From: Candidatus Heimdallarchaeum aukensis
GTDB taxonomy: Archaea; Asgardarchaeota; Heimdallarchaeia; Heimdallarchaeales; Heimdallarchaeaceae
Assembly (NCBI GenBank): GCA_021513695.1
Contig: CP084166.1
Coordinates: 1,952,001-2,016,000 of the forward strand
Reading direction: 5' to 3'
Length of the DNA stretch: 64,000 nt
Shown: in pieces, positions 1 to 64,000 of the stretch
Layout of the letters: every line of letters starts with the position of its first letter
Position numbering within the stretch: the first letter of the stretch is position 1
The notes under the pieces: model-generated
The model's input: only the letters and a program-made list of their open reading frames with translations
What the model was told of the DNA's origin: nothing
The model's database searches: none
Position numbers and translations under genes: made by a program

Positions 1-203
1 TTGATTATATGCTAGCTTTGTTTCTATTTTAGCTAAATTAGCGTATCTCTTTTCATCTAATATCTTGTAAAATTTTTCAATGAAATCTTTCTCTTTACTT
101 ACAAACAGTGAACGTAAGAAACCAATTAATTTCATTTATACAAACCTTCCTTTTCATCTCAAAGATTTTTTTGGCCTTTATATAATTTTCATATGTATAG
201 TAA

Positions 204-1136
204 TTGATAATAATGGAAAACATAGATAGAATCTCTTCAGGAATTAATGGAATAGATAAATTGCTCTATGGAGGATTTATAAAAAACTCGATCAATTCTA
301 TTGTTGGGAGTAGTGGAACTGGAAAAACAACTTTTGCATTAGCATACCTACAACAAGGAATAATGGCAGGAGACGATGTTTTATATTTGTCATTTGAAGA
401 AGAACCGAAGAAGTTAATATCAGAAGGAAAATCTCTCGGTATTAATCTTGAAGAAAAGCACGAAAACATAAGTGAAGTCATTCATTTAGTAGAAAGTGAG
501 AAAATAGTAGAGTTTATGACAGAGATATTACCTGCACTTGCAAAAAAACTTAAAACTCAACAAGTTAAGCACACAAGAATTGTATTAGATCCTTTAACCC
601 CAATTCTTTGGGAATTCACATCAGAAAGAGAGCAAAGAAGAGTTTTGACAAAAGTCTATAATTACTTAAGCTCTTTAGGAACAGTATTACAAACAGTAGA
701 AGAACCGAATGCATTTGGGCAAACAGATATTGGTGCAAGTGAGACAAGAGTGCCAATTTACTTATCAGATACTGTTATCCACATCCAAAACTTAGGTTTA
801 GGTGGAAAGTACAACCGAACTTGTAAAGTAATAAAATCACGGAAGACTGCACATTTAGAAGGAATTTACCCATTAAGATTTAACTATGGAACAGGAATTG
901 AAATTGAAACAGGGGTTGAACATGAAACATCTTTTAACGCATACTTAGTGGAAAGAAAAAAAGAAATTTTAGAAAAATTGAAACTATGGTCTAAATCTAA
1001 TGATAAAAAACAGCGTGCAATAGCTGAAATTGGGATTGATCTAATAAAAAAACCAAATAGGAAAAATCAAGAGACAACTTACGAGATAATAAAATTACTT
1101 GCAGATAGTGGTATAGTTCAAGAGGTAAAAAGATGA
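204..1136 (+). CDS. KaiC-like RecA-superfamily ATPase
   Basis: Walker A GSSGTGKTT follows the N-terminal 'GIDKLLYGG' motif typical of KaiC/RadA-like archaeal ATPases. The stop overlaps the next gene's start (ATGA). Confidence 0.6.
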   Translation: MIIMENIDRISSGINGIDKLLYGGFIKNSINSIVGSSGTGKTTFALAYLQQGIMAGDDVLYLSFEEEPKKLISEGKSLGINLEEKHENISEVIHLVESEKIVEFMTEILPALAKKLKTQQVKHTRIVLDPLTPILWEFTSEREQRRVLTKVYNYLSSLGTVLQTVEEPNAFGQTDIGASETRVPIYLSDTVIHIQNLGLGGKYNRTCKVIKSRKTAHLEGIYPLRFNYGTGIEIETGVEHETSFNAYLVERKKEILEKLKLWSKSNDKKQRAIAEIGIDLIKKPNRKNQETTYEIIKLLADSGIVQEVKR

Positions 1137-1492
1137 GTTCTATTAATAGAATAAAATCTGAATTAGAAGATTTACTTGAATTAGAAGATGTAGAAGCAGT
1201 GGTATTGTTTAGAATCGACGGAAGTGTAATTGAATCATCATTTGACAATAATTACACAAGCAGAAAAATAAGAGTGTTACAATGGTGTAAAGATAATATC
1301 CCAAGAGTTTCACAAGAAATGAGAGGGAATAACCTTCAAAAAGTCACTTATGAGCTTTCTGACACATGTATTCTATTTTTTGCTATAGGAAAAATTGGAA
1401 TATTGACAACGTTAGCGAACAATACTGCAAATTTGAGTCTATTAGCTGTAGAAACAAAAAGAAAAGCTAGTATAATTGAGAACTATATGTGA
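1133..1492 (+). CDS. Roadblock/LC7 (MglB-like) domain protein
   Basis: About 119 aa. The pattern 'VEAVVLFRIDGSVIESS' resembles the Roadblock/LC7 fold. It is translationally coupled to the upstream ATPase and sits in an operon with a Ras-like GTPase. Confidence 0.5.
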   Translation: MSSINRIKSELEDLLELEDVEAVVLFRIDGSVIESSFDNNYTSRKIRVLQWCKDNIPRVSQEMRGNNLQKVTYELSDTCILFFAIGKIGILTTLANNTANLSLLAVETKRKASIIENYM

Positions 1493-1501
1493 GGGGTTTT
1501 T

Positions 1502-2809
1502 TTGCAAGTAAATTCAGGAATAGTGAGTAATCGCTCTCTCAAAAAAGTAGTAAAAGGGTTAATTAATGATGTAATTTTTGAAATTAAAGGCATACCTGAT
1601 TTCTTACTAATAGCTTTTACATCAAAATATAAGCGATCAGACTATAAAAAAGCACTAGAATTAATAACACAAGAAACAGGAATAAAAAATTTAATTGGAG
1701 GGACATTTCCAACCATAGGAGTCCAAAATGAAATTCCAACAACTCAAGGAGGGGCAGCGTTTACTTTCAAGGGAAACGAAATAAAAGTTCAAAGACCAGT
1801 CATCTACAAAAATATTAGAACAAAGAAAAAGAAGTTTATCAGTGAGTTTCCAAGAATCTACAATTCTATAAAAGCAAAATCAAAAATATCTTTTGTCCTT
1901 TCTACGGGACCAAAACTTCAACCAAATGCGATGGAACAGCTAAAATTACTTGATAGTTATCCTGCAATAAAATATCAAAACATGTTCAATGTACTTGGTT
2001 CAGGGTTGGAATGGTTCTTAGGAAAACAAGGTCTAGGAACTGGAAGTTATATAGATGAATTATTAAATTATTTAGCAATAAATAATGTTTCAGACTTAAT
2101 TGGTGGTGCAACTTTTGATATTGATCTACAAGACAACTATCAGTTTGTAAATAATTTCATTCATAGCAATTCTTTAGTAGGCACCAGTTTCTCATCCGAT
2201 ACGATTAAATTCGGACATAGTTGGGCCTTTGATAAATCAGAAAAGACTAGAGAATACTCTATCACTCATAAATTGAAGAGTGGATATATCCAGAAAATAA
2301 ACGGAGAAAGAGCAAATAACCAGCTTCTACAAATAATGGATCTCCCGAGTAACATATACAATGAATTTTTTGAGAGATTTTCTTACGCAAACGCACTTTA
2401 TCTTTCAGGAATTAAAGAAGAAGATGGCGACTATCATCCATTTATGACAGCAAATCATCCAAAGCTGAAAGGAGTTGTTTCTACCCTACCTCCGAGTAAA
2501 ATAACTAAAAAACCTATAAAAGCAGAGCTGTTCACACAGTCAGGATTGGGAATACAAAGATCAGCTTATGAGTGTGCAAATAAAGCAGTAAAAGAAATTA
2601 TTAATCCAAAATTCGGAATTTTCATCAATTGTGCAAATAGGTTATTGATTGCAGGAGACAAGATTGCTGAAGAAAATAAGAAACTTGCAGAAAGGTTAGG
2701 AGAAGATGTGCCATTCATCACTTTATATTCTGGTTGTGAATTCTCAATTTTCAATAAAAAACCAATGTATACAACTGTTTCTATCCATGGACTCGTAGCT
2801 GGAGAATAA
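1502..2809 (+). CDS. hypothetical protein (435 aa) between the Roadblock and GTPase genes; function unknown, weak FIST-like impression only
   Basis: Long intact ORF on the same strand with a 9-nt gap from the Roadblock gene. I recognise no diagnostic motif. Confidence 0.5.
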   Translation: MQVNSGIVSNRSLKKVVKGLINDVIFEIKGIPDFLLIAFTSKYKRSDYKKALELITQETGIKNLIGGTFPTIGVQNEIPTTQGGAAFTFKGNEIKVQRPVIYKNIRTKKKKFISEFPRIYNSIKAKSKISFVLSTGPKLQPNAMEQLKLLDSYPAIKYQNMFNVLGSGLEWFLGKQGLGTGSYIDELLNYLAINNVSDLIGGATFDIDLQDNYQFVNNFIHSNSLVGTSFSSDTIKFGHSWAFDKSEKTREYSITHKLKSGYIQKINGERANNQLLQIMDLPSNIYNEFFERFSYANALYLSGIKEEDGDYHPFMTANHPKLKGVVSTLPPSKITKKPIKAELFTQSGLGIQRSAYECANKAVKEIINPKFGIFINCANRLLIAGDKIAEENKKLAERLGEDVPFITLYSGCEFSIFNKKPMYTTVSIHGLVAGE

Positions 2810-2851
2810 AAAATTGTGGTGTTTTAAATAGTTAAAGTAGTTGACTTAACA

Positions 2852-3439
2852 ATGATCTCGGAAAATTGGAAAACAAAAAAAACTCTGAAAATTGCAATAT
2901 TGGGTGAAGGTTCTGTAGGAAAGACAACAATATCAAAAAAATATTCTGAAGACTTATCTGAAACAGAAAAAATTACAATGACAAAAGGAGTCGACATTGC
3001 GGTAAAGAATCTTATTCATAAATCTACGCCCATTGCTTTACAAATTTGGGATTTTGCGGGTCAAAAGCAGTTTCGATTTATGATTGATATTTTCCTAAGA
3101 GGAGTAAAAGGAATCGTATATGTCTATGACGTAAACGATATAGAAACATTATACCTGCTTTATGAATTTGTAGAAATTGTGCGAAATTATTTTAAAGAAA
3201 ATAATATCTCCCAGGTCCCAGAAGTACTTGTAGGAAACAAAATTGATATTGGTGATGCAGAAGTTTCAATTGAAGATATATACAGCTTTATGAATACTCA
3301 CAACATTGAAAAGCATTTTCTCGTTAGCGGAATGTATGGAGATAATGTTTATCCATTATTTGATTATTTAATAGAAAAAATAGTCTTTGATGAGTCTAAG
3401 GAGCATATCTCTACAATAAATCAATATTCACTTAAATAA
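2852..3439 (+). CDS. Ras-superfamily small GTPase
   Basis: G1 GEGSVGKTT, G3 WDFAGQ and G4 VGNKID are all present. Confidence 0.75.
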   Translation: MISENWKTKKTLKIAILGEGSVGKTTISKKYSEDLSETEKITMTKGVDIAVKNLIHKSTPIALQIWDFAGQKQFRFMIDIFLRGVKGIVYVYDVNDIETLYLLYEFVEIVRNYFKENNISQVPEVLVGNKIDIGDAEVSIEDIYSFMNTHNIEKHFLVSGMYGDNVYPLFDYLIEKIVFDESKEHISTINQYSLK

Positions 3440-3494
3440 TGACTATAACTCTTTCAATTTCATATGTTTTACAAACTGATAAAGGGAGAAAAAA

Positions 3495-3815
3495 ATGGAA
3501 AAATTTCAACAATTCATTAATAAAACTCTTGTCTGTTCTAAATGTAATAGAAAATTAGACTTCAAAATCGATAGGAAACAACTTGAAGAATTAAGGAATA
3601 GCCAATTATTCAACTTTGTTATAATGCATGCCAACGATCATACTTTAGTAATTTCGGTTGATGGAAGGGGGGAAATTAGAAGATCAAGAATTGCAACCTT
3701 GAATGCTATTGAAGAAGAGAAAAAAAGTAATAATGCTTTTCAAGATATCCAAATTATTGAAGAAAGTAATAACTTACGAGAAGCTTTTGTAAACTGGTTT
3801 GAAAAAAAGAAGTAA
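3495..3815 (+). CDS. small hypothetical protein with N-terminal CxxC
   Basis: 106-aa ORF downstream of the GTPase with a purine-rich stretch (aaagggagaaaaaa) before the ATG. No family recognised. Confidence 0.35.
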   Translation: MEKFQQFINKTLVCSKCNRKLDFKIDRKQLEELRNSQLFNFVIMHANDHTLVISVDGRGEIRRSRIATLNAIEEEKKSNNAFQDIQIIEESNNLREAFVNWFEKKK

Positions 3816-3826
3816 AAAGAGAGAAA

Positions 3827-5119
3827 TTATTTAGGAACTACGTCCTTAACTATTCCTACAGCAACAGTTTGACCCATATCTCTAACTGCAAAACGGCCAA
3901 GTTCTGGGAATTCACTGTATTTTTCAATAACCATGTCTCTTGTGGGGATCATTTTAACTATTGCTCCATCCCCATTCTTCAAGAAGGCTGGCTTATCTTC
4001 GGTTTGGCCTTTACTCATCTTTTTAACAAGTTCAGCAAATCTTACAGCAACTTGGGCAGTTCCTGCATGAATTACTGGAGTGTAACCTGCAGCTATAGCT
4101 GATGGATGTCTAATAACTTGTACTTGAGCTGTGAACTCTGCTGCGATGGTTGGTGGGTTTGAAACATGTCCTACAACGTCTCCTCTACGAACATCTTTCT
4201 TTGATAACCCTTTGCAACTAAATCCGATGTTGTCACCAGGTTCAGCTTTAGGAATTTGCTCATGATGCATTTCAATAGACATGACTTTTGCTTTTTTACC
4301 AGTTGGTTGGAAGATAACTTCATCATTTGGTTTAAGAACACCAGTCTCCACTCTTCCTACTGGAACAGTTCCTATACCAGTAATTGTGTAGACATCTTGA
4401 ACGGGTAATCTAAGAGGTTTGTCTATTGGTTTCTTTGGTACTTCAAATTTATCTAAGGCTTCTAGAATTGTTGGTCCTTTATACCATGGCATTTTGGTGG
4501 ATTTATCTTTTAAGTTATCTCCATCCATACCACTGCAAGGAACAAATTCGACCTTATCTAAATTAAAACCAAAACGTTTTAATTCACGACCCATTTCGTT
4601 TTTAATTTCTTCGTATCGTTCTTGTTTATAATCTGCAAGATCCATTTTATTAACTGCAACAAGGAACTGATCGACACCCAATGTTTTTGCAAGAAGAGCA
4701 TGCTCTCTTGTTTGACCAGTTGCGCTAATTCCTGCCTCAAACTCTCCAGTTCCAGCGCTGACTACTAAGATAGCGGCATCTGCTTGTGAAGTTCCTGTGA
4801 TCATGTTTTTAACAAAGTCTCTATGGCCTGGAGCATCAATGATTGTGAAATAATATTTGTTGGTTTCGAATTTGTAGAAAGCAAGATCGATGGTTACTCC
4901 TCTTTCTCTCTCTTCCTTGAGCTTATCTAAGACCCAAGCAAATTTGAAACTTCCACGGCCGATAGATTCTGCTTCTTTTTCATATTTTGCCATTTCTCTT
5001 TCGCTTATGCCTCCGCATAAATAAAGTAAATGGCCAGTCATTGTTGATTTTCCATGATCAACATGACCAATGATTACTAAATTTAAGTGTGGTTTTTCCT
5101 TTGAACTCATATTTAACAC
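3827..5119 (-). CDS. tuf: translation elongation factor 1-alpha (aEF-1A)
   Basis: GHVDHGKST and DAPGHRDF are present, with EF-Tu/EF-1A conservation along the full length. Confidence 0.95.
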
Positions 5120-5626
5120 CTTTAAGTTTCTAGATGTACTTACTATTATTCAAGTTGTACTTGAATAACACCCAAAGGTTCATTTTTAAAAGCATTTTGG
5201 TTTTGATGTTTTTTGCTAGAGGTTAGCTAACATCAGATTTCTTTGAGTTCTTGTGGTTTTGGGGTGAATAGTGACTGTAATGCTTCTCGAAATATCTCTT
5301 TGAAAGGGCTAAAGGAACTTTGTTTGTCCTTCACTAATTTCTGGTCTTCTTCTCTTCATTTCTCACGTGAGAAGAAAAAACCTTTTTTCTGGTTTTAGTG
5401 CTCGAGAAGTGCTCAATCTTCTCTTCTGGTACAATAAGTGGTTAGTTTTTCTCTCTTAACTTTCCTTTGAGTAAAATTACGTCGAACAATTTGTACAAAA
5501 ATTAAGTTTATGAAAATTTATTGTAAAAAAACTTTTTAAAAAATCGACCCTCACCAAATAAGCAATAATGAATATAGAAATATAAAAAATGACAAGATTT
5601 AACAAATGTTAAAAACTGTTAAGTAT

Positions 5627-6433
5627 ATGAGCTTTGACAAAACAATTTTATTAACCAATGATGATGGAATTGCTTCATTAGGTCTACAAAGTTTAAGGAG
5701 AGAATTAGCAGAATTAGGGAATGTTATCTGTATTGCCCCAAGGTCCCCAAGTTCTGCAATATCAAAAGCTCTTACTTTCCATAAACCAATAAGGTACAGA
5801 TCAGTAAAATTTGAAGGAGGACAAAAAGGTTATAGTACTTCAGGTTCTCCTGCTGATAATGTACTAGTTGGCTTTCATTTACTAAATAGAAAACCAGATA
5901 TTGTAGTTTCAGGTATAAATTATGGAGATAATAGTTCAATTCACTCCGTTTTAACATCTGGTACCTGTGCTGCTGCATTTGAAGCAGCCTTAAATGGTGT
6001 TCCCGCAATTGCTTTTTCATCAGATGTTGCAGATGATGCACAATTAATAGAACAAGATGGAGTAAACTTTGAACCAATGGCAAAGATTGCAAAAAATATA
6101 ACAAAAGTAGTATTAGAAACAGAGTGGCCAAAAAATTTAGCTTTTTTGAATGTTAATTTTCCTGTAGAAATTACAGACGAAACAGAGATGTTTATAACTT
6201 TTCCAAATTTATACAAATATGATAACTACATGATCGCAAAAAAAGATCCGAGAGGACTACCTTATCTTTGGCTGTGGGGAGAAAGAAAAAAATCCTTTCC
6301 AGAAGGTTCAGACACATGGGCAGTTATTGAAAAAAAGGCCATCAGTATTACTCCTATCGGATTTAATCTTCATGCAAAAACAGAAGAAACATCAAAATTT
6401 TTAGAATATATTCAAAACAAAGTTAAGGGTTAA
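5627..6433 (+). CDS. surE: 5'/3'-nucleotidase SurE
   Basis: N-terminal ILLTNDDGI, plus SGINYGDN and SGTCAAAFEAALNGVPAIAFS. The ORF track starts at 5606; the second Met at 5627 fits SurE N-termini better. Confidence 0.8.
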   Translation: MSFDKTILLTNDDGIASLGLQSLRRELAELGNVICIAPRSPSSAISKALTFHKPIRYRSVKFEGGQKGYSTSGSPADNVLVGFHLLNRKPDIVVSGINYGDNSSIHSVLTSGTCAAAFEAALNGVPAIAFSSDVADDAQLIEQDGVNFEPMAKIAKNITKVVLETEWPKNLAFLNVNFPVEITDETEMFITFPNLYKYDNYMIAKKDPRGLPYLWLWGERKKSFPEGSDTWAVIEKKAISITPIGFNLHAKTEETSKFLEYIQNKVKG

Positions 6434-6452
6434 GACTACAATTAATAAAAAA

Positions 6453-7859
6453 TTAACTATTAACATTTTTTTCTCCATAGTAAATAATAGACCACGGATA
6501 TTTAACTACGATTTCACTAATTACTCTACGGACTTTATTCTGTTCTGAGGTGTTATTATAAAATAAAATAAACACCTTTCCTCCTCGACTACGTTTCATC
6601 TTCTGATATACAGTTTTTGGACTATTAACTAAATCATAAACAATTAATACATCTGTTTGTGGAATATCAAGGTCACGTTCTCCAACAGAAGAAATTAATA
6701 ATACAGATTTTTCTTTCGCATTTTTAAAATTTATAAGAGGTTCCGCTTTTATAGTTGTTTTTCCTTCTAATACATAAACATTATAGCCAATAGATAAAAA
6801 TTGTTTTTTTAATGAGTAAATAGATGATAAATATGAACATAAAATAACAACTTTTTTGAATCTTTGCGCGACTTTTATTGTATAATTTTCTTTTCCTGTT
6901 TTCTGAGGATAGGGGGGCAATTGTTCAGGAGAAAATCCAAATCTAAGTAGATGTTTCCAAAAAGAGGAAACAGGCATAGAATAAACGTATTTCCTTAAAA
7001 TTAAAAGGTGATTTAACTTTTTTATTATTTCAGGTTCAATATCGAGAAATTGAAGATCATTTAAGAACATCTCATCGTTCTGAAGCTCACTAGAATGATC
7101 TTTCTTTATATTATCCTCTATTTTTTTAATTTCAAGTGATAGGAAATCTATAACTTCTTTTATTGAATCATCGTTTACTGGGTGAAGATAAATTTCTGTA
7201 TGGGTAATATAATTATTAATATCTGTTTTATTAAGATCTTCAAGATAAATGATATCAGTATTTGGAAAAAAGTCTAATAACGTAGACAATTCTTTTCTTT
7301 TGAAAACTTTCTTATCACTAGAGATTGTATGATAATCTCTTAAAGTCCCACTCATTCCTATAAATCTACAATGACTAAATCTAGATATTATGTGATTCCA
7401 TGGATTTCGCAATACTGTGTTATAACTAATTCTTCGAATTATAGTATCGATTTCATTTATAATTATTATATTAAAGGAAGATGCAATATTAGGGTACTTT
7501 TTGATTGTATTCATAAAAGATAAAGGTAGTGTAAGTATTATCCTGCTATTTTCTAAGATATATTTTCTTTGGATTGAACTGTGTTTTGAATGAACAACCC
7601 CTAAATCTTCAATGCCTCCATATCTATTGTTTAAGTAATCTTCTGTTTCTTGTAAACTTGATTGATTTTGAAGAAAAATCAAGATTTTCTCTTTTAAAAA
7701 AGCTTCTACTATTAAACGATAAATAATTACTCTTTTTCCCATCCCACAATCAAGTTCTAAAATAACATTCCGATTGTTATTAACAGAAGTCAAAATACGA
7801 TCAATTATATAGTTTTGATACTCACGATTCTCAATTCGATTTGATTCCAAAATCCTCAA
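6453..7859 (-). CDS. superfamily-2 helicase
   Basis: Q-motif-like EYQ, P-loop LDCGMGKR, a DExx-like box IINEID, and C-terminal motifs V/VI (SSVGERDLD, QKMKRSRG). Confidence 0.55.
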   Translation of the reverse strand: MRILESNRIENREYQNYIIDRILTSVNNNRNVILELDCGMGKRVIIYRLIVEAFLKEKILIFLQNQSSLQETEDYLNNRYGGIEDLGVVHSKHSSIQRKYILENSRIILTLPLSFMNTIKKYPNIASSFNIIIINEIDTIIRRISYNTVLRNPWNHIISRFSHCRFIGMSGTLRDYHTISSDKKVFKRKELSTLLDFFPNTDIIYLEDLNKTDINNYITHTEIYLHPVNDDSIKEVIDFLSLEIKKIEDNIKKDHSSELQNDEMFLNDLQFLDIEPEIIKKLNHLLILRKYVYSMPVSSFWKHLLRFGFSPEQLPPYPQKTGKENYTIKVAQRFKKVVILCSYLSSIYSLKKQFLSIGYNVYVLEGKTTIKAEPLINFKNAKEKSVLLISSVGERDLDIPQTDVLIVYDLVNSPKTVYQKMKRSRGGKVFILFYNNTSEQNKVRRVISEIVVKYPWSIIYYGEKNVNS

Positions 7860-7953
7860 AATAATAAACGAGATTTCTCTATATAAAGTTAAAGAATTAT
7901 AACATAGCTGGTATTTTTGGAGTTTAAATATTTTCGTAGTATATCTCTAATGA

Positions 7954-8988
7954 ATGTCAATTGAAATATCTAATTTAACAAAAATTTACAAAGTAAAAGG
8001 AAGAGATATTATAGCACTAAATAACATTACCTTGTCCATTAAAGAAGGGGAGTTTGTTGGACTTCTAGGACCAAATGGGGCTGGAAAAACAACATTAACA
8101 AAAATATTAGCAACATTGGTATCACCAGATCATGGAACAGCTTTTATTGATAATATAAATATTAAAAATTCTAAAAAAATAAGGCAACTTATTGGGCCTC
8201 TTTTCGGAGAAAATGGAGGTCGGAGCTTGTATTATAGGCTGTCAATATATGACAATTTAATTTTTTATTCAAGTTTAGCCGGTGTTCCAAAAAAAATTGC
8301 AAAAAAAAGGATTAATGCTCTTTTAGATTATTTTGATCTAGATAAATATAGAGACGTATTAGTAATGAAATTGAGCACAGGAATGAAAACAAAAGTATTA
8401 TTTATTAGAACTCTCATACCCAATCCAAAGATATTACTGTTAGATGAACCAACACTTGGTTTTGATGCAAATACTTCAGATAAAGCTAGAAAAATTTTAG
8501 AATATTTCAATAAAAAATTCAAGACAACTATTATTCTTACAAGCCATAATTTTTTAGAAGTAGACAGCTTAACAAAACGCATTGTTCTAATTGATAAAGG
8601 AAAAATAATAAAAGATTGTGCTCCTGAATCTTTTAAACAACTAGCATCTAAAAATTTCATTGACATTCATTTTTCTATGCAAAAATTCAATAAGGAAATC
8701 TTTTCAGCATTAGTTTCACAAGTTGTTGGGGGACAACTAGTCAAAATAAAAAAAAGTGAAATAAAGAAAAATGTCCATATTTTTAATGCACGAATTTTGG
8801 CTAAGAAATTCCCAATCAATGAAACAATTGCACTATTAAATAGGATGATTGTAGAAAGGAGAGGAAAAGTGTTTCAACTACAACCATACCAACCATCATT
8901 GAAAGAGGCATTTTTAGCTTATCTAAATTCTAGTGAAAAAAAGTATGAGGAAAACATGGAACAAAAAATAAAGATTACTAATTGGTGA
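7954..8988 (+). CDS. ABC transporter ATP-binding protein
   Basis: Walker A GPNGAGKTT, signature LSTGMKTK, Walker B LLLDEPT. Confidence 0.85.
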   Translation: MSIEISNLTKIYKVKGRDIIALNNITLSIKEGEFVGLLGPNGAGKTTLTKILATLVSPDHGTAFIDNINIKNSKKIRQLIGPLFGENGGRSLYYRLSIYDNLIFYSSLAGVPKKIAKKRINALLDYFDLDKYRDVLVMKLSTGMKTKVLFIRTLIPNPKILLLDEPTLGFDANTSDKARKILEYFNKKFKTTIILTSHNFLEVDSLTKRIVLIDKGKIIKDCAPESFKQLASKNFIDIHFSMQKFNKEIFSALVSQVVGGQLVKIKKSEIKKNVHIFNARILAKKFPINETIALLNRMIVERRGKVFQLQPYQPSLKEAFLAYLNSSEKKYEENMEQKIKITNW

Positions 8989-8992
8989 GAAA

Positions 8993-9856
8993 ATGGTTAA
9001 TGTAGAGGAAATTCTACCCTTTTTCGTTGATAAGTCAAAAAAATATAACTTTTTTCAAAAAATTAAAGCCATAATTGGAGCTAAAATAAAAACAGCTTTA
9101 AACTATAAAAGTGCATTTTTCATGACTTTGTTTTTAAATATAATATATATCTTCATGTTTTATTTTTTTGGAGAAAACAATATTTCTATTGAAATTCATG
9201 GAGTGTCAATTACATACTTTCAATATGCCTTTGTTGGTCTATCTCTCCAGATGGTAGTAGGAACGGCTTTAGCTTCTACAGAGCAAAATATTCTGCAAGA
9301 AATTATTACTGGAACCTGGTCATCTACTTTTTTCTACTTTAATATTGTAGAATACGCATTAGGAACATCAATAGCAGGAATATTTTTGTCTTCATTTTCT
9401 ATATTGATATCATATGTTATAGCAACAGTTTTTCTAAAGATACCATTTTGGTTTTCCATTAATTTTACTATTTATTTAATTATCCTTTTCTTTTTAATAA
9501 TGCTGTCTTATATATCAATTAGCATATTTTTCAGTTCTTTTTCTATTTGGTACAAAAAGAATATTGGAATAACAAAAATGTTCTATGAATTAACAAAAGC
9601 TTTTACAGGAATCACTTTTCCAATAATTTTGCTGAAAGGATATCCTGTTGCGTGGTTCTTTTCTAGAATAATGCCTTTGACATATGGTCTAAAAGGGATA
9701 TATGCAGTTTTATTTCTAGATAATTTTGATAAGTCAGTCTTAGTAAACGCATCCATTTTGGGAGGATTTACTTTTATTATCGGAGTAATTGGAGTGGTCA
9801 TGGTAAACTTAAGTTTAAGAAAAATAAGAAAGGAAGGAAGTGTATCAATTTATTAG
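8993..9856 (+). CDS. ABC-2 type transporter permease
   Basis: Multi-pass hydrophobic protein immediately after the ABC ATPase. Confidence 0.6.
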   Translation: MVNVEEILPFFVDKSKKYNFFQKIKAIIGAKIKTALNYKSAFFMTLFLNIIYIFMFYFFGENNISIEIHGVSITYFQYAFVGLSLQMVVGTALASTEQNILQEIITGTWSSTFFYFNIVEYALGTSIAGIFLSSFSILISYVIATVFLKIPFWFSINFTIYLIILFFLIMLSYISISIFFSSFSIWYKKNIGITKMFYELTKAFTGITFPIILLKGYPVAWFFSRIMPLTYGLKGIYAVLFLDNFDKSVLVNASILGGFTFIIGVIGVVMVNLSLRKIRKEGSVSIY

Positions 9857-9868
9857 GAGATAAACACT

Positions 9869-10756
9869 ATGTATGAAAGTTTGGAAGAGATAGGAAAAGT
9901 TTTTTCTACAAAACAGATAAAGATCCAATCAATAATCTCTGGATTCAGTGCAATCTTTAAAAGAAATATTTCAATAATAGCAAAATACAAACTAAAAATT
10001 TTCAACTCGTTTTTGAATAGTTTTATTGCATATTCAATGTATTTTTTTGTTTCTTTATTATTACCAAAGAAAGTAATAGCTACAGAAAGCTATACTGTTT
10101 CTGGTGTTTCTTATATTTTTTCTGGATTATTAATTGCATCATACGGTACTACAATCTTAGGAGCAGGATTAGGATCTTTAACTAATGAAATGAGACAAGG
10201 TACTTTTGAATCAATAGTTTTAACACCATATGGCCTTAAAAAATATATTATTATAGAAATAATTTCAGAGGTAATATATTATTCATTTCAGAATATCATC
10301 TTTCTTTTTCCAATTTTGTTAATTTACCCTTTTACAAGCAGTTTAACAAGTTTTACACTAAAAACGATTATGACACTAATAATTTTATTGCTTGCTTACA
10401 TACTATTCATGTCAATTCTTACATTAACATCATCTTTAATAGTTGTAGTATTAAAAAGAGGAAGAGAAATTGCTTTGGCAATTTCAGGCCTACTACACTT
10501 TTTGGGAGGAATTTTGTATCCAATATCAGTTTTCCCAAAATTTCTTCAAGCCATAGCTTTAGCTTCACCGTTAACACAGGCCATATCAGCTTTCAGAGAG
10601 ATATTATTTACTGGTGCAGTGCTAACAAACACAACAGTTTGGAGTGCAATTATTATATTACTGGTTTACGCTTGTGTATTAGTATGTTCATTCAATTGGT
10701 TATACAAAAAAGTCTACTTAATAGTGCAGAAAAAAGGCTCAATATCTCATTATTAG
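9869..10756 (+). CDS. ABC-2 type transporter permease (second subunit)
   Basis: Multi-pass hydrophobic protein in the same operon. Confidence 0.6.
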   Translation: MYESLEEIGKVFSTKQIKIQSIISGFSAIFKRNISIIAKYKLKIFNSFLNSFIAYSMYFFVSLLLPKKVIATESYTVSGVSYIFSGLLIASYGTTILGAGLGSLTNEMRQGTFESIVLTPYGLKKYIIIEIISEVIYYSFQNIIFLFPILLIYPFTSSLTSFTLKTIMTLIILLLAYILFMSILTLTSSLIVVVLKRGREIALAISGLLHFLGGILYPISVFPKFLQAIALASPLTQAISAFREILFTGAVLTNTTVWSAIIILLVYACVLVCSFNWLYKKVYLIVQKKGSISHY

Positions 10757-10831
10757 CTTTTTAAAGTTCTTTATACGCTTTAGATAATTATTAACATTAA
10801 ACCACAATCTAGAAAAAATAAATCAGTACAT

Positions 10832-11140
10832 TCATTGTACTGCATTCAATATGTCACTATCTCCTGTTTCATAAATAGTTAAAGCAGAAACAAAATGTGG
10901 TCTTCCACAAGTAGCACCAAGATCTAATGTTGAACTAGGAAATGTTAAAACGGGTGTATTTGACATTTTTGCGTAATATTCAATATCAGATTTTACATTT
11001 TTTGGTGTATTTTCTGCAATAATAACTAATTTAGCTTTATTGTTTAATAGTGCATTAATAGCTGATTTTGCACCAAAATCAACTTTACCCGTATCTACGG
11101 CGATTCTAATACTCCGGTTTAAATCCATCTCATTATTCAC
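10832..11140 (-). CDS. rpl30e: ribosomal protein L30e
   Basis: 102 aa. KLVIIAEN...IEYYAKMSNTPV...GATCGRP matches the L30e/L7Ae fold family. Confidence 0.75.
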   Translation of the reverse strand: MNNEMDLNRSIRIAVDTGKVDFGAKSAINALLNNKAKLVIIAENTPKNVKSDIEYYAKMSNTPVLTFPSSTLDLGATCGRPHFVSALTIYETGDSDILNAVQ

Positions 11141-11381
11141 CTTGATTGGACTGTTAGATTTTTAGTTATAAAGATTATTAATAATGACAAAATTTTGGCA
11201 ATAATTATTATTCTAAATCCGAGTCTTCTTTTATTTCTTTCAATATCTAGAAAATAATGTTCTAATAAAGCTAGTTACAATCTTAACAATAAGAAATTCA
11301 AACAAAAAATTAACAAAAAACGTTTATCTCGTAGTGCGAAATGTTTAAAAGAACCAATGTTTTTCAAAAAATGAGAATATT

Positions 11382-11816
11382 ATGACGAAAAGATTACCGT
11401 GGATACTTCCGGGCATAAGAAGACCTAAATTTAATCTTCATCAAGTAACATTTCGAATACCCACTGAAATTCCACAAAGTGTTTGGTATTTTATAGTATA
11501 TGGAATAATATTTTACATTTTCAGTGGTGGAGCTTATGATATCGTCAATAAAGATTATATTGCTCCATTGGGAAGTGGATCGCAAGGACAACCTCTTTTT
11601 GTTTATCCTGCCACACAAGCACAATTTCTTATTGAAGGAATAGTAGCTGGTTTTATCATTGCCTTTGCAGCTTTAAGTTTATACTTATTTGATTATGCAA
11701 CAAGATTTACCTTTGATGTGAACACGGCACAAAAAATTGAAGTAATAGCTTCAATATTTGTTTTAATCTGGTATGTTGTTATAGTGCTTTTATACAAGAA
11801 AAAAACAGGAGGATAA
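11382..11816 (+). CDS. hypothetical membrane protein (about 3 TM)
   Basis: Three hydrophobic helices. No family recognised. Confidence 0.45.
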   Translation: MTKRLPWILPGIRRPKFNLHQVTFRIPTEIPQSVWYFIVYGIIFYIFSGGAYDIVNKDYIAPLGSGSQGQPLFVYPATQAQFLIEGIVAGFIIAFAALSLYLFDYATRFTFDVNTAQKIEVIASIFVLIWYVVIVLLYKKKTGG

Positions 11817-11931
11817 TTTTTTTTCATATTTTTTTCTCGTTTAATTTTTTCATTAATCAAAATGTTCAAAAGACTGCACTCGAGAGTGCAATTAGCCTTA
11901 TGAAAACTACATTTACAAAGGTGCTTAATGA

Positions 11932-14643
11932 ATGAGTGAGAAATACGTCTATAGATTTTTTTCAAAAGAAAAATGTGAAGGTTCTGCAGAAATGAAAAGC
12001 TTATTGGGAGGCAAAGGAGCAAATCTTGCCCAGATGACTAGTTTAGGTCTACCTGTACCTCCAGGCTTTGTGATTTCTACAAAAGCTTGTTTACATTTTC
12101 TAGCTAATAACAATGAGTATCCCGAAGGGTTAAGCGAACAAATAGAAGAAGCATTGACTGAATTAGAACAAGTCAATGGTAAAAAATTAGGAGATAATGA
12201 AGATCCACTCCTAGTTTCTGTAAGAAGTGGTGCTGCAATATCAATGCCTGGAATGATGGATACTGTACTTAATCTAGGACTAAATGATGTATCAGTCGAA
12301 GGATTAGCAAAGAAGACTAATAACCCACGTTTTGCTTACGACGCATATAGACGTTTTATTTATATGTTCGCAGATGTTGTAATGGGTCTCTCTAAAGATT
12401 ATTTTGAAAAAGAATTAGAAAAGATGAAAGAAAAACAAGGAGTGAAATTCGATTCAGAACTTAGTGCAGAATCACTAAAGGAACTGGTTGAGATAAATAA
12501 AAAAGTATATGAGGAGCATCTAGGAGAGCCATTTCCACAAGATCCAAAAGAACAATTAGATAAAGCAATAAGAGCAGTATTTAATAGCTGGAACAATAAA
12601 AGAGCTATTGATTACCGCAATTATCATGGAATTAGCCATGATCTAGGAACAGCAGTAAATGTCCAAACTATGGTTTTTGGAAATATGGGGGATGACTCTG
12701 CAACAGGTGTTGCATTTACAAGAAATCCTTCTACTGGAGAAAAACAAGTTTATGGTGAATATTTAGTAAATGCTCAAGGTGAAGATGTAGTTGCAGGAAT
12801 TCGAACTCCTGAACCAATAAGCCACTTAAAAGATCATATGCCAGAAGTTTACAATCAATTAATAGAACTAGCTCAATTGTTAGAAAATAGATATAGAGAT
12901 ATGCAAGACATGGAGTTTACTATTCAACAAGGAAAACTATATCTTCTACAAACAAGAAATGGAAAAAGAACAGGTATAGCCGCAGGAAAAATTGCTTATG
13001 ATCTAGTACAAGAAGGATTAATAACTAAAGAAGAAGCAATATTGAGAATTAGTGCAAGTGACGTAGACAATTGTCTGTTTCCTAGCATTAATTGGGCTCA
13101 AATAAATCCAAATGCTCCAATAAAAAGCATAAAAGCAGAATTAAAGAAGAGGCAACTTGGAAAAGGATTACCTGCCGGAGCTGCAGCTGCTTGTGGAATT
13201 GCATATTTTACAGCTGATGGAGCAAAAGAAGCTGCAGACAGAGGAGAAGATACAATACTAATTAGAGTAGAAACAACTCCAGAAGATTTTCATGGTATGG
13301 CTGCATCAAAAGGAATTCTAACAATGAAAGGGGGATTAACTTCACACGCAGCAATAGTAGCTAGACAAATAGGAAAAGCATGTATTGTTGGTAGTGAAAG
13401 AGGAGGAATAACTATTGATCTTGAAGCTAAAGAAGTTCGTGGAAATGGACTAGTAGTCAAAGAAGGAGAATGGATAACAATTGATGGAACAGATGGAGCA
13501 ATCTACCAAGGAAAACTACCAACTACTCCAGCAGAATTACCAGAAGGAATGCAAAAAATACTTGAATGGGCAGATGAATACGCAAAATTAAAAGTAAGAG
13601 CAAACGCAGATAAGCCAGACCAATTCAGAAAAGCAATAGAATTTGGAGCAACGGGAATAGGATTATGCAGAACAGAGCATATGTTCTTTGACCACTTAGA
13701 CATAGTAAGAGAAATGATATTAGCACGTTCTGAAGAGGAAAGAAAAATAGCAGTAGATAAACTAGAACCATTCCAAGAAAAAGATTTCGAAGGATTATTC
13801 GAAGCAGCAGAAGGAAGACCAGTAATAATCAGATTAATTGATCCACCATTGCATGAGTTTCTACCAAGTGAAGAAGAATTACTAATAGAGATTTATGAAG
13901 CAAGATTAGCAGGAAAAACAGAAGAAGATCTTAAAGAACAATACAACATGCTAGAACACGTACGTCTAATGAAAGAACAAAACCCAATGCTTGGACTAAG
14001 AGGATGCAGACTAGGAATAACTATGCCTATAGTAACAGAAATGCAAAGTAGAGCAATATTCAGAGCAGCTGCAAAAGTTAAGAAAAAAGGAATAGAAGTG
14101 ATGCCAGAAGTAATGGTACCCTTAGTAGGATTTGAAACAGAGTTTAAACATCAAAGAAAAATAATCGATAGAATAGCTAAAGAAATAATGGAAAAAGAAG
14201 GAGTAGAATTCAAATATCTAGTAGGAACAATGATAGAAGTACCAAGAGCAGCAATAACAGCAGCAGATATAGCAAAAGGAGAAAAAGGAGCAGAATTCTT
14301 CAGCTTCGGAACAAATGATCTACATCAAATGACACTAGGATTTAGCAGAGATGATGCAGGGCCATTTATTAACAAGTACCTAAGTTTAGACATAATGCCA
14401 GCAGACCCATTCGTAACAATAGACCAGGTGGGCGTAGGAAGACTAATGCAACTATGTGTAAGTGAAGGAAGGTTAACAAAACCAGATCTGGAAATAGGCA
14501 TATGCGGGGAACAAGGTGGTGAACCAAAATCAATTGAATTCTGCCACAAAATAGGATTAAATTATGTTTCTTGCAGTCCTTTCCGTGTCCCAATAGCCAG
14601 ACTTGCTGCTGCTCATTCCGCATTAAAAGATACAAAGAAATAA
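11932..14643 (+). CDS. ppdK: pyruvate, phosphate dikinase
   Basis: N-terminal LLGGKGANLAQM...GLPVPPGF, the catalytic His loop GGLTSHAAIVAR, and a C-terminal PEP-utilising TIM-barrel domain. 903 aa. Confidence 0.9.
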   Translation: MSEKYVYRFFSKEKCEGSAEMKSLLGGKGANLAQMTSLGLPVPPGFVISTKACLHFLANNNEYPEGLSEQIEEALTELEQVNGKKLGDNEDPLLVSVRSGAAISMPGMMDTVLNLGLNDVSVEGLAKKTNNPRFAYDAYRRFIYMFADVVMGLSKDYFEKELEKMKEKQGVKFDSELSAESLKELVEINKKVYEEHLGEPFPQDPKEQLDKAIRAVFNSWNNKRAIDYRNYHGISHDLGTAVNVQTMVFGNMGDDSATGVAFTRNPSTGEKQVYGEYLVNAQGEDVVAGIRTPEPISHLKDHMPEVYNQLIELAQLLENRYRDMQDMEFTIQQGKLYLLQTRNGKRTGIAAGKIAYDLVQEGLITKEEAILRISASDVDNCLFPSINWAQINPNAPIKSIKAELKKRQLGKGLPAGAAAACGIAYFTADGAKEAADRGEDTILIRVETTPEDFHGMAASKGILTMKGGLTSHAAIVARQIGKACIVGSERGGITIDLEAKEVRGNGLVVKEGEWITIDGTDGAIYQGKLPTTPAELPEGMQKILEWADEYAKLKVRANADKPDQFRKAIEFGATGIGLCRTEHMFFDHLDIVREMILARSEEERKIAVDKLEPFQEKDFEGLFEAAEGRPVIIRLIDPPLHEFLPSEEELLIEIYEARLAGKTEEDLKEQYNMLEHVRLMKEQNPMLGLRGCRLGITMPIVTEMQSRAIFRAAAKVKKKGIEVMPEVMVPLVGFETEFKHQRKIIDRIAKEIMEKEGVEFKYLVGTMIEVPRAAITAADIAKGEKGAEFFSFGTNDLHQMTLGFSRDDAGPFINKYLSLDIMPADPFVTIDQVGVGRLMQLCVSEGRLTKPDLEIGICGEQGGEPKSIEFCHKIGLNYVSCSPFRVPIARLAAAHSALKDTKK

Positions 14644-14678
14644 TCACTTTTTTCTTCTTTTTTATTAGATTAAATTTT

Positions 14679-15737
14679 TTATTTTAAGAGTTTTAAAAGG
14701 ATTTTTTTTCTATTTTCAGTTTCTTCAGAAAAATATTCTGGAAATTTTTCTTTTATTTCGTTTTTCCATTCTTTTTTAGAGATAGAATTAGAAAATTTGA
14801 ATGGAAACAACTCATTAGCTATTTTAAACAGGCGTGCTTGCTCAATATAGCTAAAGAAATCTTTTTTGTTTGTTTTTGTCAAAGAAATGCCTATCTGGTG
14901 GTGGTTACCTTTTTTTCTTATTTTTGCTTTAATCCCAACTTCTGATAAGAGTTTTATCAGATACTTTTGTTCTTCAAACGTAAAGTTATTTGTACATAAG
15001 GATAAATCAGTACCTGAAAAATAACCGTCGTCAATATACCAAAATAATAAAACAGTTGGTGTTAGAGTAAGATCTTTTTTCAAAACCTTTTTTGTTTTAC
15101 CTAATTTATTTGAATACCAATTTTCCCAATAACTAAAAAATTCTACAGAGGAAGAAGTATCAAAGCCACAAGACCATTTTATTGATTCTGTATTACTCGG
15201 TTTAACAAATACCTTTAGTTTCGTAAAACTGCTAAATAGAGGAATAAGAGTTTTAATCCACTGAAACTCTAATATAGATTTATGGATTCTTAATGCAGCA
15301 GTATTTACTTTTGAGATTTTAGATACACATTTATTCCAATTAGAGATATCTGTGTTAGTTATAGCTTTTCCTTCATTTACTTTCTTTCTTAATTTTTCGG
15401 CTCTATCCAATAAACGGAGATATTCTGACAAAAGAGGTTGCTTCTTACTCGCTTGCAATTTTGTTTGCAATCGTAAATTTGCGTCTCCCAACATCATTCC
15501 TTCAATGATTTCTTGTATCTCTAAAGGGATAGGATGTGTAAATTCCTTGTTAATATGGTTTCTAGTTTTCGTCCAAAGTGAACCAGGAAAAGGTATTTTC
15601 AAACCCATTGAAGTTAAAAGAGGTTTTATAGTTCTTGGATCTTTATTCAATTCTTTTCCAATTACCTTTATTCCCTTTAATTCACCAACATACATTTTTA
15701 ACAGTTTTTTTTGTATTTCTGTTATTTCTAATGTCAT
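14679..15737 (-). CDS. free-standing LAGLIDADG-family homing-endonuclease-like protein
   Basis: Two LAGLIDADG-like motifs: GMMLGDANL at about aa 70 and LLFWYIDDGYFS at about aa 225. Not embedded in an intron or intein. Confidence 0.45.
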   Translation of the reverse strand: MTLEITEIQKKLLKMYVGELKGIKVIGKELNKDPRTIKPLLTSMGLKIPFPGSLWTKTRNHINKEFTHPIPLEIQEIIEGMMLGDANLRLQTKLQASKKQPLLSEYLRLLDRAEKLRKKVNEGKAITNTDISNWNKCVSKISKVNTAALRIHKSILEFQWIKTLIPLFSSFTKLKVFVKPSNTESIKWSCGFDTSSSVEFFSYWENWYSNKLGKTKKVLKKDLTLTPTVLLFWYIDDGYFSGTDLSLCTNNFTFEEQKYLIKLLSEVGIKAKIRKKGNHHQIGISLTKTNKKDFFSYIEQARLFKIANELFPFKFSNSISKKEWKNEIKEKFPEYFSEETENRKKILLKLLK

Positions 15738-15891
15738 AGTAATTTCTTTCCTGTTGAAAACTGCAGATTTAACTACTTAATGCCCGGGTATTTATTTTCA
15801 ATAAGCTATTTATTATTAACTTAATTTATTCTAACTGTTCAAAAAAAGATTATACCAAATGACTTTATAATACAATTATTAATTTTTATCT

Positions 15892-17577
15892 ATGAAAGTG
15901 GCTATTGCACAAATCAACCCCACAGTTGGAGATTTAGAAAGGAATTACAAAAAAATTGTCAATTATACTAAAGAAGCTTATGAAAATGGTGCAAACATAG
16001 TTATTTTTCCAGAAGGATCTATACCTGGTTATCCAGCCAATGATTTAATGTTAGAAAAATCATTCATTAGGGAAAACAAGAATTATCTGATGAAAGCTGT
16101 AAACGAAAGTCCAGATATTGTTACCATTGTAGGGTTTATTGATTATAACCAAGAATACAAGCTCTATAATTGTGCAGCGATATATAAGTCTGGAAAAATA
16201 ATAGGAACCATAAAAAAGACTTTACTTCCAACATATGATGTTTTTGATGAGTTAAGATATTTTATTCCAGCAAAAAGAGAAGAGATAAAACCTGTAAAAG
16301 TTGAAATTGGAGGGAAAACGATTAATCTGGGGGTTGAAATTTGTGAAGATCTATGGGATCATGATTATGAAACCAAAGTAACAGAATTACTTGTTGAAAG
16401 AGGAGCTGAACTTATAATAAATATCTCTGCTTCACCATATTTTGTAGGAAAAGGAATTGAAAGAGAAGAATTAATCAAAGAAAAAGTTAGAAAAACGAAC
16501 ACACCCTTTGTTTATTGTAACTTAGTGGGAGGACAAGATGAGCTAGTATTCGATGGGCAAAGTTTGATAGTAAATAAAAATGCTCAAACAATCTATTATG
16601 GAAAAAAGTTTGAGGAAGAGTTATCCATAATAGAATTAGATTTAGAAAGAGGTAATGAAAAACCTGAAGAAAGACCTCTATACAATAGAGAGGAAGAGTT
16701 TTACAATGCTATAGTCTTAGGAATAAGAGATTATTTTAGGAAAACAGGCTTTAAGAAAGCAATTTTAGGATTAAGTGGAGGGATTGATTCATCTTTAGTA
16801 GCTTGTTTAGCATGTGACGCATTAGGAAAGAACAATGTAATAGGAGTATCCATGCCTTCAAAATACTCTAGTGACCATAGTAAAAGTGACGCAGAGCAAC
16901 TAGCAAATAATTTAGGAATAGTATATCTTAAATTTTCAATCCAAGACATTGTTGACATGTATTCAAGAGTTCTAGAAGAGCCATTAAAAAAAGTAAGAGA
17001 ATATTATAAAGTGTCAGAAGAAGAGGATAACAGTGTAGCAGATGAAAATATACAGCCAAGAGTAAGAGCGAACTGTTTAATGGATTTTTCAAATAGATTA
17101 TCAAAATTAGGTATTCTCGTTTTAAACACAGGAAATAAAACAGAATTAGCATTAGGATATTGCACAATATATGGAGATATGACAGGGGGACTAAGTGTAA
17201 TAGGAGATGTAAATAAATTAGATGTATATAAACTTGCAAAATATGTTAATATAAGAGAGAAAAAAGAGATCATACCAGAAAATGTATTCAGAAAAAAACC
17301 TTCTGCAGAACTAAAAGAAAATCAATATGACCCATTCAATTTTGATATAGTAAGTCCATTAGTAGATGAAATAATTGAAAACAGGAGAACAAAAAAAGAA
17401 TTAGAAGAAATGGGTTATCCTAGGGAAGAAATAGATAACGTGTATGAAAGAATAAGAAAAGCAGAATATAAGAGATGGCAAGCTCCGCCAACAATAAAAG
17501 TAACAAAAAGAGCTTTTGGAATAGGTTGGAAAATGCCAATAGTAAACAAATATACTGACAAATACGAAGAAGTGTAA
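15892..17577 (+). CDS. nadE: glutamine-dependent NAD+ synthetase (nitrilase + NadE domains)
   Basis: N-terminal CN-hydrolase domain (VAIAQINPTVGD...FPEG) and C-terminal PP-loop LGLSGGIDSS. Confidence 0.9.
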   Translation: MKVAIAQINPTVGDLERNYKKIVNYTKEAYENGANIVIFPEGSIPGYPANDLMLEKSFIRENKNYLMKAVNESPDIVTIVGFIDYNQEYKLYNCAAIYKSGKIIGTIKKTLLPTYDVFDELRYFIPAKREEIKPVKVEIGGKTINLGVEICEDLWDHDYETKVTELLVERGAELIINISASPYFVGKGIEREELIKEKVRKTNTPFVYCNLVGGQDELVFDGQSLIVNKNAQTIYYGKKFEEELSIIELDLERGNEKPEERPLYNREEEFYNAIVLGIRDYFRKTGFKKAILGLSGGIDSSLVACLACDALGKNNVIGVSMPSKYSSDHSKSDAEQLANNLGIVYLKFSIQDIVDMYSRVLEEPLKKVREYYKVSEEEDNSVADENIQPRVRANCLMDFSNRLSKLGILVLNTGNKTELALGYCTIYGDMTGGLSVIGDVNKLDVYKLAKYVNIREKKEIIPENVFRKKPSAELKENQYDPFNFDIVSPLVDEIIENRRTKKELEEMGYPREEIDNVYERIRKAEYKRWQAPPTIKVTKRAFGIGWKMPIVNKYTDKYEEV

Positions 17578-17607
17578 TAGAGTAGAAAAAGAAAAGAAGG
17601 AAAAAAG

Positions 17608-18240
17608 ATGTTGGAAGAAATAGTTAAACAATGTCTGAAAAGAGGAAATTTAACACATATTGTAGGGCCACCAAAATCAGGAAAAAATACACTGTTATAT
17701 CATTTGGTATCAAAAGTGCGTAAAGGAGAGAAGGCAATAATTATTGATGCAGAAATAAGCGTGAGTGTTCAAAGACTTATAGAAATAACAAAATTCAAAG
17801 AAATCGAACTAGAAAGAATAATAATAATACAAACAAAAAATAGTTATGAGCAACACAAAACAGTGTTAAACCTGCATAATTTGATAGGTAGTAGAAAAAT
17901 AAAATTCATAGCAATAAATGGAATAACAAACCATTTCAGAAATAACGGAATAAAAATAGGAAAAGCAAATAAATACAATATTTTAGCCCTTCAAGTAGCA
18001 TATCTGAAAGAATTCGCAAAAAAAATGAAAATAGCAGTAATTGTAACAAATCAAATGAAAGGAGAAAGGGATAAATTCAGAGCTAGTATGGGGATAGTGG
18101 GTAAAAAAATCTTTGAAAAATATGTTGACACAACATTCGAAATTAATCAAGTAAATGAAAAATTATGGTCAATAAATAGCGATAAGAATTTTAGAAGTTT
18201 ATATTTAATCACAGAAGAAGGAATAAAGGTTTTAGATTAA
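17608..18240 (+). CDS. RadB/KaiC-like RecA-superfamily ATPase
   Basis: Walker A GPPKSGKNTL and a hhhhTNQ motif. About 210 aa, typical of RadB. Confidence 0.55.
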   Translation: MLEEIVKQCLKRGNLTHIVGPPKSGKNTLLYHLVSKVRKGEKAIIIDAEISVSVQRLIEITKFKEIELERIIIIQTKNSYEQHKTVLNLHNLIGSRKIKFIAINGITNHFRNNGIKIGKANKYNILALQVAYLKEFAKKMKIAVIVTNQMKGERDKFRASMGIVGKKIFEKYVDTTFEINQVNEKLWSINSDKNFRSLYLITEEGIKVLD

Positions 18241-18260
18241 AATAAGCAATTAAGAAAATC

Positions 18261-18367
18261 TGGAGCCCCGAGGGGGGATTTCAAGCTTTTGCTCACAACA
18301 AAGAGCTATTTGAACCCCCGACCTTTACCTTACCAAGGTAACGCTCTACCAGCTGAGCTATCGAGGC
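18261..18367 (-). tRNA. tRNA-Thr (anticodon GGU) with a ~30-nt insertion in the T-arm (putative non-canonical intron)
   Basis: Cloverleaf folded by hand: acceptor GCCTCGA/TCGGGGC, D-arm GCTC-AGCTGGTA-GAGC, anticodon arm TTACC-TTGGTAA-GGTAA, T-stem GGGGG/CCCCC, encoded CCA. An AGCTC...TTGAAAT block with an internal hairpin sits inside the T-loop. One extra C leaves the exact exon/intron junction ambiguous. Confidence 0.6.
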
Positions 18368-18525
18368 TCGTAGTTGTTTCCTTAAGATAATTTATCCTTA
18401 ACGGATTTTCATCTCGAATATTTTTTAAACCTTATGATTGAGAATATTCCAATTTCCTCAAAGGGCGAAAACTCTAAATATAGTTCTTTTTATTTGCACT
18501 CAAAACAAGTATAAAGGAGATTCTA

Positions 18526-19578
18526 ATGAAATTTAAGACTCTTGCTTTCTTAATTCTTATAATGTCACCTTTTATTATGACAACAAAAGGACAATTTATT
18601 TTAGCTGCACCTAACACAGAAAAAGAATATGTGATCTTATTTGATGAATCACATGGCCAATATTTTAACCGTACTTTGATGAAAAGTGCTTTAAGTGCCA
18701 TAAATGATAGTTTAAATGTAAGATTTATCTTTTTCAATGAGTCGAAATTTAATTCTACTAATCTTCAGGGTGTTGATTTAGTTATTATTGGAAATCCTGG
18801 AATATACAAGAATTACAATTTGTCTTCGGAAGAGGTTGAGGTTATTCAAGATTATGTTGAAGCAGGAGGTTCATTATTTCTACTTGCTAATCCACTTTCT
18901 TCTGATACAAATATTACAGGACATGTTTCTTCCTTCAACGACATACTTAGTGCAAGATTATCAAAACTATCCTCAGCCAGATTCAGAACAGGATTAGATA
19001 AAAGTTCAACAGTTATAATGGATGATTATCATAATAAATATAATAATGAATCTTTTCTTTCAATAGTCAATTACAATACCTCTGATAATGAGTTTCTTGA
19101 AAAAAATAAGATTTTTGAGCAAACAAGTAAAGTTGAGAATTTAACAGTTTATTCTACTGCAATATCTTTTGACAGACCAGAAAAAGAAAACGCTATAGGT
19201 CGAACAGAAATAACTAGTTACGCATTAGAGAAAGATGGTTCAATCGTTCAAGATATGATAAATGGTTTTCTTGTTTGGTTATTTGCTAAAGAAATAGGAA
19301 ATGCACGAATAGTTCTTTCTGGTTCAACTATTATGTTCAGTGACTTGATAATTTATGAAGATCAGAAGTTTATTGATGAAGAACAAAACAAAGAACTATG
19401 GTTAAACTTAATCAACTGGTTACTACATATAACTCCTTATGAAGAAAGAAATCCTATAGCCATGCCTTTCTACGCTTTAGTTTTGTTAGCTTTAGGTTTT
19501 GCCGCAGTGGTTTTCGTTATCGCTTTATTGTTGTATAGTTACAAAAAACAAAAGAAAATAAATATAAAAATTAAGTAG
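18526..19578 (+). CDS. secreted / surface-anchored protein with many N-glycosylation sequons
   Basis: N-terminal signal peptide, nine or more N-x-S/T sequons, and a C-terminal TM helix followed by a KKQKK tail. Confidence 0.5.
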   Translation: MKFKTLAFLILIMSPFIMTTKGQFILAAPNTEKEYVILFDESHGQYFNRTLMKSALSAINDSLNVRFIFFNESKFNSTNLQGVDLVIIGNPGIYKNYNLSSEEVEVIQDYVEAGGSLFLLANPLSSDTNITGHVSSFNDILSARLSKLSSARFRTGLDKSSTVIMDDYHNKYNNESFLSIVNYNTSDNEFLEKNKIFEQTSKVENLTVYSTAISFDRPEKENAIGRTEITSYALEKDGSIVQDMINGFLVWLFAKEIGNARIVLSGSTIMFSDLIIYEDQKFIDEEQNKELWLNLINWLLHITPYEERNPIAMPFYALVLLALGFAAVVFVIALLLYSYKKQKKINIKIK

Positions 19579-19604
19579 AAGATATTTCATTTTTTATTTT
19601 TTTA

Positions 19605-22600
19605 CTATTGTTCAAGAAGAAAATCTGATAAATTAACAGATTTCTTTTTCTCTGTTTTTCTAATTTTACGCTTTGATTTTTTATCAGCTGATCCATCATC
19701 AGGTAGGAACATTGTTAAAATGTTTTGTTTTAGTACGTCTATCCTAGATCGCAAATATTCTGAAACTGAATATTTCGAAACTAAATAATTGATAATATTA
19801 AGATATTTGGTTACTGATTTTTCAAAAACAGTAAGATTTAGCTTATTTGCACCACATTTTGTACAATATCCGCCCAAAGGAATACGACGATAGGTAGTAT
19901 TACAATTTGTGCAACGTATTTTTTGGCTACCAAATCTACGCATATTACCTATAAGATCTGGCAGAAATTGTTTGAAAATTACTCTTGTTGCTACATCGTC
20001 AACATCAACTGCTCTAATCTTACTAGCTAGTTCTAATTGTGCATCCACTTTTTCTTTCATTGTAGCTAAACGAGTATAAAGAGAAGATTTTTCGCCTACG
20101 AAAATTGAGGAAGTCTCATGACTATAGGAAAAACCTTCATAGGCAGCTTTTGTGTTTAACCTATGACTTACAATGTCAATTAAAGGGAGAACCTTCTTTG
20201 CGGGTAATGATTTCAGTGTAGATTCATAAAAAGACAAAGGATAAGAGTTACCTGTATCAACGTTATGAGACTCATCATCAACCTCAAAGGGATCTATTGT
20301 AGAAACCAAAATTAGCGGGGCATCCATTTGACCGCCTCTAACTTCTGGTAAAAAGAATTTTGAAAAATTAAGAAAAGCATCAAGAGCTAGAAGAATACTA
20401 TCCTCATCTCCATCGCAGTTCATCGTAATGCAACTAGTTGTCTGGAAATTATGTAACATTGTGTCATTTCTTATTGTTTCAACTTCCAAACAATATGAAG
20501 CCTCTTCTTTTGCAATATTATTTATTTCAGCTATTTGGTCACATATAGTATTATGTGCTTCTTTAAGTTCATAATAGTGATTGTTGTATTTTATCCGTCT
20601 ATTTTCAGGAAAACCTTTTTTAATAAATTGTTTCAGTTTTTCTTTTTTATTTTGATTAATTAGATCTAGATGTTGCATTATCCAAAGGTCTGCTCCTCTA
20701 ATAGATATTTTGTGAACAACTGTCTTTTTAGGCTCTTTTCCCAATTCTTTATATTTTTCCAATATTTTTTTGCCAAAATGTCCTTCTGGAGAAGATACTC
20801 TAGATCTTACGAATACACCAATGGTTGAAAAGAGATAAGTTATATCCTTTAATAATTCATTTGAAACAGAATAGAATGATATTTCCCCTACATCTTTTGA
20901 GAGCGTTCCATCTCCATCTAGATAGGCGGAAATAAAAGCTAATTTATATTTAGTTGGTACTGTATAGAGAAAGTTTGGCAAACGTTTTCTATAAGCTCCT
21001 TTCCCCATATTCCATGCATATGCGAAAAGATAGGCTAATATTCTTCCAGAACAAATAACGTTTCTTTCTTCGCTGATATAAGGAGTAAGACCTAGAGTTC
21101 GTTTTATTATTTCCACCAAATATTTTCTCATTTTTTCGTCTGGGATAGAAAAATTAATCTGATAACAGTTCTTATTATCCCGAATATGTCCTTCAGAAAT
21201 GTAATAACCTAGAATTCTCATTAACTCATCATTAAAAGGAAAATAGGGAGAAATAGTAAAATCATCTCTAGCCATCCCCAATCTTGCATCTGAAGGGATC
21301 TCATTCCAGTCAAAAATTCCTTCTTTTTGCAAAAGTTCTAAGTGGGATAAGGGGATAGAATCAAACCAGTGATTAGAAAAGAAGTATGTAGAATGAGGTA
21401 TATCGATTCCTTTTGAAAGAATATAATTTAGAAGTATCTTAGTACATGAAGAAGAGTTAATATTGCTGCTTTTTTCTTGAGAAAGTTTATTGCAGAAATC
21501 GTTTAACTTACTTTTTATCCAATTTCGGGCTTTTCTAAGTCTTACTGTGTGTTTAAATTCAGTAAACTTCTTGCTGTCAGGTAAGTTTTTTGCCAATTCC
21601 TCTAAAACATTTACTACTTTGTTATGTTGAAACCCTAACTCTGGAATCTTTGTTTTAATTGCAATATATTCGCCTATTTGTAAATTTCTTGCTTTCACAT
21701 TTTCGAAATCATTTGTCAGTTCATTCAACACGAGCATATTGTGGTCAGGTGTTACTGTTATTTCATTTCCACTTTTGGTTTTTATTTGCAACCATCTTTC
21801 ACTTTTTCCCTTAATCCAATGCTTGATGGGTTGTAAAATAGAAGAAGAGTTTTTTTGATCTAGACTAATGACCTTCCATTCTTTATGAAGATTCTCAATT
21901 GCAAATGTCCCAAAATCATCTACCAGCTTACTCTTAGCTCCTGATTTTATCTCTTCTTCTACTAGTTCTCCAATACTTTTTACAATGACCTGTTTCTTAT
22001 TTTCGTCCCAAATAAGTAGTTGTTCAGTTGGAAATAAACAATTTCTTCTTTTTGCTGCATGCCAATAAGGATGAGCTAATATTACTTTAGCATCAGTAAA
22101 TCCTATTAACCTTCCAGCAATACCTGCTGAAGTATGAGGAGCTAAACCTATAATTAAATGACCAACTAGGTCATTAATTGTTTTTGCTTTGTAAAAGGGA
22201 GGAAGTCCATACAATCTTTCTAACAACTCATCGATAAAATGAGAGACTTTTAGGAGATATTTACCTCCTTCCTCATTAACAATCACATCTTGAATTTTTA
22301 ATTCTAGTAGCTGATCTTCATTTTCTAGTAAATTCCCATGAATATCGTGTGTATAACCTATAGAATGGAGTTTTGAAATTGAAACACCAATTTCTTTTGG
22401 CTTAAAATGCGTAATTACAGCATCAGTAGCATCAAAACGTATTGTTCCATCACGGTATACAAATACATCGTTTAAAGAACGTAATATCCCTTTTACTATA
22501 AATTCTGGTATACGATGTTTATTCATCAGTTTTTTAACAGCTTTTACATTTTTAGGTAAATCAGAGTTAAATTCTCTTGCAATTTTTCTAAATTCTTCGT

Positions 22601-24776
22601 TAATAGGAAAGGGTTTAGTTTTGTAACTAATTAGAGGTATCCCACACCTTTTACATTTATCGTCATTAGATTCTAACCCACATCTTGGACAAAATTTAAT
22701 GATTTCTGTTACTACATTACAACGTGAACATATGGATAAATGCGTAGTAGAACCACATACATGACATTTTCTTTGTACTAATTCGATCTCTATAACTTTT
22801 TTTTCACTCGCGGAAACAATATTTCTTTGATTACCTCCTGCTTCACCAATTGGAAAAAGTAGATGCACTGGAGGTTTCATCTTTCTACTTTTAGCTTTTT
22901 CTGGACGCCCCATTCTTGCACCAGTATAACAAGGACACTTATCTCTCACTTTAATATATTTGTAGGAGTTAATTATTTCTAAAACAGTTTTTGCTTTATT
23001 TTCCACCGGAAGTAAACTTCCATTTTTAAAACCTAAAGATATTAGTAGAGTTTGCGAATGTTCCCCAAATAAAATTTTTCCATCCCTTATAGAGTGAGGA
23101 ATGCATATTTCTTCCAAAATTGTTTTTATCTCTTTATCATAAGGTAACTCTAAATTTTCATCTTTATTATAGTATGATGATATATATTCACGTAACCGAA
23201 TATATGCAGAAATTGAAATATCATTCCAATGATATGTATATTCAGGATGAAGTGGAATATCAAGTAAAAGCGATAGTCCTATAGCTTCTTCAGCGGTTGG
23301 GATAATGTTCAAGGGGTCTTTTATGAACTTATCAAACTTTTGTTTTTTATTTTTAAAAAACTGATTTATCTCTACTTCAGAAAAATTCATTAACTGCTTC
23401 TCAAGTTCTTTTGCCCACCATTCTTCACAATATCCAGAAGGTACAAGATCATGGTTAAACTGGTTAAATTCACCTACACCATAAAGCATATCTCCAAGAA
23501 AAAGAATCTTTTCTATTTGATCTTTTAATTGAATACCTTCTTCATAGGAATTAACTTTACAAACATTACCGTTTTTTAGAAGCACAATAGGTGGATGTAT
23601 AGAATCCACAGGCATGACAATGGCTCCTTTTCCGGGTCTTTCTGTTCGCAAATGTGTTCCACAAACCAAAAAATCATTTGTGATTGCAAAAAGTGCTGGA
23701 TGTACACCCATTGCAGCTAATCCAGTAATTCTAGAACGCCCATATCTAATCCTAAAACCACCTTTCGCGGATGGATGACTAAAAACTGGCCTTCCACCAA
23801 TTACGTCTTGAATATAACCTGTATCAGGCTTAATAAACAAATTATCTTGCTCAATTTCATGTTTACTTGTACCTTTTTCTTCATCAGTTTCTCCAGAATT
23901 CTCAATATTCTGGCTTGAGTGTATTTGTATTAAATCGGAAAACCAGTCCCAACCCTTTAATTTATGTTTTGATACTCTTTTTTCAAGTTTTTTTACTCTA
24001 CCCACAATACCGTCATTAAAAACTAAACAAGCACCTCCTCTAAGTCTATTAGTTTCAATACGTTTCAAATCTCTATTTCCAGAAACTTCAACTTTCTCAG
24101 TAGGTTCTCCTGTGATTTCAATGGGAAGATTTCTTGCCGCAAATCGCTGCTCCTCTTTAGTTGTGGGAAGTTGTAAATGCATTACTTTGTTGTAAAGATC
24201 TATTTCCTCTACCGTTCGCTCTATTTCTCTCTCTGTAGGTTTATACCTATCAAGTTTTAATGTTCGTCGTATGTGATCAGCCAACAAAACACTCATACCC
24301 GCTGCCGTACCACCAGCAGAGCGTATAGGTCCAGCATAGTAAACAGCTAAGTAGTCGGATCCGTCATCATTTTGCTTAATTTTTACTTTCGCTATACCTT
24401 CAAGAGGAGCTGCAGTGATGCTTTCAGTTATTATTGCCAATGATGTACGGAGTGCTTGCTCGGCGAGCTCAATTTTTTCAGAAGAAAAAAATTTACCTTC
24501 AGCTATTTCTTCTGCAATTTTAAATGCCACGCTTTCGCGAGAGAGACCTTGTCTTTCAAGTTCTCTAATTCTCTTCCCAACCCCTTTAGGTCCAATTAAT
24601 CCTTCAACTCGATCAGCAATATCTTTAGCGATAGGTATTTCAACTTCAGAAGAAGGATCATAACCTTTTTTTCTCGCCTGTTTAGCAATCCTATAAGTTT
24701 GTTCTATCAATGAATTAATTTCCTCAAAATATCCCCTAACATTTACTGAAATTAACTCGTCATCTGATATTTCCAT
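19605..24776 (-). CDS. DNA polymerase II (PolD) large subunit DP2, intein-containing
   Basis: DP2 N-terminus, Zn-ribbon clusters, and the RRN/CDGDED catalytic motif split by a 541-aa insertion. Confidence 0.95.
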   Translation of the reverse strand: MEISDDELISVNVRGYFEEINSLIEQTYRIAKQARKKGYDPSSEVEIPIAKDIADRVEGLIGPKGVGKRIRELERQGLSRESVAFKIAEEIAEGKFFSSEKIELAEQALRTSLAIITESITAAPLEGIAKVKIKQNDDGSDYLAVYYAGPIRSAGGTAAGMSVLLADHIRRTLKLDRYKPTEREIERTVEEIDLYNKVMHLQLPTTKEEQRFAARNLPIEITGEPTEKVEVSGNRDLKRIETNRLRGGACLVFNDGIVGRVKKLEKRVSKHKLKGWDWFSDLIQIHSSQNIENSGETDEEKGTSKHEIEQDNLFIKPDTGYIQDVIGGRPVFSHPSAKGGFRIRYGRSRITGLAAMGVHPALFAITNDFLVCGTHLRTERPGKGAIVMPVDSIHPPIVLLKNGNVCKVNSYEEGIQLKDQIEKILFLGDMLYGVGEFNQFNHDLVPSGYCEEWWAKELEKQLMNFSEVEINQFFKNKKQKFDKFIKDPLNIIPTAEEAIGLSLLLDIPLHPEYTYHWNDISISAYIRLREYISSYYNKDENLELPYDKEIKTILEEICIPHSIRDGKILFGEHSQTLLISLGFKNGSLLPVENKAKTVLEIINSYKYIKVRDKCPCYTGARMGRPEKAKSRKMKPPVHLLFPIGEAGGNQRNIVSASEKKVIEIELVQRKCHVCGSTTHLSICSRCNVVTEIIKFCPRCGLESNDDKCKRCGIPLISYKTKPFPINEEFRKIAREFNSDLPKNVKAVKKLMNKHRIPEFIVKGILRSLNDVFVYRDGTIRFDATDAVITHFKPKEIGVSISKLHSIGYTHDIHGNLLENEDQLLELKIQDVIVNEEGGKYLLKVSHFIDELLERLYGLPPFYKAKTINDLVGHLIIGLAPHTSAGIAGRLIGFTDAKVILAHPYWHAAKRRNCLFPTEQLLIWDENKKQVIVKSIGELVEEEIKSGAKSKLVDDFGTFAIENLHKEWKVISLDQKNSSSILQPIKHWIKGKSERWLQIKTKSGNEITVTPDHNMLVLNELTNDFENVKARNLQIGEYIAIKTKIPELGFQHNKVVNVLEELAKNLPDSKKFTEFKHTVRLRKARNWIKSKLNDFCNKLSQEKSSNINSSSCTKILLNYILSKGIDIPHSTYFFSNHWFDSIPLSHLELLQKEGIFDWNEIPSDARLGMARDDFTISPYFPFNDELMRILGYYISEGHIRDNKNCYQINFSIPDEKMRKYLVEIIKRTLGLTPYISEERNVICSGRILAYLFAYAWNMGKGAYRKRLPNFLYTVPTKYKLAFISAYLDGDGTLSKDVGEISFYSVSNELLKDITYLFSTIGVFVRSRVSSPEGHFGKKILEKYKELGKEPKKTVVHKISIRGADLWIMQHLDLINQNKKEKLKQFIKKGFPENRRIKYNNHYYELKEAHNTICDQIAEINNIAKEEASYCLEVETIRNDTMLHNFQTTSCITMNCDGDEDSILLALDAFLNFSKFFLPEVRGGQMDAPLILVSTIDPFEVDDESHNVDTGNSYPLSFYESTLKSLPAKKVLPLIDIVSHRLNTKAAYEGFSYSHETSSIFVGEKSSLYTRLATMKEKVDAQLELASKIRAVDVDDVATRVIFKQFLPDLIGNMRRFGSQKIRCTNCNTTYRRIPLGGYCTKCGANKLNLTVFEKSVTKYLNIINYLVSKYSVSEYLRSRIDVLKQNILTMFLPDDGSADKKSKRKIRKTEKKKSVNLSDFLLEQ
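20418..22040 (-). mobile_element. intein with LAGLIDADG homing-endonuclease domain, inserted in DP2 between RRN and CDGDED
   Basis: The insertion starts with Cys (CLFPTE...) and ends ...SCITMN before extein +1 Cys. The internal LAGLIDADG motifs are ILGYYISEGH and FISAYLDGDG. I checked the codons at both junctions against the DNA. Confidence 0.8.
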
Positions 24777-24882
24777 TACAAATAATTAATTGGTAAATGG
24801 CTTTTAGTTTTTTTCATATTCGTGAGTTAAAATATTTTACTAAATAGACGAACTATTTTTTAATATTATAAATAAACAGGTA

Positions 24883-24902
24883 TTTCCCCTTTCACTGGAA
24901 AT
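24883..24902 (-). promoter_or_regulatory. origin recognition box (ORB)-like element, inverted copy
   Basis: The reverse complement is ATTTCCAGTGAAAGGGGAAA, a CCAGTGAAA core followed by a G4 run. Confidence 0.55.
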
Positions 24903-24977
24903 TTTATTGTTATATTCTAATTCAACTTTTGTTGTGAATGGTTGTGAACATGTGAATAAAGAATCAGACTAATTCAT

Positions 24978-24998
24978 CTTCCAGTGGAAATAAAGGGG
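24978..24998 (+). promoter_or_regulatory. origin recognition box (ORB) element
   Basis: CTTCCAGTGGAAATAAAGGGG has the canonical archaeal ORB dyad core TCCAGTGGAAA followed by a G-string. Confidence 0.6.
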
Positions 24999-25291
24999 TT
25001 AGTTAAGAATATATTTAATTATTTAATAAAATGAAGTAGTAAAATAAATCACATGTACATGCCATCTAGCAAGTAATTAAAGATTTTTTTTGTTGTGAAC
25101 AGCGGTGAATGTTTTAAACTCAAGAGTTGTGAAACAAAATAAAGACATTCTAAAGTATTCTGTCGGTTATATCTGTTCACTTATCTTCAAATCATTGTGA
25201 ATTTTGAAAACAACGTATCTGCTAGGTATTACGTTTGCAGTTCTCATAAAAAACCAATAAAGAATCAACAAAAAATCAAAAAAAAAGAAAA

Positions 25292-25726
25292 TCATGCATT
25301 AATTTTCTCAGCTTTATATTTTTCTAATATCTTGGCTATTCTTTCTGCAATTGGCCCTGTACCTTTTACTCCTTCCTCTGAAACTGTGAATCTATCTAAC
25401 ACTTGTATGATTCCTGCTTCTTCTATAATTTTCACATTTTGTGGTTGAAACATAGCTGATAATTCCTTTGCAAGACCAGTAAGATCAAAGGGTTCTTCTG
25501 CCAAAGTTATTTCGGAAATACTCTTCCCTGCAATAAAAACTCTAAATATTTTCACATTATCACTTTCAGCATCACCCAACACAAGATTCAAGGATTGATC
25601 TTGGATTCCACGTAATATTCCAGTATAGACTCTACCTGATTCTAAAATAATTTTTACACGTTTGTTCAAAAGTGCACTCAATTCTAACAGAAATTCTCGA
25701 TTTGGATTACTTGGCATATCTATCAA
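25292..25726 (-). CDS. Sm-like archaeal protein with C-terminal extension
   Basis: Sm1-like segment RVKIILESGRVYTGILRGIQDQSLNLVLGDAES. The 144-aa length suggests an SmAP3-like two-domain protein. Confidence 0.6.
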   Translation of the reverse strand: MIDMPSNPNREFLLELSALLNKRVKIILESGRVYTGILRGIQDQSLNLVLGDAESDNVKIFRVFIAGKSISEITLAEEPFDLTGLAKELSAMFQPQNVKIIEEAGIIQVLDRFTVSEEGVKGTGPIAERIAKILEKYKAEKINA

Positions 25727-25780
25727 GGTTCAATTTTTCTATTATTAAAAAAATGTTGTTATTTTTGAGCATTTAGTAAT

Positions 25781-27784
25781 TTAGAAATTAATCTCAGACA
25801 CGGTATTTTTTATTTTTTCCTTTGTATTTCGATGTGTTATTGTGTAAATAGGACACACATCAAAACATTTCTCACATTGGACGCAAGTACTAGGGTCAAC
25901 AATCAAACCTTTGTTATTAAAAGATAATGAATAGGTTTTACATTCATCAAAGCACAGTTTACACTCTAAACATTCTTCAGTTCGTAACACAGAAAAAACA
26001 AATTTTTCAACAAAATTTTTCAATTTCTTTTCATTATTTTTTCCCAATCTCAATTTAAAAGTCCCATCAGGATAGAGAAATGCTGTAAAATCATTTTTCT
26101 TTACCTGTATGAAATCTAAACTATTATTATTAACAACTTTTCCTACCATTGAAAGTGTTTTTTGTAGATTTTCAAATTTAGTAATCCTCGAAAAAGAACC
26201 AATTATAGTAGTTTGTTGTACTCTACATTCTGATTCTTCTACATCAATATCATCCAAATCAATAGCCATTTTTCTTTTTTCAATTATAAAGAGATCTTTT
26301 TTATCAAGTGTCAAAATATTTCTAATTTTTTGAGGGATGTGCTTAAAACGCCATAAGCCTTTAGTAATATACTCTTTCGGTAATTTCTTTTTATTTCTCC
26401 ATTTTTCTAATTCTCGTGATAATTTCTTATACAATCGCCTATTATTGTTTTTCAATAAATCAAATTGAGCAAGATTTGATGAAGGACAAACCCAACAGCC
26501 TATGCGTTCATATTGTTTATCATATAAAGGATTGTAAGGTAAGTTATTTAAGAAAATATATAACCAAACAACTAAAGCAGTCCAATTTTGAATAGGAGAG
26601 ACATTTATTTGATTAGGAATATAATGATTTTGCCAGATATCGGCAGTAGCTCGAGCATAAGATTCATAACGTCGTTGACCAACTAAACTTATACATTTTC
26701 CTTCAGGGTAATTCTGGAGTATTAACTCTCTAATAGGAGCTAGCTTCGCAAATTTACAACAATATCTATAATCCCTTCCAGGAGGACCAAATTTCTGAAA
26801 AGCATTCCAAAATGTTTTAGTTTTAACTTTTTTTACTTTTAAATTGTCTTTAAAATTCATTTTTTTACTTAACCTTTTTACATAAGAAACTGTTTGAGGA
26901 AATTCTATTCCAGTATCTACAAAAAAGATTTTCAAGTCTTCCTCTGGTAAAGCTTTTTGAGCTAAGTCTAAAGTAACCAAACTATCCTTTCCGCCACTAA
27001 AACTTACAGCCACAGGTAGCTTTAACTCCTCCTTTATTCTTCTGATAAATTGAACAGCTTCTTTAGTAATATCATTAATTATACTTGAATTTGCTTCAAT
27101 TACTTCATCCCATGTCGTTTTCTTTATTTTTCTTAGAGTTCTATTTTTTATGGTGACATAATTTTTTGCATAAGTCCCTCTTGCTTGTTTTTTTCTTTCT
27201 ACTTCATTAATTTTGGCTATGCCCCCAGCAATTACGTTTTTATTCTTATCCAAAATTGCAATGTAATTATCTTTTCTTATTCGACGATCTGCGTCGATAA
27301 TTCCAGGAATAAGCGCATTTGAGCCATTTAAAATGTTATTAATTGCACCATCATCAACAATTACCCAATTTTTTCTAATCTCTTTTTCTATCAATAAAAG
27401 TCCATAAGCATTTAATTTAATGGTCCAATGCCTATAAACTAGATCATATCGCCTTATTCCAATGATATTACCATAATAAACTATTTCATCCATCTGATCC
27501 TCTGAACCCACATGGTTGAGCAGTAATACGTCATCTAAAGAAAATATCTTTTTTCTTACTCCAAAATTCCGTTTTATTAGCTTTAATATTTCCTTTATAT
27601 CCTGTTTTGTAGCTGGGCGAACATCATAGGGAGGAGTTATTGGGATTTTATTTAATTTCTTCCCGCATTTAGGACAAATATCAGACTTAACAATTGGTAG
27701 AGAACAATCACTACAAAAATAGAGAATATTTTTTCCTAAATAGGGAATATTCTTCTTTTTCTTTCGTTTTTTCTTTTCTTGCAT
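25781..27784 (-). CDS. PUA-domain PP-loop ATP pyrophosphatase (PAPS-reductase-like) with C-terminal 2x[4Fe-4S] ferredoxin domain
   Basis: N-terminal Zn ribbon CSDCS...CPKCG, a PP-loop VAVSFSGGKDS, conserved Cys pairs (CCKF, CWVCP), and C-terminal CLECKLCFDEC...CVQCEKCFDVCP. Confidence 0.6.
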   Translation of the reverse strand: MQEKKKRKKKKNIPYLGKNILYFCSDCSLPIVKSDICPKCGKKLNKIPITPPYDVRPATKQDIKEILKLIKRNFGVRKKIFSLDDVLLLNHVGSEDQMDEIVYYGNIIGIRRYDLVYRHWTIKLNAYGLLLIEKEIRKNWVIVDDGAINNILNGSNALIPGIIDADRRIRKDNYIAILDKNKNVIAGGIAKINEVERKKQARGTYAKNYVTIKNRTLRKIKKTTWDEVIEANSSIINDITKEAVQFIRRIKEELKLPVAVSFSGGKDSLVTLDLAQKALPEEDLKIFFVDTGIEFPQTVSYVKRLSKKMNFKDNLKVKKVKTKTFWNAFQKFGPPGRDYRYCCKFAKLAPIRELILQNYPEGKCISLVGQRRYESYARATADIWQNHYIPNQINVSPIQNWTALVVWLYIFLNNLPYNPLYDKQYERIGCWVCPSSNLAQFDLLKNNNRRLYKKLSRELEKWRNKKKLPKEYITKGLWRFKHIPQKIRNILTLDKKDLFIIEKRKMAIDLDDIDVEESECRVQQTTIIGSFSRITKFENLQKTLSMVGKVVNNNSLDFIQVKKNDFTAFLYPDGTFKLRLGKNNEKKLKNFVEKFVFSVLRTEECLECKLCFDECKTYSLSFNNKGLIVDPSTCVQCEKCFDVCPIYTITHRNTKEKIKNTVSEINF

Positions 27785-27788
27785 TGCA

Positions 27789-28808
27789 TTATACCTGTTT
27801 TAGTAATCTCATCAACACCCTAGGTAAGGAATTATAACTTTTTATTTCGGCAAATTTTCCTCGTCCTAATCTTGCAAGATCTTTGCATAACCTAGTTCCC
27901 CAATCATGTTTTGATGGAAGTGCAATAACATGTAATTTAGGATAATACATTAAGTATTTTCGGGGGTCTCCTCCTCTGTTGAATGCACCATCTGTTATTA
28001 AAATACCAAATTTATTCTTTCTTTTTATTTTCTCTAATTCAAGACCACCATATTTCAATCCTTCAGCAATATTTGTATAACCAGCACTCTCACTTTCTAA
28101 TATTCTATTTACTAATTCATCGGTTCTTACTCTTTCTTTCATTCTTTTAATCACAGTTGCTTTTGTATTGAACAATACTACACTGAAATTATCGCGTGCT
28201 AGGTTGTAGGCCATAACTGCAACAGCAAGAGCAGCAGTTGTAAATTTTTCACCATATAAAGAACCTGAAGTATCAAAAATCAATACGGCTGTTTTTAACC
28301 TCTCTTTTCTTTCTAAAGCTACAATATCTTCCCTATGCAATATTCTACTTCGATTTTGTAAGAATCGTTCTAGGGTTTCATCAATATCAAATTCATCTAA
28401 ACCAGGTTCAAACTCTGTTTGTTCAAAAACCTCTCCACGAATACCTTGACCAGTTATACCGTAAGCTGTTTTCAAGATTACTTGCCTAGCCAATCTCCTG
28501 AAAATAGGCCTCATTTTATCATCTATTGCTGTTCTTAGCATGAAAAACAATTCTGGAGCACTACTATCTCCTTTTGCAGCTCTTCGAGCTAGAAGGGTGT
28601 AGCCTTTTTTTGAGTTCAAAGCTTCTGCTACAGCAAATTTATTTGATATAGCTAATCCTTGAATAGCAGGCATATTGTTTACATCAATAGCTAATTCGGT
28701 CTGTTTTTTTATCTCATAGAAACTCATTCCATCTGAAAGACTAGAATATACAGATGGATTCCTTTTACCAGAGACTATTTCTGCTTCAAGTAGTTTGTTT
28801 TTATCCAT
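27789..28808 (-). CDS. von Willebrand factor A (vWA) domain protein
   Basis: MIDAS-like DTSGS (VLIFDTSGSL), a downstream ITDG, and a gene order typical of MoxR partners. Confidence 0.65.
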   Translation of the reverse strand: MDKNKLLEAEIVSGKRNPSVYSSLSDGMSFYEIKKQTELAIDVNNMPAIQGLAISNKFAVAEALNSKKGYTLLARRAAKGDSSAPELFFMLRTAIDDKMRPIFRRLARQVILKTAYGITGQGIRGEVFEQTEFEPGLDEFDIDETLERFLQNRSRILHREDIVALERKERLKTAVLIFDTSGSLYGEKFTTAALAVAVMAYNLARDNFSVVLFNTKATVIKRMKERVRTDELVNRILESESAGYTNIAEGLKYGGLELEKIKRKNKFGILITDGAFNRGGDPRKYLMYYPKLHVIALPSKHDWGTRLCKDLARLGRGKFAEIKSYNSLPRVLMRLLKQV

Positions 28809-28864
28809 TCGACCTCTGTAAACGTATGGCTTTTGAAGATCAAAGCTTATGTCCCCCCCCTCTG

Positions 28865-29761
28865 TTAGAAAAAATCCTCTTCTTCAAACACCTTGTTTAC
28901 AATTTCTTTTATTACATCTTCTACTTGGCTTTCTACTCCATCCTCTAATTCTATCTTTGTAGCTAAAGCCATAATGCTGCTATCAATCCAAGAATCAATG
29001 TCATTAGGATCTAAAAATCGGATTATAGAAGCTAAATCTATTGCTCCACGGATTGAGGAACCTCTCCTTAGATCAGGCCAATCCCTTGTTTTTCTAACAA
29101 TTCTTACAGCAATTTTTACAATTTTATCGTCTTTTATTCCTGTTTTTACACGAACAATATTTTCTTCTTCTTCTTCAGATTGATAATTTAAACGAACCCA
29201 AACAAATCTATCTCTTAAAGCCTCACTTAATGGTGTTGTGGCTACAAGTTCTGCTGGATTCATAGCACTTATTATAAAGAAACCATCTTTAGCTTTCACT
29301 TCTCCTAATTTAGGCAAAATGATTGTACCCTCATCCATTGCAGCTAATAAAACATTTTGAGTACCTTCAGGCATACGGTTAAGTTCATTAAGAAAAAGTA
29401 TAGCTCCATCTTGCATAGCTTTTGTTAATGCTCCTGTGACAAAAGATTCCCAGCTATATCCTTTTTCTATTACCATAGGGGGATCAAAGTGCCCCACTAA
29501 TTTTGAACTACTATAACGCTCATCTCCGTCCACTCTTTCAATATTTTGTGAGAAGTAGGAAGCAATAGCATGAGCTAATGTAGTTTTTCCTACACCTACA
29601 TCTCCTTCTAATAAAATATGTCTTTCAGCTAGTTTGGCAGCTAAGCATTTTCTGAGTTCTCTTTCACGACCCACAATATTATATTTATCTTGTATCTCGC
29701 TAATCATCTCATCAATAGTCTTCTCTTGTTTCGCAACGCTTTTTGCAGTCATTTTAACCAC
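28865..29761 (-). CDS. MoxR-like AAA+ ATPase
   Basis: Walker A LLEGDVGVGKTTLA, Walker B ILFLNELNR, and a MoxR-family length of about 300 aa. Confidence 0.8.
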   Translation of the reverse strand: MVKMTAKSVAKQEKTIDEMISEIQDKYNIVGRERELRKCLAAKLAERHILLEGDVGVGKTTLAHAIASYFSQNIERVDGDERYSSSKLVGHFDPPMVIEKGYSWESFVTGALTKAMQDGAILFLNELNRMPEGTQNVLLAAMDEGTIILPKLGEVKAKDGFFIISAMNPAELVATTPLSEALRDRFVWVRLNYQSEEEEENIVRVKTGIKDDKIVKIAVRIVRKTRDWPDLRRGSSIRGAIDLASIIRFLDPNDIDSWIDSSIMALATKIELEDGVESQVEDVIKEIVNKVFEEEDFF

Positions 29762-30055
29762 TTATATTTGTAAACAACTATAATTTTAGTATACTCCACT
29801 TTGTGTTTTATATAGTTTTAGATTCAGCTTATTTCTTACACATATTTTTGCAGAGTATAATTGTTACTGCTGTTTGATATGTGTTTTATATAGTTTTAGA
29901 TAATGTTCAAGTTAAAAGTAATAAAAGGCTAAATACCCAAAGTGATATACAAAAAAGATTGCTACCTGATTAAAAATAGATAATAGTTGTTACTGCCATC
30001 AGAATTGATTAAAAAAAAATTAAAGATCAAGGCTTCTTAACGGAAATAATTTTTT

Positions 30056-30079
30056 GATAGTGATAGTGATAGTGATAGG
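30056..30079. repeat. hexanucleotide microsatellite (GATAGT)x4, followed by an (AAT)3 run
   Basis: Direct tandem repeat visible in the sequence. It underlies a spurious low-complexity ORF (YHYHYH). Confidence 0.7.
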
Positions 30080-30281
30080 AATAATAATAACGATAGCAAT
30101 TGCATAATAATATCGAAACAGAAAATGTTAAAACGTAAGTGGAGAGCCAAAGCGGAAAAATGAGAAATCTTACCACACCACATAATATTATGTGGTAAGA
30201 TATTTCAATCAAGCAAAGTGGGTTTCCAGCCGAATAACAACAAAAATCAACTAAAAATGAGCTGAAAGACAAAATAAAACT

Positions 30282-30728
30282 TTATTTAGAAATTAGATCA
30301 GGAATTGAATGAATGTCTAGTTCACCATAAGCATTCAACAGCTTTTTAGTTACAGAATAATAACGTTGTGAAACATTTCCACGTCTTGTCAATAAACCTT
30401 CATCAGCCATTCTTGATAAGGTTGTACTTACAGTACTTAATCGTATGCCTTCATTAAAGATCTTTGAGTATAGTATTTCTATGTCATTAGATGTAAACCA
30501 ATCATTTTCAGGATAATGATTTCTCACAATAGAAGCTATTCTTTCCTTTTTTGAAGCACTTAGAAGCTCATTCTGGGTATTTATTTTGGTTACTTCCTCT
30601 TCGTCCTCGGTTATTTCACCTTTTCCTGTAACTAAAGAAATAATAGTTCTAATGGTCTCGGTGCTAGATCCCTCTGGTACGCTAATAATAGTACCATCAG
30701 GAAGTTTAATTGTAATCTCTTTACCCAT
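30282..30728 (-). CDS. putative transcription regulator: N-terminal beta-grasp/TGS-like domain plus C-terminal winged helix
   Basis: ITIKLPDGTIISVPEG at the N-terminus and LSTVSTTLSRMADEGLLTRRG (wHTH-like) at the C-terminus. Confidence 0.45.
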   Translation of the reverse strand: MGKEITIKLPDGTIISVPEGSSTETIRTIISLVTGKGEITEDEEEVTKINTQNELLSASKKERIASIVRNHYPENDWFTSNDIEILYSKIFNEGIRLSTVSTTLSRMADEGLLTRRGNVSQRYYSVTKKLLNAYGELDIHSIPDLISK

Positions 30729-31242
30729 TAGAACTCACTTAGTAATTCTATTATTATATATCGCATATTCATTTATAAAACTACATATTACCAATAGTAC
30801 TTTGGTGAGGTATTACAATAAAAGGTATTCTTTTTTTCTAGCCAGTAATATCACACTTAGAAAGGGTATAATCACTTTTTTTAAAAAAAAGTCAGTAATT
30901 TATAAACGATTTTAAAAGATGTAAAGATACCCGTTTATTTCTATTCGAGAATATATAATTTATTTAAGAGTGAAAAATATGATTTTCAAAAAGTTTATAT
31001 ATATAGAAGTTTGCAAAACTATGGGAGGGTATGTACTTTTAGTATATTAACTAATAGAGAAATTAGGTATGCAGTAAGTAAAGTTCCAGTTGACGTGTAC
31101 GGGAGTCTGTGCTTCTTTAAAAGACATTTTTATAGATTTGTACACATTTGCTTTAAAACCATATTTCATCATAGTTTTTTTTCGATAAGCAACTTCTTTG
31201 CTCTTCCAATAAGTTTAATAAAAAAAATCAACATTTTCGCTT

Positions 31243-31521
31243 ATGGTTACAAGAGTTCATTTTTGTCAGAAATGTGGACGCCCTATTAAAAGATCTGGAT
31301 ATTGTGAAGATTGTGCCTCTGAATTAAACGTAGGAATAAAAAATCGTTGTTCATTTTGTGGAAAAAGTAATTTAATGTCTCCTTTAGCTTATAACTTAAA
31401 AACTAAACATGTTTATTGTAAGACTTGTTTAGATCTTTTTGTAAAAGGACTTCGTTCTAATCATTTTACAGAACATGAAATTAAGAAAATAATTGATAAA
31501 GATTTTATCCCTGTTAGGTAG
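31243..31521 (+). CDS. zinc-ribbon protein (4x CxxC)
   Basis: CQKC, CEDC, CSFC and CKTC pairs. 92 aa. Confidence 0.45.
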   Translation: MVTRVHFCQKCGRPIKRSGYCEDCASELNVGIKNRCSFCGKSNLMSPLAYNLKTKHVYCKTCLDLFVKGLRSNHFTEHEIKKIIDKDFIPVR

Positions 31522-33312
31522 TTATTGTTTTTTTATTATTTCATTTACACCAATTATTATTCCTAAATATGTTATTAGATAATTCAAAAAGCACAATAAT
31601 GAAATTTTCATACCTAACAATTTAGTAATAGTAATTTCTACAATGAAGTATTTGATAATAACTAAACCAAGTAAAAAGCTTAATACAAGTCCTGGAATAG
31701 TATTTAAACTCATATCATTTAACATACAATTCCGAAGTACTCTTTTTTTAGTTCCTATCTTATACATTAGTTTTATGTCGTCAGAATTTTCACTTACCAA
31801 TAGGATTCCAAAAGCTAGAAATCTTGTTAAAGTTATTATAAAAAGAATACCATAAATTGAGTTTACTAAATTAATTACATTCCACAGTCCTTTTATCTTT
31901 TTTTCAACGATTTCTGTGATATTGGATACTCGGTAATTACTTTCCTCAGCACTAGTATATATTTTACTAATTATATCACTTTTCACAGATTTAATAAGAA
32001 TACAATTTCCATTGCTTGTTAACAAATTTTCTCTTAACTTTCTCATAGGAATATATATTGTATACCCATTAGCAAAATTTTCATTAACAATTCCTGTTAC
32101 TCTATATTTCTCTTTTAGTCCTCCTATTCGTAAAAATTCTAAAGTATAATCATCTAACAACATTTTGTTTACTGATTGACTTATTACTATCTCATTTTTC
32201 TCCTTATTTGGCTTTACACCTTCAATTAATCGATCCAAGAATATTGTTTCGTTTATATATCCAATAATAGTAATATTTAGACTTCTTTCTTTACCTACAG
32301 TTTTATATTGTTCTAAATTTACTGTATCTGGTATCGTGACATTAATTTCACTAACTTTTCTTTTATTCAGAAATATTATGTCATAAACAACATTATTTTC
32401 TTTAAGGTTATTTATAAAATCAGAGTTTAAACTGCTTTTCTCTGTGAAAAAATCATTATAATTATGTTCACTATATCCTATATTATTTTCAAAGAAATTC
32501 GCTACATTTTCTTTACTAATTAGATATTTATATTTCCCAAATTGCTCTGTGTAACTGTACACAAATGTATTTCCAATATTTATTGTAGAAAAAAGAAAAA
32601 TTACTGATGCTGTTGAAATTAGAAAAATGAAAAAGAAAGTTGATCTTATCTCTCCTGAACGAAGAAATGCTTTTAATCCAAACTTTCTAGCAGGCTTTAT
32701 CTTTTTGAATAATTCGTCAAATTCAAAAATGCTTTTATAATTTCTTAATCCTTTTGAAGAAATTTCTAAATTATTTTCATTTAATATTCTAAGTATCTCA
32801 TTATGTGTTACTAAATAATGTAATAAAACTATGCTACCACAAATTAAGAATGCAGGTAAAAATTTTATCTGATTTCCATATGAACCCATTTTAAAAATGT
32901 ATAATATGATTAGAAGAATTATCGCACTTAAAAATAGTCCTATTACAAAAGAAATTACTCCAACAAGTATATGGTAAAACAGTATATAACTATAGATCCA
33001 TTTAGTTTTTGATCCTACATTTTTCATTAATGCAATATCTTTTATTTGGTGGTTGAATATCTGTCTAACTGTTTTCCTTGTTACTATAATCGCTAAAAAT
33101 AATGACAAAATTGTAGATACAATGCTAAAAATCAGGTAGCTTTGTTGTATTCTGTACGAAACATTTCCTTCGAAAATTGCTTTGGTTATTGAAATAGAAT
33201 TGATACTTATTCCAACTAAAATGTAGGATAAAATTAAATTTGCATATTGGGTTAATGAAGTTGTAAAAGATCTTCTAAAATTAATCCAAGAGTATTTTAC
33301 CTGACCTATCAT
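31522..33312 (-). CDS. ABC transporter permease, FtsX/MacB-like
   Basis: N-terminal TM helix, a large extracytoplasmic domain and C-terminal TM bundle. It overlaps the ATPase gene by 4 nt. Confidence 0.65.
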   Translation of the reverse strand: MIGQVKYSWINFRRSFTTSLTQYANLILSYILVGISINSISITKAIFEGNVSYRIQQSYLIFSIVSTILSLFLAIIVTRKTVRQIFNHQIKDIALMKNVGSKTKWIYSYILFYHILVGVISFVIGLFLSAIILLIILYIFKMGSYGNQIKFLPAFLICGSIVLLHYLVTHNEILRILNENNLEISSKGLRNYKSIFEFDELFKKIKPARKFGLKAFLRSGEIRSTFFFIFLISTASVIFLFSTINIGNTFVYSYTEQFGKYKYLISKENVANFFENNIGYSEHNYNDFFTEKSSLNSDFINNLKENNVVYDIIFLNKRKVSEINVTIPDTVNLEQYKTVGKERSLNITIIGYINETIFLDRLIEGVKPNKEKNEIVISQSVNKMLLDDYTLEFLRIGGLKEKYRVTGIVNENFANGYTIYIPMRKLRENLLTSNGNCILIKSVKSDIISKIYTSAEESNYRVSNITEIVEKKIKGLWNVINLVNSIYGILFIITLTRFLAFGILLVSENSDDIKLMYKIGTKKRVLRNCMLNDMSLNTIPGLVLSFLLGLVIIKYFIVEITITKLLGMKISLLCFLNYLITYLGIIIGVNEIIKKQ

Positions 33313-34172
33313 TTTGTTTTTTCATTCCTTTTTTCATAATTTTCTTTATCCTCATAAATAGCCTGCTCAAAAAACTCTTCAAAAATATCATATCTTTCCA
33401 ATTCTTCTTCTATTTCTATTTTTTCCCATTTTTCTATGCTCTTAATTGGTCTATAAATTATTTTATCTTCTTTTTTCCTTTCAGGAAACTCAATTTCTAA
33501 AGAAACTTTCTTTTTCTCAATTTTATATATCTTTGATGCAATATTTCTAAGTTTAGGATCATGCGATGAAATTACAATTGTAATATCTGTTTTTTGGAAA
33601 ATATCTTTAATAATTTCACAAATTTGATCTCTTGTCTCATCATCTAAGTTACCAGTAGGTTCGTCCAACACTAAAATATGTGGGTTGTTAATTAGAGCTC
33701 TAATTATTCCTAATCTCTTTTTTTCTCCACCACTTAGTTGTTCAGGAAAACTTTTTCTCCTGTTTTCTAAACCAAATTTTTTTAACCAATTTTCAATTCT
33801 TTTTTCATCTGAATTTTCTATTCCTCCCAACATTTCTTGAAAAAATAATAAATTTTCTTCGGCTGTTAATGTTGAAATGAGATTATTATCTTGAAAAACA
33901 ATACCAAAGTTTTCTGCACGAAAATCATTTTTCTCTTGTTTATTCATTTGATCATAATATAATCCACAAATTTCAACATCTCCTTCAGTTGGTTCAATTA
34001 ATCCTGTTATTATGTTTAATAATGTTGTTTTTCCGCTTCCACTAGGTCCGTAGAATAGAACGATTTCATCTCTTTTGATTTCTAAATTTACATTTTCAAA
34101 AACAACTAGATCTTCCCAAAATAATTGGAATATTTTTTTAACGTCAGTTAATTTGATAATTACATCGCTCAT
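33309..34172 (-). CDS. ABC transporter ATP-binding protein (MacB/LolD-like)
   Basis: Walker A GPSGSGKTT, signature LSGGEKKR, Walker B LVLDEPT. Confidence 0.85.
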   Translation of the reverse strand: MSDVIIKLTDVKKIFQLFWEDLVVFENVNLEIKRDEIVLFYGPSGSGKTTLLNIITGLIEPTEGDVEICGLYYDQMNKQEKNDFRAENFGIVFQDNNLISTLTAEENLLFFQEMLGGIENSDEKRIENWLKKFGLENRRKSFPEQLSGGEKKRLGIIRALINNPHILVLDEPTGNLDDETRDQICEIIKDIFQKTDITIVISSHDPKLRNIASKIYKIEKKKVSLEIEFPERKKEDKIIYRPIKSIEKWEKIEIEEELERYDIFEEFFEQAIYEDKENYEKRNEKTK

Positions 34173-34240
34173 TTATAACACATTTACAGCTAATAATAGC
34201 AGATTATAAATAGTTATAAACAAAGTAGTTAAAAAACTAT

Positions 34241-34594
34241 TTATTTCTTAACAAGGAGGTTAGATATTTTTTTTATTGTTTGGTCTATCTTTCTTTTTCT
34301 TTCCATTGCTTCCTTAAGTAATATACCTGTTTTTATTTCTTCTTCGATGTTTTCTGGAATTGTTTTTCCTAAATAAGTTCTATACTTGTAATCTGGTTCT
34401 TTACGTAAATAATAATATGGCCCGTGGTAGTAATTTTTGTTTGTTTGGCATTTGCAATTTTTTTTTCCACATTTTATATACTTCTTAGATATAAAACCTA
34501 TAATATATGGTTTTCTTGATAGTGTAGCAATTTTTTTCTCTAACTCTCTACTTTCCTCAATTAACTGCTCTAAAATATTATCAATCGGTGACAT
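34241..34594 (-). CDS. hypothetical Zn-binding protein
   Basis: CGKKNCKC...HGPYYY motif. No family recognised. Confidence 0.4.
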   Translation of the reverse strand: MSPIDNILEQLIEESRELEKKIATLSRKPYIIGFISKKYIKCGKKNCKCQTNKNYYHGPYYYLRKEPDYKYRTYLGKTIPENIEEEIKTGILLKEAMERKRKIDQTIKKISNLLVKK

Positions 34595-34710
34595 AATTTA
34601 GCTTTAAATATCAAATTCTTTAAAATCTCTTAATAATATTAACATACTTTCTGGATATTATCGATATATAAATATTCATTGAAAATATAATATATCAAAG
34701 TAGTGATGCT

Positions 34711-35025
34711 ATGAATGAAGAAAAAGGATTGCTAAAAAGAGAAATAAAAGAAAAAACTAGTTTTGATGGTATTGTAGTAGGAAGAAGAAGACTATATGTT
34801 TACTCAGAAAATTATAGAAAAAAAATAAGCATAGATGATCTAATACTCAATATATTATCTGAAAAAGGTCCTTTAACACGAGACGAATTGGTAGAACTAA
34901 CACATATTCCCAGGACAACACTTTATGATAATCTAGCTCGCTTAATAGATGAAGGTTATGTCAAAAAAGAATCAGTTCCAAGAAAAACTAGAGGAAGACC
35001 TAAAATTCTATTCAAACTTGCATAA
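34711..35025 (+). CDS. small winged-helix DNA-binding protein
   Basis: LTRDELVELTHIPRTTLYDNLARLIDEGYV followed by RKTRGRPK. It lies directly upstream of orc1/cdc6. Confidence 0.5.
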   Translation: MNEEKGLLKREIKEKTSFDGIVVGRRRLYVYSENYRKKISIDDLILNILSEKGPLTRDELVELTHIPRTTLYDNLARLIDEGYVKKESVPRKTRGRPKILFKLA

Positions 35026-35191
35026 AATCTTGATATTATTGATTAATATAATATATTCACAATAGTATTCACTATTTACTAATTTGTTCGATTCGTTAAT
35101 TATCGACAAAGTTAAAGTTGTAATGTTGTAACAAACTAAGAAGTTCATAAAAGTGTATAAACTTTAGTTATTAATTTAAGGAGAAAAAAGA

Positions 35192-36409
35192 ATGGATGAG
35201 CATTCCAATATAGACAGTATATTTGACAAATATTTAGATGAAGATAATCCAATATTTATAAATCGTGAGATACTTAGTCCTAATTATGTTCCTGAATATC
35301 TTCCGCATAGAGAAGATAAATTTGAAGAGATGGCAAAAATATTGGGACCTGCTTTGAGAGGAGGTTCACCCTCTAATATTTTTATTTATGGTACAACTGG
35401 AACAGGAAAAACAGCTGTTACGAAATATGTTTTAAAAAAGTTGAAAAAAAAGGCTGATGAACGAGAAATAGAGTTTAGTTTTTCGTTTTTTAATTGCCAA
35501 CATATTGACACAAAGTATCGCGTATTTGCTCAGTTGTGTGATGATATAGCAGTTGATGTTCCATTTACAGGTCTTCATTTTGATATTGTTTATCAAAAAT
35601 TTAAAGAGGGGCTAGATGAATTAAAAACTCTTCATATTATTGTATTAGATGAAGTTGATTCCTTGTATAGAAAGAGTACTGAATCATTATACATCCTTAC
35701 TAGATTAAATAGTGAATTGGTTCAATCAAAAATTGGGATAATAGGTATCACGAACGATGTGAATTTCAAAGAAACTTTGGATCCTAGGATACGTAGTAGT
35801 TTAAGTGAAGAAGAAATCGTTTTTTCACCATATACTGCTGAACAATTAAAAGATATTTTGAATCAACGAGTAGAAAAAGCGTTAAACAAAGACGCTTTAG
35901 AATTTGGTGTTTTGAACTTATGTGCTGCAATTGGAGCTCAACAGCATGGAGATGCTAGACGGTCAATAGATCTTCTACGTGTTGCTGCAGAATTAGCTGA
36001 ACGAGAAGGAGCTGAAAAGGTAACAGAGTTACATGTAAGAAAAGCTCAACAAGTTATAGAAAGAAATACAGTTGTTGAAGTATTGAGTTCATTACCCATT
36101 CAAACAAAAGCTGTCTTACAAGCTATATTTATTGGTGAAAGTAAAAGTGAGGAACTAAATACAGGCGATGTTTATGATATTTATTCTTCAATTTGTAAAC
36201 TAATACGTTTAGATCGTTTAACTCCTAGAAGAGTTAGTGATTTAATCAATGAATTGGATATGCTAGGTCTTGTGACAGCTAGAGTAATAAGTAAAGGTCG
36301 ATATGGGCGTTCAAAAAGAATTAATCTTACTATTCCCAAGGCACAAGTTAAAGAGATTTTAGAAAAAGATTTTAGACTTTCAAAAGTTTTTGAGGAGAAT
36401 TCAGTTTGA
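35192..36409 (+). CDS. cdc6: Orc1/Cdc6 replication initiator
   Basis: PEYLPHREDKFEEM, Walker A GTTGTGKT, Walker B VLDEVD, and a C-terminal winged helix. Confidence 0.9.
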   Translation: MDEHSNIDSIFDKYLDEDNPIFINREILSPNYVPEYLPHREDKFEEMAKILGPALRGGSPSNIFIYGTTGTGKTAVTKYVLKKLKKKADEREIEFSFSFFNCQHIDTKYRVFAQLCDDIAVDVPFTGLHFDIVYQKFKEGLDELKTLHIIVLDEVDSLYRKSTESLYILTRLNSELVQSKIGIIGITNDVNFKETLDPRIRSSLSEEEIVFSPYTAEQLKDILNQRVEKALNKDALEFGVLNLCAAIGAQQHGDARRSIDLLRVAAELAEREGAEKVTELHVRKAQQVIERNTVVEVLSSLPIQTKAVLQAIFIGESKSEELNTGDVYDIYSSICKLIRLDRLTPRRVSDLINELDMLGLVTARVISKGRYGRSKRINLTIPKAQVKEILEKDFRLSKVFEENSV

Positions 36410-36541
36410 TTTTTTTATTATTTATCATCCTTTTTTCCTCTTCTCTTCCAATTAACTAACACTAATAGACTGTTCGACCTTTATTTTTCTCTCTTTTTAT
36501 CCTCTTTTATTAAACTTTAAAAAGATTGTATAAAACAATAA

Positions 36542-38536
36542 TTGATGAGTGATTACGCAGCTACTATAGTTAACCACATGAAAAATAAAGAATTAATACG
36601 AAACATATGTATCGTAAGTCATGTAGATCATGGTAAAACTACTCTTTCTGATTATCTTCTTCAAGCTGGAGGATTAATATCCCAATCTCTCGCTGGTTCT
36701 GCACGCGTTTTAGACTATCTTGAAGAAGAACAACAACGTGGGATTACTATAAAAACAGCTAATATTTCTTTCATTTATAAGCACAAAGAAACAGATTATT
36801 TAATCAATCTTGTTGATACACCTGGTCATGTCGATTTTTCAGGATTAGTTGCTCAAGCAATAAGACTAGTTGATGGAGTAATTATTGTTGTTGATGCTGT
36901 AGAAGGGGTAATGGCACAAACACATTCCGTAATTAAACAATCAATAGAAGAGGGATTGAAGCCAATTCTCTTTATAAATAAAGTTGATAGATTGATAAAT
37001 GAACTTAAGCTTGACGAAAAAACTATTGAAAGTAAATTAAATACGATCATACAGTTTGTTAATGAATTGATTTTACAATATTCTTACAACAATAATATTC
37101 AAAGAAAAGTTAGTTTTTCTGATGGGACTGTTATAATAGGTTCTGCACTATATGGTTGGGCTCTGTCAAAGTACTCTGAACAAATACCAAAGTTTTCTAC
37201 AATCATTAGTTTGCATAAAGAAAATAATGTGAAAAAATTAAAAAAAGAAAATTCACTAATTAGTGCTTTAATGCCTGCAATAGTAAATTCTATTCCTTCT
37301 CCCCTTATTGCGCAAAAAGCTCGAATTACGAACATTATTGAATCTATATCAAATCAAGATAGGACCTCAATTGAAAAGTGTGACAATAATGGAAATACAA
37401 TCATTTGTATAGGTAAATTACTCTATGATAAAAATAGAGGAATAATAGCAATTGGAAGATTATTTTCTGGCGTTTTGAGAAAAGGTTCGATTCTAATAAA
37501 TACTAGAAACAAGAAAGAAGTTCGAATACACCAAGTTTGTTTGTATAAAGGTCCTTCACTTATTACTGTGAAGGAAGTTGAAGCAGGAAATATAGCTACA
37601 CTTATCGGAATGAAAGAAATACAAGTTGGCGATGTGTTGGTTGAAGATTTAAATATCGAGCAAATGATTGAGTTTAAACAAATATCTTATTTACAAGAAC
37701 CAGTAATTACAATACGAATTGAACCAAAGAATATTAGTGATATTCCGAAATTGCAAGAAGAGCTTGAAATTCTTTCTTTAATCAAGCCCAACTTTTCATA
37801 TATTATAGACGAAAATACAGGAGAAATTAAAGTTTATGGGATTGGTGAACTACAATTAGAAATAATTCTTAAAGATATTATGAAGACAGGTTTGCAAATA
37901 GAACTTTCAAATCCAGAAGTAGCATTAGTAGAACAAATAGATAAGGAAATTGAACATAAGTCAATTGATTCGTTAGGTAAAGTAGAATTAAGTATAAAGT
38001 GTTCTCCTACAACTAAAGCAAAAATATCTGGCGATACTGTTGTATTTAAAGACAAAAAAAATAATTTTTTGGTTGTTGAAGATACATCAATAAAAAACGA
38101 ACATATTGATCTATTAATTATTGGTTTTAAAAATGCTATAAAATTAGGGGTTAAATCTTCTAATCCTATTAGAAATTTGACTGTTATAATCAAAAAAATA
38201 GATATGCTTGAACAAGATGCTTTTCGATATGAAATTATTGTTCCTGCAGTTAAGAAAATAATCCATGAGGCCATATCCAATTCTATTTTTATTTATGAAC
38301 CAATTTACACAATCACTATAACGACTCCACTTGACTATCTTGGTGCTGTGCTCTCTGTTTTTCAGAAATATGGTGGAGAAGTGGAGAAAACAGAGCAAAT
38401 CTCTTCGAAAATGATTATTTATGGGGTTATAACTGTGCGATCCTCTCTTTCATTGGCAAATGAATTAAGGAAAGCTTCTGAAGGCTTTGCATTTTGGCAA
38501 CTTGATGTGTCTGGTTATAGAAAAATAAAAGAATAG
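36542..38536 (+). CDS. EF-2/EF-G family GTPase (short, divergent aEF-2 or EF-2 paralog)
   Basis: N-terminal IRNICIVSHVDHGKTTLSD...RGITI...DTPGHVDF and NKVDR. At 664 aa it is shorter than canonical aEF-2. Confidence 0.8.
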   Translation: MMSDYAATIVNHMKNKELIRNICIVSHVDHGKTTLSDYLLQAGGLISQSLAGSARVLDYLEEEQQRGITIKTANISFIYKHKETDYLINLVDTPGHVDFSGLVAQAIRLVDGVIIVVDAVEGVMAQTHSVIKQSIEEGLKPILFINKVDRLINELKLDEKTIESKLNTIIQFVNELILQYSYNNNIQRKVSFSDGTVIIGSALYGWALSKYSEQIPKFSTIISLHKENNVKKLKKENSLISALMPAIVNSIPSPLIAQKARITNIIESISNQDRTSIEKCDNNGNTIICIGKLLYDKNRGIIAIGRLFSGVLRKGSILINTRNKKEVRIHQVCLYKGPSLITVKEVEAGNIATLIGMKEIQVGDVLVEDLNIEQMIEFKQISYLQEPVITIRIEPKNISDIPKLQEELEILSLIKPNFSYIIDENTGEIKVYGIGELQLEIILKDIMKTGLQIELSNPEVALVEQIDKEIEHKSIDSLGKVELSIKCSPTTKAKISGDTVVFKDKKNNFLVVEDTSIKNEHIDLLIIGFKNAIKLGVKSSNPIRNLTVIIKKIDMLEQDAFRYEIIVPAVKKIIHEAISNSIFIYEPIYTITITTPLDYLGAVLSVFQKYGGEVEKTEQISSKMIIYGVITVRSSLSLANELRKASEGFAFWQLDVSGYRKIKE

Positions 38537-38622
38537 TGGCTCAGCACTCAAGATCCTCATCACTAATCAGTCAAGGGCTAGACACATCATAGCCACATTA
38601 AATAGTTTATGAGAGTATTTTT

Positions 38623-39945
38623 TTATTTTCTTATTTCACATAGAATTCTTTCTGCTATTTTTGTACTTTTTTCAATAATTCTTTCTTTGTTTAATGTTTG
38701 GTGTTCACGATTTAAATAAAGAAAATTACCATTTACAATAAGGTCATTAACATCTCCACTAGAGGCAGAGTAAAGAACGTTTGAAATTATGTCATTTTGA
38801 GGCCAAGAATGAGCACCGCTAAGTGAAAATAAAGTGATATCAGCGATTGCATTTTCGATTATACCTGCTTTCTCTAATCCAAAAATTTTTGATCCAGCTG
38901 TTGTTCCTATTTTAAGAGCTGTATAATTCTGAAGAACTGTTGGATCTTTAGCTAAGAATTTTTGTAATAAAGCTGCAGTTCTTACCTCCTCTAAAACATC
39001 CAAATTGTTATTTGATGCATTTCCATCAGTACCTACCACAACATCAATATTTTTTTCTATGTATTTAAAAACTGGAGCGATACCACTAGATAACTTCAGG
39101 TTTGATTGTGGATTATGGAGAACTGTAACCTTATATTTCTTCATAATTTCATAATCTCTTCCTGATGGATATACACAATGAGCAGCTAGTATTTTATTTT
39201 TTAGTAAACTCAGATTTTCTAAATATTCAAGTGGTGTTAATTGATGCTGTTTTCTGAAATCAGAAACTTCTTTTTCAGTTTCACTTATGTGTATGTGAAT
39301 TGGAATGTTATATTTTTCTGCAATTTCGGACACTTTTAGTAAATACTCTTTGGGGACAGTATATGGTGCATGAGGACCAATACCATATTTTAACAACGAA
39401 TCTTTTTCTTTTATGATATTATTTCTTGAATGCAAGAATTTTTTGATATGATTCCATGTGTCTTCGATGCTTCCTGTTTCTGGAGTTCCATCAAAGAGAG
39501 ATGGACATAATAAAGCCCGAAGTTTAGATTCTTTTACAACTTTTTCAATGCTTTCAACAAAAAAATACTGATCAATAAATCCTGCAACACCTGATTCAAT
39601 TAATTCTAAAGCTCCTAGGCTGGCTCCGTAATATGCATCTTCTGCAGTCATATGAGATTCAAAAGGCCACACATAATCATATAACCACTCTATTAGTTTA
39701 CTGCTATCACAAATTCCACGAAGAAGAGTTTCAGGTAAGTGAGTATGTGCATTGATAAAAGCAGGAATTGCAACATGATTCATTCTATCAATTTTGTCAT
39801 GCCCCGTAACATATTTCTTCATTTCATCAATTTTTCCTACATGAATAATTTTGTTGTCCTCAATTATAATAGATCCGTTTTTTATTATTTTATTGCATTC
39901 TTCTCCAGAAATTATGTATTTACATTGAATAACTACTTCACTCAT
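38623..39945 (-). CDS. amidohydrolase (MTA/SAH deaminase / chlorohydrolase family)
   Basis: Metal-binding AFINAHTHLPETLLRG and a downstream HxH/D pattern. 440 aa. Confidence 0.75.
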   Translation of the reverse strand: MSEVVIQCKYIISGEECNKIIKNGSIIIEDNKIIHVGKIDEMKKYVTGHDKIDRMNHVAIPAFINAHTHLPETLLRGICDSSKLIEWLYDYVWPFESHMTAEDAYYGASLGALELIESGVAGFIDQYFFVESIEKVVKESKLRALLCPSLFDGTPETGSIEDTWNHIKKFLHSRNNIIKEKDSLLKYGIGPHAPYTVPKEYLLKVSEIAEKYNIPIHIHISETEKEVSDFRKQHQLTPLEYLENLSLLKNKILAAHCVYPSGRDYEIMKKYKVTVLHNPQSNLKLSSGIAPVFKYIEKNIDVVVGTDGNASNNNLDVLEEVRTAALLQKFLAKDPTVLQNYTALKIGTTAGSKIFGLEKAGIIENAIADITLFSLSGAHSWPQNDIISNVLYSASSGDVNDLIVNGNFLYLNREHQTLNKERIIEKSTKIAERILCEIRK

Positions 39946-40164
39946 TGTTAGTAATTTATAATGTATGAATATAATTTTTGTTTACATTTGTTAGCTTGAA
40001 TGTTTTCATACATTTTTTAAAAAAATGTTGAAATTTAACGTTTAACACGTCTTTACACGGTAACACTATTGTAATTGTGTTGACTTTAAGCAAACATTAA
40101 TAATTAACAACTAGGTAACAATTAATAATTAGTAAGGTCTATTATAATTTAGAGTATTTATGGG

Positions 40165-40563
40165 TTGAGTATAATGGCTTATGAAACAAAAATTCCAACT
40201 ACTAGATATGTTTGTGCATTAGCAAACGTCCAAGGGCAATGGATGGTACAATTGAGATTGGGTGATACTGTCGAAGCCCAGACAGTTGTTAAAGATTTAA
40301 GTGAAAGAGGAATTCGCGATAATATTCGAACGGTTATGTCTGAAGTTGACTTGTATCTTGGTGACTTTCTTGTTGATCAAATAGTAAAGGACATAGTTCA
40401 TCAAGCGCGAATTCTTATACAAGAAACCTCATCAACTTCCTCTCCTGTGCAAGATAGTGGGCTTTCCGAAGTTGAACAAGTTCTAGAACAGATCAAAAAT
40501 AAATTGTCTACCCTAGAAGAGCGAATAAAAAGACTTGAATCAGTAATCGAACACCGTACATAA
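40165..40563 (+). CDS. hypothetical protein with C-terminal coiled coil
   Basis: ORF only. Confidence 0.4.
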   Translation: MSIMAYETKIPTTRYVCALANVQGQWMVQLRLGDTVEAQTVVKDLSERGIRDNIRTVMSEVDLYLGDFLVDQIVKDIVHQARILIQETSSTSSPVQDSGLSEVEQVLEQIKNKLSTLEERIKRLESVIEHRT

Positions 40564-40640
40564 TCCGCTTAATGCAATAAAACAAATAACGATAATTATT
40601 TAAAACCTCCTTTTTTCTTTCCTATGGATAAGGTGTAGCA

Positions 40641-40955
40641 ATGACACAAAGAGCAAGAATTCGCTTAATAGGGAATAATCCACAAAGTCTTCAAAGAATA
40701 TGTAATCAGATTCAAAAAATTGCTGAAAGAACAGGTGTAAGAATCAGAGGACCAATTCCTTTACCTTCAAAAAGAATTGTTTTACCAGTGAGAAAAAGTC
40801 CTTGTGGAAATGGAACTAGTACATATGACCATTTTGAATTGAAATTACACAAAAGAATAATTGATATGGATGCTGAAGAAAAAAGTATGCGATTATTAAT
40901 GCGTATTCATGTTCCTGAAGATGTTCATATCGAAATTGCACTTGAGCGCAGTTAG
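40641..40955 (+). CDS. rps10: ribosomal protein uS10
   Basis: RIRLIGNNPQSL...GPIPLPSKR...SPCGNGTSTYDHFELKLHKRIIDM matches the S10 pattern. Confidence 0.8.
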   Translation: MTQRARIRLIGNNPQSLQRICNQIQKIAERTGVRIRGPIPLPSKRIVLPVRKSPCGNGTSTYDHFELKLHKRIIDMDAEEKSMRLLMRIHVPEDVHIEIALERS

Positions 40956-41073
40956 ATTTAATGCGCTTTTTATTATCTTATTTTGTTTTTGTGTTGTTAG
41001 TCAAGCTAGTAGCATTTGAATTATGTGTTTCAATACTCTTAGTCATATAATTAAACTAATAGATTCTAAATTA

Positions 41074-42006
41074 TTAGATATTTGTCTCAAGAGGTGGATA
41101 ATAATATTTTATCAAATTTAATATGTCTTCAATGGAATCAAAAAAAGAATGATTTTCTCGTAACTTGCGAATAAAGTTAACCATTTTTTCGAAATATTTG
41201 ACAAAAAAATACTCAGGAAGAAGCATCACACAAAGGGGTTTTAATTTACCATTGTTGATTTTATCATAAATTATATCTTCAAATATTTGTCTGTTAATTC
41301 TGGACAATGTTCCTTTTAGTAACACCAATTCTCCAATAAGTTCTCCTATAATATCTTTCATTAATTCTTGTTGCCTTGATATAAACGGAATTAAAAATAA
41401 GAGATCACTTGGATTTTTGTCTGCATTTATTATTTTGTAAAAGATATCATCATTTTGGAGAATTTCAAGTTTTGTGCAAAATTTTCTTGATCTTTCCCGA
41501 ATAAATTGAATTTTAACTGTTTTTCCTAGATAATATTTTTTTTCTAAAGATAATTTGATTTGATTATTGATCTCAATTATGTCATTTTTTTCTCTAAAAA
41601 GACCATGTTCAATAGTTATTGTCTTATTTTTGTTATTATATTCTATATTTCTAATTATTCCTGTAACAGTTTCTGTTTTTCTTTCATTTAAGTCTCTAAA
41701 AAAATAATTTTCTAAATCAAACAGAAGAATCACTTCACCAAATTTTCCATCTGTAATTATTAGTTCTCCCTTTTTATTTTTAATACAAAAACCGTTAATG
41801 ATTTTGATTGTCAGACCAGAGCAAATAAAGTCCTTAACGTTTACATTTCTTTTTATTCTAAACTTGTAATATTTGTTATCTCTTACTGCTTTTCCTTCAA
41901 TTCCCCATTCTTGAATTGTAAATGATCTTATCACCCCAACAAATTCCTTTACTGTTTTTCCTGGTTCAAAAAAGGTTCCTTTAGGAACGTAGATGCTATT
42001 ATTCAT
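41074..42006 (-). CDS. hypothetical protein
   Basis: ORF only. Confidence 0.4.
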   Translation of the reverse strand: MNNSIYVPKGTFFEPGKTVKEFVGVIRSFTIQEWGIEGKAVRDNKYYKFRIKRNVNVKDFICSGLTIKIINGFCIKNKKGELIITDGKFGEVILLFDLENYFFRDLNERKTETVTGIIRNIEYNNKNKTITIEHGLFREKNDIIEINNQIKLSLEKKYYLGKTVKIQFIRERSRKFCTKLEILQNDDIFYKIINADKNPSDLLFLIPFISRQQELMKDIIGELIGELVLLKGTLSRINRQIFEDIIYDKINNGKLKPLCVMLLPEYFFVKYFEKMVNFIRKLRENHSFFDSIEDILNLIKYYYPPLETNI

Positions 42007-42157
42007 TATATTTGTTAACGTTATTATATTATTTAAAATCCAGAATTTTCTGTGTTCTTACAGATTTAAATCTTACCAACTAAAATGAATATAATAAAAA
42101 CTATAAACACCAAAAATTAAAATATTATAAAAAAAGAAATGAATTAGGTGAATCTTT

Positions 42158-42970
42158 TTGAGATTAAAAACAAAAAAACGTGGTGCTAGTAATATTATTG
42201 CAACACTTGTAATCTTCGTAGTCATGCTTTCTGCAATAACTTTGGCATTTTCGCAAGTACTCCCATCTGTTGAAAAATTTCAAGCAAGTTCAGATTTTGT
42301 AGCTGCTGAAAACACATTCATGAATATTGATAGTTCAATTAAAAAATTAATTAATTCTCCTGAAAATGCTTCAGAAATTATCCGTTATGAAATAAATAAA
42401 GGAATTTTAGATATGTCTTTTGATCGTTCAATTAATCTCGCTATAGAATCAGAAAAAGTTGTGATATTTAACTATTCAACCTTACTTGGACAGTTAACTT
42501 ATCAGCTAGATGGTCACTACAAAGGATATGGTGGCTCAATTTATAGTGTAGGTTCACCTGATTTACTAGTTTATTCACCAAACAGAACTACTGATGTAAC
42601 TAATATCGTATATCAGACTTTTGATGGCTATAAACTCCTTAAATTATACTATGATATATTCGTTTCAATTGAAAATGTAAAGTCAGACGAAGTTGAAGTT
42701 AACTTTATACTCATAAATTTGAACACTACCCACGTAAATAATAATCAAAAAGAGTATTTTCCATTAATCAATAGTGAAGCAAAACTCGAGTTGTCTAAAA
42801 GAGCGCAAATCCTAAAGTCATATTCTTTAGGAACATTCAGTACTGATTTAACAATTAATGCTGAAACTTCGAATTATCTACAGAAGTTAGATTATGATTA
42901 TGCTCCATCAACATCTTTTTCGTTAGTTGTTAACATTATTACAGTTGACATCAACTTTAGCATAGTTTAA
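42158..42970 (+). CDS. archaeal type IV pilin-like protein (class III signal peptide)
   Basis: Basic N-terminus KKRGAS followed by a hydrophobic helix NIIATLVIFVVMLSAITLAF, as in prepilin-peptidase substrates. Confidence 0.5.
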   Translation: MRLKTKKRGASNIIATLVIFVVMLSAITLAFSQVLPSVEKFQASSDFVAAENTFMNIDSSIKKLINSPENASEIIRYEINKGILDMSFDRSINLAIESEKVVIFNYSTLLGQLTYQLDGHYKGYGGSIYSVGSPDLLVYSPNRTTDVTNIVYQTFDGYKLLKLYYDIFVSIENVKSDEVEVNFILINLNTTHVNNNQKEYFPLINSEAKLELSKRAQILKSYSLGTFSTDLTINAETSNYLQKLDYDYAPSTSFSLVVNIITVDINFSIV

Positions 42971-43246
42971 TCCATTTTTTTATGTTTTTGTGATATTTAA
43001 GATAAAAAAAATATACAATGGCACCATTTTAATAGTTGCATTTTCATAATTTTATTGGCGAAGTTTTCCTCCGTGAATCTAGACTTATGGTATATATTAC
43101 CTCGGATGAAAGATTCTTCTCGAAACTTCGCCATTTATTTCATAGTAAAGAAGATTAGCGAGCAGATATTTATATCTCTAAAATCATTCTAATAGTAGAT
43201 TTTTATAACACTAGTTAAGAAAAAACACTTTTTTTCAAAATAAGAG

Positions 43247-43393
43247 TTATTCAATAATTTCATAGTACATACAAGATGGGCAAATCCAATATTTTTTTGG
43301 TTCTTTAAGTTCCATATCGTCAGGTAGATAATCATATTTTTTTATCATTTTTCCATTGCATTTTGGACAATCTTTTATTTCTTCATCAGGCAC
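43247..43393 (-). CDS. possible small zinc-ribbon protein (48 aa) with GTG start
   Basis: CPKC...CPSC, with AGGAAGG 8 nt upstream of the GTG. Below the ORF-track threshold. Confidence 0.25.
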   Translation of the reverse strand: MPDEEIKDCPKCNGKMIKKYDYLPDDMELKEPKKYWICPSCMYYEIIE

Positions 43394-43524
43394 TTCTTTT
43401 CCTTCCTTAGAACTCTAAAATAGTATTAATTCAATCTAATAAAAATTTTCAGTATACATCTTTTAGTGATAATCAATTTTTTTATATATATAGCAATAAA
43501 TATAATAATTAGAGAGATTTCAAG

Positions 43525-45426
43525 ATGCTTATGGCACTAGAAAAATGGCTCAGTAAGAAAGATATTAAAAAACTTGAAGCTTTGAACAACCCGAAGGTTA
43601 TACAAGTGGTTGAAGAATTTTTCTCATTGTGTAAACCTGAAAAGGGAGTAGTTATTGACGATTCTGATGAAGATATTAATTATGTAAGAAAACTAGCATT
43701 AGAGCTTGGTGAAGAAAAACCTTTGGATTTAGATGGACATACAATTCATTTTGATTCTTATTATGATCAAGCTAGAGATAAAGCCAATACTCGTTTACTT
43801 GTTCCTGCTGAGAAAAAGGATGAATATGGAAAGCACATTAATACTATAGATCGAAATGAAGGGTTAAAAGAGATACTGTCTATAATGGATGGATGTATGA
43901 AAGGGAAACTTGCTATTATTCGCTTTTTCTGTCTTGGACCAACAAATTCTGATTTTTCAATTTCAGCTTTACAAATTACTGATTCAGCTTATGTAGCTCA
44001 TTCCGAGGATATTCTTTATAGAAAGGGATATGAACAATTTAAAAGATTAAAAGACCCTAATGATTTCTTCTATTTTATTCATTCAGCTGGACCTTTAACA
44101 GACAAGAACGTCACCAAAAATATTGATAAAAGACGTATTTACATTGATCTAGAAGAAAATAGAGTTTTATCAGTAAACAATCAATATGCAGGTAATAGTT
44201 TGGGACTCAAAAAACTCGCGCTTCGTTTAGCAATAAATAAAGCTATCAATGAGGGTTGGTTAACCGAACACATGTTTATTTCTGCAGTAATACCACCAAA
44301 AAAGAATAGAAAAACCTACTTCTTAGGTGCATTTCCAAGTGCTTGTGGGAAAACAAGCACTGCTATGATTCCTGGTAATTCTATAGTTGGCGATGATATC
44401 GCCTACTTAAGGATTAACAAAGAGGGAGAAGTAAGAGCTGTTAATATTGAGAGCGGAATTTTCGGAATTATTCGAGATGTAAATCCTAAGGATGATCCAG
44501 AAATATATAAAGCTTTGACCACTCCAGGAGAAACAATTTTCTCTAATGTGCTAGTAAAAGATGGAAAACCCTATTGGCTAGGAATGGGAGATGATATTGA
44601 AATTCCAAAAACTGGGACAAATTGGACTACTTCTCTTCTTGGGGACTGGGAAGAAGGAAAGAAAGATGAAGAAGGAAATGAATTGAAATTCTCTCACCCT
44701 AATGCTCGGTATACAATTAGAATTGAAGATCTAGAAAATTGTGATGAAGCTTTAAATGACCCTGAAGGAGTGAAAGTCTCTGCTATTATTTATGGTGGAA
44801 GAGATAGCGATACTTCGGTTCCTGTATACGAATCTTTTGATTGGAATCATGGGGTTTTCGTAGGTGCTTCTGTAGAATCAGAGACTACTGCTGCAACACT
44901 TGGAAAAGCAGGAGTAAGAAAGCATCAACCGATGGCTAACCTAGATTTTATAGTGGTACCATTAGGTAAATACCTTAAAGCCCATTATGAGTTTGGTAAA
45001 AAGGTCAAAGAAGATAAACGCCCAAAAATCTTTTCAACCAATTACTTCCTAAAAGATGAAAATAACAAATATTATGATGAAATCCTAGATAAAAAGATAT
45101 GGTTGCTTTGGGCTGAAAGTAGAGTACATAACGAATGTGAAGCTATTGAAACACCAATAGGTTATATTCCAAAATATGAGGATCTTGCAAAATTATTCAA
45201 AGATGTATTCAATATTGATTACTCAAAAGAAAGGTACGAAGCAGAGTTTTCAATCAGAGTTGATAAATTCTTGGAGAAACTTGATAGAATAGAAGCAATA
45301 TTTAAAGAAGAGAAAATGATGCCTGAGGAGTTCTTTATTGAACTTAATAATCAACGAAAACGACTTTTAGAAGCAAAAGAAAAATACAAAACTGGTATCA
45401 TATCTCCTTTTTCTTTTCTTAACTAA
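43525..45426 (+). CDS. pckG: phosphoenolpyruvate carboxykinase (GTP)
   Basis: Kinase-1a motif FPSACGKTS(T)AM with GTP-PEPCK conservation along the length. 633 aa. Confidence 0.9.
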   Translation: MLMALEKWLSKKDIKKLEALNNPKVIQVVEEFFSLCKPEKGVVIDDSDEDINYVRKLALELGEEKPLDLDGHTIHFDSYYDQARDKANTRLLVPAEKKDEYGKHINTIDRNEGLKEILSIMDGCMKGKLAIIRFFCLGPTNSDFSISALQITDSAYVAHSEDILYRKGYEQFKRLKDPNDFFYFIHSAGPLTDKNVTKNIDKRRIYIDLEENRVLSVNNQYAGNSLGLKKLALRLAINKAINEGWLTEHMFISAVIPPKKNRKTYFLGAFPSACGKTSTAMIPGNSIVGDDIAYLRINKEGEVRAVNIESGIFGIIRDVNPKDDPEIYKALTTPGETIFSNVLVKDGKPYWLGMGDDIEIPKTGTNWTTSLLGDWEEGKKDEEGNELKFSHPNARYTIRIEDLENCDEALNDPEGVKVSAIIYGGRDSDTSVPVYESFDWNHGVFVGASVESETTAATLGKAGVRKHQPMANLDFIVVPLGKYLKAHYEFGKKVKEDKRPKIFSTNYFLKDENNKYYDEILDKKIWLLWAESRVHNECEAIETPIGYIPKYEDLAKLFKDVFNIDYSKERYEAEFSIRVDKFLEKLDRIEAIFKEEKMMPEEFFIELNNQRKRLLEAKEKYKTGIISPFSFLN

Positions 45427-45555
45427 TTTTTTCTTTCTTTTCGTGTTTTATCATTTTAATTATAGCCGTTAAGCAGGCCTTTTTTCGTATTTTAAGAATC
45501 AGTAAAAATTGGGTAAATCAAAGATTTTTTATTGTAAATTAATTCTTATTGATTA

Positions 45556-46098
45556 ATGAAAACTTTATGGGAAAAAATAGAAACTGGACCTAATCCTCCA
45601 GAAGAGGTATTTGTCATTATAGAAAATCCAAAAAATAATAAAAATAAATACGAATTTAGAAAAGAAGGTTACCTAGTGCTTGATCGTGTTCTTCATTCAT
45701 CTGTACATTTTCCAGGAGACTATGGATTAATTCCTAGAACATATTATGAAGATGGAGATGCTTTGGATATTTTAGTTTTGATTACAGAACCTACTTTCCC
45801 AGGGTGTGTTCTTCCAGCTAGACCTATAGGTGTTCTGAAGATGCGTGATGAAAAAGGGAGAGATGATAAAATACTAGCAGTAGCAAGTGGAGACCCGTTA
45901 TATCATGATGTTTACACACTAAAAGATATCTATCCTCATACCTTAGCTGAAATTGCAGAATTTTTTAGGACCTACAAAGGTCTAGAATATGGAAAAAATA
46001 CAGAAGTTATAGGCTGGGGTTCAAAAGAAGAAGCTTTTGAAACTATAACTAATTCTATGAGACTTTATAATAAATTATTTGCTAATCAAGATCAATAG
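45556..46098 (+). CDS. ppa: inorganic pyrophosphatase (family I)
   Basis: HFPGDYGLIP and DGDALDILV motifs. 180 aa. Confidence 0.9.
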   Translation: MKTLWEKIETGPNPPEEVFVIIENPKNNKNKYEFRKEGYLVLDRVLHSSVHFPGDYGLIPRTYYEDGDALDILVLITEPTFPGCVLPARPIGVLKMRDEKGRDDKILAVASGDPLYHDVYTLKDIYPHTLAEIAEFFRTYKGLEYGKNTEVIGWGSKEEAFETITNSMRLYNKLFANQDQ

Positions 46099-46154
46099 AT
46101 TAATAGAAATAAGTCAGAATAAATATTGTAGTTCAGCTATAGAGGAAAATATCC

Positions 46155-46568
46155 TTATTTTTCTACAGGGATATTTCCTGAAGGTAGTAATTCGCTTAAA
46201 AGATATTTACTCTTTTCTCCTTTATCATTTACAACAATTATTTTAATATCCTTTTTATTGAGTTGAGAAAATTCGAAAAGCTTTTGCCTACATGAGCCAC
46301 AAGGAAGGACAGGAGGAGAACAATAAGAATAAATTAAAATTGAATCAAAATTTTTTTCTCCATTTTTTACAGCAGCTCCAATCGCATTTAACTCTGCATG
46401 TAAAGCAATATAGTCAGAAAATTCAACATTACAACCAGTATATATTTTTCCTGAAGCTGTAAGTAAAGCTGCTCCAACACGAAAATTACTATAAGGAGCA
46501 TATGCCTGCAATGAAACTTCTTTTGCCTTAATAACTAGTTTTTGGATATTTTTTTCTGTATCGTGCAT
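46155..46568 (-). CDS. cdd: cytidine deaminase
   Basis: Zn ligands HAELNA and PCGSCRQ. Confidence 0.75.
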   Translation of the reverse strand: MHDTEKNIQKLVIKAKEVSLQAYAPYSNFRVGAALLTASGKIYTGCNVEFSDYIALHAELNAIGAAVKNGEKNFDSILIYSYCSPPVLPCGSCRQKLFEFSQLNKKDIKIIVVNDKGEKSKYLLSELLPSGNIPVEK

Positions 46569-46631
46569 AAGGATATTTATAAAAGAGAATTAATAAATTT
46601 TCTACTGTATTATTGCAAATTTTAATGCTAA

Positions 46632-47183
46632 CTAAAAAATCTCTTCTGTATCGTCATCTAATGCATCTAAATTTAAAGTAATAACGTTTTGAGTTTCAAT
46701 TACAAGATTTTTTTCTTTTAAAAGAGGAACAACGCGATTTTTCAAAGTGACAACAGGTATTTTAGTTTTCTTACTGAGTTTATCATAATTGGAAGAATAA
46801 TTATCTAATGAAGCTAAAGCAAGAAGAACAGAAATATTCTCTTTTTGACTTGGAATCCAAGTAGTAATGACTTTTAGAGTGAATTTCAAACCAGACAGAA
46901 GCATAGTCTTTTTCTTAAATTCTTCTTCTAATTTTTCATATTTGTTTTTGAAATATTCTAATTGTTGAACTTCATTAATCAATTTTTTATTATCGTTTTT
47001 TAGCTCTTTATTCTCATCAGCTATTTTCTTTGCTTCTTTTTTTAAGTTGTCATATTCAAGGTCAAGCTCGTTTATTTCACTTAGTTGTTTTTTTAATGAA
47101 TCAATCTCATCTTCCAGTCGACTATGTTCATAGGTGACTAAATTATCAATTTGCTTTAATAGTTCTCTAACTTTGTCTATCAT
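46632..47183 (-). CDS. coiled-coil protein, possibly with a C-terminal wHTH
   Basis: Heptad-rich central region. Its start directly abuts the stop of the TGT gene. Confidence 0.4.
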   Translation of the reverse strand: MIDKVRELLKQIDNLVTYEHSRLEDEIDSLKKQLSEINELDLEYDNLKKEAKKIADENKELKNDNKKLINEVQQLEYFKNKYEKLEEEFKKKTMLLSGLKFTLKVITTWIPSQKENISVLLALASLDNYSSNYDKLSKKTKIPVVTLKNRVVPLLKEKNLVIETQNVITLNLDALDDDTEEIF

Positions 47184-48776
47184 TTAATCTTCCTCACTTT
47201 TTTCTTTAGAAGTATAGACGTTTAGTTCAACTTTATCTAACATTTGTAATTTATCTTGAAGCTTATCCCTAATTGAATTGAGTTTTTCTTTTCTTTCTGC
47301 AGGAAGAATGATGATCTCACTATATCCTTTTTTCATTATATAATTAATCGTAACCTCTATGGCTTTTTCTAGGATGATAGAGTCAATGACATTAGAAAAA
47401 ACAAATTGCGAGAAGGGGTAAGTTTCATGAAGTTCAAAAGGAAAGACACCGAAAAAGGGTAAAAAGAGAGATACATCGGCAGAAGATAAATGGTTAATTA
47501 GTTTATCTTTTAGCTCTGGATTAAGATTAAAAAGTTCAATAGGTGTTTTTTCTCCTGAAAGTAAGTAAATGTAAAGGCTTTCACTATTTTTCTGATAGTT
47601 TTTTAGAATACGTTCTCTGATAATTTTGAATTCAGGTCGATCAAAAGAAAGATGATTATAGATTTTTAAGCCTCCACTTTTTGTGATAGGGGTTCCGATA
47701 TCAAAAAAACCTTTTTTACTAAGATCTGTCAAAACATGAAAAGCTTGGTAAAGATTGGGATGGCTGAGAGCTCGTTGTTCAAGTAATTCCCATAAATTAC
47801 CATTACGAATTGCTTCACGAATTAACTTGATTTCGGTAGATGAAATATGTAAATTGTGAGCTGCAAGAGCACGAATACGTTCATTATGTGGGCTCTCTCT
47901 TAATTCTTGAGGAGTATATTTTGAACAAACCTCGCAATCACAAGGAAACTCTTGGATGTTATCAAGAATAAGTGTACCTGTAGAAGTCATGTAACGGTTG
48001 TCTTTAGCAAAGAGGATATAGGCTGCACTATCAAAAGTATCACCTCCCAAAGCAACAATAAAAGGAAAAATCATAGGATGACCAGCACCGAAAATGTGCA
48101 ATGGAATGTGATAAGGAAGGTTACTTCGTGCATGATGAATCATAGAGAAAAGAGTAGTGTAATCATATGAAGCCATAATAGGAACAACACTACCTAGGGC
48201 ATAAAAACTGAAATAATCGAGATAATTCTTTTCCTTAACTTTTTGAATATAATTATCAATAAGAGAGACATTCTTTCCTCCTTGGATTGGGAGTGTCCAT
48301 AAAGTTTTGTCATGCGTTTTTACATGATCTAAAGACAATTCTATACGTTCAATTGTTTGTTCCATTTTGTTTTTGGCTTCATCAAAACTATCAGAAGGGG
48401 GAGTGGGAACGTCAAGTATAACACCAATATCAGTTTGAACTAATGATTGAAGTTCTAAAGATTGAAGAGGGGAAATAGAGACGTCTCCATAAGCAAGAAT
48501 TTGATATGCTCCACTATCCATCATAACAATGCCATCGAAGTCCAAAGTCTGATGAATCGGAGGGGAATGAACGTTGGGCATACCGTATCGTTTCAAATAC
48601 AAATAAGAGCTAGTAATAAGAAAATTAAAGCCAAATGTGTGTTTCATTTCATGAGGTGTGATGATATTATCCCTGGGATCAACGACAGGAACAAGTGTAG
48701 GAGTTAAAATTTTCTTATTGTTAACTTCAAAAAAAGTTATTCTGGAGTGAAGATCAGAGGAAAGAATCTCAAGCAT
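47184..48776 (-). CDS. tgtA: archaeosine tRNA-guanine transglycosylase (ArcTGT)
   Basis: TGT catalytic core and the Zn site CDCEVC...H. The ORF track extends the N-terminus to 48914 with an implausible hydrophobic leader. The internal Met (MLEILSSDLHSRITFFEV...) fits TGT N-termini better. Confidence 0.8.
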   Translation of the reverse strand: MLEILSSDLHSRITFFEVNNKKILTPTLVPVVDPRDNIITPHEMKHTFGFNFLITSSYLYLKRYGMPNVHSPPIHQTLDFDGIVMMDSGAYQILAYGDVSISPLQSLELQSLVQTDIGVILDVPTPPSDSFDEAKNKMEQTIERIELSLDHVKTHDKTLWTLPIQGGKNVSLIDNYIQKVKEKNYLDYFSFYALGSVVPIMASYDYTTLFSMIHHARSNLPYHIPLHIFGAGHPMIFPFIVALGGDTFDSAAYILFAKDNRYMTSTGTLILDNIQEFPCDCEVCSKYTPQELRESPHNERIRALAAHNLHISSTEIKLIREAIRNGNLWELLEQRALSHPNLYQAFHVLTDLSKKGFFDIGTPITKSGGLKIYNHLSFDRPEFKIIRERILKNYQKNSESLYIYLLSGEKTPIELFNLNPELKDKLINHLSSADVSLFLPFFGVFPFELHETYPFSQFVFSNVIDSIILEKAIEVTINYIMKKGYSEIIILPAERKEKLNSIRDKLQDKLQMLDKVELNVYTSKEKSEED

Positions 48777-49387
48777 AAAGAAAAGAACGAATAATTGTAT
48801 AAAAGAATAACCATAAGCAACAGAGAAGCAAAATCGCGACCAAAAATGTATAAGTAAGTTGATTTGTGAAGGTACAAAATTGATCATTTTTGTGGTTTCG
48901 AGTGGGTCAAGCACAATTGAGAAGTTTCTGAAGGAAAAACAAGAGCATATTTTCTATTGTTAATGGTTACATTAATTATCTTGATTAGTTTAGTTTTTCT
49001 AGTAATGTAAGGTGAAGGTCTAACGTTGCTCTATTCATTTAAAACGCTCTAACATCTCTGATTTAATAAAGAATCTTTGATTCTTGATAAATTCAAAGAT
49101 TTCGAGCAGTTTTCACTTGACAAAGCTTAACTAGGTCAGAACGAAATTCGTAATGGATGTTTAACATCTAAAATCATCCAACTTGAAATGTATTCGATTG
49201 ACCTTAAATGCCATAAAATAGTAATATTAGAACATTTTAGTATAAAAAAAGCATCACAAAACCCGCTCCAAGAGTACATATTCGCATTAAATAAAAGAAA
49301 CAGGGCATACGTTTAAATTTTTGCTGAAAAATCGAAGATTCAATTTTATCAAGCGAAAAATAGAGTGGTTAGAAAAAAGTAGAAAAA

Positions 49388-49864
49388 TCATTTTTTGTTT
49401 CTTCTCCCAAAAAATTGAATTACAAAAGTAGTTAGGAAAGCAAGAATAACTGAACACAAATCAATAACTATAAGTATGATAGTCTCTATTTGAGCATTCG
49501 TGCGCAACAAATTACCTTCAAATATAAGGAAAATTATTAAACCTAAAAGAAGATAACATAGACCAACACTGACAAATATCAAGGTGTGTTTCATGTTCAG
49601 ATATCCTTTCCACAATAGCAGAATAACTATCGTTGCAGTCAAAAGCGAAAATGCAATTAAAGATGGCCAAAAGATCCAAGAATTATATTTGAAGAAATCT
49701 TCAACGGAATCATATGCTTCTTCAAGGCTAGCAAATAGAATAAATAAGAGTAATAATGAGCAAAAACTTGTGGCAAAAAATATAACAAACCATCTAAAAT
49801 GTTGAATGATAGTGTGTTGTTTGCTGAAGTTCTGTTTTGCTTTATTAAAGTATTTCGTATCCAT
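49388..49864 (-). CDS. hypothetical membrane protein (4 TM)
   Basis: Hydrophobic ORF. Confidence 0.4.
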   Translation of the reverse strand: MDTKYFNKAKQNFSKQHTIIQHFRWFVIFFATSFCSLLLLFILFASLEEAYDSVEDFFKYNSWIFWPSLIAFSLLTATIVILLLWKGYLNMKHTLIFVSVGLCYLLLGLIIFLIFEGNLLRTNAQIETIILIVIDLCSVILAFLTTFVIQFFGRRNKK

Positions 49865-50767
49865 TTTTTACCTCCAGAAATCCTAAATACACTATAGTAT
49901 ATGGTCGGTAGCCATGGATTATCAACTATTTCTCTACATAAATGGATGCACAATTAAATGTATTATGTTTTACTTTTTTCATTAAAAGAGAGTAGGACTA
50001 TTTATTAAAATTTTGTCTATTCTGCATATCTAGGAACTTAAATTTGTTAATTATTTTGAATTGAGTAGAAGAAACCTGCTTTATGGTTAATCTGTCATTA
50101 AATCTAAGTAGCTCTATTGTTGACAATTTGACGAACTGTGGAAGGAGAGAGGCACATTTAGAGAACGTATTAAAAGCGTCCCGTTTCCTCCACTTCCTCC
50201 AGATGAACCTTGAGTCATTGTAAAGGTAAACGTTTGGCGTAAAAGATGGTCGTAATCCAAAAAACTGCCAGTAAGTTCATCAACTTCTGAAGTAAACCAA
50301 TGTGAATTTGAATAAGTTCGCACGCTCAATGCAGTTAATCCATCCCAATATGAAGTAACATAGTGTTCCTGCTCAAAGTTTATGTTATCATCTAGATGAT
50401 TAACATGAAGTTCCCATTCAGGGTCATCCCCATTATCTGGACAGTCATTGGTACTGTATTCATAATCCACAAAAGTATCAAGTATATCCGTTATATAGGT
50501 GCCAGCATATGTGAAATAATGGAGCTCTGAATCAGAAAGTATTCGTTTTTCTATTTCATGAAAATATGAACTCTCTTTCTATCGGAAATAAAACTGAATC
50601 AATAATCAATAAGTTTTTATTAACGACAAAAAAAGTAGTTATTGTGGAAAAAATCCACAGAAAACTGTTGTGAAATGCCTTAACCGGCAAGAAAAGCAAG
50701 AACTGCTTTATTATTGAAAAAACATTCTCTTAACAACTCACAAAAATAGAAAATGTGAGTGAACGAT

Positions 50768-50780
50768 AATTATATAAAGG
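50768..50780 (+). promoter_or_regulatory. candidate TATA box of the 23S rRNA promoter
   Basis: TTATATAAAGG lies about 90 nt upstream of the rRNA processing stem. Confidence 0.3.
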
Positions 50781-50866
50781 GAAGAAAGTCAAGAAAAAAC
50801 ACTAAAAAATCATGAAAAACATGATGATTATCAACTCCAAGAACTGGTAAGTTAAGTAAAAAACCA

Positions 50867-50889
50867 GTCAGCTGACAAGAACTCTCCAA
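50867..50889 (+). other. 5' half of the 23S rRNA processing stem
   Basis: GTCAGCTGACAAGAACTCTCCAA is perfectly complementary to 54366..54388. Confidence 0.7.
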
Positions 50890-50917
50890 ATAGGCGAAAA
50901 CTGATATCTAAAGTAAT

Positions 50918-53900
50918 CGAACTATGCCTACGCCATGCTGTGGATGACTTGGCTGGGGAACCGATGAAGGTCGTGGTAAGCCGCGAAAGGCCTCGGGGAG
51001 ACGCAAACAGTCTACGATCCGAGGGTCACCGAATGGGGATCCCGACACAGCCTAATAAGTTGTGTCAACCAGTAATGGTGGGGAACGTGGGGAACCGAAA
51101 CATCCAAGTACCCACAGGAAAAGAAAACAATTGTGATTCCGTGAGTAACGGCGAGTGAAAGCGGAACAGGTCAAACCGAATTCCCTTTTCGAAAGATTAG
51201 GGTAGATGTGGTGTTTGTGACTGCAATATGGACCGTCAGCGTGAAGTCGAAGACAATGTGGAACATTGCGCCATAGAGGGTAAAAGCCCCGTAGACGTAA
51301 GCGCTCGGCCTAGCAGGATCAAGACTAGCGTGGCTTGGATTTGTCGCGCAAATATGGGAAAACTATGTCCCAAACCTAAATATTCCCCCAGACCGATAGC
51401 GCACTAGTAGCGTGAGCAAAAGTTGAAAAGTATCCAAAATATGGGAGTGAAAAGACCCTGAAACAGCATGGTAACAGACGTGGATGGCTCGAAAGCGTAG
51501 ATTCTCAGCGAAGGAACTCACCGTGAGGTGTTAGTACGAGCTGAGAGGAGCGGGGTCATCCGTTCCGTCTAGAAACACGGGCCGAGGAGTTCAGATTCGT
51601 GGCGAGCCTAAACGTATGTGGTGGCGTAGCGAAAGCGACCTGCACGCAGCACTTATGTGCCAGGTGCGACGTACGATAAGTGCGTGAAGTCACGGGTCTG
51701 AGACACGAAAGGAGTCGATCTACCCCTGGTTAAGGTGAAGCGCTTCGAAAGGAGCGTGGAGGCCTGAAGGGTTTCTAATATGCAATTTGTTCCTCTGAAC
51801 TGGGGGTAGTGGCAAAAGACCAATCTAGACTCCTGATAGCTTGTTCCCGCCGAAGTATAACCACAGTATAGCGTCACCGGAGGTTGCATGTGAGGTAGAG
51901 CTACGGACGGGTTGTCCCGGGGAGTGAAATCCTCGCCAATCCTTCCAACTCCGAACTTGCATGCGCCGTAGATGGTGGCAGACGGGCGTGTATCCGCAAG
52001 GGATATGGCCGCGAGGGGTTCAACCCAGAGGTTGGTTAAGGGCCCTAAATCCTGGTTAAATGTTAAACTGAATGACGTCCAACGGCTTAGACAATGAGGC
52101 GGTAAGCTTAGAAGCAGCTATCCGTTAAAAAAAGCGTAACAGCTTACTCATCGAGCTGTTGGGCTCAGAAAATGGACGGGGCTAAACCAGGTCCCGATAC
52201 CAATCCGAACTTCAAAAGAGTTTTGGGTAGGCGGGCGATCAGGTTGGGCTGAAGCTGGGGGGTGACTCCCAGTGGACCGGCTTGATTTGCAGATCTCGGC
52301 GGTAGTAGGAGCATAGTGAGGTGAGAATCCTCATCGCCGAAAGCCCAAGGGTTCCTTGGCACTGTTCGTCAGCCAAGGGTTAGTCGGTCCTAAGGGTGAT
52401 CTTAACACGAATCACTCGAAAGGGAAACAGGTTCATATTCCTGTACCGCGCATATAGGTGTGGTGACACAAGCTTTGAGCAGACACTGGTGGGTAGGTGG
52501 CCTAGGAGCGTATCCTAGTTAAATCCCGAATTCTGGGGAGAACCGTTATGGTGAGAACCAGAAGAATGGATGAATAGGCTGGCCATCGGTTGCTGGCTGC
52601 CATCAATCCCAACAGTCCATGAAAATGCGAGAAGAACGATTATGCGCGACCGTACCCAGAACCGTGACAGGTGTGGCTAGCTGAGAAGGCTAAGGCGTGT
52701 TAGGAGAAATCAGGTGAAGGAAATCGGCAAATTAGCCCCGTATCTTGGGTATAAGGGGTGCCTGGAAAGGTGTATGCCTTCCCAGGTCGCAGTGACAAGG
52801 GGCACCCGACTGTTTAATAAAAACATAGCAAACTGCAAGGGTGAAAACCTGTGTACAGTTTGTGAATCCTGGCCGGTGCTGGTGATTGAAACCTGGGTAC
52901 AACCAGGCTAAGACCCAGTAAACGCCGGAGCTAACTATGAGCTTCTTAAGGTAGGCAAATGCCTTGTCTGCTAATTACAGACGTCCATGAAGGGACCAAC
53001 GAGGTGCCCACTGTCTCCACCTGAATCCTACTGAACCCACAGTCCAGCGAACAGTCTGGAATGCACCATCGGGAAGAGAAGACCCTGTAGAGCTTTACTG
53101 CTGTCAGAGGCTGTTGTACTGGTGCTCATACATAGAATAGTCAGGAGGCGTCGATCCTACATTCTCCGGGATGTAGGGGAGCCGACAGTGAAATACTGAC
53201 TTTGAGCATTGGTACGACTCACCTCTTGCGAGGGGGACACCCTCTGCCTGGCAGTTTCACTGGGGCGGTAGCCTCTTGAAAAGATATCAAGAGGGCCCAA
53301 AGCCAAGCTCAACCGGGACAGAAATCCGGTGTAGAGTGCAAGGGCAAAAGCTTGGTTGACTGTGAACTGATAGAGAAGGTTCGCAGATGTTAACGCAGGG
53401 CCTAGCGATCCTTCGCATTGCCCATAGTAGGCGGCGGAGGTGGCGGAAAAGTTACCTCAGGGGTAACTACACTTTGATGTTACACTATCAAAGTGGCTAG
53501 ACAAAAAGGAACTTTTCCTGCATTGCACTTTATCTTTTCAAGGGCACGAAAAAATGAAACAAAAAAATAAAGCTAAGGTGGGTCAAATTTTACCCGAATG
53601 AATAATATACCGCAAAAAAAAGTTATCGAGTGAGGATTACTTACAAGTTTTCGCCTAATGGTCAAAAGGAAAACTTGAGCGGATTAGAACGGATCCAACA
53701 TCTGCCTTAACCATCAAGAAAAAAGACCCTTGGAAAAGATGAAGAGCCATTTTGAAAGTGTGAGGTCAAGAGGTTATTAGATCGGTAACTTGCCTTAAGC
53801 CGAGGCTGACAACTAATCTAATAACCGAAGTCGAAAAGACTGGTGTAGCCCTGAACAGAGTTGTCGTGGGTAAGAGTTCACATCGACCTCACGGCTTGCT

Positions 53901-54340
53901 ACCTCGATGTCGGCTCTTCCTAGCTTGGAGGTGATTCAGCTTCCAAGAGTGGGGTTGTTCGCCCATTAAAAGGGAACGTGAGCTGGGTTTAGACCGTTGT
54001 GAGACAGGTTGGATTCTATCTGATGGTGCTGGCGGGAGATTGAGAGTAAAACCTCCACAGTACGAGAGGAACAGGCGGTTGGGGCCTCTGGTGTATCGGT
54101 TGTCCTCCCGGGCATTGCCGAGTAGCTAAGCCCTTGAAGATAAGAGCGGAAAGCATCTATGCTCGAAGCTTCTCTCGAAACGAGTCTCCCATTCTGTACC
54201 TTTTGGGGGCTGGTGACAGCAACCTTTGGTATAGACGAGAGCACGGAAAGAAGATCCGGTTGATAGAGCAGGGGTGTGCGCGTCGAGCTTCGGCGAGATG
54301 TTTAGCCCACTGCTACTAATCGCTCAAGCGTAGTTCGACC
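50918..54340 (+). rRNA. 23S (large-subunit) rRNA, interrupted by a ~389-nt insertion
   Basis: Conserved 23S blocks recognised by eye: 5' GGATGACTTGGCTGGGGAACCGATGAAGG, GACTGTTTAATAAAAACATAGC, GGGGTAAC...AGAGTTCACATCGAC...CTCGATGTCGGCTCTTCC. The 5' and 3' ends pair (GAACTATGC / GCGTAGTTC). GC is about 50%, against about 30% for the genome. Confidence 0.9.
53468..53856 (+). other. putative 23S rRNA intron (non-coding, AT-rich)
   Basis: The conserved domain V sequence GGGGTAAC|AGAGTTGTCGTGGGTAAGAGTTCACATCGAC is split by about 389 nt of AT-rich sequence. The boundaries are ambiguous by 2-3 nt. Confidence 0.6.
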
Positions 54341-54365
54341 AAATAGGTATCAGTTCGTCAGATAC

Positions 54366-54388
54366 TTGGAGAGTTCTTGTCAGCTGAC
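54366..54388 (+). other. 3' half of the 23S rRNA processing stem
   Basis: TTGGAGAGTTCTTGTCAGCTGAC is the reverse complement of 50867..50889. Confidence 0.7.
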
Positions 54389-54591
54389 TTTTTTTTTGTC
54401 TTTTTTTCTTATTTTCCTTTTTCCTTGAACTTTTACTTCATTTGTATCTTTTTTTTGAAAATTTTCTTCTTTCTGTGCGAGATTTCTTTATTCTTTTTTC
54501 CTTTCTCTTCTCTTTTTTTGTAATACCTTGATATTTTGACAATGATATTTGTATTTCTATGTTATTTTTTATTAATACTCCTTGAGCAACT

Positions 54592-55773
54592 ATGAGTGAT
54601 AATAGTAATCTTAATCCTATTCACCTTAACAATGATGTTTCTCAGGGCGATTCTTCTTCTCTTAGTTGTCCTGTAAGTCCTGATGTCGGTACTTCTGATG
54701 AAGAATTATTGTCTCTTCTTCAGACTAGTTCTTCTCGTACTTCTAAATATGATACTAATAACGCTAATGCTGAGATTATTGAATATGTTCGAGATGATCG
54801 TATTTTAGCTATTGGTGTTGGTGGAGCTGGTAGTAACGCCATTAATAATATCATTGAGCGTGGTGGTATTGGTGGGGCTACTACAATTGCTATTAATACT
54901 GATGCTCGTCATCTTTTAAATACAAAGGCTGAGAAAAAGCTCCTTATTGGCAAGGAATTAACTCGCGGTACTGGTGCAGGTAATGATCCTAATATTGGTC
55001 ATGCTGCTGCGGTTGAGAACGAGGAAGAGATACGTGAACTTGTTCGTGGAACTGATTTAGTTTTTATTGCTTGTGGACTTGGAAAAGGTACAGGTACTGG
55101 TGCTGCTCCCTATATTGCGAAGATAGCTCAAGAAGAAGGTTGTTTGGTTATTAGTGTTTGTACTCTTCCTTTTGCTTCTGAAGGAGAAAGTAAGATGCGT
55201 ACTGCTTTACGTGGTTTACAAGAGTTGAACCGCCACTCTAATACTATTATTATTGTTCCTAATGAGAAGTTAGTATTGGAAGCTGCTGATTTTTCAGTAT
55301 TAGACGCTTTTGAGATGGCTGATGAAGTTTTGATTAATGCTGTTGTTGGTTTAACCGATGTTATCGTTGAAACTGCTAAGATTAATGTTGATCTTGCTGA
55401 CACTAAGAAAATTTTGCGTAATAGTGGCCCTGCTGTTATTAGTATCGGTAAAGGAAAAGGAGAGAATCGTGCTCTTGACGCAGTTAACGCAGTATTAACC
55501 AATAGTATGTTAGAGGCTGATATTTCTAAGTCTACTGGTGCTCTTGTTAATATAAAAGCTAATAAGAAGATTACCACAATGGAGCTTGAAGCTATTACCA
55601 ATGAAATAACTTCTCGTATCGCCCCTGATGCTTTATTCATTTGGGGTCTGAGTATTGATGATACTATGGCTGATGATGAATTGTTTGTTACTGTTGTCAT
55701 CGCTGAAGTTGATTCTCCTTATCTTGAACTTGATGAAGACGAAACCACTATTGAGGACTTATGGTATAACTAG
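54592..55773 (+). CDS. ftsZ: cell division GTPase FtsZ
   Basis: IGVGGAGSNAIN and GTGTGAAP (the tubulin signature), plus a low-complexity N-terminal extension. Confidence 0.9.
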   Translation: MSDNSNLNPIHLNNDVSQGDSSSLSCPVSPDVGTSDEELLSLLQTSSSRTSKYDTNNANAEIIEYVRDDRILAIGVGGAGSNAINNIIERGGIGGATTIAINTDARHLLNTKAEKKLLIGKELTRGTGAGNDPNIGHAAAVENEEEIRELVRGTDLVFIACGLGKGTGTGAAPYIAKIAQEEGCLVISVCTLPFASEGESKMRTALRGLQELNRHSNTIIIVPNEKLVLEAADFSVLDAFEMADEVLINAVVGLTDVIVETAKINVDLADTKKILRNSGPAVISIGKGKGENRALDAVNAVLTNSMLEADISKSTGALVNIKANKKITTMELEAITNEITSRIAPDALFIWGLSIDDTMADDELFVTVVIAEVDSPYLELDEDETTIEDLWYN

Positions 55774-55953
55774 CTACATCATTTACTTTTTTTGTTTTTT
55801 CAATTTTAGTTAGTTATTTTGTTTACTTGACTTTGTTTGTTTTGAAGGTGGAATATTAAATTTAACTTGTTGTCCAAGAGCACTTTTTTTAAAGTCGATA
55901 ATCTAAGAAATTTGTGGTCTTTTTATCTTTCTAATTATTATATTAATTGAAAA

Positions 55954-56787
55954 ATGAAGAAATTTGACATTGTAGCCACTGATAACTTTATATTACTTCA
56001 ATCAGGAAAAACATTTGTTGGTATTGTTGGTTATGCAATTATCTGTATAGATTGTTCCTTTGAAGAACAAAATAAAGCAGTAAAAGATCTTGTCAAACTT
56101 ATTATTGAGCTAAATCTTTCCTTTACTTTCCATTTTGAAGAAAAAGCAGTAAAGATCTTTTTCTTAATTAGTAGTAGTAAAACGACAGATATCTTAAACT
56201 CTGTTGTTAAATTAGAATCAAGGATAAGTCTTCTGTCAAACACTAGTCAATTATTCCTCTCTCCTCTTAATCATAAGGAATTATCTCATAAGATTTCAAG
56301 GTTCTATTTTCGCTCTGTAAATAAGACCATTTGTGAAAAAACTTTTCACTTAGGCGATTCCTTATTTACTTTTTTCACATTTATTCCCATTTCTAACAAA
56401 AATGAGACGATAACTCCTATCATACAACGTTTAGTTAAACAATATAAGTGTAAAGTTGTTCTCAGTAATAGATTAGAAAAAGTAAAAAATTCAGATTGTA
56501 ACTATCTTCAGGGCATCATTATCTCAAAGGAGTTAGGAAACGAAAAGGAAAAAGATATTTTCTTTAATCAGTTTAATGAACTTCTGGACATTCACGATCC
56601 TGATTGTACTATATTGGTTCGATTTTTTTCAGCAAAAGAAATTGAACAAAATAAAATTTTCTTTGCTTTGGGTTATCCCACAATCGAAAGTCATTTTGAC
56701 AACGATATGCTTTGTAAAATGGTTCAGAACAGTTTATCTAACACTATTAAAAAGAGGGTTGGTTTTTCTACTCTACCAAATAGTTAA
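55954..56787 (+). CDS. hypothetical protein
   Basis: ORF upstream of rpp21 on the same strand. Confidence 0.4.
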   Translation: MKKFDIVATDNFILLQSGKTFVGIVGYAIICIDCSFEEQNKAVKDLVKLIIELNLSFTFHFEEKAVKIFFLISSSKTTDILNSVVKLESRISLLSNTSQLFLSPLNHKELSHKISRFYFRSVNKTICEKTFHLGDSLFTFFTFIPISNKNETITPIIQRLVKQYKCKVVLSNRLEKVKNSDCNYLQGIIISKELGNEKEKDIFFNQFNELLDIHDPDCTILVRFFSAKEIEQNKIFFALGYPTIESHFDNDMLCKMVQNSLSNTIKKRVGFSTLPNS

Positions 56788-56812
56788 AAAAATTGTTAAG
56801 ATTTTGTTTTTA

Positions 56813-57184
56813 ATGAGTAACTGGGAAAAAAAGTATCCTTACTTTCGAAAAAGACCTAAACCAAAACAAATGAGAAAAAAAATATTACAAGAGGTTGCTA
56901 TAGAGCAAATTAACAATTTACTCACTAAAGCTGACAATTTGATTAAAACTGATTTTAAGCTCGCACAAAGGTATGTTGAACAAGCTAGAAAGATTCAAAT
57001 GCGAACCCGTGTTAGTCTTCCCAGTTATTGGAAAAAAAGAATTTGCCGCCATTGTAAAATACTCTTAAAACCAGGAGTAAACTGTAAAGTTCGTTTGTCA
57101 ACCACTAATCGAGTTGTATCTATTAAGTGTAATATTTGTGGTCAATACAACAGGTTCCCATATTATAAACACAAAAAAAGGTAA
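56813..57184 (+). CDS. RNase P protein subunit Rpp21/Rpr2
   Basis: LAQRYVEQARKI...CRHCKILLKPGVNCKVRL...CNICG. The ORF-track frame 56576..57184 extends upstream through a hydrophobic stretch I judge non-coding. I chose Met80 of that frame. Confidence 0.65.
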   Translation: MSNWEKKYPYFRKRPKPKQMRKKILQEVAIEQINNLLTKADNLIKTDFKLAQRYVEQARKIQMRTRVSLPSYWKKRICRHCKILLKPGVNCKVRLSTTNRVVSIKCNICGQYNRFPYYKHKKR

Positions 57185-57191
57185 ATGTACA

Positions 57192-57437
57192 ATGAAGGAA
57201 TTACTATCTCGTGTTAAACAAGAACCAGCAAAACTTAGAATAGGAAAAAAAGGTGTTACAGAAGCTATTATTGACGAAGTTGAGAATCTTTTAAAAAGAG
57301 ATTCAGCAGTTAAAATCAAGTGTTTAAAGATTATTCCAAATGAATCTATTGAACCTATTGCAAAAAATATTGCTAAATTAACTCATAGTAAATTGGTCGA
57401 AATTAGAGGGAAAACATTCATTCTCTTGAAAATTTAA
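57192..57437 (+). CDS. YhbY/CRM-domain RNA-binding protein
   Basis: LRIGKKGVTEAIIDEVENLLKRDSAVKIKCL matches the YhbY pattern. The ORF-track start at 57114 is probably too far upstream. Confidence 0.6.
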   Translation: MKELLSRVKQEPAKLRIGKKGVTEAIIDEVENLLKRDSAVKIKCLKIIPNESIEPIAKNIAKLTHSKLVEIRGKTFILLKI

Positions 57438-57447
57438 ACTTATTTTT

Positions 57448-58125
57448 TTAAAGAGAACTTAGAAGCAATTCAAAAATTCTCATGCTTTCAGGACCTGTTG
57501 TATCTTCTCCTACAAAAGCTCCAGTAGAATTTGCTATTATTCCTATTTTTGGATAAGGAACTCCTCTATTTACTGTTGTCAAGTCTACTTTAACTTTCAA
57601 CAGAGAAGCAAGTTCTCTTTTTTCTTCTTCTGTTGTTAGTGGGTGAACTAAACATCCTCTATTTGTTGCTAATCCTGTTGTTCCCACTAAGGGAGAAAAT
57701 ATGATATTACCTACTATAGTTTCAATTCCAAGAGCGTCTTCAATTTGTTTCTGAGCTTTTTTCTCGAATATTTCACTTATTACTGCCCCTTTATCGTTTA
57801 AAAGTATGAGATTTCCTAGAGCGGTATATTTACTTTTGATTTCTACAATCTCAACATCAAGTTCCTCTAGTTGAGAAAAGTTATTGTATTCTGTTTCTGT
57901 CATATTTGGTGGAATTAGAAGCGTTTTCGAGTTACCAGCCAACATTGTTCCAAGTAAAACAGTGTTAGCAACAGAATTTTGAATTATTTTACACTCTAGT
58001 GTTTCTTCAATTAGTTCTTTTGTTGTTTCTTTGATCCCAAAAGGAACTATAGCATACTTATCTGTTGCAAATCCGAATATTCCTATCCCTGAATTGCCTA
58101 AAATAGTTCCTTTTGAAATTTCCAA
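57448..58125 (-). CDS. eif6: translation initiation factor 6 (aIF6)
   Basis: KSKYTALGNLILLNDKGAVIS, ATNRGCLVHP and IANSTGAFVGEDTTGPE are characteristic of e/aIF6. Confidence 0.85.
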   Translation of the reverse strand: MEISKGTILGNSGIGIFGFATDKYAIVPFGIKETTKELIEETLECKIIQNSVANTVLLGTMLAGNSKTLLIPPNMTETEYNNFSQLEELDVEIVEIKSKYTALGNLILLNDKGAVISEIFEKKAQKQIEDALGIETIVGNIIFSPLVGTTGLATNRGCLVHPLTTEEEKRELASLLKVKVDLTTVNRGVPYPKIGIIANSTGAFVGEDTTGPESMRIFELLLSSL

Positions 58126-58162
58126 TTTAATCCCCTTGTTTTTTAAAAAAAAGATAAAAGTT

Positions 58163-58573
58163 TTAGGAAGAGGGTTCTTCTTCTGAAGTTTCTTCTTCTG
58201 GATTATCTTCTTCCTCTTCTTCTTCCTCCTCTTCCTCTAATTCTGTTGGGACTGTAATTCCTTCTAATTCTGGGCGAGCTTCAACTTCTACTTTTTCTGT
58301 TACTAGTTTTACTGTTGCAACTTTAAGTTCTTCTTCTATTTCAACTAAAGTGCGAACTTTAACTCTTCTAGGTGGTTTTTCGATTCCTCTTTCCCAGATA
58401 TATTCATTTAATTTATTATCAATCACAACAATATCTGCTTTTGTATGTTTAAGTATATACTCTTTTAACAATCTTATAGCTCTTGGAGCTCTTTTATATC
58501 TTGGAGTTTTATTTAATTTTGGGAAGAAAGGAACAGTATAAATTATTTCAAGAGGTTCTTGTGACATTTTCAT
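58163..58573 (-). CDS. rpl31e: ribosomal protein L31e
   Basis: The L31e core with an acidic C-terminal tail. Confidence 0.8.
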   Translation of the reverse strand: MKMSQEPLEIIYTVPFFPKLNKTPRYKRAPRAIRLLKEYILKHTKADIVVIDNKLNEYIWERGIEKPPRRVKVRTLVEIEEELKVATVKLVTEKVEVEARPELEGITVPTELEEEEEEEEEEDNPEEETSEEEPSS

Positions 58574-58580
58574 TCAACTC

Positions 58581-58736
58581 CTATTTTTTAACCCTTACTT
58601 GTCTCCAGCTTCTTCTTTTTGGGTGAGTTCTTACTCTACGATTAGTTCGTACAACAATCCAGCTCGGAACTGAACTGTTTGTCTTCATACTTTTTGCATA
58701 TCGCAGTTTTCTGGATAATACTTTATTTCTCGCCAT
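58581..58736 (-). CDS. rpl39e: ribosomal protein L39e (51 aa, absent from the ORF track)
   Basis: Hand translation gives MARNKVLSRKLRYAKSMKTNSSVPSWIVVRTNRRVRTHPKRRSWRQVRVKK. The start overlaps the upstream gene's stop (TAATG). Confidence 0.8.
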   Translation of the reverse strand: MARNKVLSRKLRYAKSMKTNSSVPSWIVVRTNRRVRTHPKRRSWRQVRVKK

Positions 58737-59086
58737 TATATTCGCCTTATATCAATTTTTGTTTCTCTTTTTTGTCCTTGTAGTTTTTTTAAGAGCTCTT
58801 TAAGTTGAGCATCATTGATTTCGCTCCTGAGAGCACCTTGTTGGGCAAGTTGAATCAGTTGTAGTTCAACAGATTCAGCTAATTGTGGTCTTACTAATTT
58901 TACATTTGCTAACCTTTGTCTAGCATCTTCAGTGAGAATTTGACGTAGGATAGCTTGTTTTTGAGCTTCAATATTTGCTTCTTGTTCCTTTTGCATCTGT
59001 CGTACTGCTTCATTTTGTTGTAATTGAGCTAGTTTTCGACGTCGAATTTCTTCTAATTCTTCATCATAACCCAACTTTCTCACCAA
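58736..59086 (-). CDS. PDCD5-like dsDNA-binding protein
   Basis: A basic/Gln-rich 116-aa protein with ILRQILTEDARQRLANVKLVRP. It sits at the conserved position between S19e and L39e. Confidence 0.65.
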   Translation of the reverse strand: MVRKLGYDEELEEIRRRKLAQLQQNEAVRQMQKEQEANIEAQKQAILRQILTEDARQRLANVKLVRPQLAESVELQLIQLAQQGALRSEINDAQLKELLKKLQGQKRETKIDIRRI

Positions 59087-59111
59087 CTTACTAGGACAAA
59101 CTTTCTATTGC

Positions 59112-59576
59112 TTAATATCTCTCTAAAGCAGGAATTTCTCGCTTTATTTCAGCCGAAATTCGATCAACAAAGGATTGCCCTTCTGGGCTAATTACTCGTC
59201 CATAGATAGCCTTTCCTTTTTTAAGATGATCAGTTTTCTTTTGAATATAATTTGCTTTTTCTAATTGCTGAATAATCTTTCTGATAATAGAGCCACTTCC
59301 TTTTGCGAAATGTTCTCTTCTTACACCTCTACGATGTTTCCCACCATAAATTACACGGAGTCTTGAAACACCTATTGGTCCTTTTAAGTATATCTTTCTG
59401 AGGATAGAAGCTGCTCTAATGTACCACCAATCTTTTTGAACAGGAATATTTTCTTTATGAACACCTGTCTTAGAATATAGTGCCCATTCTGGTGGTTGAA
59501 TATTGGGGTTATTCTTTAATTCTTCAGCAATTCGTAATATCAATTTATCTGCAGGAACATCATACGCGCTTGGCAT
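59112..59576 (-). CDS. rps19e: ribosomal protein S19e
   Basis: The S19e pattern PEWALYSKTGVHKE...WYIRAASILRKIY...GGKHRRG. Confidence 0.85.
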   Translation of the reverse strand: MPSAYDVPADKLILRIAEELKNNPNIQPPEWALYSKTGVHKENIPVQKDWWYIRAASILRKIYLKGPIGVSRLRVIYGGKHRRGVRREHFAKGSGSIIRKIIQQLEKANYIQKKTDHLKKGKAIYGRVISPEGQSFVDRISAEIKREIPALERY

Positions 59577-59802
59577 TTATTATTTCACTCATTACATTTT
59601 TTTTGCGAGAAAGCTTAACTTTGCTTTTTCCGATTTTTCTGTTTGTAAGTTGTTTTAAAAATATTGCTTTGATAGCTAGAATTATTTCGTTTTTTGGAAA
59701 AAAATTTAGTCTAAATATTAAATTATAGTAGATATTTTATGTTCTTGTTTCTATAATTCTATAAACTAATTCTGTTGTGATTTTTATTTTTATTTCAAAG
59801 GA

Positions 59803-60567
59803 TTATTCGGTTTCAAATTTTTTTACAATATAGTTTCCAATAATCTCAAAAGCTTTATCGATATTTACGCCTGTTTTTGCTGATGTTTGTAGGAAAAAGT
59901 TTTCAACTCCCTTTTCTTTTGTTTTTTTATTCAAATCATCTACAAACTTAGCTATTTCATCTTTTCTAACTTCTTGATTAGGAAGGTCACTCTTATTTCC
60001 TAAAATAATAACTGGTATTACTCCCCTACCATTATTTTGGTAAAGTTCTTCTAACCATGTAGAAAGGTTTGTAAAAGTCTCTCTTCTTGTTAAATCAAAA
60101 ATAGCTAAAGCACCAAAACATCCACGATAAAAACGACTTCTTACTCTTTTAAAGAACTCTTGGCCTGCAATGTCCCAAATTTGAAATTTGATACTATCTC
60201 CATCTATTGTTGTTTCTTTTACAGCAAAATCTGCACCTAGGGTGGCAAGATGTTCTTTTACAAATCCTTCTCCCAGATATTTTCTCCTTATCGAAGTTTT
60301 ACCCACTGCCCCATCGCCAATTAAAACAAGTTTGATCATGAAGGATTTTTTCTCCTTATCTGGCTTTTTTTCCACCATGTTCTTACGTTTATTTACTTCT
60401 TTTGTGGTCTTTGGCATATTCTCTTGAAATAGAGTTATGCCCTTTTTTGTTTCAGATTCCTTTTGTTTTTTTTCCATCTCTGATACAACCTTATTTTTAT
60501 TGAATATAAATATTACCAGTTTTTGCAATTTTTTAGCAAGTGGACAGTTGGAACTAATGTTCTTCAT
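59803..60567 (-). CDS. Rab-like small GTPase with ~75-aa N-terminal extension
   Basis: G1 GDGAVGKTS, G3 WDIAGQE, G4 GNKSD, G5 TSAK. Confidence 0.7.
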   Translation of the reverse strand: MKNISSNCPLAKKLQKLVIFIFNKNKVVSEMEKKQKESETKKGITLFQENMPKTTKEVNKRKNMVEKKPDKEKKSFMIKLVLIGDGAVGKTSIRRKYLGEGFVKEHLATLGADFAVKETTIDGDSIKFQIWDIAGQEFFKRVRSRFYRGCFGALAIFDLTRRETFTNLSTWLEELYQNNGRGVIPVIILGNKSDLPNQEVRKDEIAKFVDDLNKKTKEKGVENFFLQTSAKTGVNIDKAFEIIGNYIVKKFETE

Positions 60568-60617
60568 ATCTTTTGAAAAAAATATGAGAAAGCGAATATT
60601 TATCTTAAACTAGTAAG

Positions 60618-63392
60618 TTAAGTAATATATTGATTCTTTATTTGTAAGATATTTTCAATTTGAAGCATAATACAATACTCTAAACTTTTTGTTAGTTCTA
60701 TTTTCTTTGATTTAGATATTATATGAATTAATTTTTTTAGTTGATTAAGTTTTAATTGTATTATTTTATCTAAAGAAATTTGTGAGAGCAATAACTCGAT
60801 AATCAACTTTGCTGAGTATTCATTGATTTTACAAGCATTATTATCGTTATAATACTCACATTTTACGCAATCAATCAAATTTTCATTTTCAAAAATATCG
60901 TCATTAATTCCAGGTAAATTATTTTCTGATTTTTTGTAATTTATACTGGAAAATAATGAGCTTTTTCTCTCAACTCTCTTTTGTTTTTCGAATTCCATAA
61001 TTTCTGCTGTACCTTGTAAGTTATCACCCTTTCCTATTTCAACTCCTGTGTCATTTTCATTAGTGAAGAATATGCTTTGATTAATGATGTTTCGCATTTC
61101 AATAAAGTTTGTATATAATAGAGGATATCGAATGTTTTTATATCGTTGATTAAGAATAGATCTATATTTTACTTGGGAGACAGGTTTCAGTTCACAATCT
61201 TTTGTTTTTATTTCTCGTGCTTCTATACTATCTTTGCTTAGTATTAAACAATGTCTAGTGGGAAGAGTGTGAATTTTTTTAATAGCTGATTCTGGTAAGT
61301 TTAGTGTTGAAGCAATATATTCTGATTTTTCACTTGTTCTGAAGATTACTTTTGTTGCTGAGTTCCCATGAACAATATTGCTTACACTTTCCCAAAGTTG
61401 AGAAACAGTAATATGTCCTATTCCCAAGTTTCTTCCAAGTAAAAAATTGTTTTCTGCAGTTATTAATGATGCAGAACTGTCTGAGTTATATATTTTAGGA
61501 ATAATATTTACTGCTTCTTCTAAAACAACAACATAGCGTAAAGAATCACTTGTTCCCTTTAAAGAAGCATATTTATAGAACATTTTCAGAATAAGATTTG
61601 TAATTAAAAAAATATCAGAAGGTCTTGCTGCACGTTTTTGAAACTCGCTGAGATCTAGAATTATGCTCTTTCCTCTTTCAAAAATAGAAAAATCTATTGT
61701 CGTAGTATTTACGCCTAAAATCTCAAAATTTGTAGGGTTGAAAATATAATTTAATCTATTTAAAACTGCGTCTAATGTTTGTTGAATGTAAGAAGTGTTT
61801 ATCCTTTCTTTAATCTTTTCTGAAAGTTCAAACAATTTTTCTACAAAAGTACTAAGGTTTGGATTATTCGATTTATGTGTTAAAAAAAGGGTATTTTCAA
61901 ATAAATTTTTCATTGCAGGGCTAAATTCTTGTTTGGCTGACTCCATCATTTCTTCAATTATTAAAATTGTTGATTTCAGATCTTCTTCATCTGTATTCCT
62001 AAATAAATTAATACAGAGAGGATTAGGTTTACCTATTGTATAAATCTCTGCATTCTCATTTGTAACAAATGAAGCAGCATACTCACCTTTAATATCAAAA
62101 ATTAAACAATTAATATTTTCTTTTAACAAATGAGAAATAATATTTTTCACAAAACTTGTTTTTCCCTGTCCAACCATTCCATAGACTTCAATGTTGTACA
62201 ATATGTCTTCAATATTAATCTTACATGCCTCAAAATTGTTATTACCTTCTAAAATTGAACCAACTTCTATTACTTTGTCTGTTTTATCTTTCTTTTTGAA
62301 GTCTAGATTTTTTTCTCTAATCGCTGAAATTGATCCACTTGTAATTCCATCTGGAACATGAAAAAAAGAAATTATGTTGGCGTTATTAATTATTTTTCTA
62401 CTCTTAACTTGTTTTTTTGAAAAAATAACATTCCAAATAGAGGAAGAAAAAACAAGTCTTTTTAATTTAACATGCAAGGAATTTTCGATAATTTTTTTTT
62501 CCAAAGTTGTATCTGTAGAAATATAATAATCAAAAGAATATTTCGTTTTCTTTTTATGTTTAAACATATCAATATATAATGTGGCACTCTTTATTTCTGG
62601 ATTAATAAAAATCTGATAGAATTTATCAATTAAATTTATCTTTTGTTTTTTTAGATTTGTCTTATTTAGCCTATATCTCTTCTTCTGGTGGTTTATAAGA
62701 AAACGAAGATGTTTGATCTGTTTTTTAGATAACACTCTTGTTTCAAGATTGTAATGGAGTAATAATGAGTTTTCAACGTATAGAAGTTTGTTTTTGATAT
62801 TTTTTTCTATTTTCTTTGGATTGAACCCTTTTTCTGCAAATACAAAAGAAAATATTATGTTATTCACTTCTTTTGTCAGCAGTATATTAAACCTGAAATA
62901 GGAGCTAAAAATATCATCTACAAAATCTTGATGATGTTTTTCTCCAAAAAACTTTTTTTGAAGAAATAAAGCTGTATTTTTTTGAACCGTAGCAATAGTC
63001 GATATTCGGTAATAGGGTAGACCGAACTTTTTCTCAATAAAGAATGAGTCATTTTCTATTTCTGAAAAAGGAAGGAATTTTGTTATCATTAAAACTATAC
63101 AGAGCGCTAAAGTGGCATATACAACTCTCCAAAGAATTGTCTTTGTTTTAATGATCAAATTAGAAAAAAAGGCAATAAGATCCAAAAATCTAAAATTAAT
63201 ATCTATATCTAAAAGTGAACTGATACTCAATATTAGTTTGCTATTTACAGGAAGATCATGAAAAATATACAGAAATGAAAAAAAAGATATAACAATAATA
63301 ATAAGATATCGAAGAATTTTACGGAGAAAAAGTTTTTTCTTATGAATAATTCTTTTATTTTGAGGGTAATTAGAATATCGCTTTTTAAACAT
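60618..63392 (-). CDS. membrane-anchored HerA/VirB4-like P-loop ATPase (DUF87/AAA_10-like)
   Basis: N-terminal TM helices, Walker A GMVGQGKTS, FDIKGEY, Walker B VVVLEEA, an FtsK/HerA-like VSQLWE segment, and a C-terminal CxxC...C. Confidence 0.6.
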   Translation of the reverse strand: MFKKRYSNYPQNKRIIHKKKLFLRKILRYLIIIVISFFSFLYIFHDLPVNSKLILSISSLLDIDINFRFLDLIAFFSNLIIKTKTILWRVVYATLALCIVLMITKFLPFSEIENDSFFIEKKFGLPYYRISTIATVQKNTALFLQKKFFGEKHHQDFVDDIFSSYFRFNILLTKEVNNIIFSFVFAEKGFNPKKIEKNIKNKLLYVENSLLLHYNLETRVLSKKQIKHLRFLINHQKKRYRLNKTNLKKQKINLIDKFYQIFINPEIKSATLYIDMFKHKKKTKYSFDYYISTDTTLEKKIIENSLHVKLKRLVFSSSIWNVIFSKKQVKSRKIINNANIISFFHVPDGITSGSISAIREKNLDFKKKDKTDKVIEVGSILEGNNNFEACKINIEDILYNIEVYGMVGQGKTSFVKNIISHLLKENINCLIFDIKGEYAASFVTNENAEIYTIGKPNPLCINLFRNTDEEDLKSTILIIEEMMESAKQEFSPAMKNLFENTLFLTHKSNNPNLSTFVEKLFELSEKIKERINTSYIQQTLDAVLNRLNYIFNPTNFEILGVNTTTIDFSIFERGKSIILDLSEFQKRAARPSDIFLITNLILKMFYKYASLKGTSDSLRYVVVLEEAVNIIPKIYNSDSSASLITAENNFLLGRNLGIGHITVSQLWESVSNIVHGNSATKVIFRTSEKSEYIASTLNLPESAIKKIHTLPTRHCLILSKDSIEAREIKTKDCELKPVSQVKYRSILNQRYKNIRYPLLYTNFIEMRNIINQSIFFTNENDTGVEIGKGDNLQGTAEIMEFEKQKRVERKSSLFSSINYKKSENNLPGINDDIFENENLIDCVKCEYYNDNNACKINEYSAKLIIELLLSQISLDKIIQLKLNQLKKLIHIISKSKKIELTKSLEYCIMLQIENILQIKNQYIT

Positions 63393-63500
63393 TTAACCAC
63401 TTTTAGCGATTTAATTTGTTAACCTAAATAGCCTATAAAAACACAAAGCTTGATTAAAAAAAGAGAAAATAGAGTCTAGATTAACCTAAAAAACTCTAGC

Positions 63501-63704
63501 TCATAACATTTTCAAAATATACATTCCCACTAAAATTATTTCACATAAGAGAAGAAACAGGCTTGCAATTGTAAATCCAAGGATAAATCCAATAACTATA
63601 CTTATCCCATTCATTAAAATTCCAAATAAGATAAAGATGTCATCTATTGTTAATGAAAAGGAAAACTTTTTTCTTGTGATATCACTTTTTTCCAAATAAA
63701 TCAT
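63501..63704 (-). CDS. small two-TM membrane protein
   Basis: 67-aa hydrophobic ORF immediately upstream of the ATPase gene. Confidence 0.35.
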   Translation of the reverse strand: MIYLEKSDITRKKFSFSLTIDDIFILFGILMNGISIVIGFILGFTIASLFLLLCEIILVGMYILKML

Positions 63705-64000
63705 GTCGATTCTTTTTTGTAAAATAATAAGTTTTTTGTTTTAATAACGATTTCTTGTTCTTTTTCTAAAAAAAGAGTTTATAAAAGAAAAAATTTGTTT
63801 AACAACGTCCTATAGCCTGCAGAATACAATTTGCATCTTTTTATTTATATCTTAAAAGATTCGATTGAGCAACTCATTTTCTCGAAGTTAAAAAACTTTA
63901 AAAAGAAAATGGAAGTGGTGATATTAGGTTCTAACCGCGCTTGACCGTTGGTTATATCCCAAACGGAAGCGGTAGAGGTTGATATTATGAATGAACAACA

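Follow-up and report, generated by a model that had tools for sequence, protein, structure and literature searches.

Four genes that stand side by side in Candidatus Heimdallarchaeum aukensis raise the question of whether a MoxR-class ATPase, its vWA partner, a PP-loop/Fe-S protein and an Sm-like protein form one functional system or are separate modules that happen to share a locus. Here we address this question in a window of 64,000 nucleotides (contig CP084166.1, positions 1,952,001 to 2,016,000), the whole stretch of DNA that was analysed, in which the genes are arranged as follows.

28865..29761, minus strand: ATPase gene, 298 aa, AAA_5 (MoxR-class)
27789..28808, minus strand: vWA/MIDAS gene, 339 aa
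25781..27784, minus strand: PP-loop (PRK13795-family) gene, 667 aa
25292..25726, minus strand: Lsm gene, 144 aa, LSM plus Lsm_C

All four are co-oriented and, from the ATPase through the vWA and PP-loop genes to the Lsm gene, are separated by 56, 4 and 54 nt. The coordinates and close spacing (4-56 nt) reported in the first-pass annotation are thereby confirmed, and its domain identifications hold for all four proteins (Pfam, conserved residues). Because the open reading frames are long, match protein families strongly and have orthologues of 80-100% identity in public genomes, they are real genes and not chance frames; the vWA protein matches one from Ca. Heimdallarchaeum aukensis with 100% identity. 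Orthologue comparison favours ATG 29752 as the ATPase start, which is likely the true one, and ATG 25717 is likely the true Lsm start, giving 141 aa. The arrangement had been called undescribed, and a literature search found no published description of it.

The 667-aa protein is the most elaborate of the four. Its Pfam matches are PAPS_reduct (9.8e-47), PUA (4.8e-13) and, barely over the cut-off, Fer4_7 (3.2e-6). A Lys-rich N-terminal tail is followed by a Zn ribbon (C24-C40), a pre-PUA and PUA region (about 56-212), a PAPS-reductase PP-loop domain (258-435) with an SGGKDS motif at 263-268 and CC...CxxC [4Fe-4S] ligands, a helical linker, an alpha+beta domain (about 505-604) and a C-terminal 2x[4Fe-4S] ferredoxin module (605-647). 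In the family alignment the Zn-ribbon residues C24/C27/C37/C40 are kept in at least 90% of sequences. Across 28 homologues C342-C343 and C430-x-x-C433 are invariant, as are the ferredoxin cysteines C605/608/611/615 and C634/637/640; of the eight cysteines of this module only C644, which the window protein has, is unconserved family-wide. For the PUA part, matches are to COG2016-type PUA proteins of archaea, MCT-1, Nip7, Cbf5 and ArcTGT, and the original description, an enzyme that joins PP-loop and Fe-S modules to a PUA domain for RNA binding, stands.

What does not stand is the claim that this protein is unusual. It scores 484 bits against the NCBIfam equivalog PRK13795.1-2 (cut-off 456) and has 1,719 homologues at E<=1e-10. 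Its relatives at E<=1e-30 form 309 clusters at 50% identity, and a relative is encoded at no fewer than 509 loci in a one-genome-per-species collection. The gene appears to be single-copy, since no Heimdallarchaeaceae genome gives a second locus among the best 80 matches. The PRK13795 family extends across Archaea, probably as a single-copy gene.

To which known chemistry does this family belong? The nearest relatives are enzymes of the PAPS-reductase type, in order BrxP and then APS/PAPS reductases, DndC and SspD. Of the kinships first suggested (TtuA/NcsA, QueC-like or DndC-like), DndC remains among the relatives, after BrxP, whereas TtuA, NcsA and QueC match at the level of the fold only. 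The [4Fe-4S]-dependent tRNA thiolases TtuA, NcsA and TtcA belong to another PP-loop subfamily, and ATP_bind_3-type models (Pfam, NCBIfam) gave no match to the 667-aa protein. Those enzymes hold their cluster with three cysteines, in contrast to the four of CC...CxxC, and the ferredoxin module is an addition relative to them.

Public annotation names the protein an assimilatory APS/PAPS reductase, in which case its own ferredoxin domain would be the electron donor. The PAPS_reduct match agrees with this name, the CC...CxxC ligands align with those of the P. aeruginosa APS reductase, and weak APS reductase activity has been reported for M. jannaschii MJ_0973, a PAPS-reductase-like homologue possibly outside PRK13795 (PMC3448663). 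However, the stretch from C433 to the ferredoxin module has no further conserved cysteine. The catalytic C-terminal Cys motif of sulfonucleotide reductases, including the [4Fe-4S] CysH-type enzymes of P. aeruginosa (2goy) and M. tuberculosis (7lhr), is thus missing. Against cut-offs of 154-254 bits, the NCBIfam models for CysH, APS and PAPS reductases all give only 64-98, which leaves the protein far under every curated CysH threshold. PUA, Zn-ribbon, alpha+beta and ferredoxin modules are added relative to CysH-type enzymes, sulfate assimilation has no role for a Zn ribbon and PUA, and no sat, cysC or sir gene lies nearby in the window. We therefore regard a sulfate-assimilation enzyme as highly improbable.

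The homology to BrxP is the new point of this analysis. The BrxP HMM matches residues 218-643 on profile positions 92-501 with 195 bits, the C-terminal part alone matches positions 380-501 (E 1.8e-8), and all 28 PRK13795 family members tested match the model. Judged by these profile matches, the two proteins clearly share a homologous extended core, namely the PP-loop PAPS-reductase domain, the middle alpha+beta domain and the Cys-rich ferredoxin-like region. BrxP of BREX type 4 carries in addition a C-terminal DUF4007 (BrxA-like HTH/wHTH) DNA-binding part, and these profile positions (502-779) find no match in the 667-aa protein, which has its N-terminal Zn ribbon and PUA where BrxP has the DNA-binding tail.

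This match, with weaker ones to DndC and SspD, could suggest a DNA phosphorothioation or defence module akin to BREX type 4, Dnd or Ssp, a reading to which we give almost no credence. DNA phosphorothioate synthesis needs BrxP plus BrxC (PMC12914056). Unlike BrxP of BREX type 4, the gene lacks brxC, pglZ and brxL neighbours, and neither these nor DndA/D/E or SspB/C are found within about 10 kb; the genes that are near encode PolD, Orc1/Cdc6, aEF2, NAD synthase, a RadB-like protein and an ABC transporter. BrxP is a sporadic defence gene, whereas PRK13795 is a housekeeping gene, near-universal and vertically conserved across Archaea rather than patchy. The unmatched DUF4007 region also weighs against this reading, and the PUA domain indicates RNA.

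The first two genes belong to a different class of protein. The ATPase matches AAA_5 (1.3e-22) and AAA_3 (6.5e-15) in Pfam, its top NCBIfam match is GvpN (4e-22, under that model's cut-off), and its best single-domain PDB match is NorQ (50.7 bits). It carries the Walker A motif GDVGVGKT, and its Walker B ends in Asn-Glu, kept in 12/12 members of its family, where NorQ-type proteins have Asp-Glu. On sequence grounds we class it as a NorQ/CbbQ/GvpN-like MoxR-class AAA+ protein. Its partner (Pfam VWA, 1.8e-8) consists of a helical N-terminal domain of its own (aa 1-120), which distinguishes it from NorD-type proteins, and a vWA domain in which the DxSxS...T...D MIDAS motif is complete; D179-x-S181-x-S183, T245 and D273 do not vary among 22 homologues. 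Its AF2 model (pLDDT 87.7) has NorD of the NorQD complex as top Foldseek match (9qhd_G, E 3.2e-8).

NorQ/NorD, CbbQ/CbbO and CoxD/CoxE are likewise adjoining genes for an AAA_5 ATPase and a MIDAS-bearing vWA protein, and the suggestion of a known chaperone-like pair proved sound, with NorQ/NorD nearest. NorQD is described as a cofactor-insertion chaperone (PMC9976466). None of the client genes of these systems (NorCB, RuBisCO, CODH) is found near the Heimdallarchaeum pair. Named members of the family are nearly all from Asgard archaea, the two genes are paired in every context examined, and in other Heimdallarchaeia the pair stands by itself. MoxR-vWA is thus a separate two-gene unit, most like NorQ/NorD.

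The last gene encodes a protein with LSM (1e-8) and Lsm_C (2.1e-17) matches. It aligns over nearly its full length (12-137 on 1-125) with Pyrobaculum aerophilum SmAP3 (1m5q, E 2.1e-20), which has the same two-domain organization.

Whether the genes are read as one unit can be approached from the signals around them.

29802..29901, minus strand: a 22-nt direct repeat in two perfect copies (ATCTAAAACTATATAAAACACA) that lie 78 nt apart, from a repeat search
25248..25286, minus strand: T9, T6 and T6 runs right after the Lsm stop codon, from the sequence and a T-run listing

Each repeat copy contains a TATA-like box, and the proximal one, upstream of the ATPase gene, stops about 40 nt short of the ATPase start. 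Two matches compare with 0.01 expected by chance, both copies can be traced ahead of the ATPase orthologue in H. endolithica, and among the genes of the string only the ATPase gene has them. The repeats are candidates for a tandem archaeal promoter that would serve the string. By analogy with known archaeal termination, the T runs are a candidate oligo-T terminator that would close the transcription unit. Further signs of co-transcription are the 4-nt gap between the vWA and PP-loop genes and the GAGGT-like motifs that precede internal starts. The Lsm gene may be its own transcription unit, because a run of seven T (T7) and a stretch resembling a TATA box lie between it and the PP-loop gene and one Heimdallarchaeaceae contig has the block without it; it lies directly downstream of the PP-loop gene in 14 of the 15 Heimdallarchaeaceae loci that reach far enough. 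Co-transcription of all four genes is nevertheless presumed.

Within the Heimdallarchaeaceae the linkage is real and stable, as MoxR-vWA adjoins the PP-loop gene in 21/21 loci that reach the junction (8/8 genome loci, L088 and 12/12 metagenome loci). Outside that family it was found in 0/72 PP-loop loci from Methanosarcinales, Methanomassiliicoccales, Thor-, Loki- and Hermod-archaea, Thermococci and Aenigmatarchaeota. None of these 72 has a MoxR or vWA gene within 10 kb of the PP-loop gene, and the neighbours are lineage-specific and mutually unrelated (Hef, PurH, DinB, aminotransferase, FtsZ, AOR and Cdc48 among them). Only three loci outside the clade have a canonical Sm gene no more than 5 kb away (L010 and L061, both among the 72, and L086, fetched separately). 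Conversely, a metagenome scan found the PP-loop gene at 0/67 vWA loci elsewhere (40-60% vWA identity), and six non-Heimdallarchaeaceae MoxR-vWA contexts lack an adjoining PP-loop or Lsm gene. The grouping is limited to one archaeal family, and the linkage claim survives for a lineage-specific operon but not for a conserved system. The alternative that the first-pass annotation itself named, a common single-copy archaeal enzyme with no conserved MoxR-vWA linkage, largely describes what we find, save that the linkage persists within the Heimdallarchaeaceae.

There the block has been retained through change. At L088 the block is inverted between the outer flanks that it also has in the window, PolD at one end and the wHTH, Zn-ribbon and permease genes at the other. 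TgtA, c30 and S10 lie 15-22 kb away in the window and come after Lsm in sister genera; TgtA, a tRNA-modifying enzyme, directly follows the block in 7 sister genomes, a position that favours RNA as the substrate of the PP-loop enzyme. Since it outlived an inversion and the loss of both flanks, the string is a probable Heimdallarchaeaceae-specific operon. MoxR and vWA are 80-84% identical in the same genome pairs in which the PP-loop protein is 48-52% identical. This much stronger conservation and the retention through two rearrangements could reflect functional coupling beyond juxtaposition.

Such coupling would mean that the PP-loop enzyme, with its Fe-S clusters, is a client that the NorQD-like pair matures or remodels, or that the pair remodels the enzyme's RNP substrate. 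The pair might insert or repair clusters, as NorQD does for FeB and CoxD/E for the CuSMo site, or an SmAP3 ring might present RNA while the pair remodels the RNP. The intact block despite inversion and altered flanks, the translational coupling suggested by the 4-nt gap, NorQ and NorD as closest solved relatives and the three predicted Fe-S clusters of the candidate client all point this way. The clade-specific Lys-rich tail and fast divergence of the Heimdallarchaeaceae PP-loop protein would fit partner adaptation, and one Hodarchaeota contig has both units 5.5 kb apart, which could be a residual or recurrent association. However, the PP-loop family works without MoxR-vWA in most archaea, and the pair is kept with other neighbours in the 67 metagenome loci and six genome contexts, so neither partner depends on adjacency. 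We consider a functional system unlikely, and any physical interaction among the four products is putative.

The explanation that we favour, with moderate confidence, has the 667-aa protein as a housekeeping enzyme that inserts sulfur into RNA and whose gene is transcribed, at this locus, together with those of a chaperone pair and an SmAP3-type Lsm. For PRK13795, domain logic suggests that the substrate is RNA and the chemistry sulfur insertion. The Zn-ribbon/PUA module would dock RNA, most likely tRNA or rRNA, and the PP-loop domain would consume ATP in adenylating the atom to be modified, in either a base carbonyl or a phosphate of the backbone. Incoming sulfur would be handled at the CC...CxxC [4Fe-4S] site, with electrons from the C-terminal 2x[4Fe-4S] ferredoxin module. 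The catalytic core is the extended core shared with BrxP, which inserts sulfur in the DNA phosphorothioation of BREX type 4, with an RNA-binding PUA head in place of the DNA-binding DUF4007 tail. Beside this enzyme the NorQ/NorD-like AAA+/MIDAS pair would act as a remodelling pair, and the SmAP3-type Lsm, an RNA-binding protein, is the third of three independently conserved modules that stand side by side in this probable Heimdallarchaeaceae operon.

The four consecutive minus-strand genes at 25292-29761 form a family-level arrangement, confined to Heimdallarchaeaceae, and not a new conserved system. All four are members of known families, and the PP-loop family is already catalogued. The string is probably an operon specific to the family, in which three modules lie together: an RNA-directed housekeeping enzyme of PP-loop/Fe-S type, a chaperone pair that resembles NorQD and is autonomous, and an Lsm protein of SmAP3 type.

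28865-29761, minus strand, MoxR-class ATPase (298 aa)
27789-28808, minus strand, vWA protein (339 aa)
25781-27784, minus strand, PP-loop protein (667 aa)
25292-25726, minus strand, Lsm protein (144 aa)

The first-pass annotation had placed and spaced these ORFs exactly (gaps of 56, 4 and 54 nt), and Pfam returned the domains it had assigned: AAA_5/AAA_3 in the ATPase, VWA in its partner, PUA, PAPS_reduct and 4Fe-4S dicluster in the 667-aa protein, and LSM with Lsm_C in the last. Orthologue alignments suggest that translation truly begins at the ATG at 29752 for the ATPase and at 25717 for the Lsm protein. Ca. Heimdallarchaeum aukensis has a protein with 100% identity to the vWA protein, and in H. 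endolithica the orthologue of the PP-loop protein shows 88% identity.

The distinctive linked system proposed at first pass, including the co-occurrence of MoxR-vWA with the PP-loop gene, was examined from both genes; it holds within Heimdallarchaeaceae but not in the other lineages sampled. A scan of one genome per species gave at least 509 loci encoding a relative of the PP-loop protein. For the 80 best, 10 kb on either side was compared, using tblastn and family HMMs together with clustering of the ORFs. Eight loci encode a PP-loop protein with 48% or more identity to that of the window (L001-L008, all Heimdallarchaeaceae; the L004 contig ends inside the vWA gene), and all of them show the order MoxR-vWA-PP-loop-Lsm, which was found at none of the remaining 72. 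At the 72, the PP-loop gene has neighbours that differ between lineages and are unrelated in function, among them thiolase, HMG-CoA synthase, Cas4-like and PurH genes in Methanosarcinales; aminotransferase and FtsZ in Methanomassiliicoccales; Hef, DeoC, AOR, cytidylyltransferase and Cdc48 in Thor- and Lokiarchaeota. Another Heimdallarchaeia genome (L086) encodes the PP-loop protein without MoxR-vWA, and on a Hodarchaeota contig (L087) the pair lies 5.5 kb from the PP-loop gene on the opposite strand. Since no Heimdallarchaeaceae genome gave two loci among the 80 best matches, the gene looks single-copy in the family. A Methanoperedens contig (L033) carries two divergently oriented PRK13795 paralogues (6878-8719 and 10001-11845, one gene between them), with roughly 31% and 35% identity to the query.

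A conserved link between the PP-loop and Lsm genes was also considered and rejected. A broader Sm HMM, based on sequences of the window and L086, placed canonical Sm genes outside the clade within 5 kb at three loci only (L010 and L061, which belong to the 72, and L086, which does not), adjacent at none. Homologue searches with the Lsm protein itself reached close relatives only, at 65% identity or more.

From the other side, metagenomes scanned with the vWA alignment gave 80 loci for HMM screening. Of those with 80-99% vWA identity, 12 extend to the junction, and in all 12 the PP-loop gene lies directly downstream of vWA, with Lsm next in five of the six that extend far enough (L102 lacks it); the PP-loop gene was found at 0 of 67 loci at 40-60% vWA identity. 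The ATPase gene is upstream of vWA wherever the contig allows, and the two are adjacent and co-oriented at every locus with enough contig. The vWA family is small (about 101 matches), its named members being nearly all from Heimdallarchaeia or other Asgard archaea. Six contexts outside Heimdallarchaeaceae likewise place the ATPase gene beside vWA, with differing neighbours, among them ABC transporter; 6PGD and G6PD; S10, Cbf5 and Sec61-beta; EF-Tu-like GTPase; PAS-kinase and HTH_10 genes. The separate contexts and the metagenome identity bands thus identify the pair as an autonomous unit, and its adjacency to the PP-loop gene as a trait of the family. Weak PP-loop HMM matches near MoxR-vWA elsewhere were traced to the 4Fe-4S domains of Flavoprotein and DUF362 proteins. 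In a single case, on a Kariarchaeaceae contig (L081, 10860-12750), a gene of a different PAPS-reductase subfamily, IbrA-like with PAPS_reduct and DUF3440, lies with a ParB_N partner 2.8 kb downstream of the pair.

Within the family the string extends further in the sister genera, L002-L008, as c43-MoxR-vWA-PP-loop-Lsm-TgtA-c30 followed by S10 on the opposite strand; the 524-aa gene after Lsm passes the TgtA equivalog (451 bits, cut-off 350). For c43 there is no detectable counterpart in the window, and the other three genes lie 15-22 kb from the block:

47184-48914, TgtA
41074-42006, c30
40641-40955, S10

Both c43 (about 200 aa, upstream of MoxR) and c30 (about 312 aa, after TgtA) are conserved in Heimdallarchaeaceae and have no significant Pfam/NCBIfam family. 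In L088, another member of the clade, the block is inverted between the same outer flanks as in the window, with PolD at one end and wHTH, Zn-ribbon and permease genes at the opposite end. Taken together, L088 and L002-L008 imply that the four-gene core has outlasted at least one inversion and the loss of both flanks. Between the window and L002-L008, the PP-loop proteins are far less conserved (48-52% identity) than the adjacent MoxR and vWA proteins (80-84%) of the same genome pairs; Lsm stands at 72-75%, PolD at 55-62% and TgtA at 52%.

Several signals fit a single transcription unit: the 4-nt gap between vWA and PP-loop, GAGGT-like motifs preceding the internal starts, T9/T6/T6 runs after Lsm at 25248-25286, and a perfect direct repeat found upstream of the ATPase gene only.

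29802-29823 and 29880-29901, 22-nt direct repeat with a TATA-like box

Two matches to this repeat compare with 0.01 expected, and both copies are recognisable in H. endolithica, one slightly diverged. Because a T7 run occupies the PP-loop-Lsm spacer, Lsm may have a separate promoter. Also in the wHTH-ATPase spacer, at 30055-30078 and 30161-30207, are hexamer repeats of the type (TGATAG)n and an inverted repeat of 17 nt with 88% complementarity; L001 has similar elements at the same place. A bacterial promoter/terminator scan gave fewer sites than shuffled sequence and is not suited to archaea. The stability of the block within the family could mean that the pair matures or remodels the PP-loop enzyme or its RNP substrate; with the two independent everywhere else, we regard such a partnership as the main alternative but rather unlikely.

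The flanks of the block are of housekeeping type: PolD DP2 with intein, NAD synthase, RadB-like, ABC transporter, Orc1/Cdc6, aEF2 and amidohydrolase genes. A segment of about 540 aa in PolD DP2 (19605-24776; aa 914-1452), missing from the L002 and L005 orthologues, is an intein, the L088 orthologue carrying Intein_splicing and LAGLIDADG_3. Orc1/Cdc6 (35192-36409) lies about 10 kb from PolD DP2, Cdc6 genes also occur near the block in L087 and L088, and the region may be a replication-origin neighbourhood. The window further contains a C/D box sRNA, a free-standing LAGLIDADG_2 homing-endonuclease-like ORF (14679-15737, 352 aa) and an archaeal LSU rRNA (50916-54339), whose match covers 3,424 nt; the model has 2,987 positions, which leaves about 440 nt of insertions. 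With the SSU rRNA absent from the window, the rRNA genes appear not to be linked.

The 667-aa protein, singled out at first pass as unusual, is a common archaeal one. It passes the PRK13795 equivalog (NCBIfam NF010367; PRK13795.1-2) with 484.4 bits against a cut-off of 456 over aa 15-646, and a word-indexed search gave 1,719 homologues at E ≤ 1e-10. NCBIfam labels the family merely 'hypothetical protein'; there are strong matches to its sister models NF010368, NF010369 and NF010366 too, all below cut-off. An exhaustive search of 50%-identity representatives returned 309 clusters at E ≤ 1e-30, mostly full length (about 600-690 aa). Named sources include Heimdall-, Hod-, Loki-, Thor-, Odin-, Hel-, Baldr-, Jord- and Freyarchaeota, together with Bathyarchaeia, Methanosarcinales, Methanomassiliicoccales and Hydrothermarchaeota. 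The orders of Methanosarcina acetivorans and Thermococcus kodakarensis are both represented in the one-genome-per-species scan. We found no characterised member in the literature on PUA proteins with a PAPS-reductase or PP-loop domain or on MJ0066/MJ0973. The original description of PUA by Aravind and Koonin in 1999 is said to have listed a predicted-ATPase family with a possible role in RNA modification.

An alignment of 28 family members defines the conserved core. The SGGKDS motif (S263-S268) of the PAPS_reduct domain (PF01507, 159.7 bits, cut-off 22.5) is invariant, as are C342-C343 and C430/C433, forming a CC...CxxC pattern, and seven of the eight ferredoxin Cys (C605/608/611/615 and C634/637/640). 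The eighth, C644, occurs in the window protein and is not conserved family-wide. Zn-ribbon C24/C27/C37/C40 are kept in at least 90% of the sequences. A Lys-rich tail, QEKKKRKKKKN (aa 1-15), was seen only in Heimdallarchaeaceae and in no other aligned lineage. The AF2 model is confident (pLDDT 87, pTM 0.86), and the N-terminal part matches archaeal COG2016-type PUA proteins (PH0734.1, Ta 1q7h, APE0525) as well as MCT-1, eIF2D, Nip7, Cbf5 and ArcTGT.

The relatives suggested at first pass fared less well: TtuA/NcsA are not represented among the listed Pfam/NCBIfam matches and resemble the protein at fold level only, and the NCBIfam DndC model scores 37 bits against a cut-off of 290. By PADLOC, DndC and SspD reach merely 45-50 bits, over the PP-loop domain. 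A resemblance to APS reductase is seen at the [4Fe-4S] ligands: the CC and CxxC of the P. aeruginosa enzyme (2goy) line up with C342-C343 and C430/C433. The APS-reductase alignments, however, stop at the CxxC, and between C433 and C605 no Cys is conserved among the 28 sequences; the C-terminal catalytic Cys that defines sulfonucleotide reductases (ECGLH-type tail) is therefore absent, which makes a part in sulfate assimilation very improbable.

The most extensive similarity is to BrxP, whose PADLOC model matches the protein at 3.4e-58 (195 bits, aa 218-643) and is matched by all 28 family members. In the published description, the PAPS reductase of BrxP leads into an additional alpha+beta domain and then a ferredoxin-like region rich in Cys, and DUF4007, which binds DNA, is usually fused to them (PMC12839542). 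Taken by itself, aa 436-667 still aligns with positions 380-501 of the BrxP profile (E 1.8e-8), so the alpha+beta domain and the ferredoxin-like region are common to both, in addition to the PAPS-reductase domain. Profile positions 502-779, in contrast, are unmatched, and the archaeal family lacks DUF4007 and has a Zn ribbon and PUA in its place. In the BREX type 4 system, deletion of brxC abolished DNA phosphorothioates, brxP could not be deleted, and heterologous reconstitution succeeded only when brxP was supplied (PMC12914056). The BrxP likeness might point to DNA phosphorothioation or defence at this locus, but two defining elements, DUF4007 and the BREX partner genes, are missing: brxC, pglZ, brxL and other BREX components were not found among the flanking ORFs, nor were dndA/D/E or sspB/C near the block. 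We consider this role the least credible. PADLOC and Pfam scans of the flanks gave housekeeping genes only, and a defence-island reading was rejected.

For the housekeeping RNA-directed enzyme that we favour, RNA would be docked by PUA, adenylation would fall to the PP-loop domain, sulfur would be handled at the CC...CxxC cluster, and electrons would come from the ferredoxin module. This scheme draws on TtuA/NcsA, APS reductase and the adenylating phosphorothioation enzymes, for which adenylated intermediates are mentioned in work cited by PMC12914056. More speculatively, and with a low chance of being right, PRK13795 would be the RNA-directed housekeeping sibling, possibly the ancestor, of BrxP/SspD/DndC, placing a backbone phosphorothioate or other sulfur mark on archaeal tRNA/rRNA and acting in Heimdallarchaeaceae within a machine of four proteins, beside an SmAP3 ring and a NorQD-like remodeller of AAA+/MIDAS type.

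The ATPase exceeds the cut-offs of the AAA_5 and AAA_3 HMMs and conserves Walker A (GDVGVGKT), sensor 1 (N168), the Arg finger (R185) and sensor 2 (R232/R233). The canonical Walker B hhhhDE is absent from the family, which has (I/L)F(L/I/A)NE instead, with Asn in 12 of 12 members down to 45% identity (ILFLNELNR). The MIDAS motif of the vWA protein is intact and invariant. The closest single-domain match of the ATPase is NorQ (50.7 bits), and the vWA model (AF2, pLDDT 87.7) is structurally closest to NorD in NorQD complexes. NorQD is described as inserting the FeB cofactor into cNOR (PMC9976466); no nor genes, including the norCB client of NorQ/NorD, were found in the window flanks or at any related locus. 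Kinship of the ATPase with midasin was rejected: its top PDB match, midasin/Rea1 (E 9e-39), adds up six to eight hits across the six AAA domains of midasin, none above 28 bits, and NorQ is better per domain. For the vWA protein, the MDN1 MIDAS domain ranks below NorD in the structure search.

The Lsm protein passes both PF01423 (35.1 bits) and PF14894 (63.1 bits) and matches Pyrobaculum aerophilum SmAP3 (1m5q) nearly end to end (E 2.1e-20). A survey of Lsm proteins noted PUA-domain genes near archaeal lsm genes and did not mention the PP-loop enzyme.

Our literature searches found nothing on the extended BrxP homology with its change from a DNA-binding to an RNA-binding module, on an NE-type NorQD-like pair with named members nearly all from Asgard archaea, or on the Heimdallarchaeaceae operon. 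Linking the whole catalytic core to BrxP, whose phosphorothioating role is genetically supported, offers a chemical hypothesis for the widely conserved PRK13795, namely ATP-dependent insertion of sulfur into RNA, and suggests how defence and housekeeping enzymes could be related by exchange of a DNA-binding for an RNA-binding module. The MoxR-vWA pair, with its non-canonical NE Walker B, is a module of the closest archaeal relatives of eukaryotes, and the Heimdallarchaeaceae operon gives one candidate client for it.

Follow-up and report, generated by a model that had tools for sequence, protein, structure and literature searches.

The 23S (LSU) rRNA gene in the window (the whole 64-kb stretch of DNA analysed) is interrupted by 389 nt in the peptidyl-transferase loop, between E. 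coli A2450 and A2451. The insertion is very probably an archaeal bulge-helix-bulge (BHB) intron that is cut by the splicing endonuclease EndA and ligated by RtcB, possibly with the aid of a clamp on its exons. Protein-spliced archaeal-type rRNA introns were previously known mainly from Thermoproteales and Desulfurococcales, and a literature search returned no paper on rRNA BHB introns in Asgard archaea. On our best reading, the intron is of a known kind; its host group is new, and one of its structural features may be as well. The site lies at the catalytic centre of the ribosome and is occupied in many Asgard lineages. Such introns would account for 23S calls in Asgard MAGs that are over-long or 'broken', and need to be removed ahead of rRNA phylogeny or probe design.

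Insertion point and junction motif

The Rfam model LSU_rRNA_archaea aligns end to end with window positions 50916–54339, which contain the only 23S gene of the 64 kb; the flanks of the gene pair as a long processing stem. In local cmscan, the 5′ part of the match stops at model position 2541 (window 53461) and the 3′ part restarts at model position 2545 (window 53854), which places about 389 inserted nucleotides in the GGGRUAAC-AG stretch of domain V. Because AAC is present at both ends, the boundary pair is ambiguous between 53465/53853 and 53468/53856. Joining 53465 to 53855 yields GGGGUA-ACAGAG, which equals the LSU consensus in length and register (GGGGUAACAGAG contiguous). In BHB cleavage the cut follows the second bulge nucleotide, and the features of the junction were assigned by this rule.

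50916–54339, + strand: complete archaeal 23S (LSU) rRNA gene with one interruption (Rfam RF02540 match, model 1–2987, 2489 bits)
53466–53854, + strand: predicted intron by the BHB cleavage rule, 389 nt (cmscan break and BHB geometry; sequence alone permits a shift of −1 to +2)
53460–53463, + strand: exon-1 strand GGGG of the 4-bp central BHB helix (E. coli 2445–2448), pairing with 53849–53852
53849–53852, + strand: intron strand CCCU of the central BHB helix (BHB geometry across junction sets)
53464–53466, + strand: 5′ bulge UAA, predicted cut after A53465 (A2450), from the BHB rule and a product equal to the consensus
53853–53855, + strand: 3′ bulge GAA, predicted cut after A53854; A53855 is A2451
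53467–53473, + strand: 5′ strand CUACACU of inner helix h′, pairing with 53842–53848
53842–53848, + strand: 3′ strand GGUGUAG of inner helix h′ (compensatory changes across intron families)

A sequence-only reading of this DNA had described a putative intron of about 389 nt in domain V and had proposed mapping it on a covariance model and looking for a BHB motif. The alignment confirms the insertion, with the break at model 2541/2545, and the junction does form the motif, with four of four central and seven of seven inner pairs. The boundaries given in that reading, 53468–53856, fall within the range that the sequence permits but are displaced by the BHB rule to 53466–53854. Its genome-like AT content is true only in part, since the GC content of the intron (38.0%) is intermediate between that of the exons (52.0%) and that of the remaining window (30.6%), although nearer to the latter. 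The host is about 96–99% identical to Ca. Heimdallarchaeum endolithica PR6. The closed genome CP084167.1 has the same intron at this site (423 nt versus 389 nt, with 95.6% identity over a stretch including the intron), as do independent metagenome contigs.

The window displays the defining geometry of a BHB: a 4-bp helix and two 3-nt bulges on opposite strands, each located 3′ of its helix strand. The junction was compared in 27 distinct sets drawn from unrelated intron families, of which 24 occur at loci besides that of the window. Over these sets 95.3% of cells are paired, compared with 31–51% when the partners are slid, and the central helix is fully paired (4/4) in 26 of the 27. Compensatory changes across intron families occur at all seven pairs of the inner helix, the central pair 2448:Y covaries from GC to AU and the predicted splice product equals the consensus in every set. 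At loci L036 and L063 the BHB also fits, in a register shifted by 1 nt. The outer exon–exon helix h is absent (mismatches A53459/C53856 and C53458/A53857), and the motif is thus a relaxed BHB. In an isolated mini-substrate, nearest-neighbour energies prefer a shifted CAGGG/CCCUG pairing (−15.1 versus −11.9 kcal/mol), in which G53853 is paired with C53458, leaving a 4-nt 5′ bulge and no 3′ bulge. Asgard EndA has been reported to be a broad-specificity (alpha-beta)2 enzyme with an L1 loop that confers relaxed BHB recognition (PMC5829648).

In the proposed pathway, the GGGG at the end of exon 1 (2445–2448) would pair in the pre-rRNA with CCCU near the 3′ end of the intron, giving a 4-bp helix with bulges U-A-A and G-A-A on either side, followed by the 7-bp intron–intron helix. 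The splicing endonuclease EndA would then cut each bulge after its second base, and RtcB-type ligation would join A2450 to A2451, restoring the peptidyl-transferase loop. The intron would be released, probably as a circle.

Occupants of the site and structure of the intron family

About 47 other 23S loci carry insertions of 30–811 nt at this site, and every named host is an Asgard archaeon (Heimdall, Thor, Loki/Prometheo, Odin, Hermod and Borr lineages). The insertions split into several mutually unrelated sequence families; despite the range in length, their boundaries are exactly the same in all lineages. One family encodes LAGLIDADG_3, and its members measure 665–793 nt with the ORF versus 145–148 nt as ORF-deleted minis with identical termini. 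Comparison of these sequences documents ORF loss at the site, but for a family other than that of the window. The smallest occupants are minis of 30–33 nt, which cannot be ribozymes. This one site hosts a full life cycle, comprising endonuclease-bearing introns, ORF-deleted forms and 30-nt minis, as well as an ORF-free family with clear selection on RNA structure.

The latter is the family of the window (288–423 nt), which shows no endonuclease remnant and for which every named host is a Heimdallarchaeota member. The intron region is strongly structured, with an MFE z of −6.1 against dinucleotide shuffles. In the family alignment (14 members, built with L-INS-i/MAFFT, which is not structure-aware), 67 pairs are 89% paired compared with about 40% when slid, and 22 pairs have changed on both sides. 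The aligned members show a conserved, covarying secondary structure of predicted rod-like form, and the compensatory substitutions in its helices point to selection on the RNA. The parts of the structure are as follows.

53474–53498, + strand: 5′ strands of the rod (53474–78, 53480–86 and 53488–98), pairing with 53765–69, 53757–63 and 53745–55 (MFE)
53470–78/53487–95, + strand: alternative local 5′ hairpin CACUUUGAU/AUCAAAGUG (complementarity; a single change, U:A to C:G, noted by eye in the alignment)
53528–53544, + strand: 5′ strand of a long-range helix, CUUUAUCUUUUC AAGGG, pairing with 53727–53744 (MFE and family alignment)
53644–53706, + strand: conserved central hairpins, GUUUUCGCC...AAAACUUG (53644–77) and GAGCGGA/UCUGCC (53677–83/53701–06)
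53727–53769, + strand: 3′ strands of the rod, in which the motifs GAUGRAGAGCCA and GUGAGG are invariant
53772–53826, + strand: 3′ hairpin domain near the base of the rod; its lower stem of 11 bp is followed by a conserved internal loop (the module described below) and an apical stem-loop
53829–53841, + strand: small hairpin separating the module domain from the 3′ BHB strand (helix 13, with a compensatory change from GC to CG)

Compensatory changes are also found in the rod (some, in helices 3–5), in the long-range helix (helix 7; UUAUC/GAUGA versus CCAUC/GAUGG) and in the 3′ hairpin domain (helices 10–12), while the central hairpins include the invariant motif CUUGAGCRGA. A covariation scan of the family yielded no extra pseudoknot helices.

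The hairpin that the sequence-only reading had placed at the 5′ end exists, as CACUUUGAU/AUCAAAGUG. The GGCUA/UAGCC helix by which it had joined the intron ends is complementary in the window but is unsupported by the family alignment and is not conserved in relatives; the ends pair instead as CUACACU/GGUGUAG and GGGG/CCCU. The absence of an ORF also stands: in the intron of the window, ORFs with a start codon do not exceed 37 aa and open frames do not exceed 44 aa. The further suggestion of a degenerate intron that had lost its ORF finds no direct support in this family: tblastn with the LAGLIDADG_3 proteins from the same site in other Asgard archaea detected no remnant (E ≥ 0.7), and the family is not decaying, since its covarying secondary structure and invariant motifs are retained. 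A mobile intron bearing a homing endonuclease was rejected on the lack of an open frame above 44 aa and of a tblastn remnant.

Alternative explanations

The neighbouring position LSU 2449 is a site of group I introns, among them the yeast mitochondrial omega intron (I-SceI). A self-splicing group I intron at 2449, or a decayed derivative of one, would have exon 1 ending at U53464 and the intron at G53853, and under this choice of boundary a U precedes and a G ends the insertion. LSU 2449 is a known home of ORF-less IA1 introns of about 375 nt (Floydiella chloroplast rrl; PMC2997540), the length is typical, the structure is conserved and group I introns do occur in archaeal LSU genes (PMC6125680). 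Nevertheless, this identity is very unlikely. The terminal G is not conserved (A in L002; A, C or U in other families), and inspection of the alignment located no guide near the 5′ end able to form P1 with GGGGU, the sole GCCCU being at the 3′ end. No crossing P3/P7-like helices appeared in the covariation scan. Neither the window intron nor the GC-richer intron of L062 matched RF00028 at E ≤ 10, a negative that is not absolute as the Rfam model covers IA1 poorly. Furthermore, the intron ends pair with each other in a BHB that is common to the 30-nt minis.

The insertion could also be unspliced or unligated, that is, an expansion segment of the mature rRNA or a piece whose excision leaves a fragmented 23S. 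Although large expansion segments are known in Asgard LSU rRNAs (PMC7594248), we consider this highly improbable. Expansion segments extend peripheral helices, whereas this insertion lies inside the single-stranded GAUAAC; a position between A2450 and A2451, in the single-stranded peptidyl-transferase core rather than at a peripheral helix tip, together with the conserved, precise BHB, makes an expansion segment unlikely. Differences in length between lineages (30–811 nt) at precisely identical boundaries, and the presence of homing-endonuclease genes in some versions, also speak against retention. As for fragmentation, BHB cleavage and ligation are coupled in archaea. A disrupted pseudogene or an assembly artefact has the smallest likelihood of all. 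It is raised because the analysis covers a single 64-kb window of a genome that may hold further rRNA copies, but the rest of the gene scores as full-length LSU, its flanks form the long processing stem, the same intron recurs at this position in CP084167.1 as well as in independent metagenome contigs, and the intron helices carry compensatory substitutions.

Several other identities were tried and rejected. A group II intron is contradicted by a start of ACUAC instead of GUGYG, a length of 389 nt where more than 600 is usual and the lack of an Rfam group II match. As for known RNA families in general, the window intron and that of L062 gave only chance matches at the snoRNA/miRNA level in cmscan at E ≤ 10. 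A C/D-box sRNA within the intron fails because GAUGA is the 3′ strand of a covarying helix and the CUGA at the 3′ end belongs to the BHB and is not conserved. An H/ACA guide would lack an ACA box 3′ of the hairpin, and the geometry of the module hairpin is unfit for a second, nested BHB.

The exon-complementary module and its relation to known systems

Within the BHB intron, the conserved internal loop of the 3′ hairpin domain contains two strands that are complementary to the exons on either side.

53784–53791, + strand: module strand 1, GGUAACUU, 8/8 complementary to exon 1 at 53449–53456
53449–53456, + strand: exon-1 target AAGUUACC (E. coli 2434–2441, 3′ strand of helix 74), duplex −12.8 kcal/mol
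53807–53814, + strand: module strand 2, UGACAACU, complementary to exon 2 at 53859–53866
53859–53866, + strand: exon-2 target AGUUGUCG (E. coli 2455–2462, 5′ strand of helix 89), duplex −10.1 kcal/mol

Each exon target is located 3 nt outside the BHB. Exon–intron complementarity is present in 24 of the 25 module-bearing loci, in the forms AAGUUACC/GGUAACUU, AAGUUACU/AGUAACUA and AACUUACC/GGUAAGUU; overall, 95.5% of module–exon positions pair, compared with 17–44% when slid, with two compensatory positions. Module strand 1 covaries with exon 1 across two intron families, and in 17 of the 18 distinct rows the 6-bp core of strand 2 either does not vary or stays compatible through G-U pairs. No intron-internal partner of at least 7 nt exists. 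Opening the module loop costs 3 kcal/mol versus the duplex energies of −12.8 and −10.1 kcal/mol. Folding programs cannot evaluate the clamp helices, as these cross the BHB stem (a pseudoknot). The module would not be required for splicing, since the minis and other families at the site lack it. Counted as evolutionary events, the clamp covariation amounts to about two, one of which (G84A) is also compatible with the intramolecular hairpin.

The absent outer helix h may be replaced by the exon–intron helices E1 and E2, so that the clamp would take the place of the missing exon–exon pairing, holding or organising both exon flanks, or keeping the catalytic centre unfolded, until splicing. We tentatively suggest that the intron carries its own exon-binding guide, the internal-loop strands pairing with those strands of helices 74 and 89 that lie on either side of the peptidyl-transferase loop, and that a protein-spliced intron could in this way align or sequester its exons as group I and group II introns do. 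Such a guide could be a cis-acting checkpoint on folding of the catalytic centre; it could also be a group-I-to-BHB relic, one nucleotide from L2449 in the archaeal lineage closest to eukaryotes. We know of no earlier example of a BHB intron organising its own exons; if functional, the loop would make this the first and would provide a handle on the coupling of ribosome assembly and splicing in the closest archaeal relatives of eukaryotes.

The closest known system is that of the archaeal rRNA BHB introns of Thermoproteales, Desulfurococcales and Aigarchaeota (PMC4496867), such as the Desulfurococcus mobilis 23S intron with I-DmoI, the Pyrobaculum and Aeropyrum rRNA introns and the 16S introns of Thermoproteales. 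Common to both are a highly conserved rRNA site, a 4-bp helix with two 3-nt bulges and an intron stem, the occurrence at one site of both LAGLIDADG-encoding and ORF-free variants, and expected splicing by EndA and a ligase. The present intron differs in its Asgard (Heimdall) host, its site between A2450 and A2451, the lack of an exon–exon outer helix and a family that keeps a covarying structure of 300–400 nt and a loop complementary to both exons. Jay and Inskeep found that predicted structures within an insertion locus are generally not conserved.

Group I introns at LSU 2449 (IA1, e.g. Ft.rrl.5 of the Floydiella chloroplast) have an insertion point at most one nucleotide away and a similar length, and pairing of intron sequences with both exons is analogous to the internal guide sequence forming P1 and P10. 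In contrast to them, the intron has no core, no P1 and no conserved terminal G, its splicing is predicted to be protein-catalysed, and the strands that bind the exons are part of a hairpin loop close to its 3′ end and target bases 9–16 nt upstream and 5–12 nt downstream of the junctions rather than the junction bases. Archaeal pre-tRNA BHB introns and pre-rRNA BHB processing stems share the recognition motif and the predicted enzymes, but in those the tRNA body or the processing stem supplies the flanking helices, whereas the flanks here are single-stranded exon, perhaps held by the intron. Archaeal dual-guide sRNAs of the C/D box type and eukaryotic snoRNAs serving as pre-rRNA chaperones likewise combine, in one RNA, two short antisense elements able to bind two neighbouring rRNA targets; unlike these, the intron has no C/D or H/ACA boxes, would act in cis and implies no modification function.

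The idea that the intron is an extended copy, in antisense, of the neighbouring exon was also rejected, as local alignment to the reverse-complemented flanks scored no better than shuffles. At the family level, the module strands are the only full conserved antisense blocks, and a reversed-exon control likewise gives 17 columns. Exon complementarity beyond the module is reported here as lineage-specific and unexplained: in the window and L014, antisense 8-mers to the exons within 300 nt are enriched (15–17 versus about 3 expected, z of about 6), whereas sense 8-mers are not.

The interrupted 23S rRNA gene

The plus-strand segment 50916–54339 matches the full-length Rfam archaeal LSU model with 2489 bits. 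When 53380–53960 was searched separately with cmscan, the LSU match was broken between model positions 2541 (window 53461), where its 5′ part stops, and 2545 (window 53854), where its 3′ part resumes. As the sequence-only reading had proposed, the gene is thus split by an insertion of ~389 nt in the central loop of domain V, within the GGGRUAAC|AG that is conserved universally, with the exon sequence ...ACCUCAGGGGUAAC / ...CCCUGAACAGAGUUG. Both ends of the insertion have AAC, so that four choices of boundary are equivalent by sequence alone. In E. coli numbering, we take G53460–G53463 to be positions 2445–2448, U53464 to be U2449, A53465 to be A2450 and A53855 to be A2451; the numbering is self-consistent when counted on to Cm2498, m2A2503 and U2506.

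The gene is flanked by segments 50866–50910 and 54344–54389, which form a long processing stem. A 2-nt bulge (50898–99) and a 3-nt bulge (54360–62) with 5 bp between them make this stem a site resembling a bulge-helix-bulge (BHB), the archaeal intron motif, at which excision and circularization of pre-23S rRNA are predicted. A conserved motif of the insertion, GUUUUCGCC (53647–55), is complementary to GGCGAAAAC (50893–50901) at the processing-stem bulge. The 64 kb window contains no 16S or 5S rRNA gene, and the 23S gene is isolated from both across 51 kb upstream and 9.6 kb downstream within it. Rfam also identifies a tRNA-Thr(GGU) (18294–18367, minus strand) and, barely over threshold, a C/D box sRNA (38538–38594, minus strand). 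Genes identified by eye in 43525–63392 include GTP-dependent PEP carboxykinase, pyrophosphatase, cytidine deaminase, archaeosine tRNA-guanine transglycosylase, FtsZ, eIF6, L31e, S19e and a small Ras/Rab-like GTPase (59803–60567), a neighbourhood consistent with an Asgard genome. Identity to Ca. Heimdallarchaeum endolithica PR6 is 96% in the flanks and up to 99% in the 23S exons.

Insertions at the same site in other Asgard genes

Other 23S genes were sought in one genome per GTDB species and in JGI metagenomes with a pattern requiring a base other than the universal G2447 at 4 nt upstream of ACRGAGU; the appearance of an insertion plays no part in it. The scans returned 34 and 32 loci, respectively (identified below by L numbers). 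Apart from a few apparent chance matches in bacterial records, the named hosts in genome records are all Asgard (Heimdall-, Thor-, Prometheo/Loki-, Odin-, Hermod- and Borrarchaeota); as the pattern is limited to lineages with ACRGAGU exons, this apparent restriction says nothing about archaea as a whole. Insertions at the identical site range from 30 to 811 nt and fall into several mutually unalignable families.

Insertion types at the site
Family A (window type): 288–423 nt, no ORF, named hosts all Heimdallarchaeota; the window, L014 (Ca. H. endolithica PR6), L015, L022, L023, L025, L032, L033, L002, L010, L029, L053, L058, L062
Family B, long forms: 665–793 nt, encoding a LAGLIDADG_3 protein (Pfam 4.7e-9)
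Family B, short forms: 145–148 nt, no ORF, termini 87–97% identical to the long forms
Family C: 144–188 nt in L007, L024 and L048, longer in four Thor/Prometheo loci
Others: a 111–114 nt type, minis of 30–33 nt and several singletons

The 23S genes of relatives carry further insertions without a counterpart in the window gene: ~680 nt at window 52820 (L014:4986–5660, L010:3189–3869), ~870 nt at window 52730 (L029:4029–4899) and ~150 nt at window 54004, GUGAGA|ACAGG (L023, 1182–1329; L010; L029). Asgard 23S genes are interrupted at multiple sites, with presence or absence differing among close relatives.

A bulge-helix-bulge at the intron ends

The ends of the insertion and the adjoining exons can be paired as a BHB, the motif for which the sequence-only reading had suggested looking.

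Elements of the BHB (plus strand)
53460–63 with 53849–52: central helix, GGGG paired with CCCU
53464–66: 5′ bulge, U-A-A, 3′ of the GGGG strand
53467–73 with 53842–48: inner helix, CUACACU paired with GGUGUAG
53853–55: 3′ bulge, G-A-A, 3′ of the CCCU strand

The enzyme cleaves a BHB after the second nucleotide of the bulge, which predicts cuts after A53465 and A53854. The predicted ligation product, GGGGUA|ACAGAG, is the LSU consensus in exact length and register, and the intron would thus span 53466–53854, between A2450 and A2451. The boundaries 53468–53856 suggested earlier are among the four sequence-equivalent choices, but are displaced from those given by the cut rule. When 27 distinct junction sets, each made up of the end of exon 1, both intron ends and the start of exon 2, are aligned, 95.3% of the BHB cells are paired, compared with 31–51% when partners are slid by 1–3 columns. 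Compensatory changes occur in all seven inner-helix pairs, and the pair at rRNA position 2448 changes from G:C to A:U in A2448 lineages. Unrelated insertions, down to 30 nt, have BHB geometry as their sole common feature and restore the consensus rRNA every time, which is strong evidence for splicing by the BHB pathway.

The window BHB has no exon–exon outer helix. For an isolated mini-substrate, nearest-neighbour energies favour a shifted pairing, CAGGG/CCCUG, that has a 5′ bulge of 4 nt but lacks a 3′ bulge (−15.1 versus −11.9 kcal/mol for the BHB register). Asgard EndA, the presumed splicing endonuclease, is reported to be (αβ)2 with an L1 loop and to tolerate relaxed motifs (PMC5829648).

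Most Asgard 23S genes found have G at window 53463 (rRNA 2448), E. coli having A2448 (GGGGUAAC versus GGGAUAAC). G2448 pairs with an intron C; the A2448 lineages L005, L049, L036 and L063 have an intron U. In the mini-introns L036:11308–11339 and L063:554–586 (32–33 nt) the BHB is shifted by 1 nt (AGGG/CUCU), with a predicted cut at U2449|A2450; their exons read GGGAUA and this cut is exactly at the classical L2449 position.

Group I introns classically occupy LSU 2449, where ORF-less IA1 members are of similar size (PMC2997540). The window insertion, however, has no group I covariance-model match, P1 guide or crossing covarying helices, its terminal G is unconserved and its ends instead pair as the BHB common to the 30-nt minis, which makes a group I intron or a decayed derivative very improbable. 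Retention as an expansion segment, or fragmentation of the 23S rRNA, is disfavoured by the position within the catalytic loop and by lengths that are polymorphic while the boundaries are fixed. A pseudogene or assembly artefact is likewise disfavoured: the 23S gene is intact with flanks that form a processing stem, independent metagenomes and a closed genome carry the same intron, and the intron shows compensatory evolution.

Full-text searches of the searchable library returned no description of BHB introns at this site or in rRNA genes of Asgard archaea. Penev et al. say no more than that ‘known intronic regions’ were removed (PMC7594248), and the 23S intron of Heimdallarchaeum goes unmentioned by Wu et al. 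This kind of element is already well known; as far as can be told, the novelty lies in its host group and site, in the conserved structured family without an ORF and in the loop complementary to the exons.

Family A structure and a loop complementary to both exons

The predicted BHB intron has a GC content of 38.0% (exons, 52.0%; remaining window, 30.6%) and folds far more stably than shuffled sequences (z = −6.1). It was correctly described as lacking an ORF: reading frames that begin with a start codon do not exceed 37 residues, and open frames of any kind do not exceed 44. The suggestion that it is a degenerate intron that has lost its ORF is not supported, as tblastn with family B LAGLIDADG proteins detected no remnant in family A (E ≥ 0.7) and the structure and motifs of the family are conserved. 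Although the mean column identity of the 14 members is just 54%, CUUGAGCRGA, GAUGRAGAGCCA, GUGA, GGUAACU, GACAACU and CGAUGUG are invariant. The fold is rod-like, with the 5′ half paired lengthwise with the 3′ half, plus side hairpins. On a sequence-only MAFFT alignment, its 13 helices (67 pairs) are 89% paired versus ~40% when slid, a contrast somewhat inflated by drawing the structure from the sequences on which it is scored, and 22 of the 67 pairs show changes on both sides. By these comparisons family A is a conserved structured RNA rather than a decaying remnant. For 16S introns of Thermoproteales, in contrast, predicted structures are generally unconserved within a locus (Jay and Inskeep, PMC4496867).

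The GGCUA/UAGCC helix proposed to join the intron ends is not conserved across family A. The proposed 5′ hairpin (53470–53495) shares 4 nt (53470–53473) with the inner BHB helix, and the long-range rod also uses its 3′ strand. Within the family, some covariation is seen for the hairpin as well as for its competing pairing; a switch in conformation that masks or exposes the BHB is conceivable.

Families A and C have in common only the BHB and a hairpin-loop module, equidistant from the 3′ splice site.

The module and its exon complements (plus strand)
53772–53826: 3′ hairpin domain, holding the conserved internal loop (module)
53784–91: module 5′ strand, GGUAACUU, perfect complement of exon 1 AAGUUACC (53449–56; E. 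coli 2434–2441, helix 74 3′ strand)
53807–14: module 3′ strand, UGACAACU, complement of exon 2 AGUUGUCG (53859–66; E. coli 2455–2462, helix 89 5′ strand)

Both exon targets lie exactly 3 nt beyond the BHB. The exon–loop match is present in 24 of 25 module-carrying loci in three pairings: AAGUUACC with GGUAACUU, AAGUUACU with AGUAACUA, and AACUUACC with GGUAAGUU. L003 is the sole misfit, its module match being in an ORF-bearing family B intron; L002, added manually, has one mismatch. Scored on a pseudo-alignment with 18 distinct rows, the exon–module helices are 95.5% paired versus 17–44% when slid. Both-side changes occur at two positions (G:C to C:G in six rows; C:G to U:A in three), amounting to about two evolutionary events, one of which is also compatible with the intramolecular hairpin. 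The exon-2 helix core has two one-sided changes, both G–U compatible, and its terminal pair is lost in L029. Duplex energies are −12.8 (exon 1) and −10.1 (exon 2) against a loop-opening cost of 3 kcal/mol, and neither module strand has an intron-internal partner of at least 7 nt. Given the switch from G:C to C:G, the loop cannot be a mere mimic of the exon junction GGUAAC.

The exon–module helices are pseudoknotted with the BHB stem, and the minis and the families that lack the module show that it is unnecessary for splicing as such. Given these points and the few covariation events, we regard clamping of the two exons by the module as a supported hypothesis, not a finding. Such a clamp could stand in for the missing outer helix, keep the exons together for ligation or postpone the point at which helices 74 and 89 fold.

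Further perfect complements of 8–12 nt to nearby exon segments are numerous in the introns of the window and L014 (intron 53510–53775 versus exon 53221–53456 and 53885–54138), including 53531–42/53275–86 (12 nt), 53510–18/53445–53, 53741–48/53912–19 and 53760–67/53885–92. Antisense 8-mers number 15 compared with 2.7 expected (z = 5.7), without enrichment in sense; most of the further complements are unconserved across family A. The loop pattern GGTAAST-N(5–35)-ACAAYT matches the window once more, at 26538–26573, probably by chance (two matches in 5 of 100 shuffles). In four Thor/Prometheo loci (L016, L004, L028 and L065) a second mini-intron of ~32 nt, ~10 nt upstream of the main intron and between C2440 and C2441 (AAAAACUUAC|...|CCCAGGGG), splits the exon-1 segment complementary to the main-intron loop.
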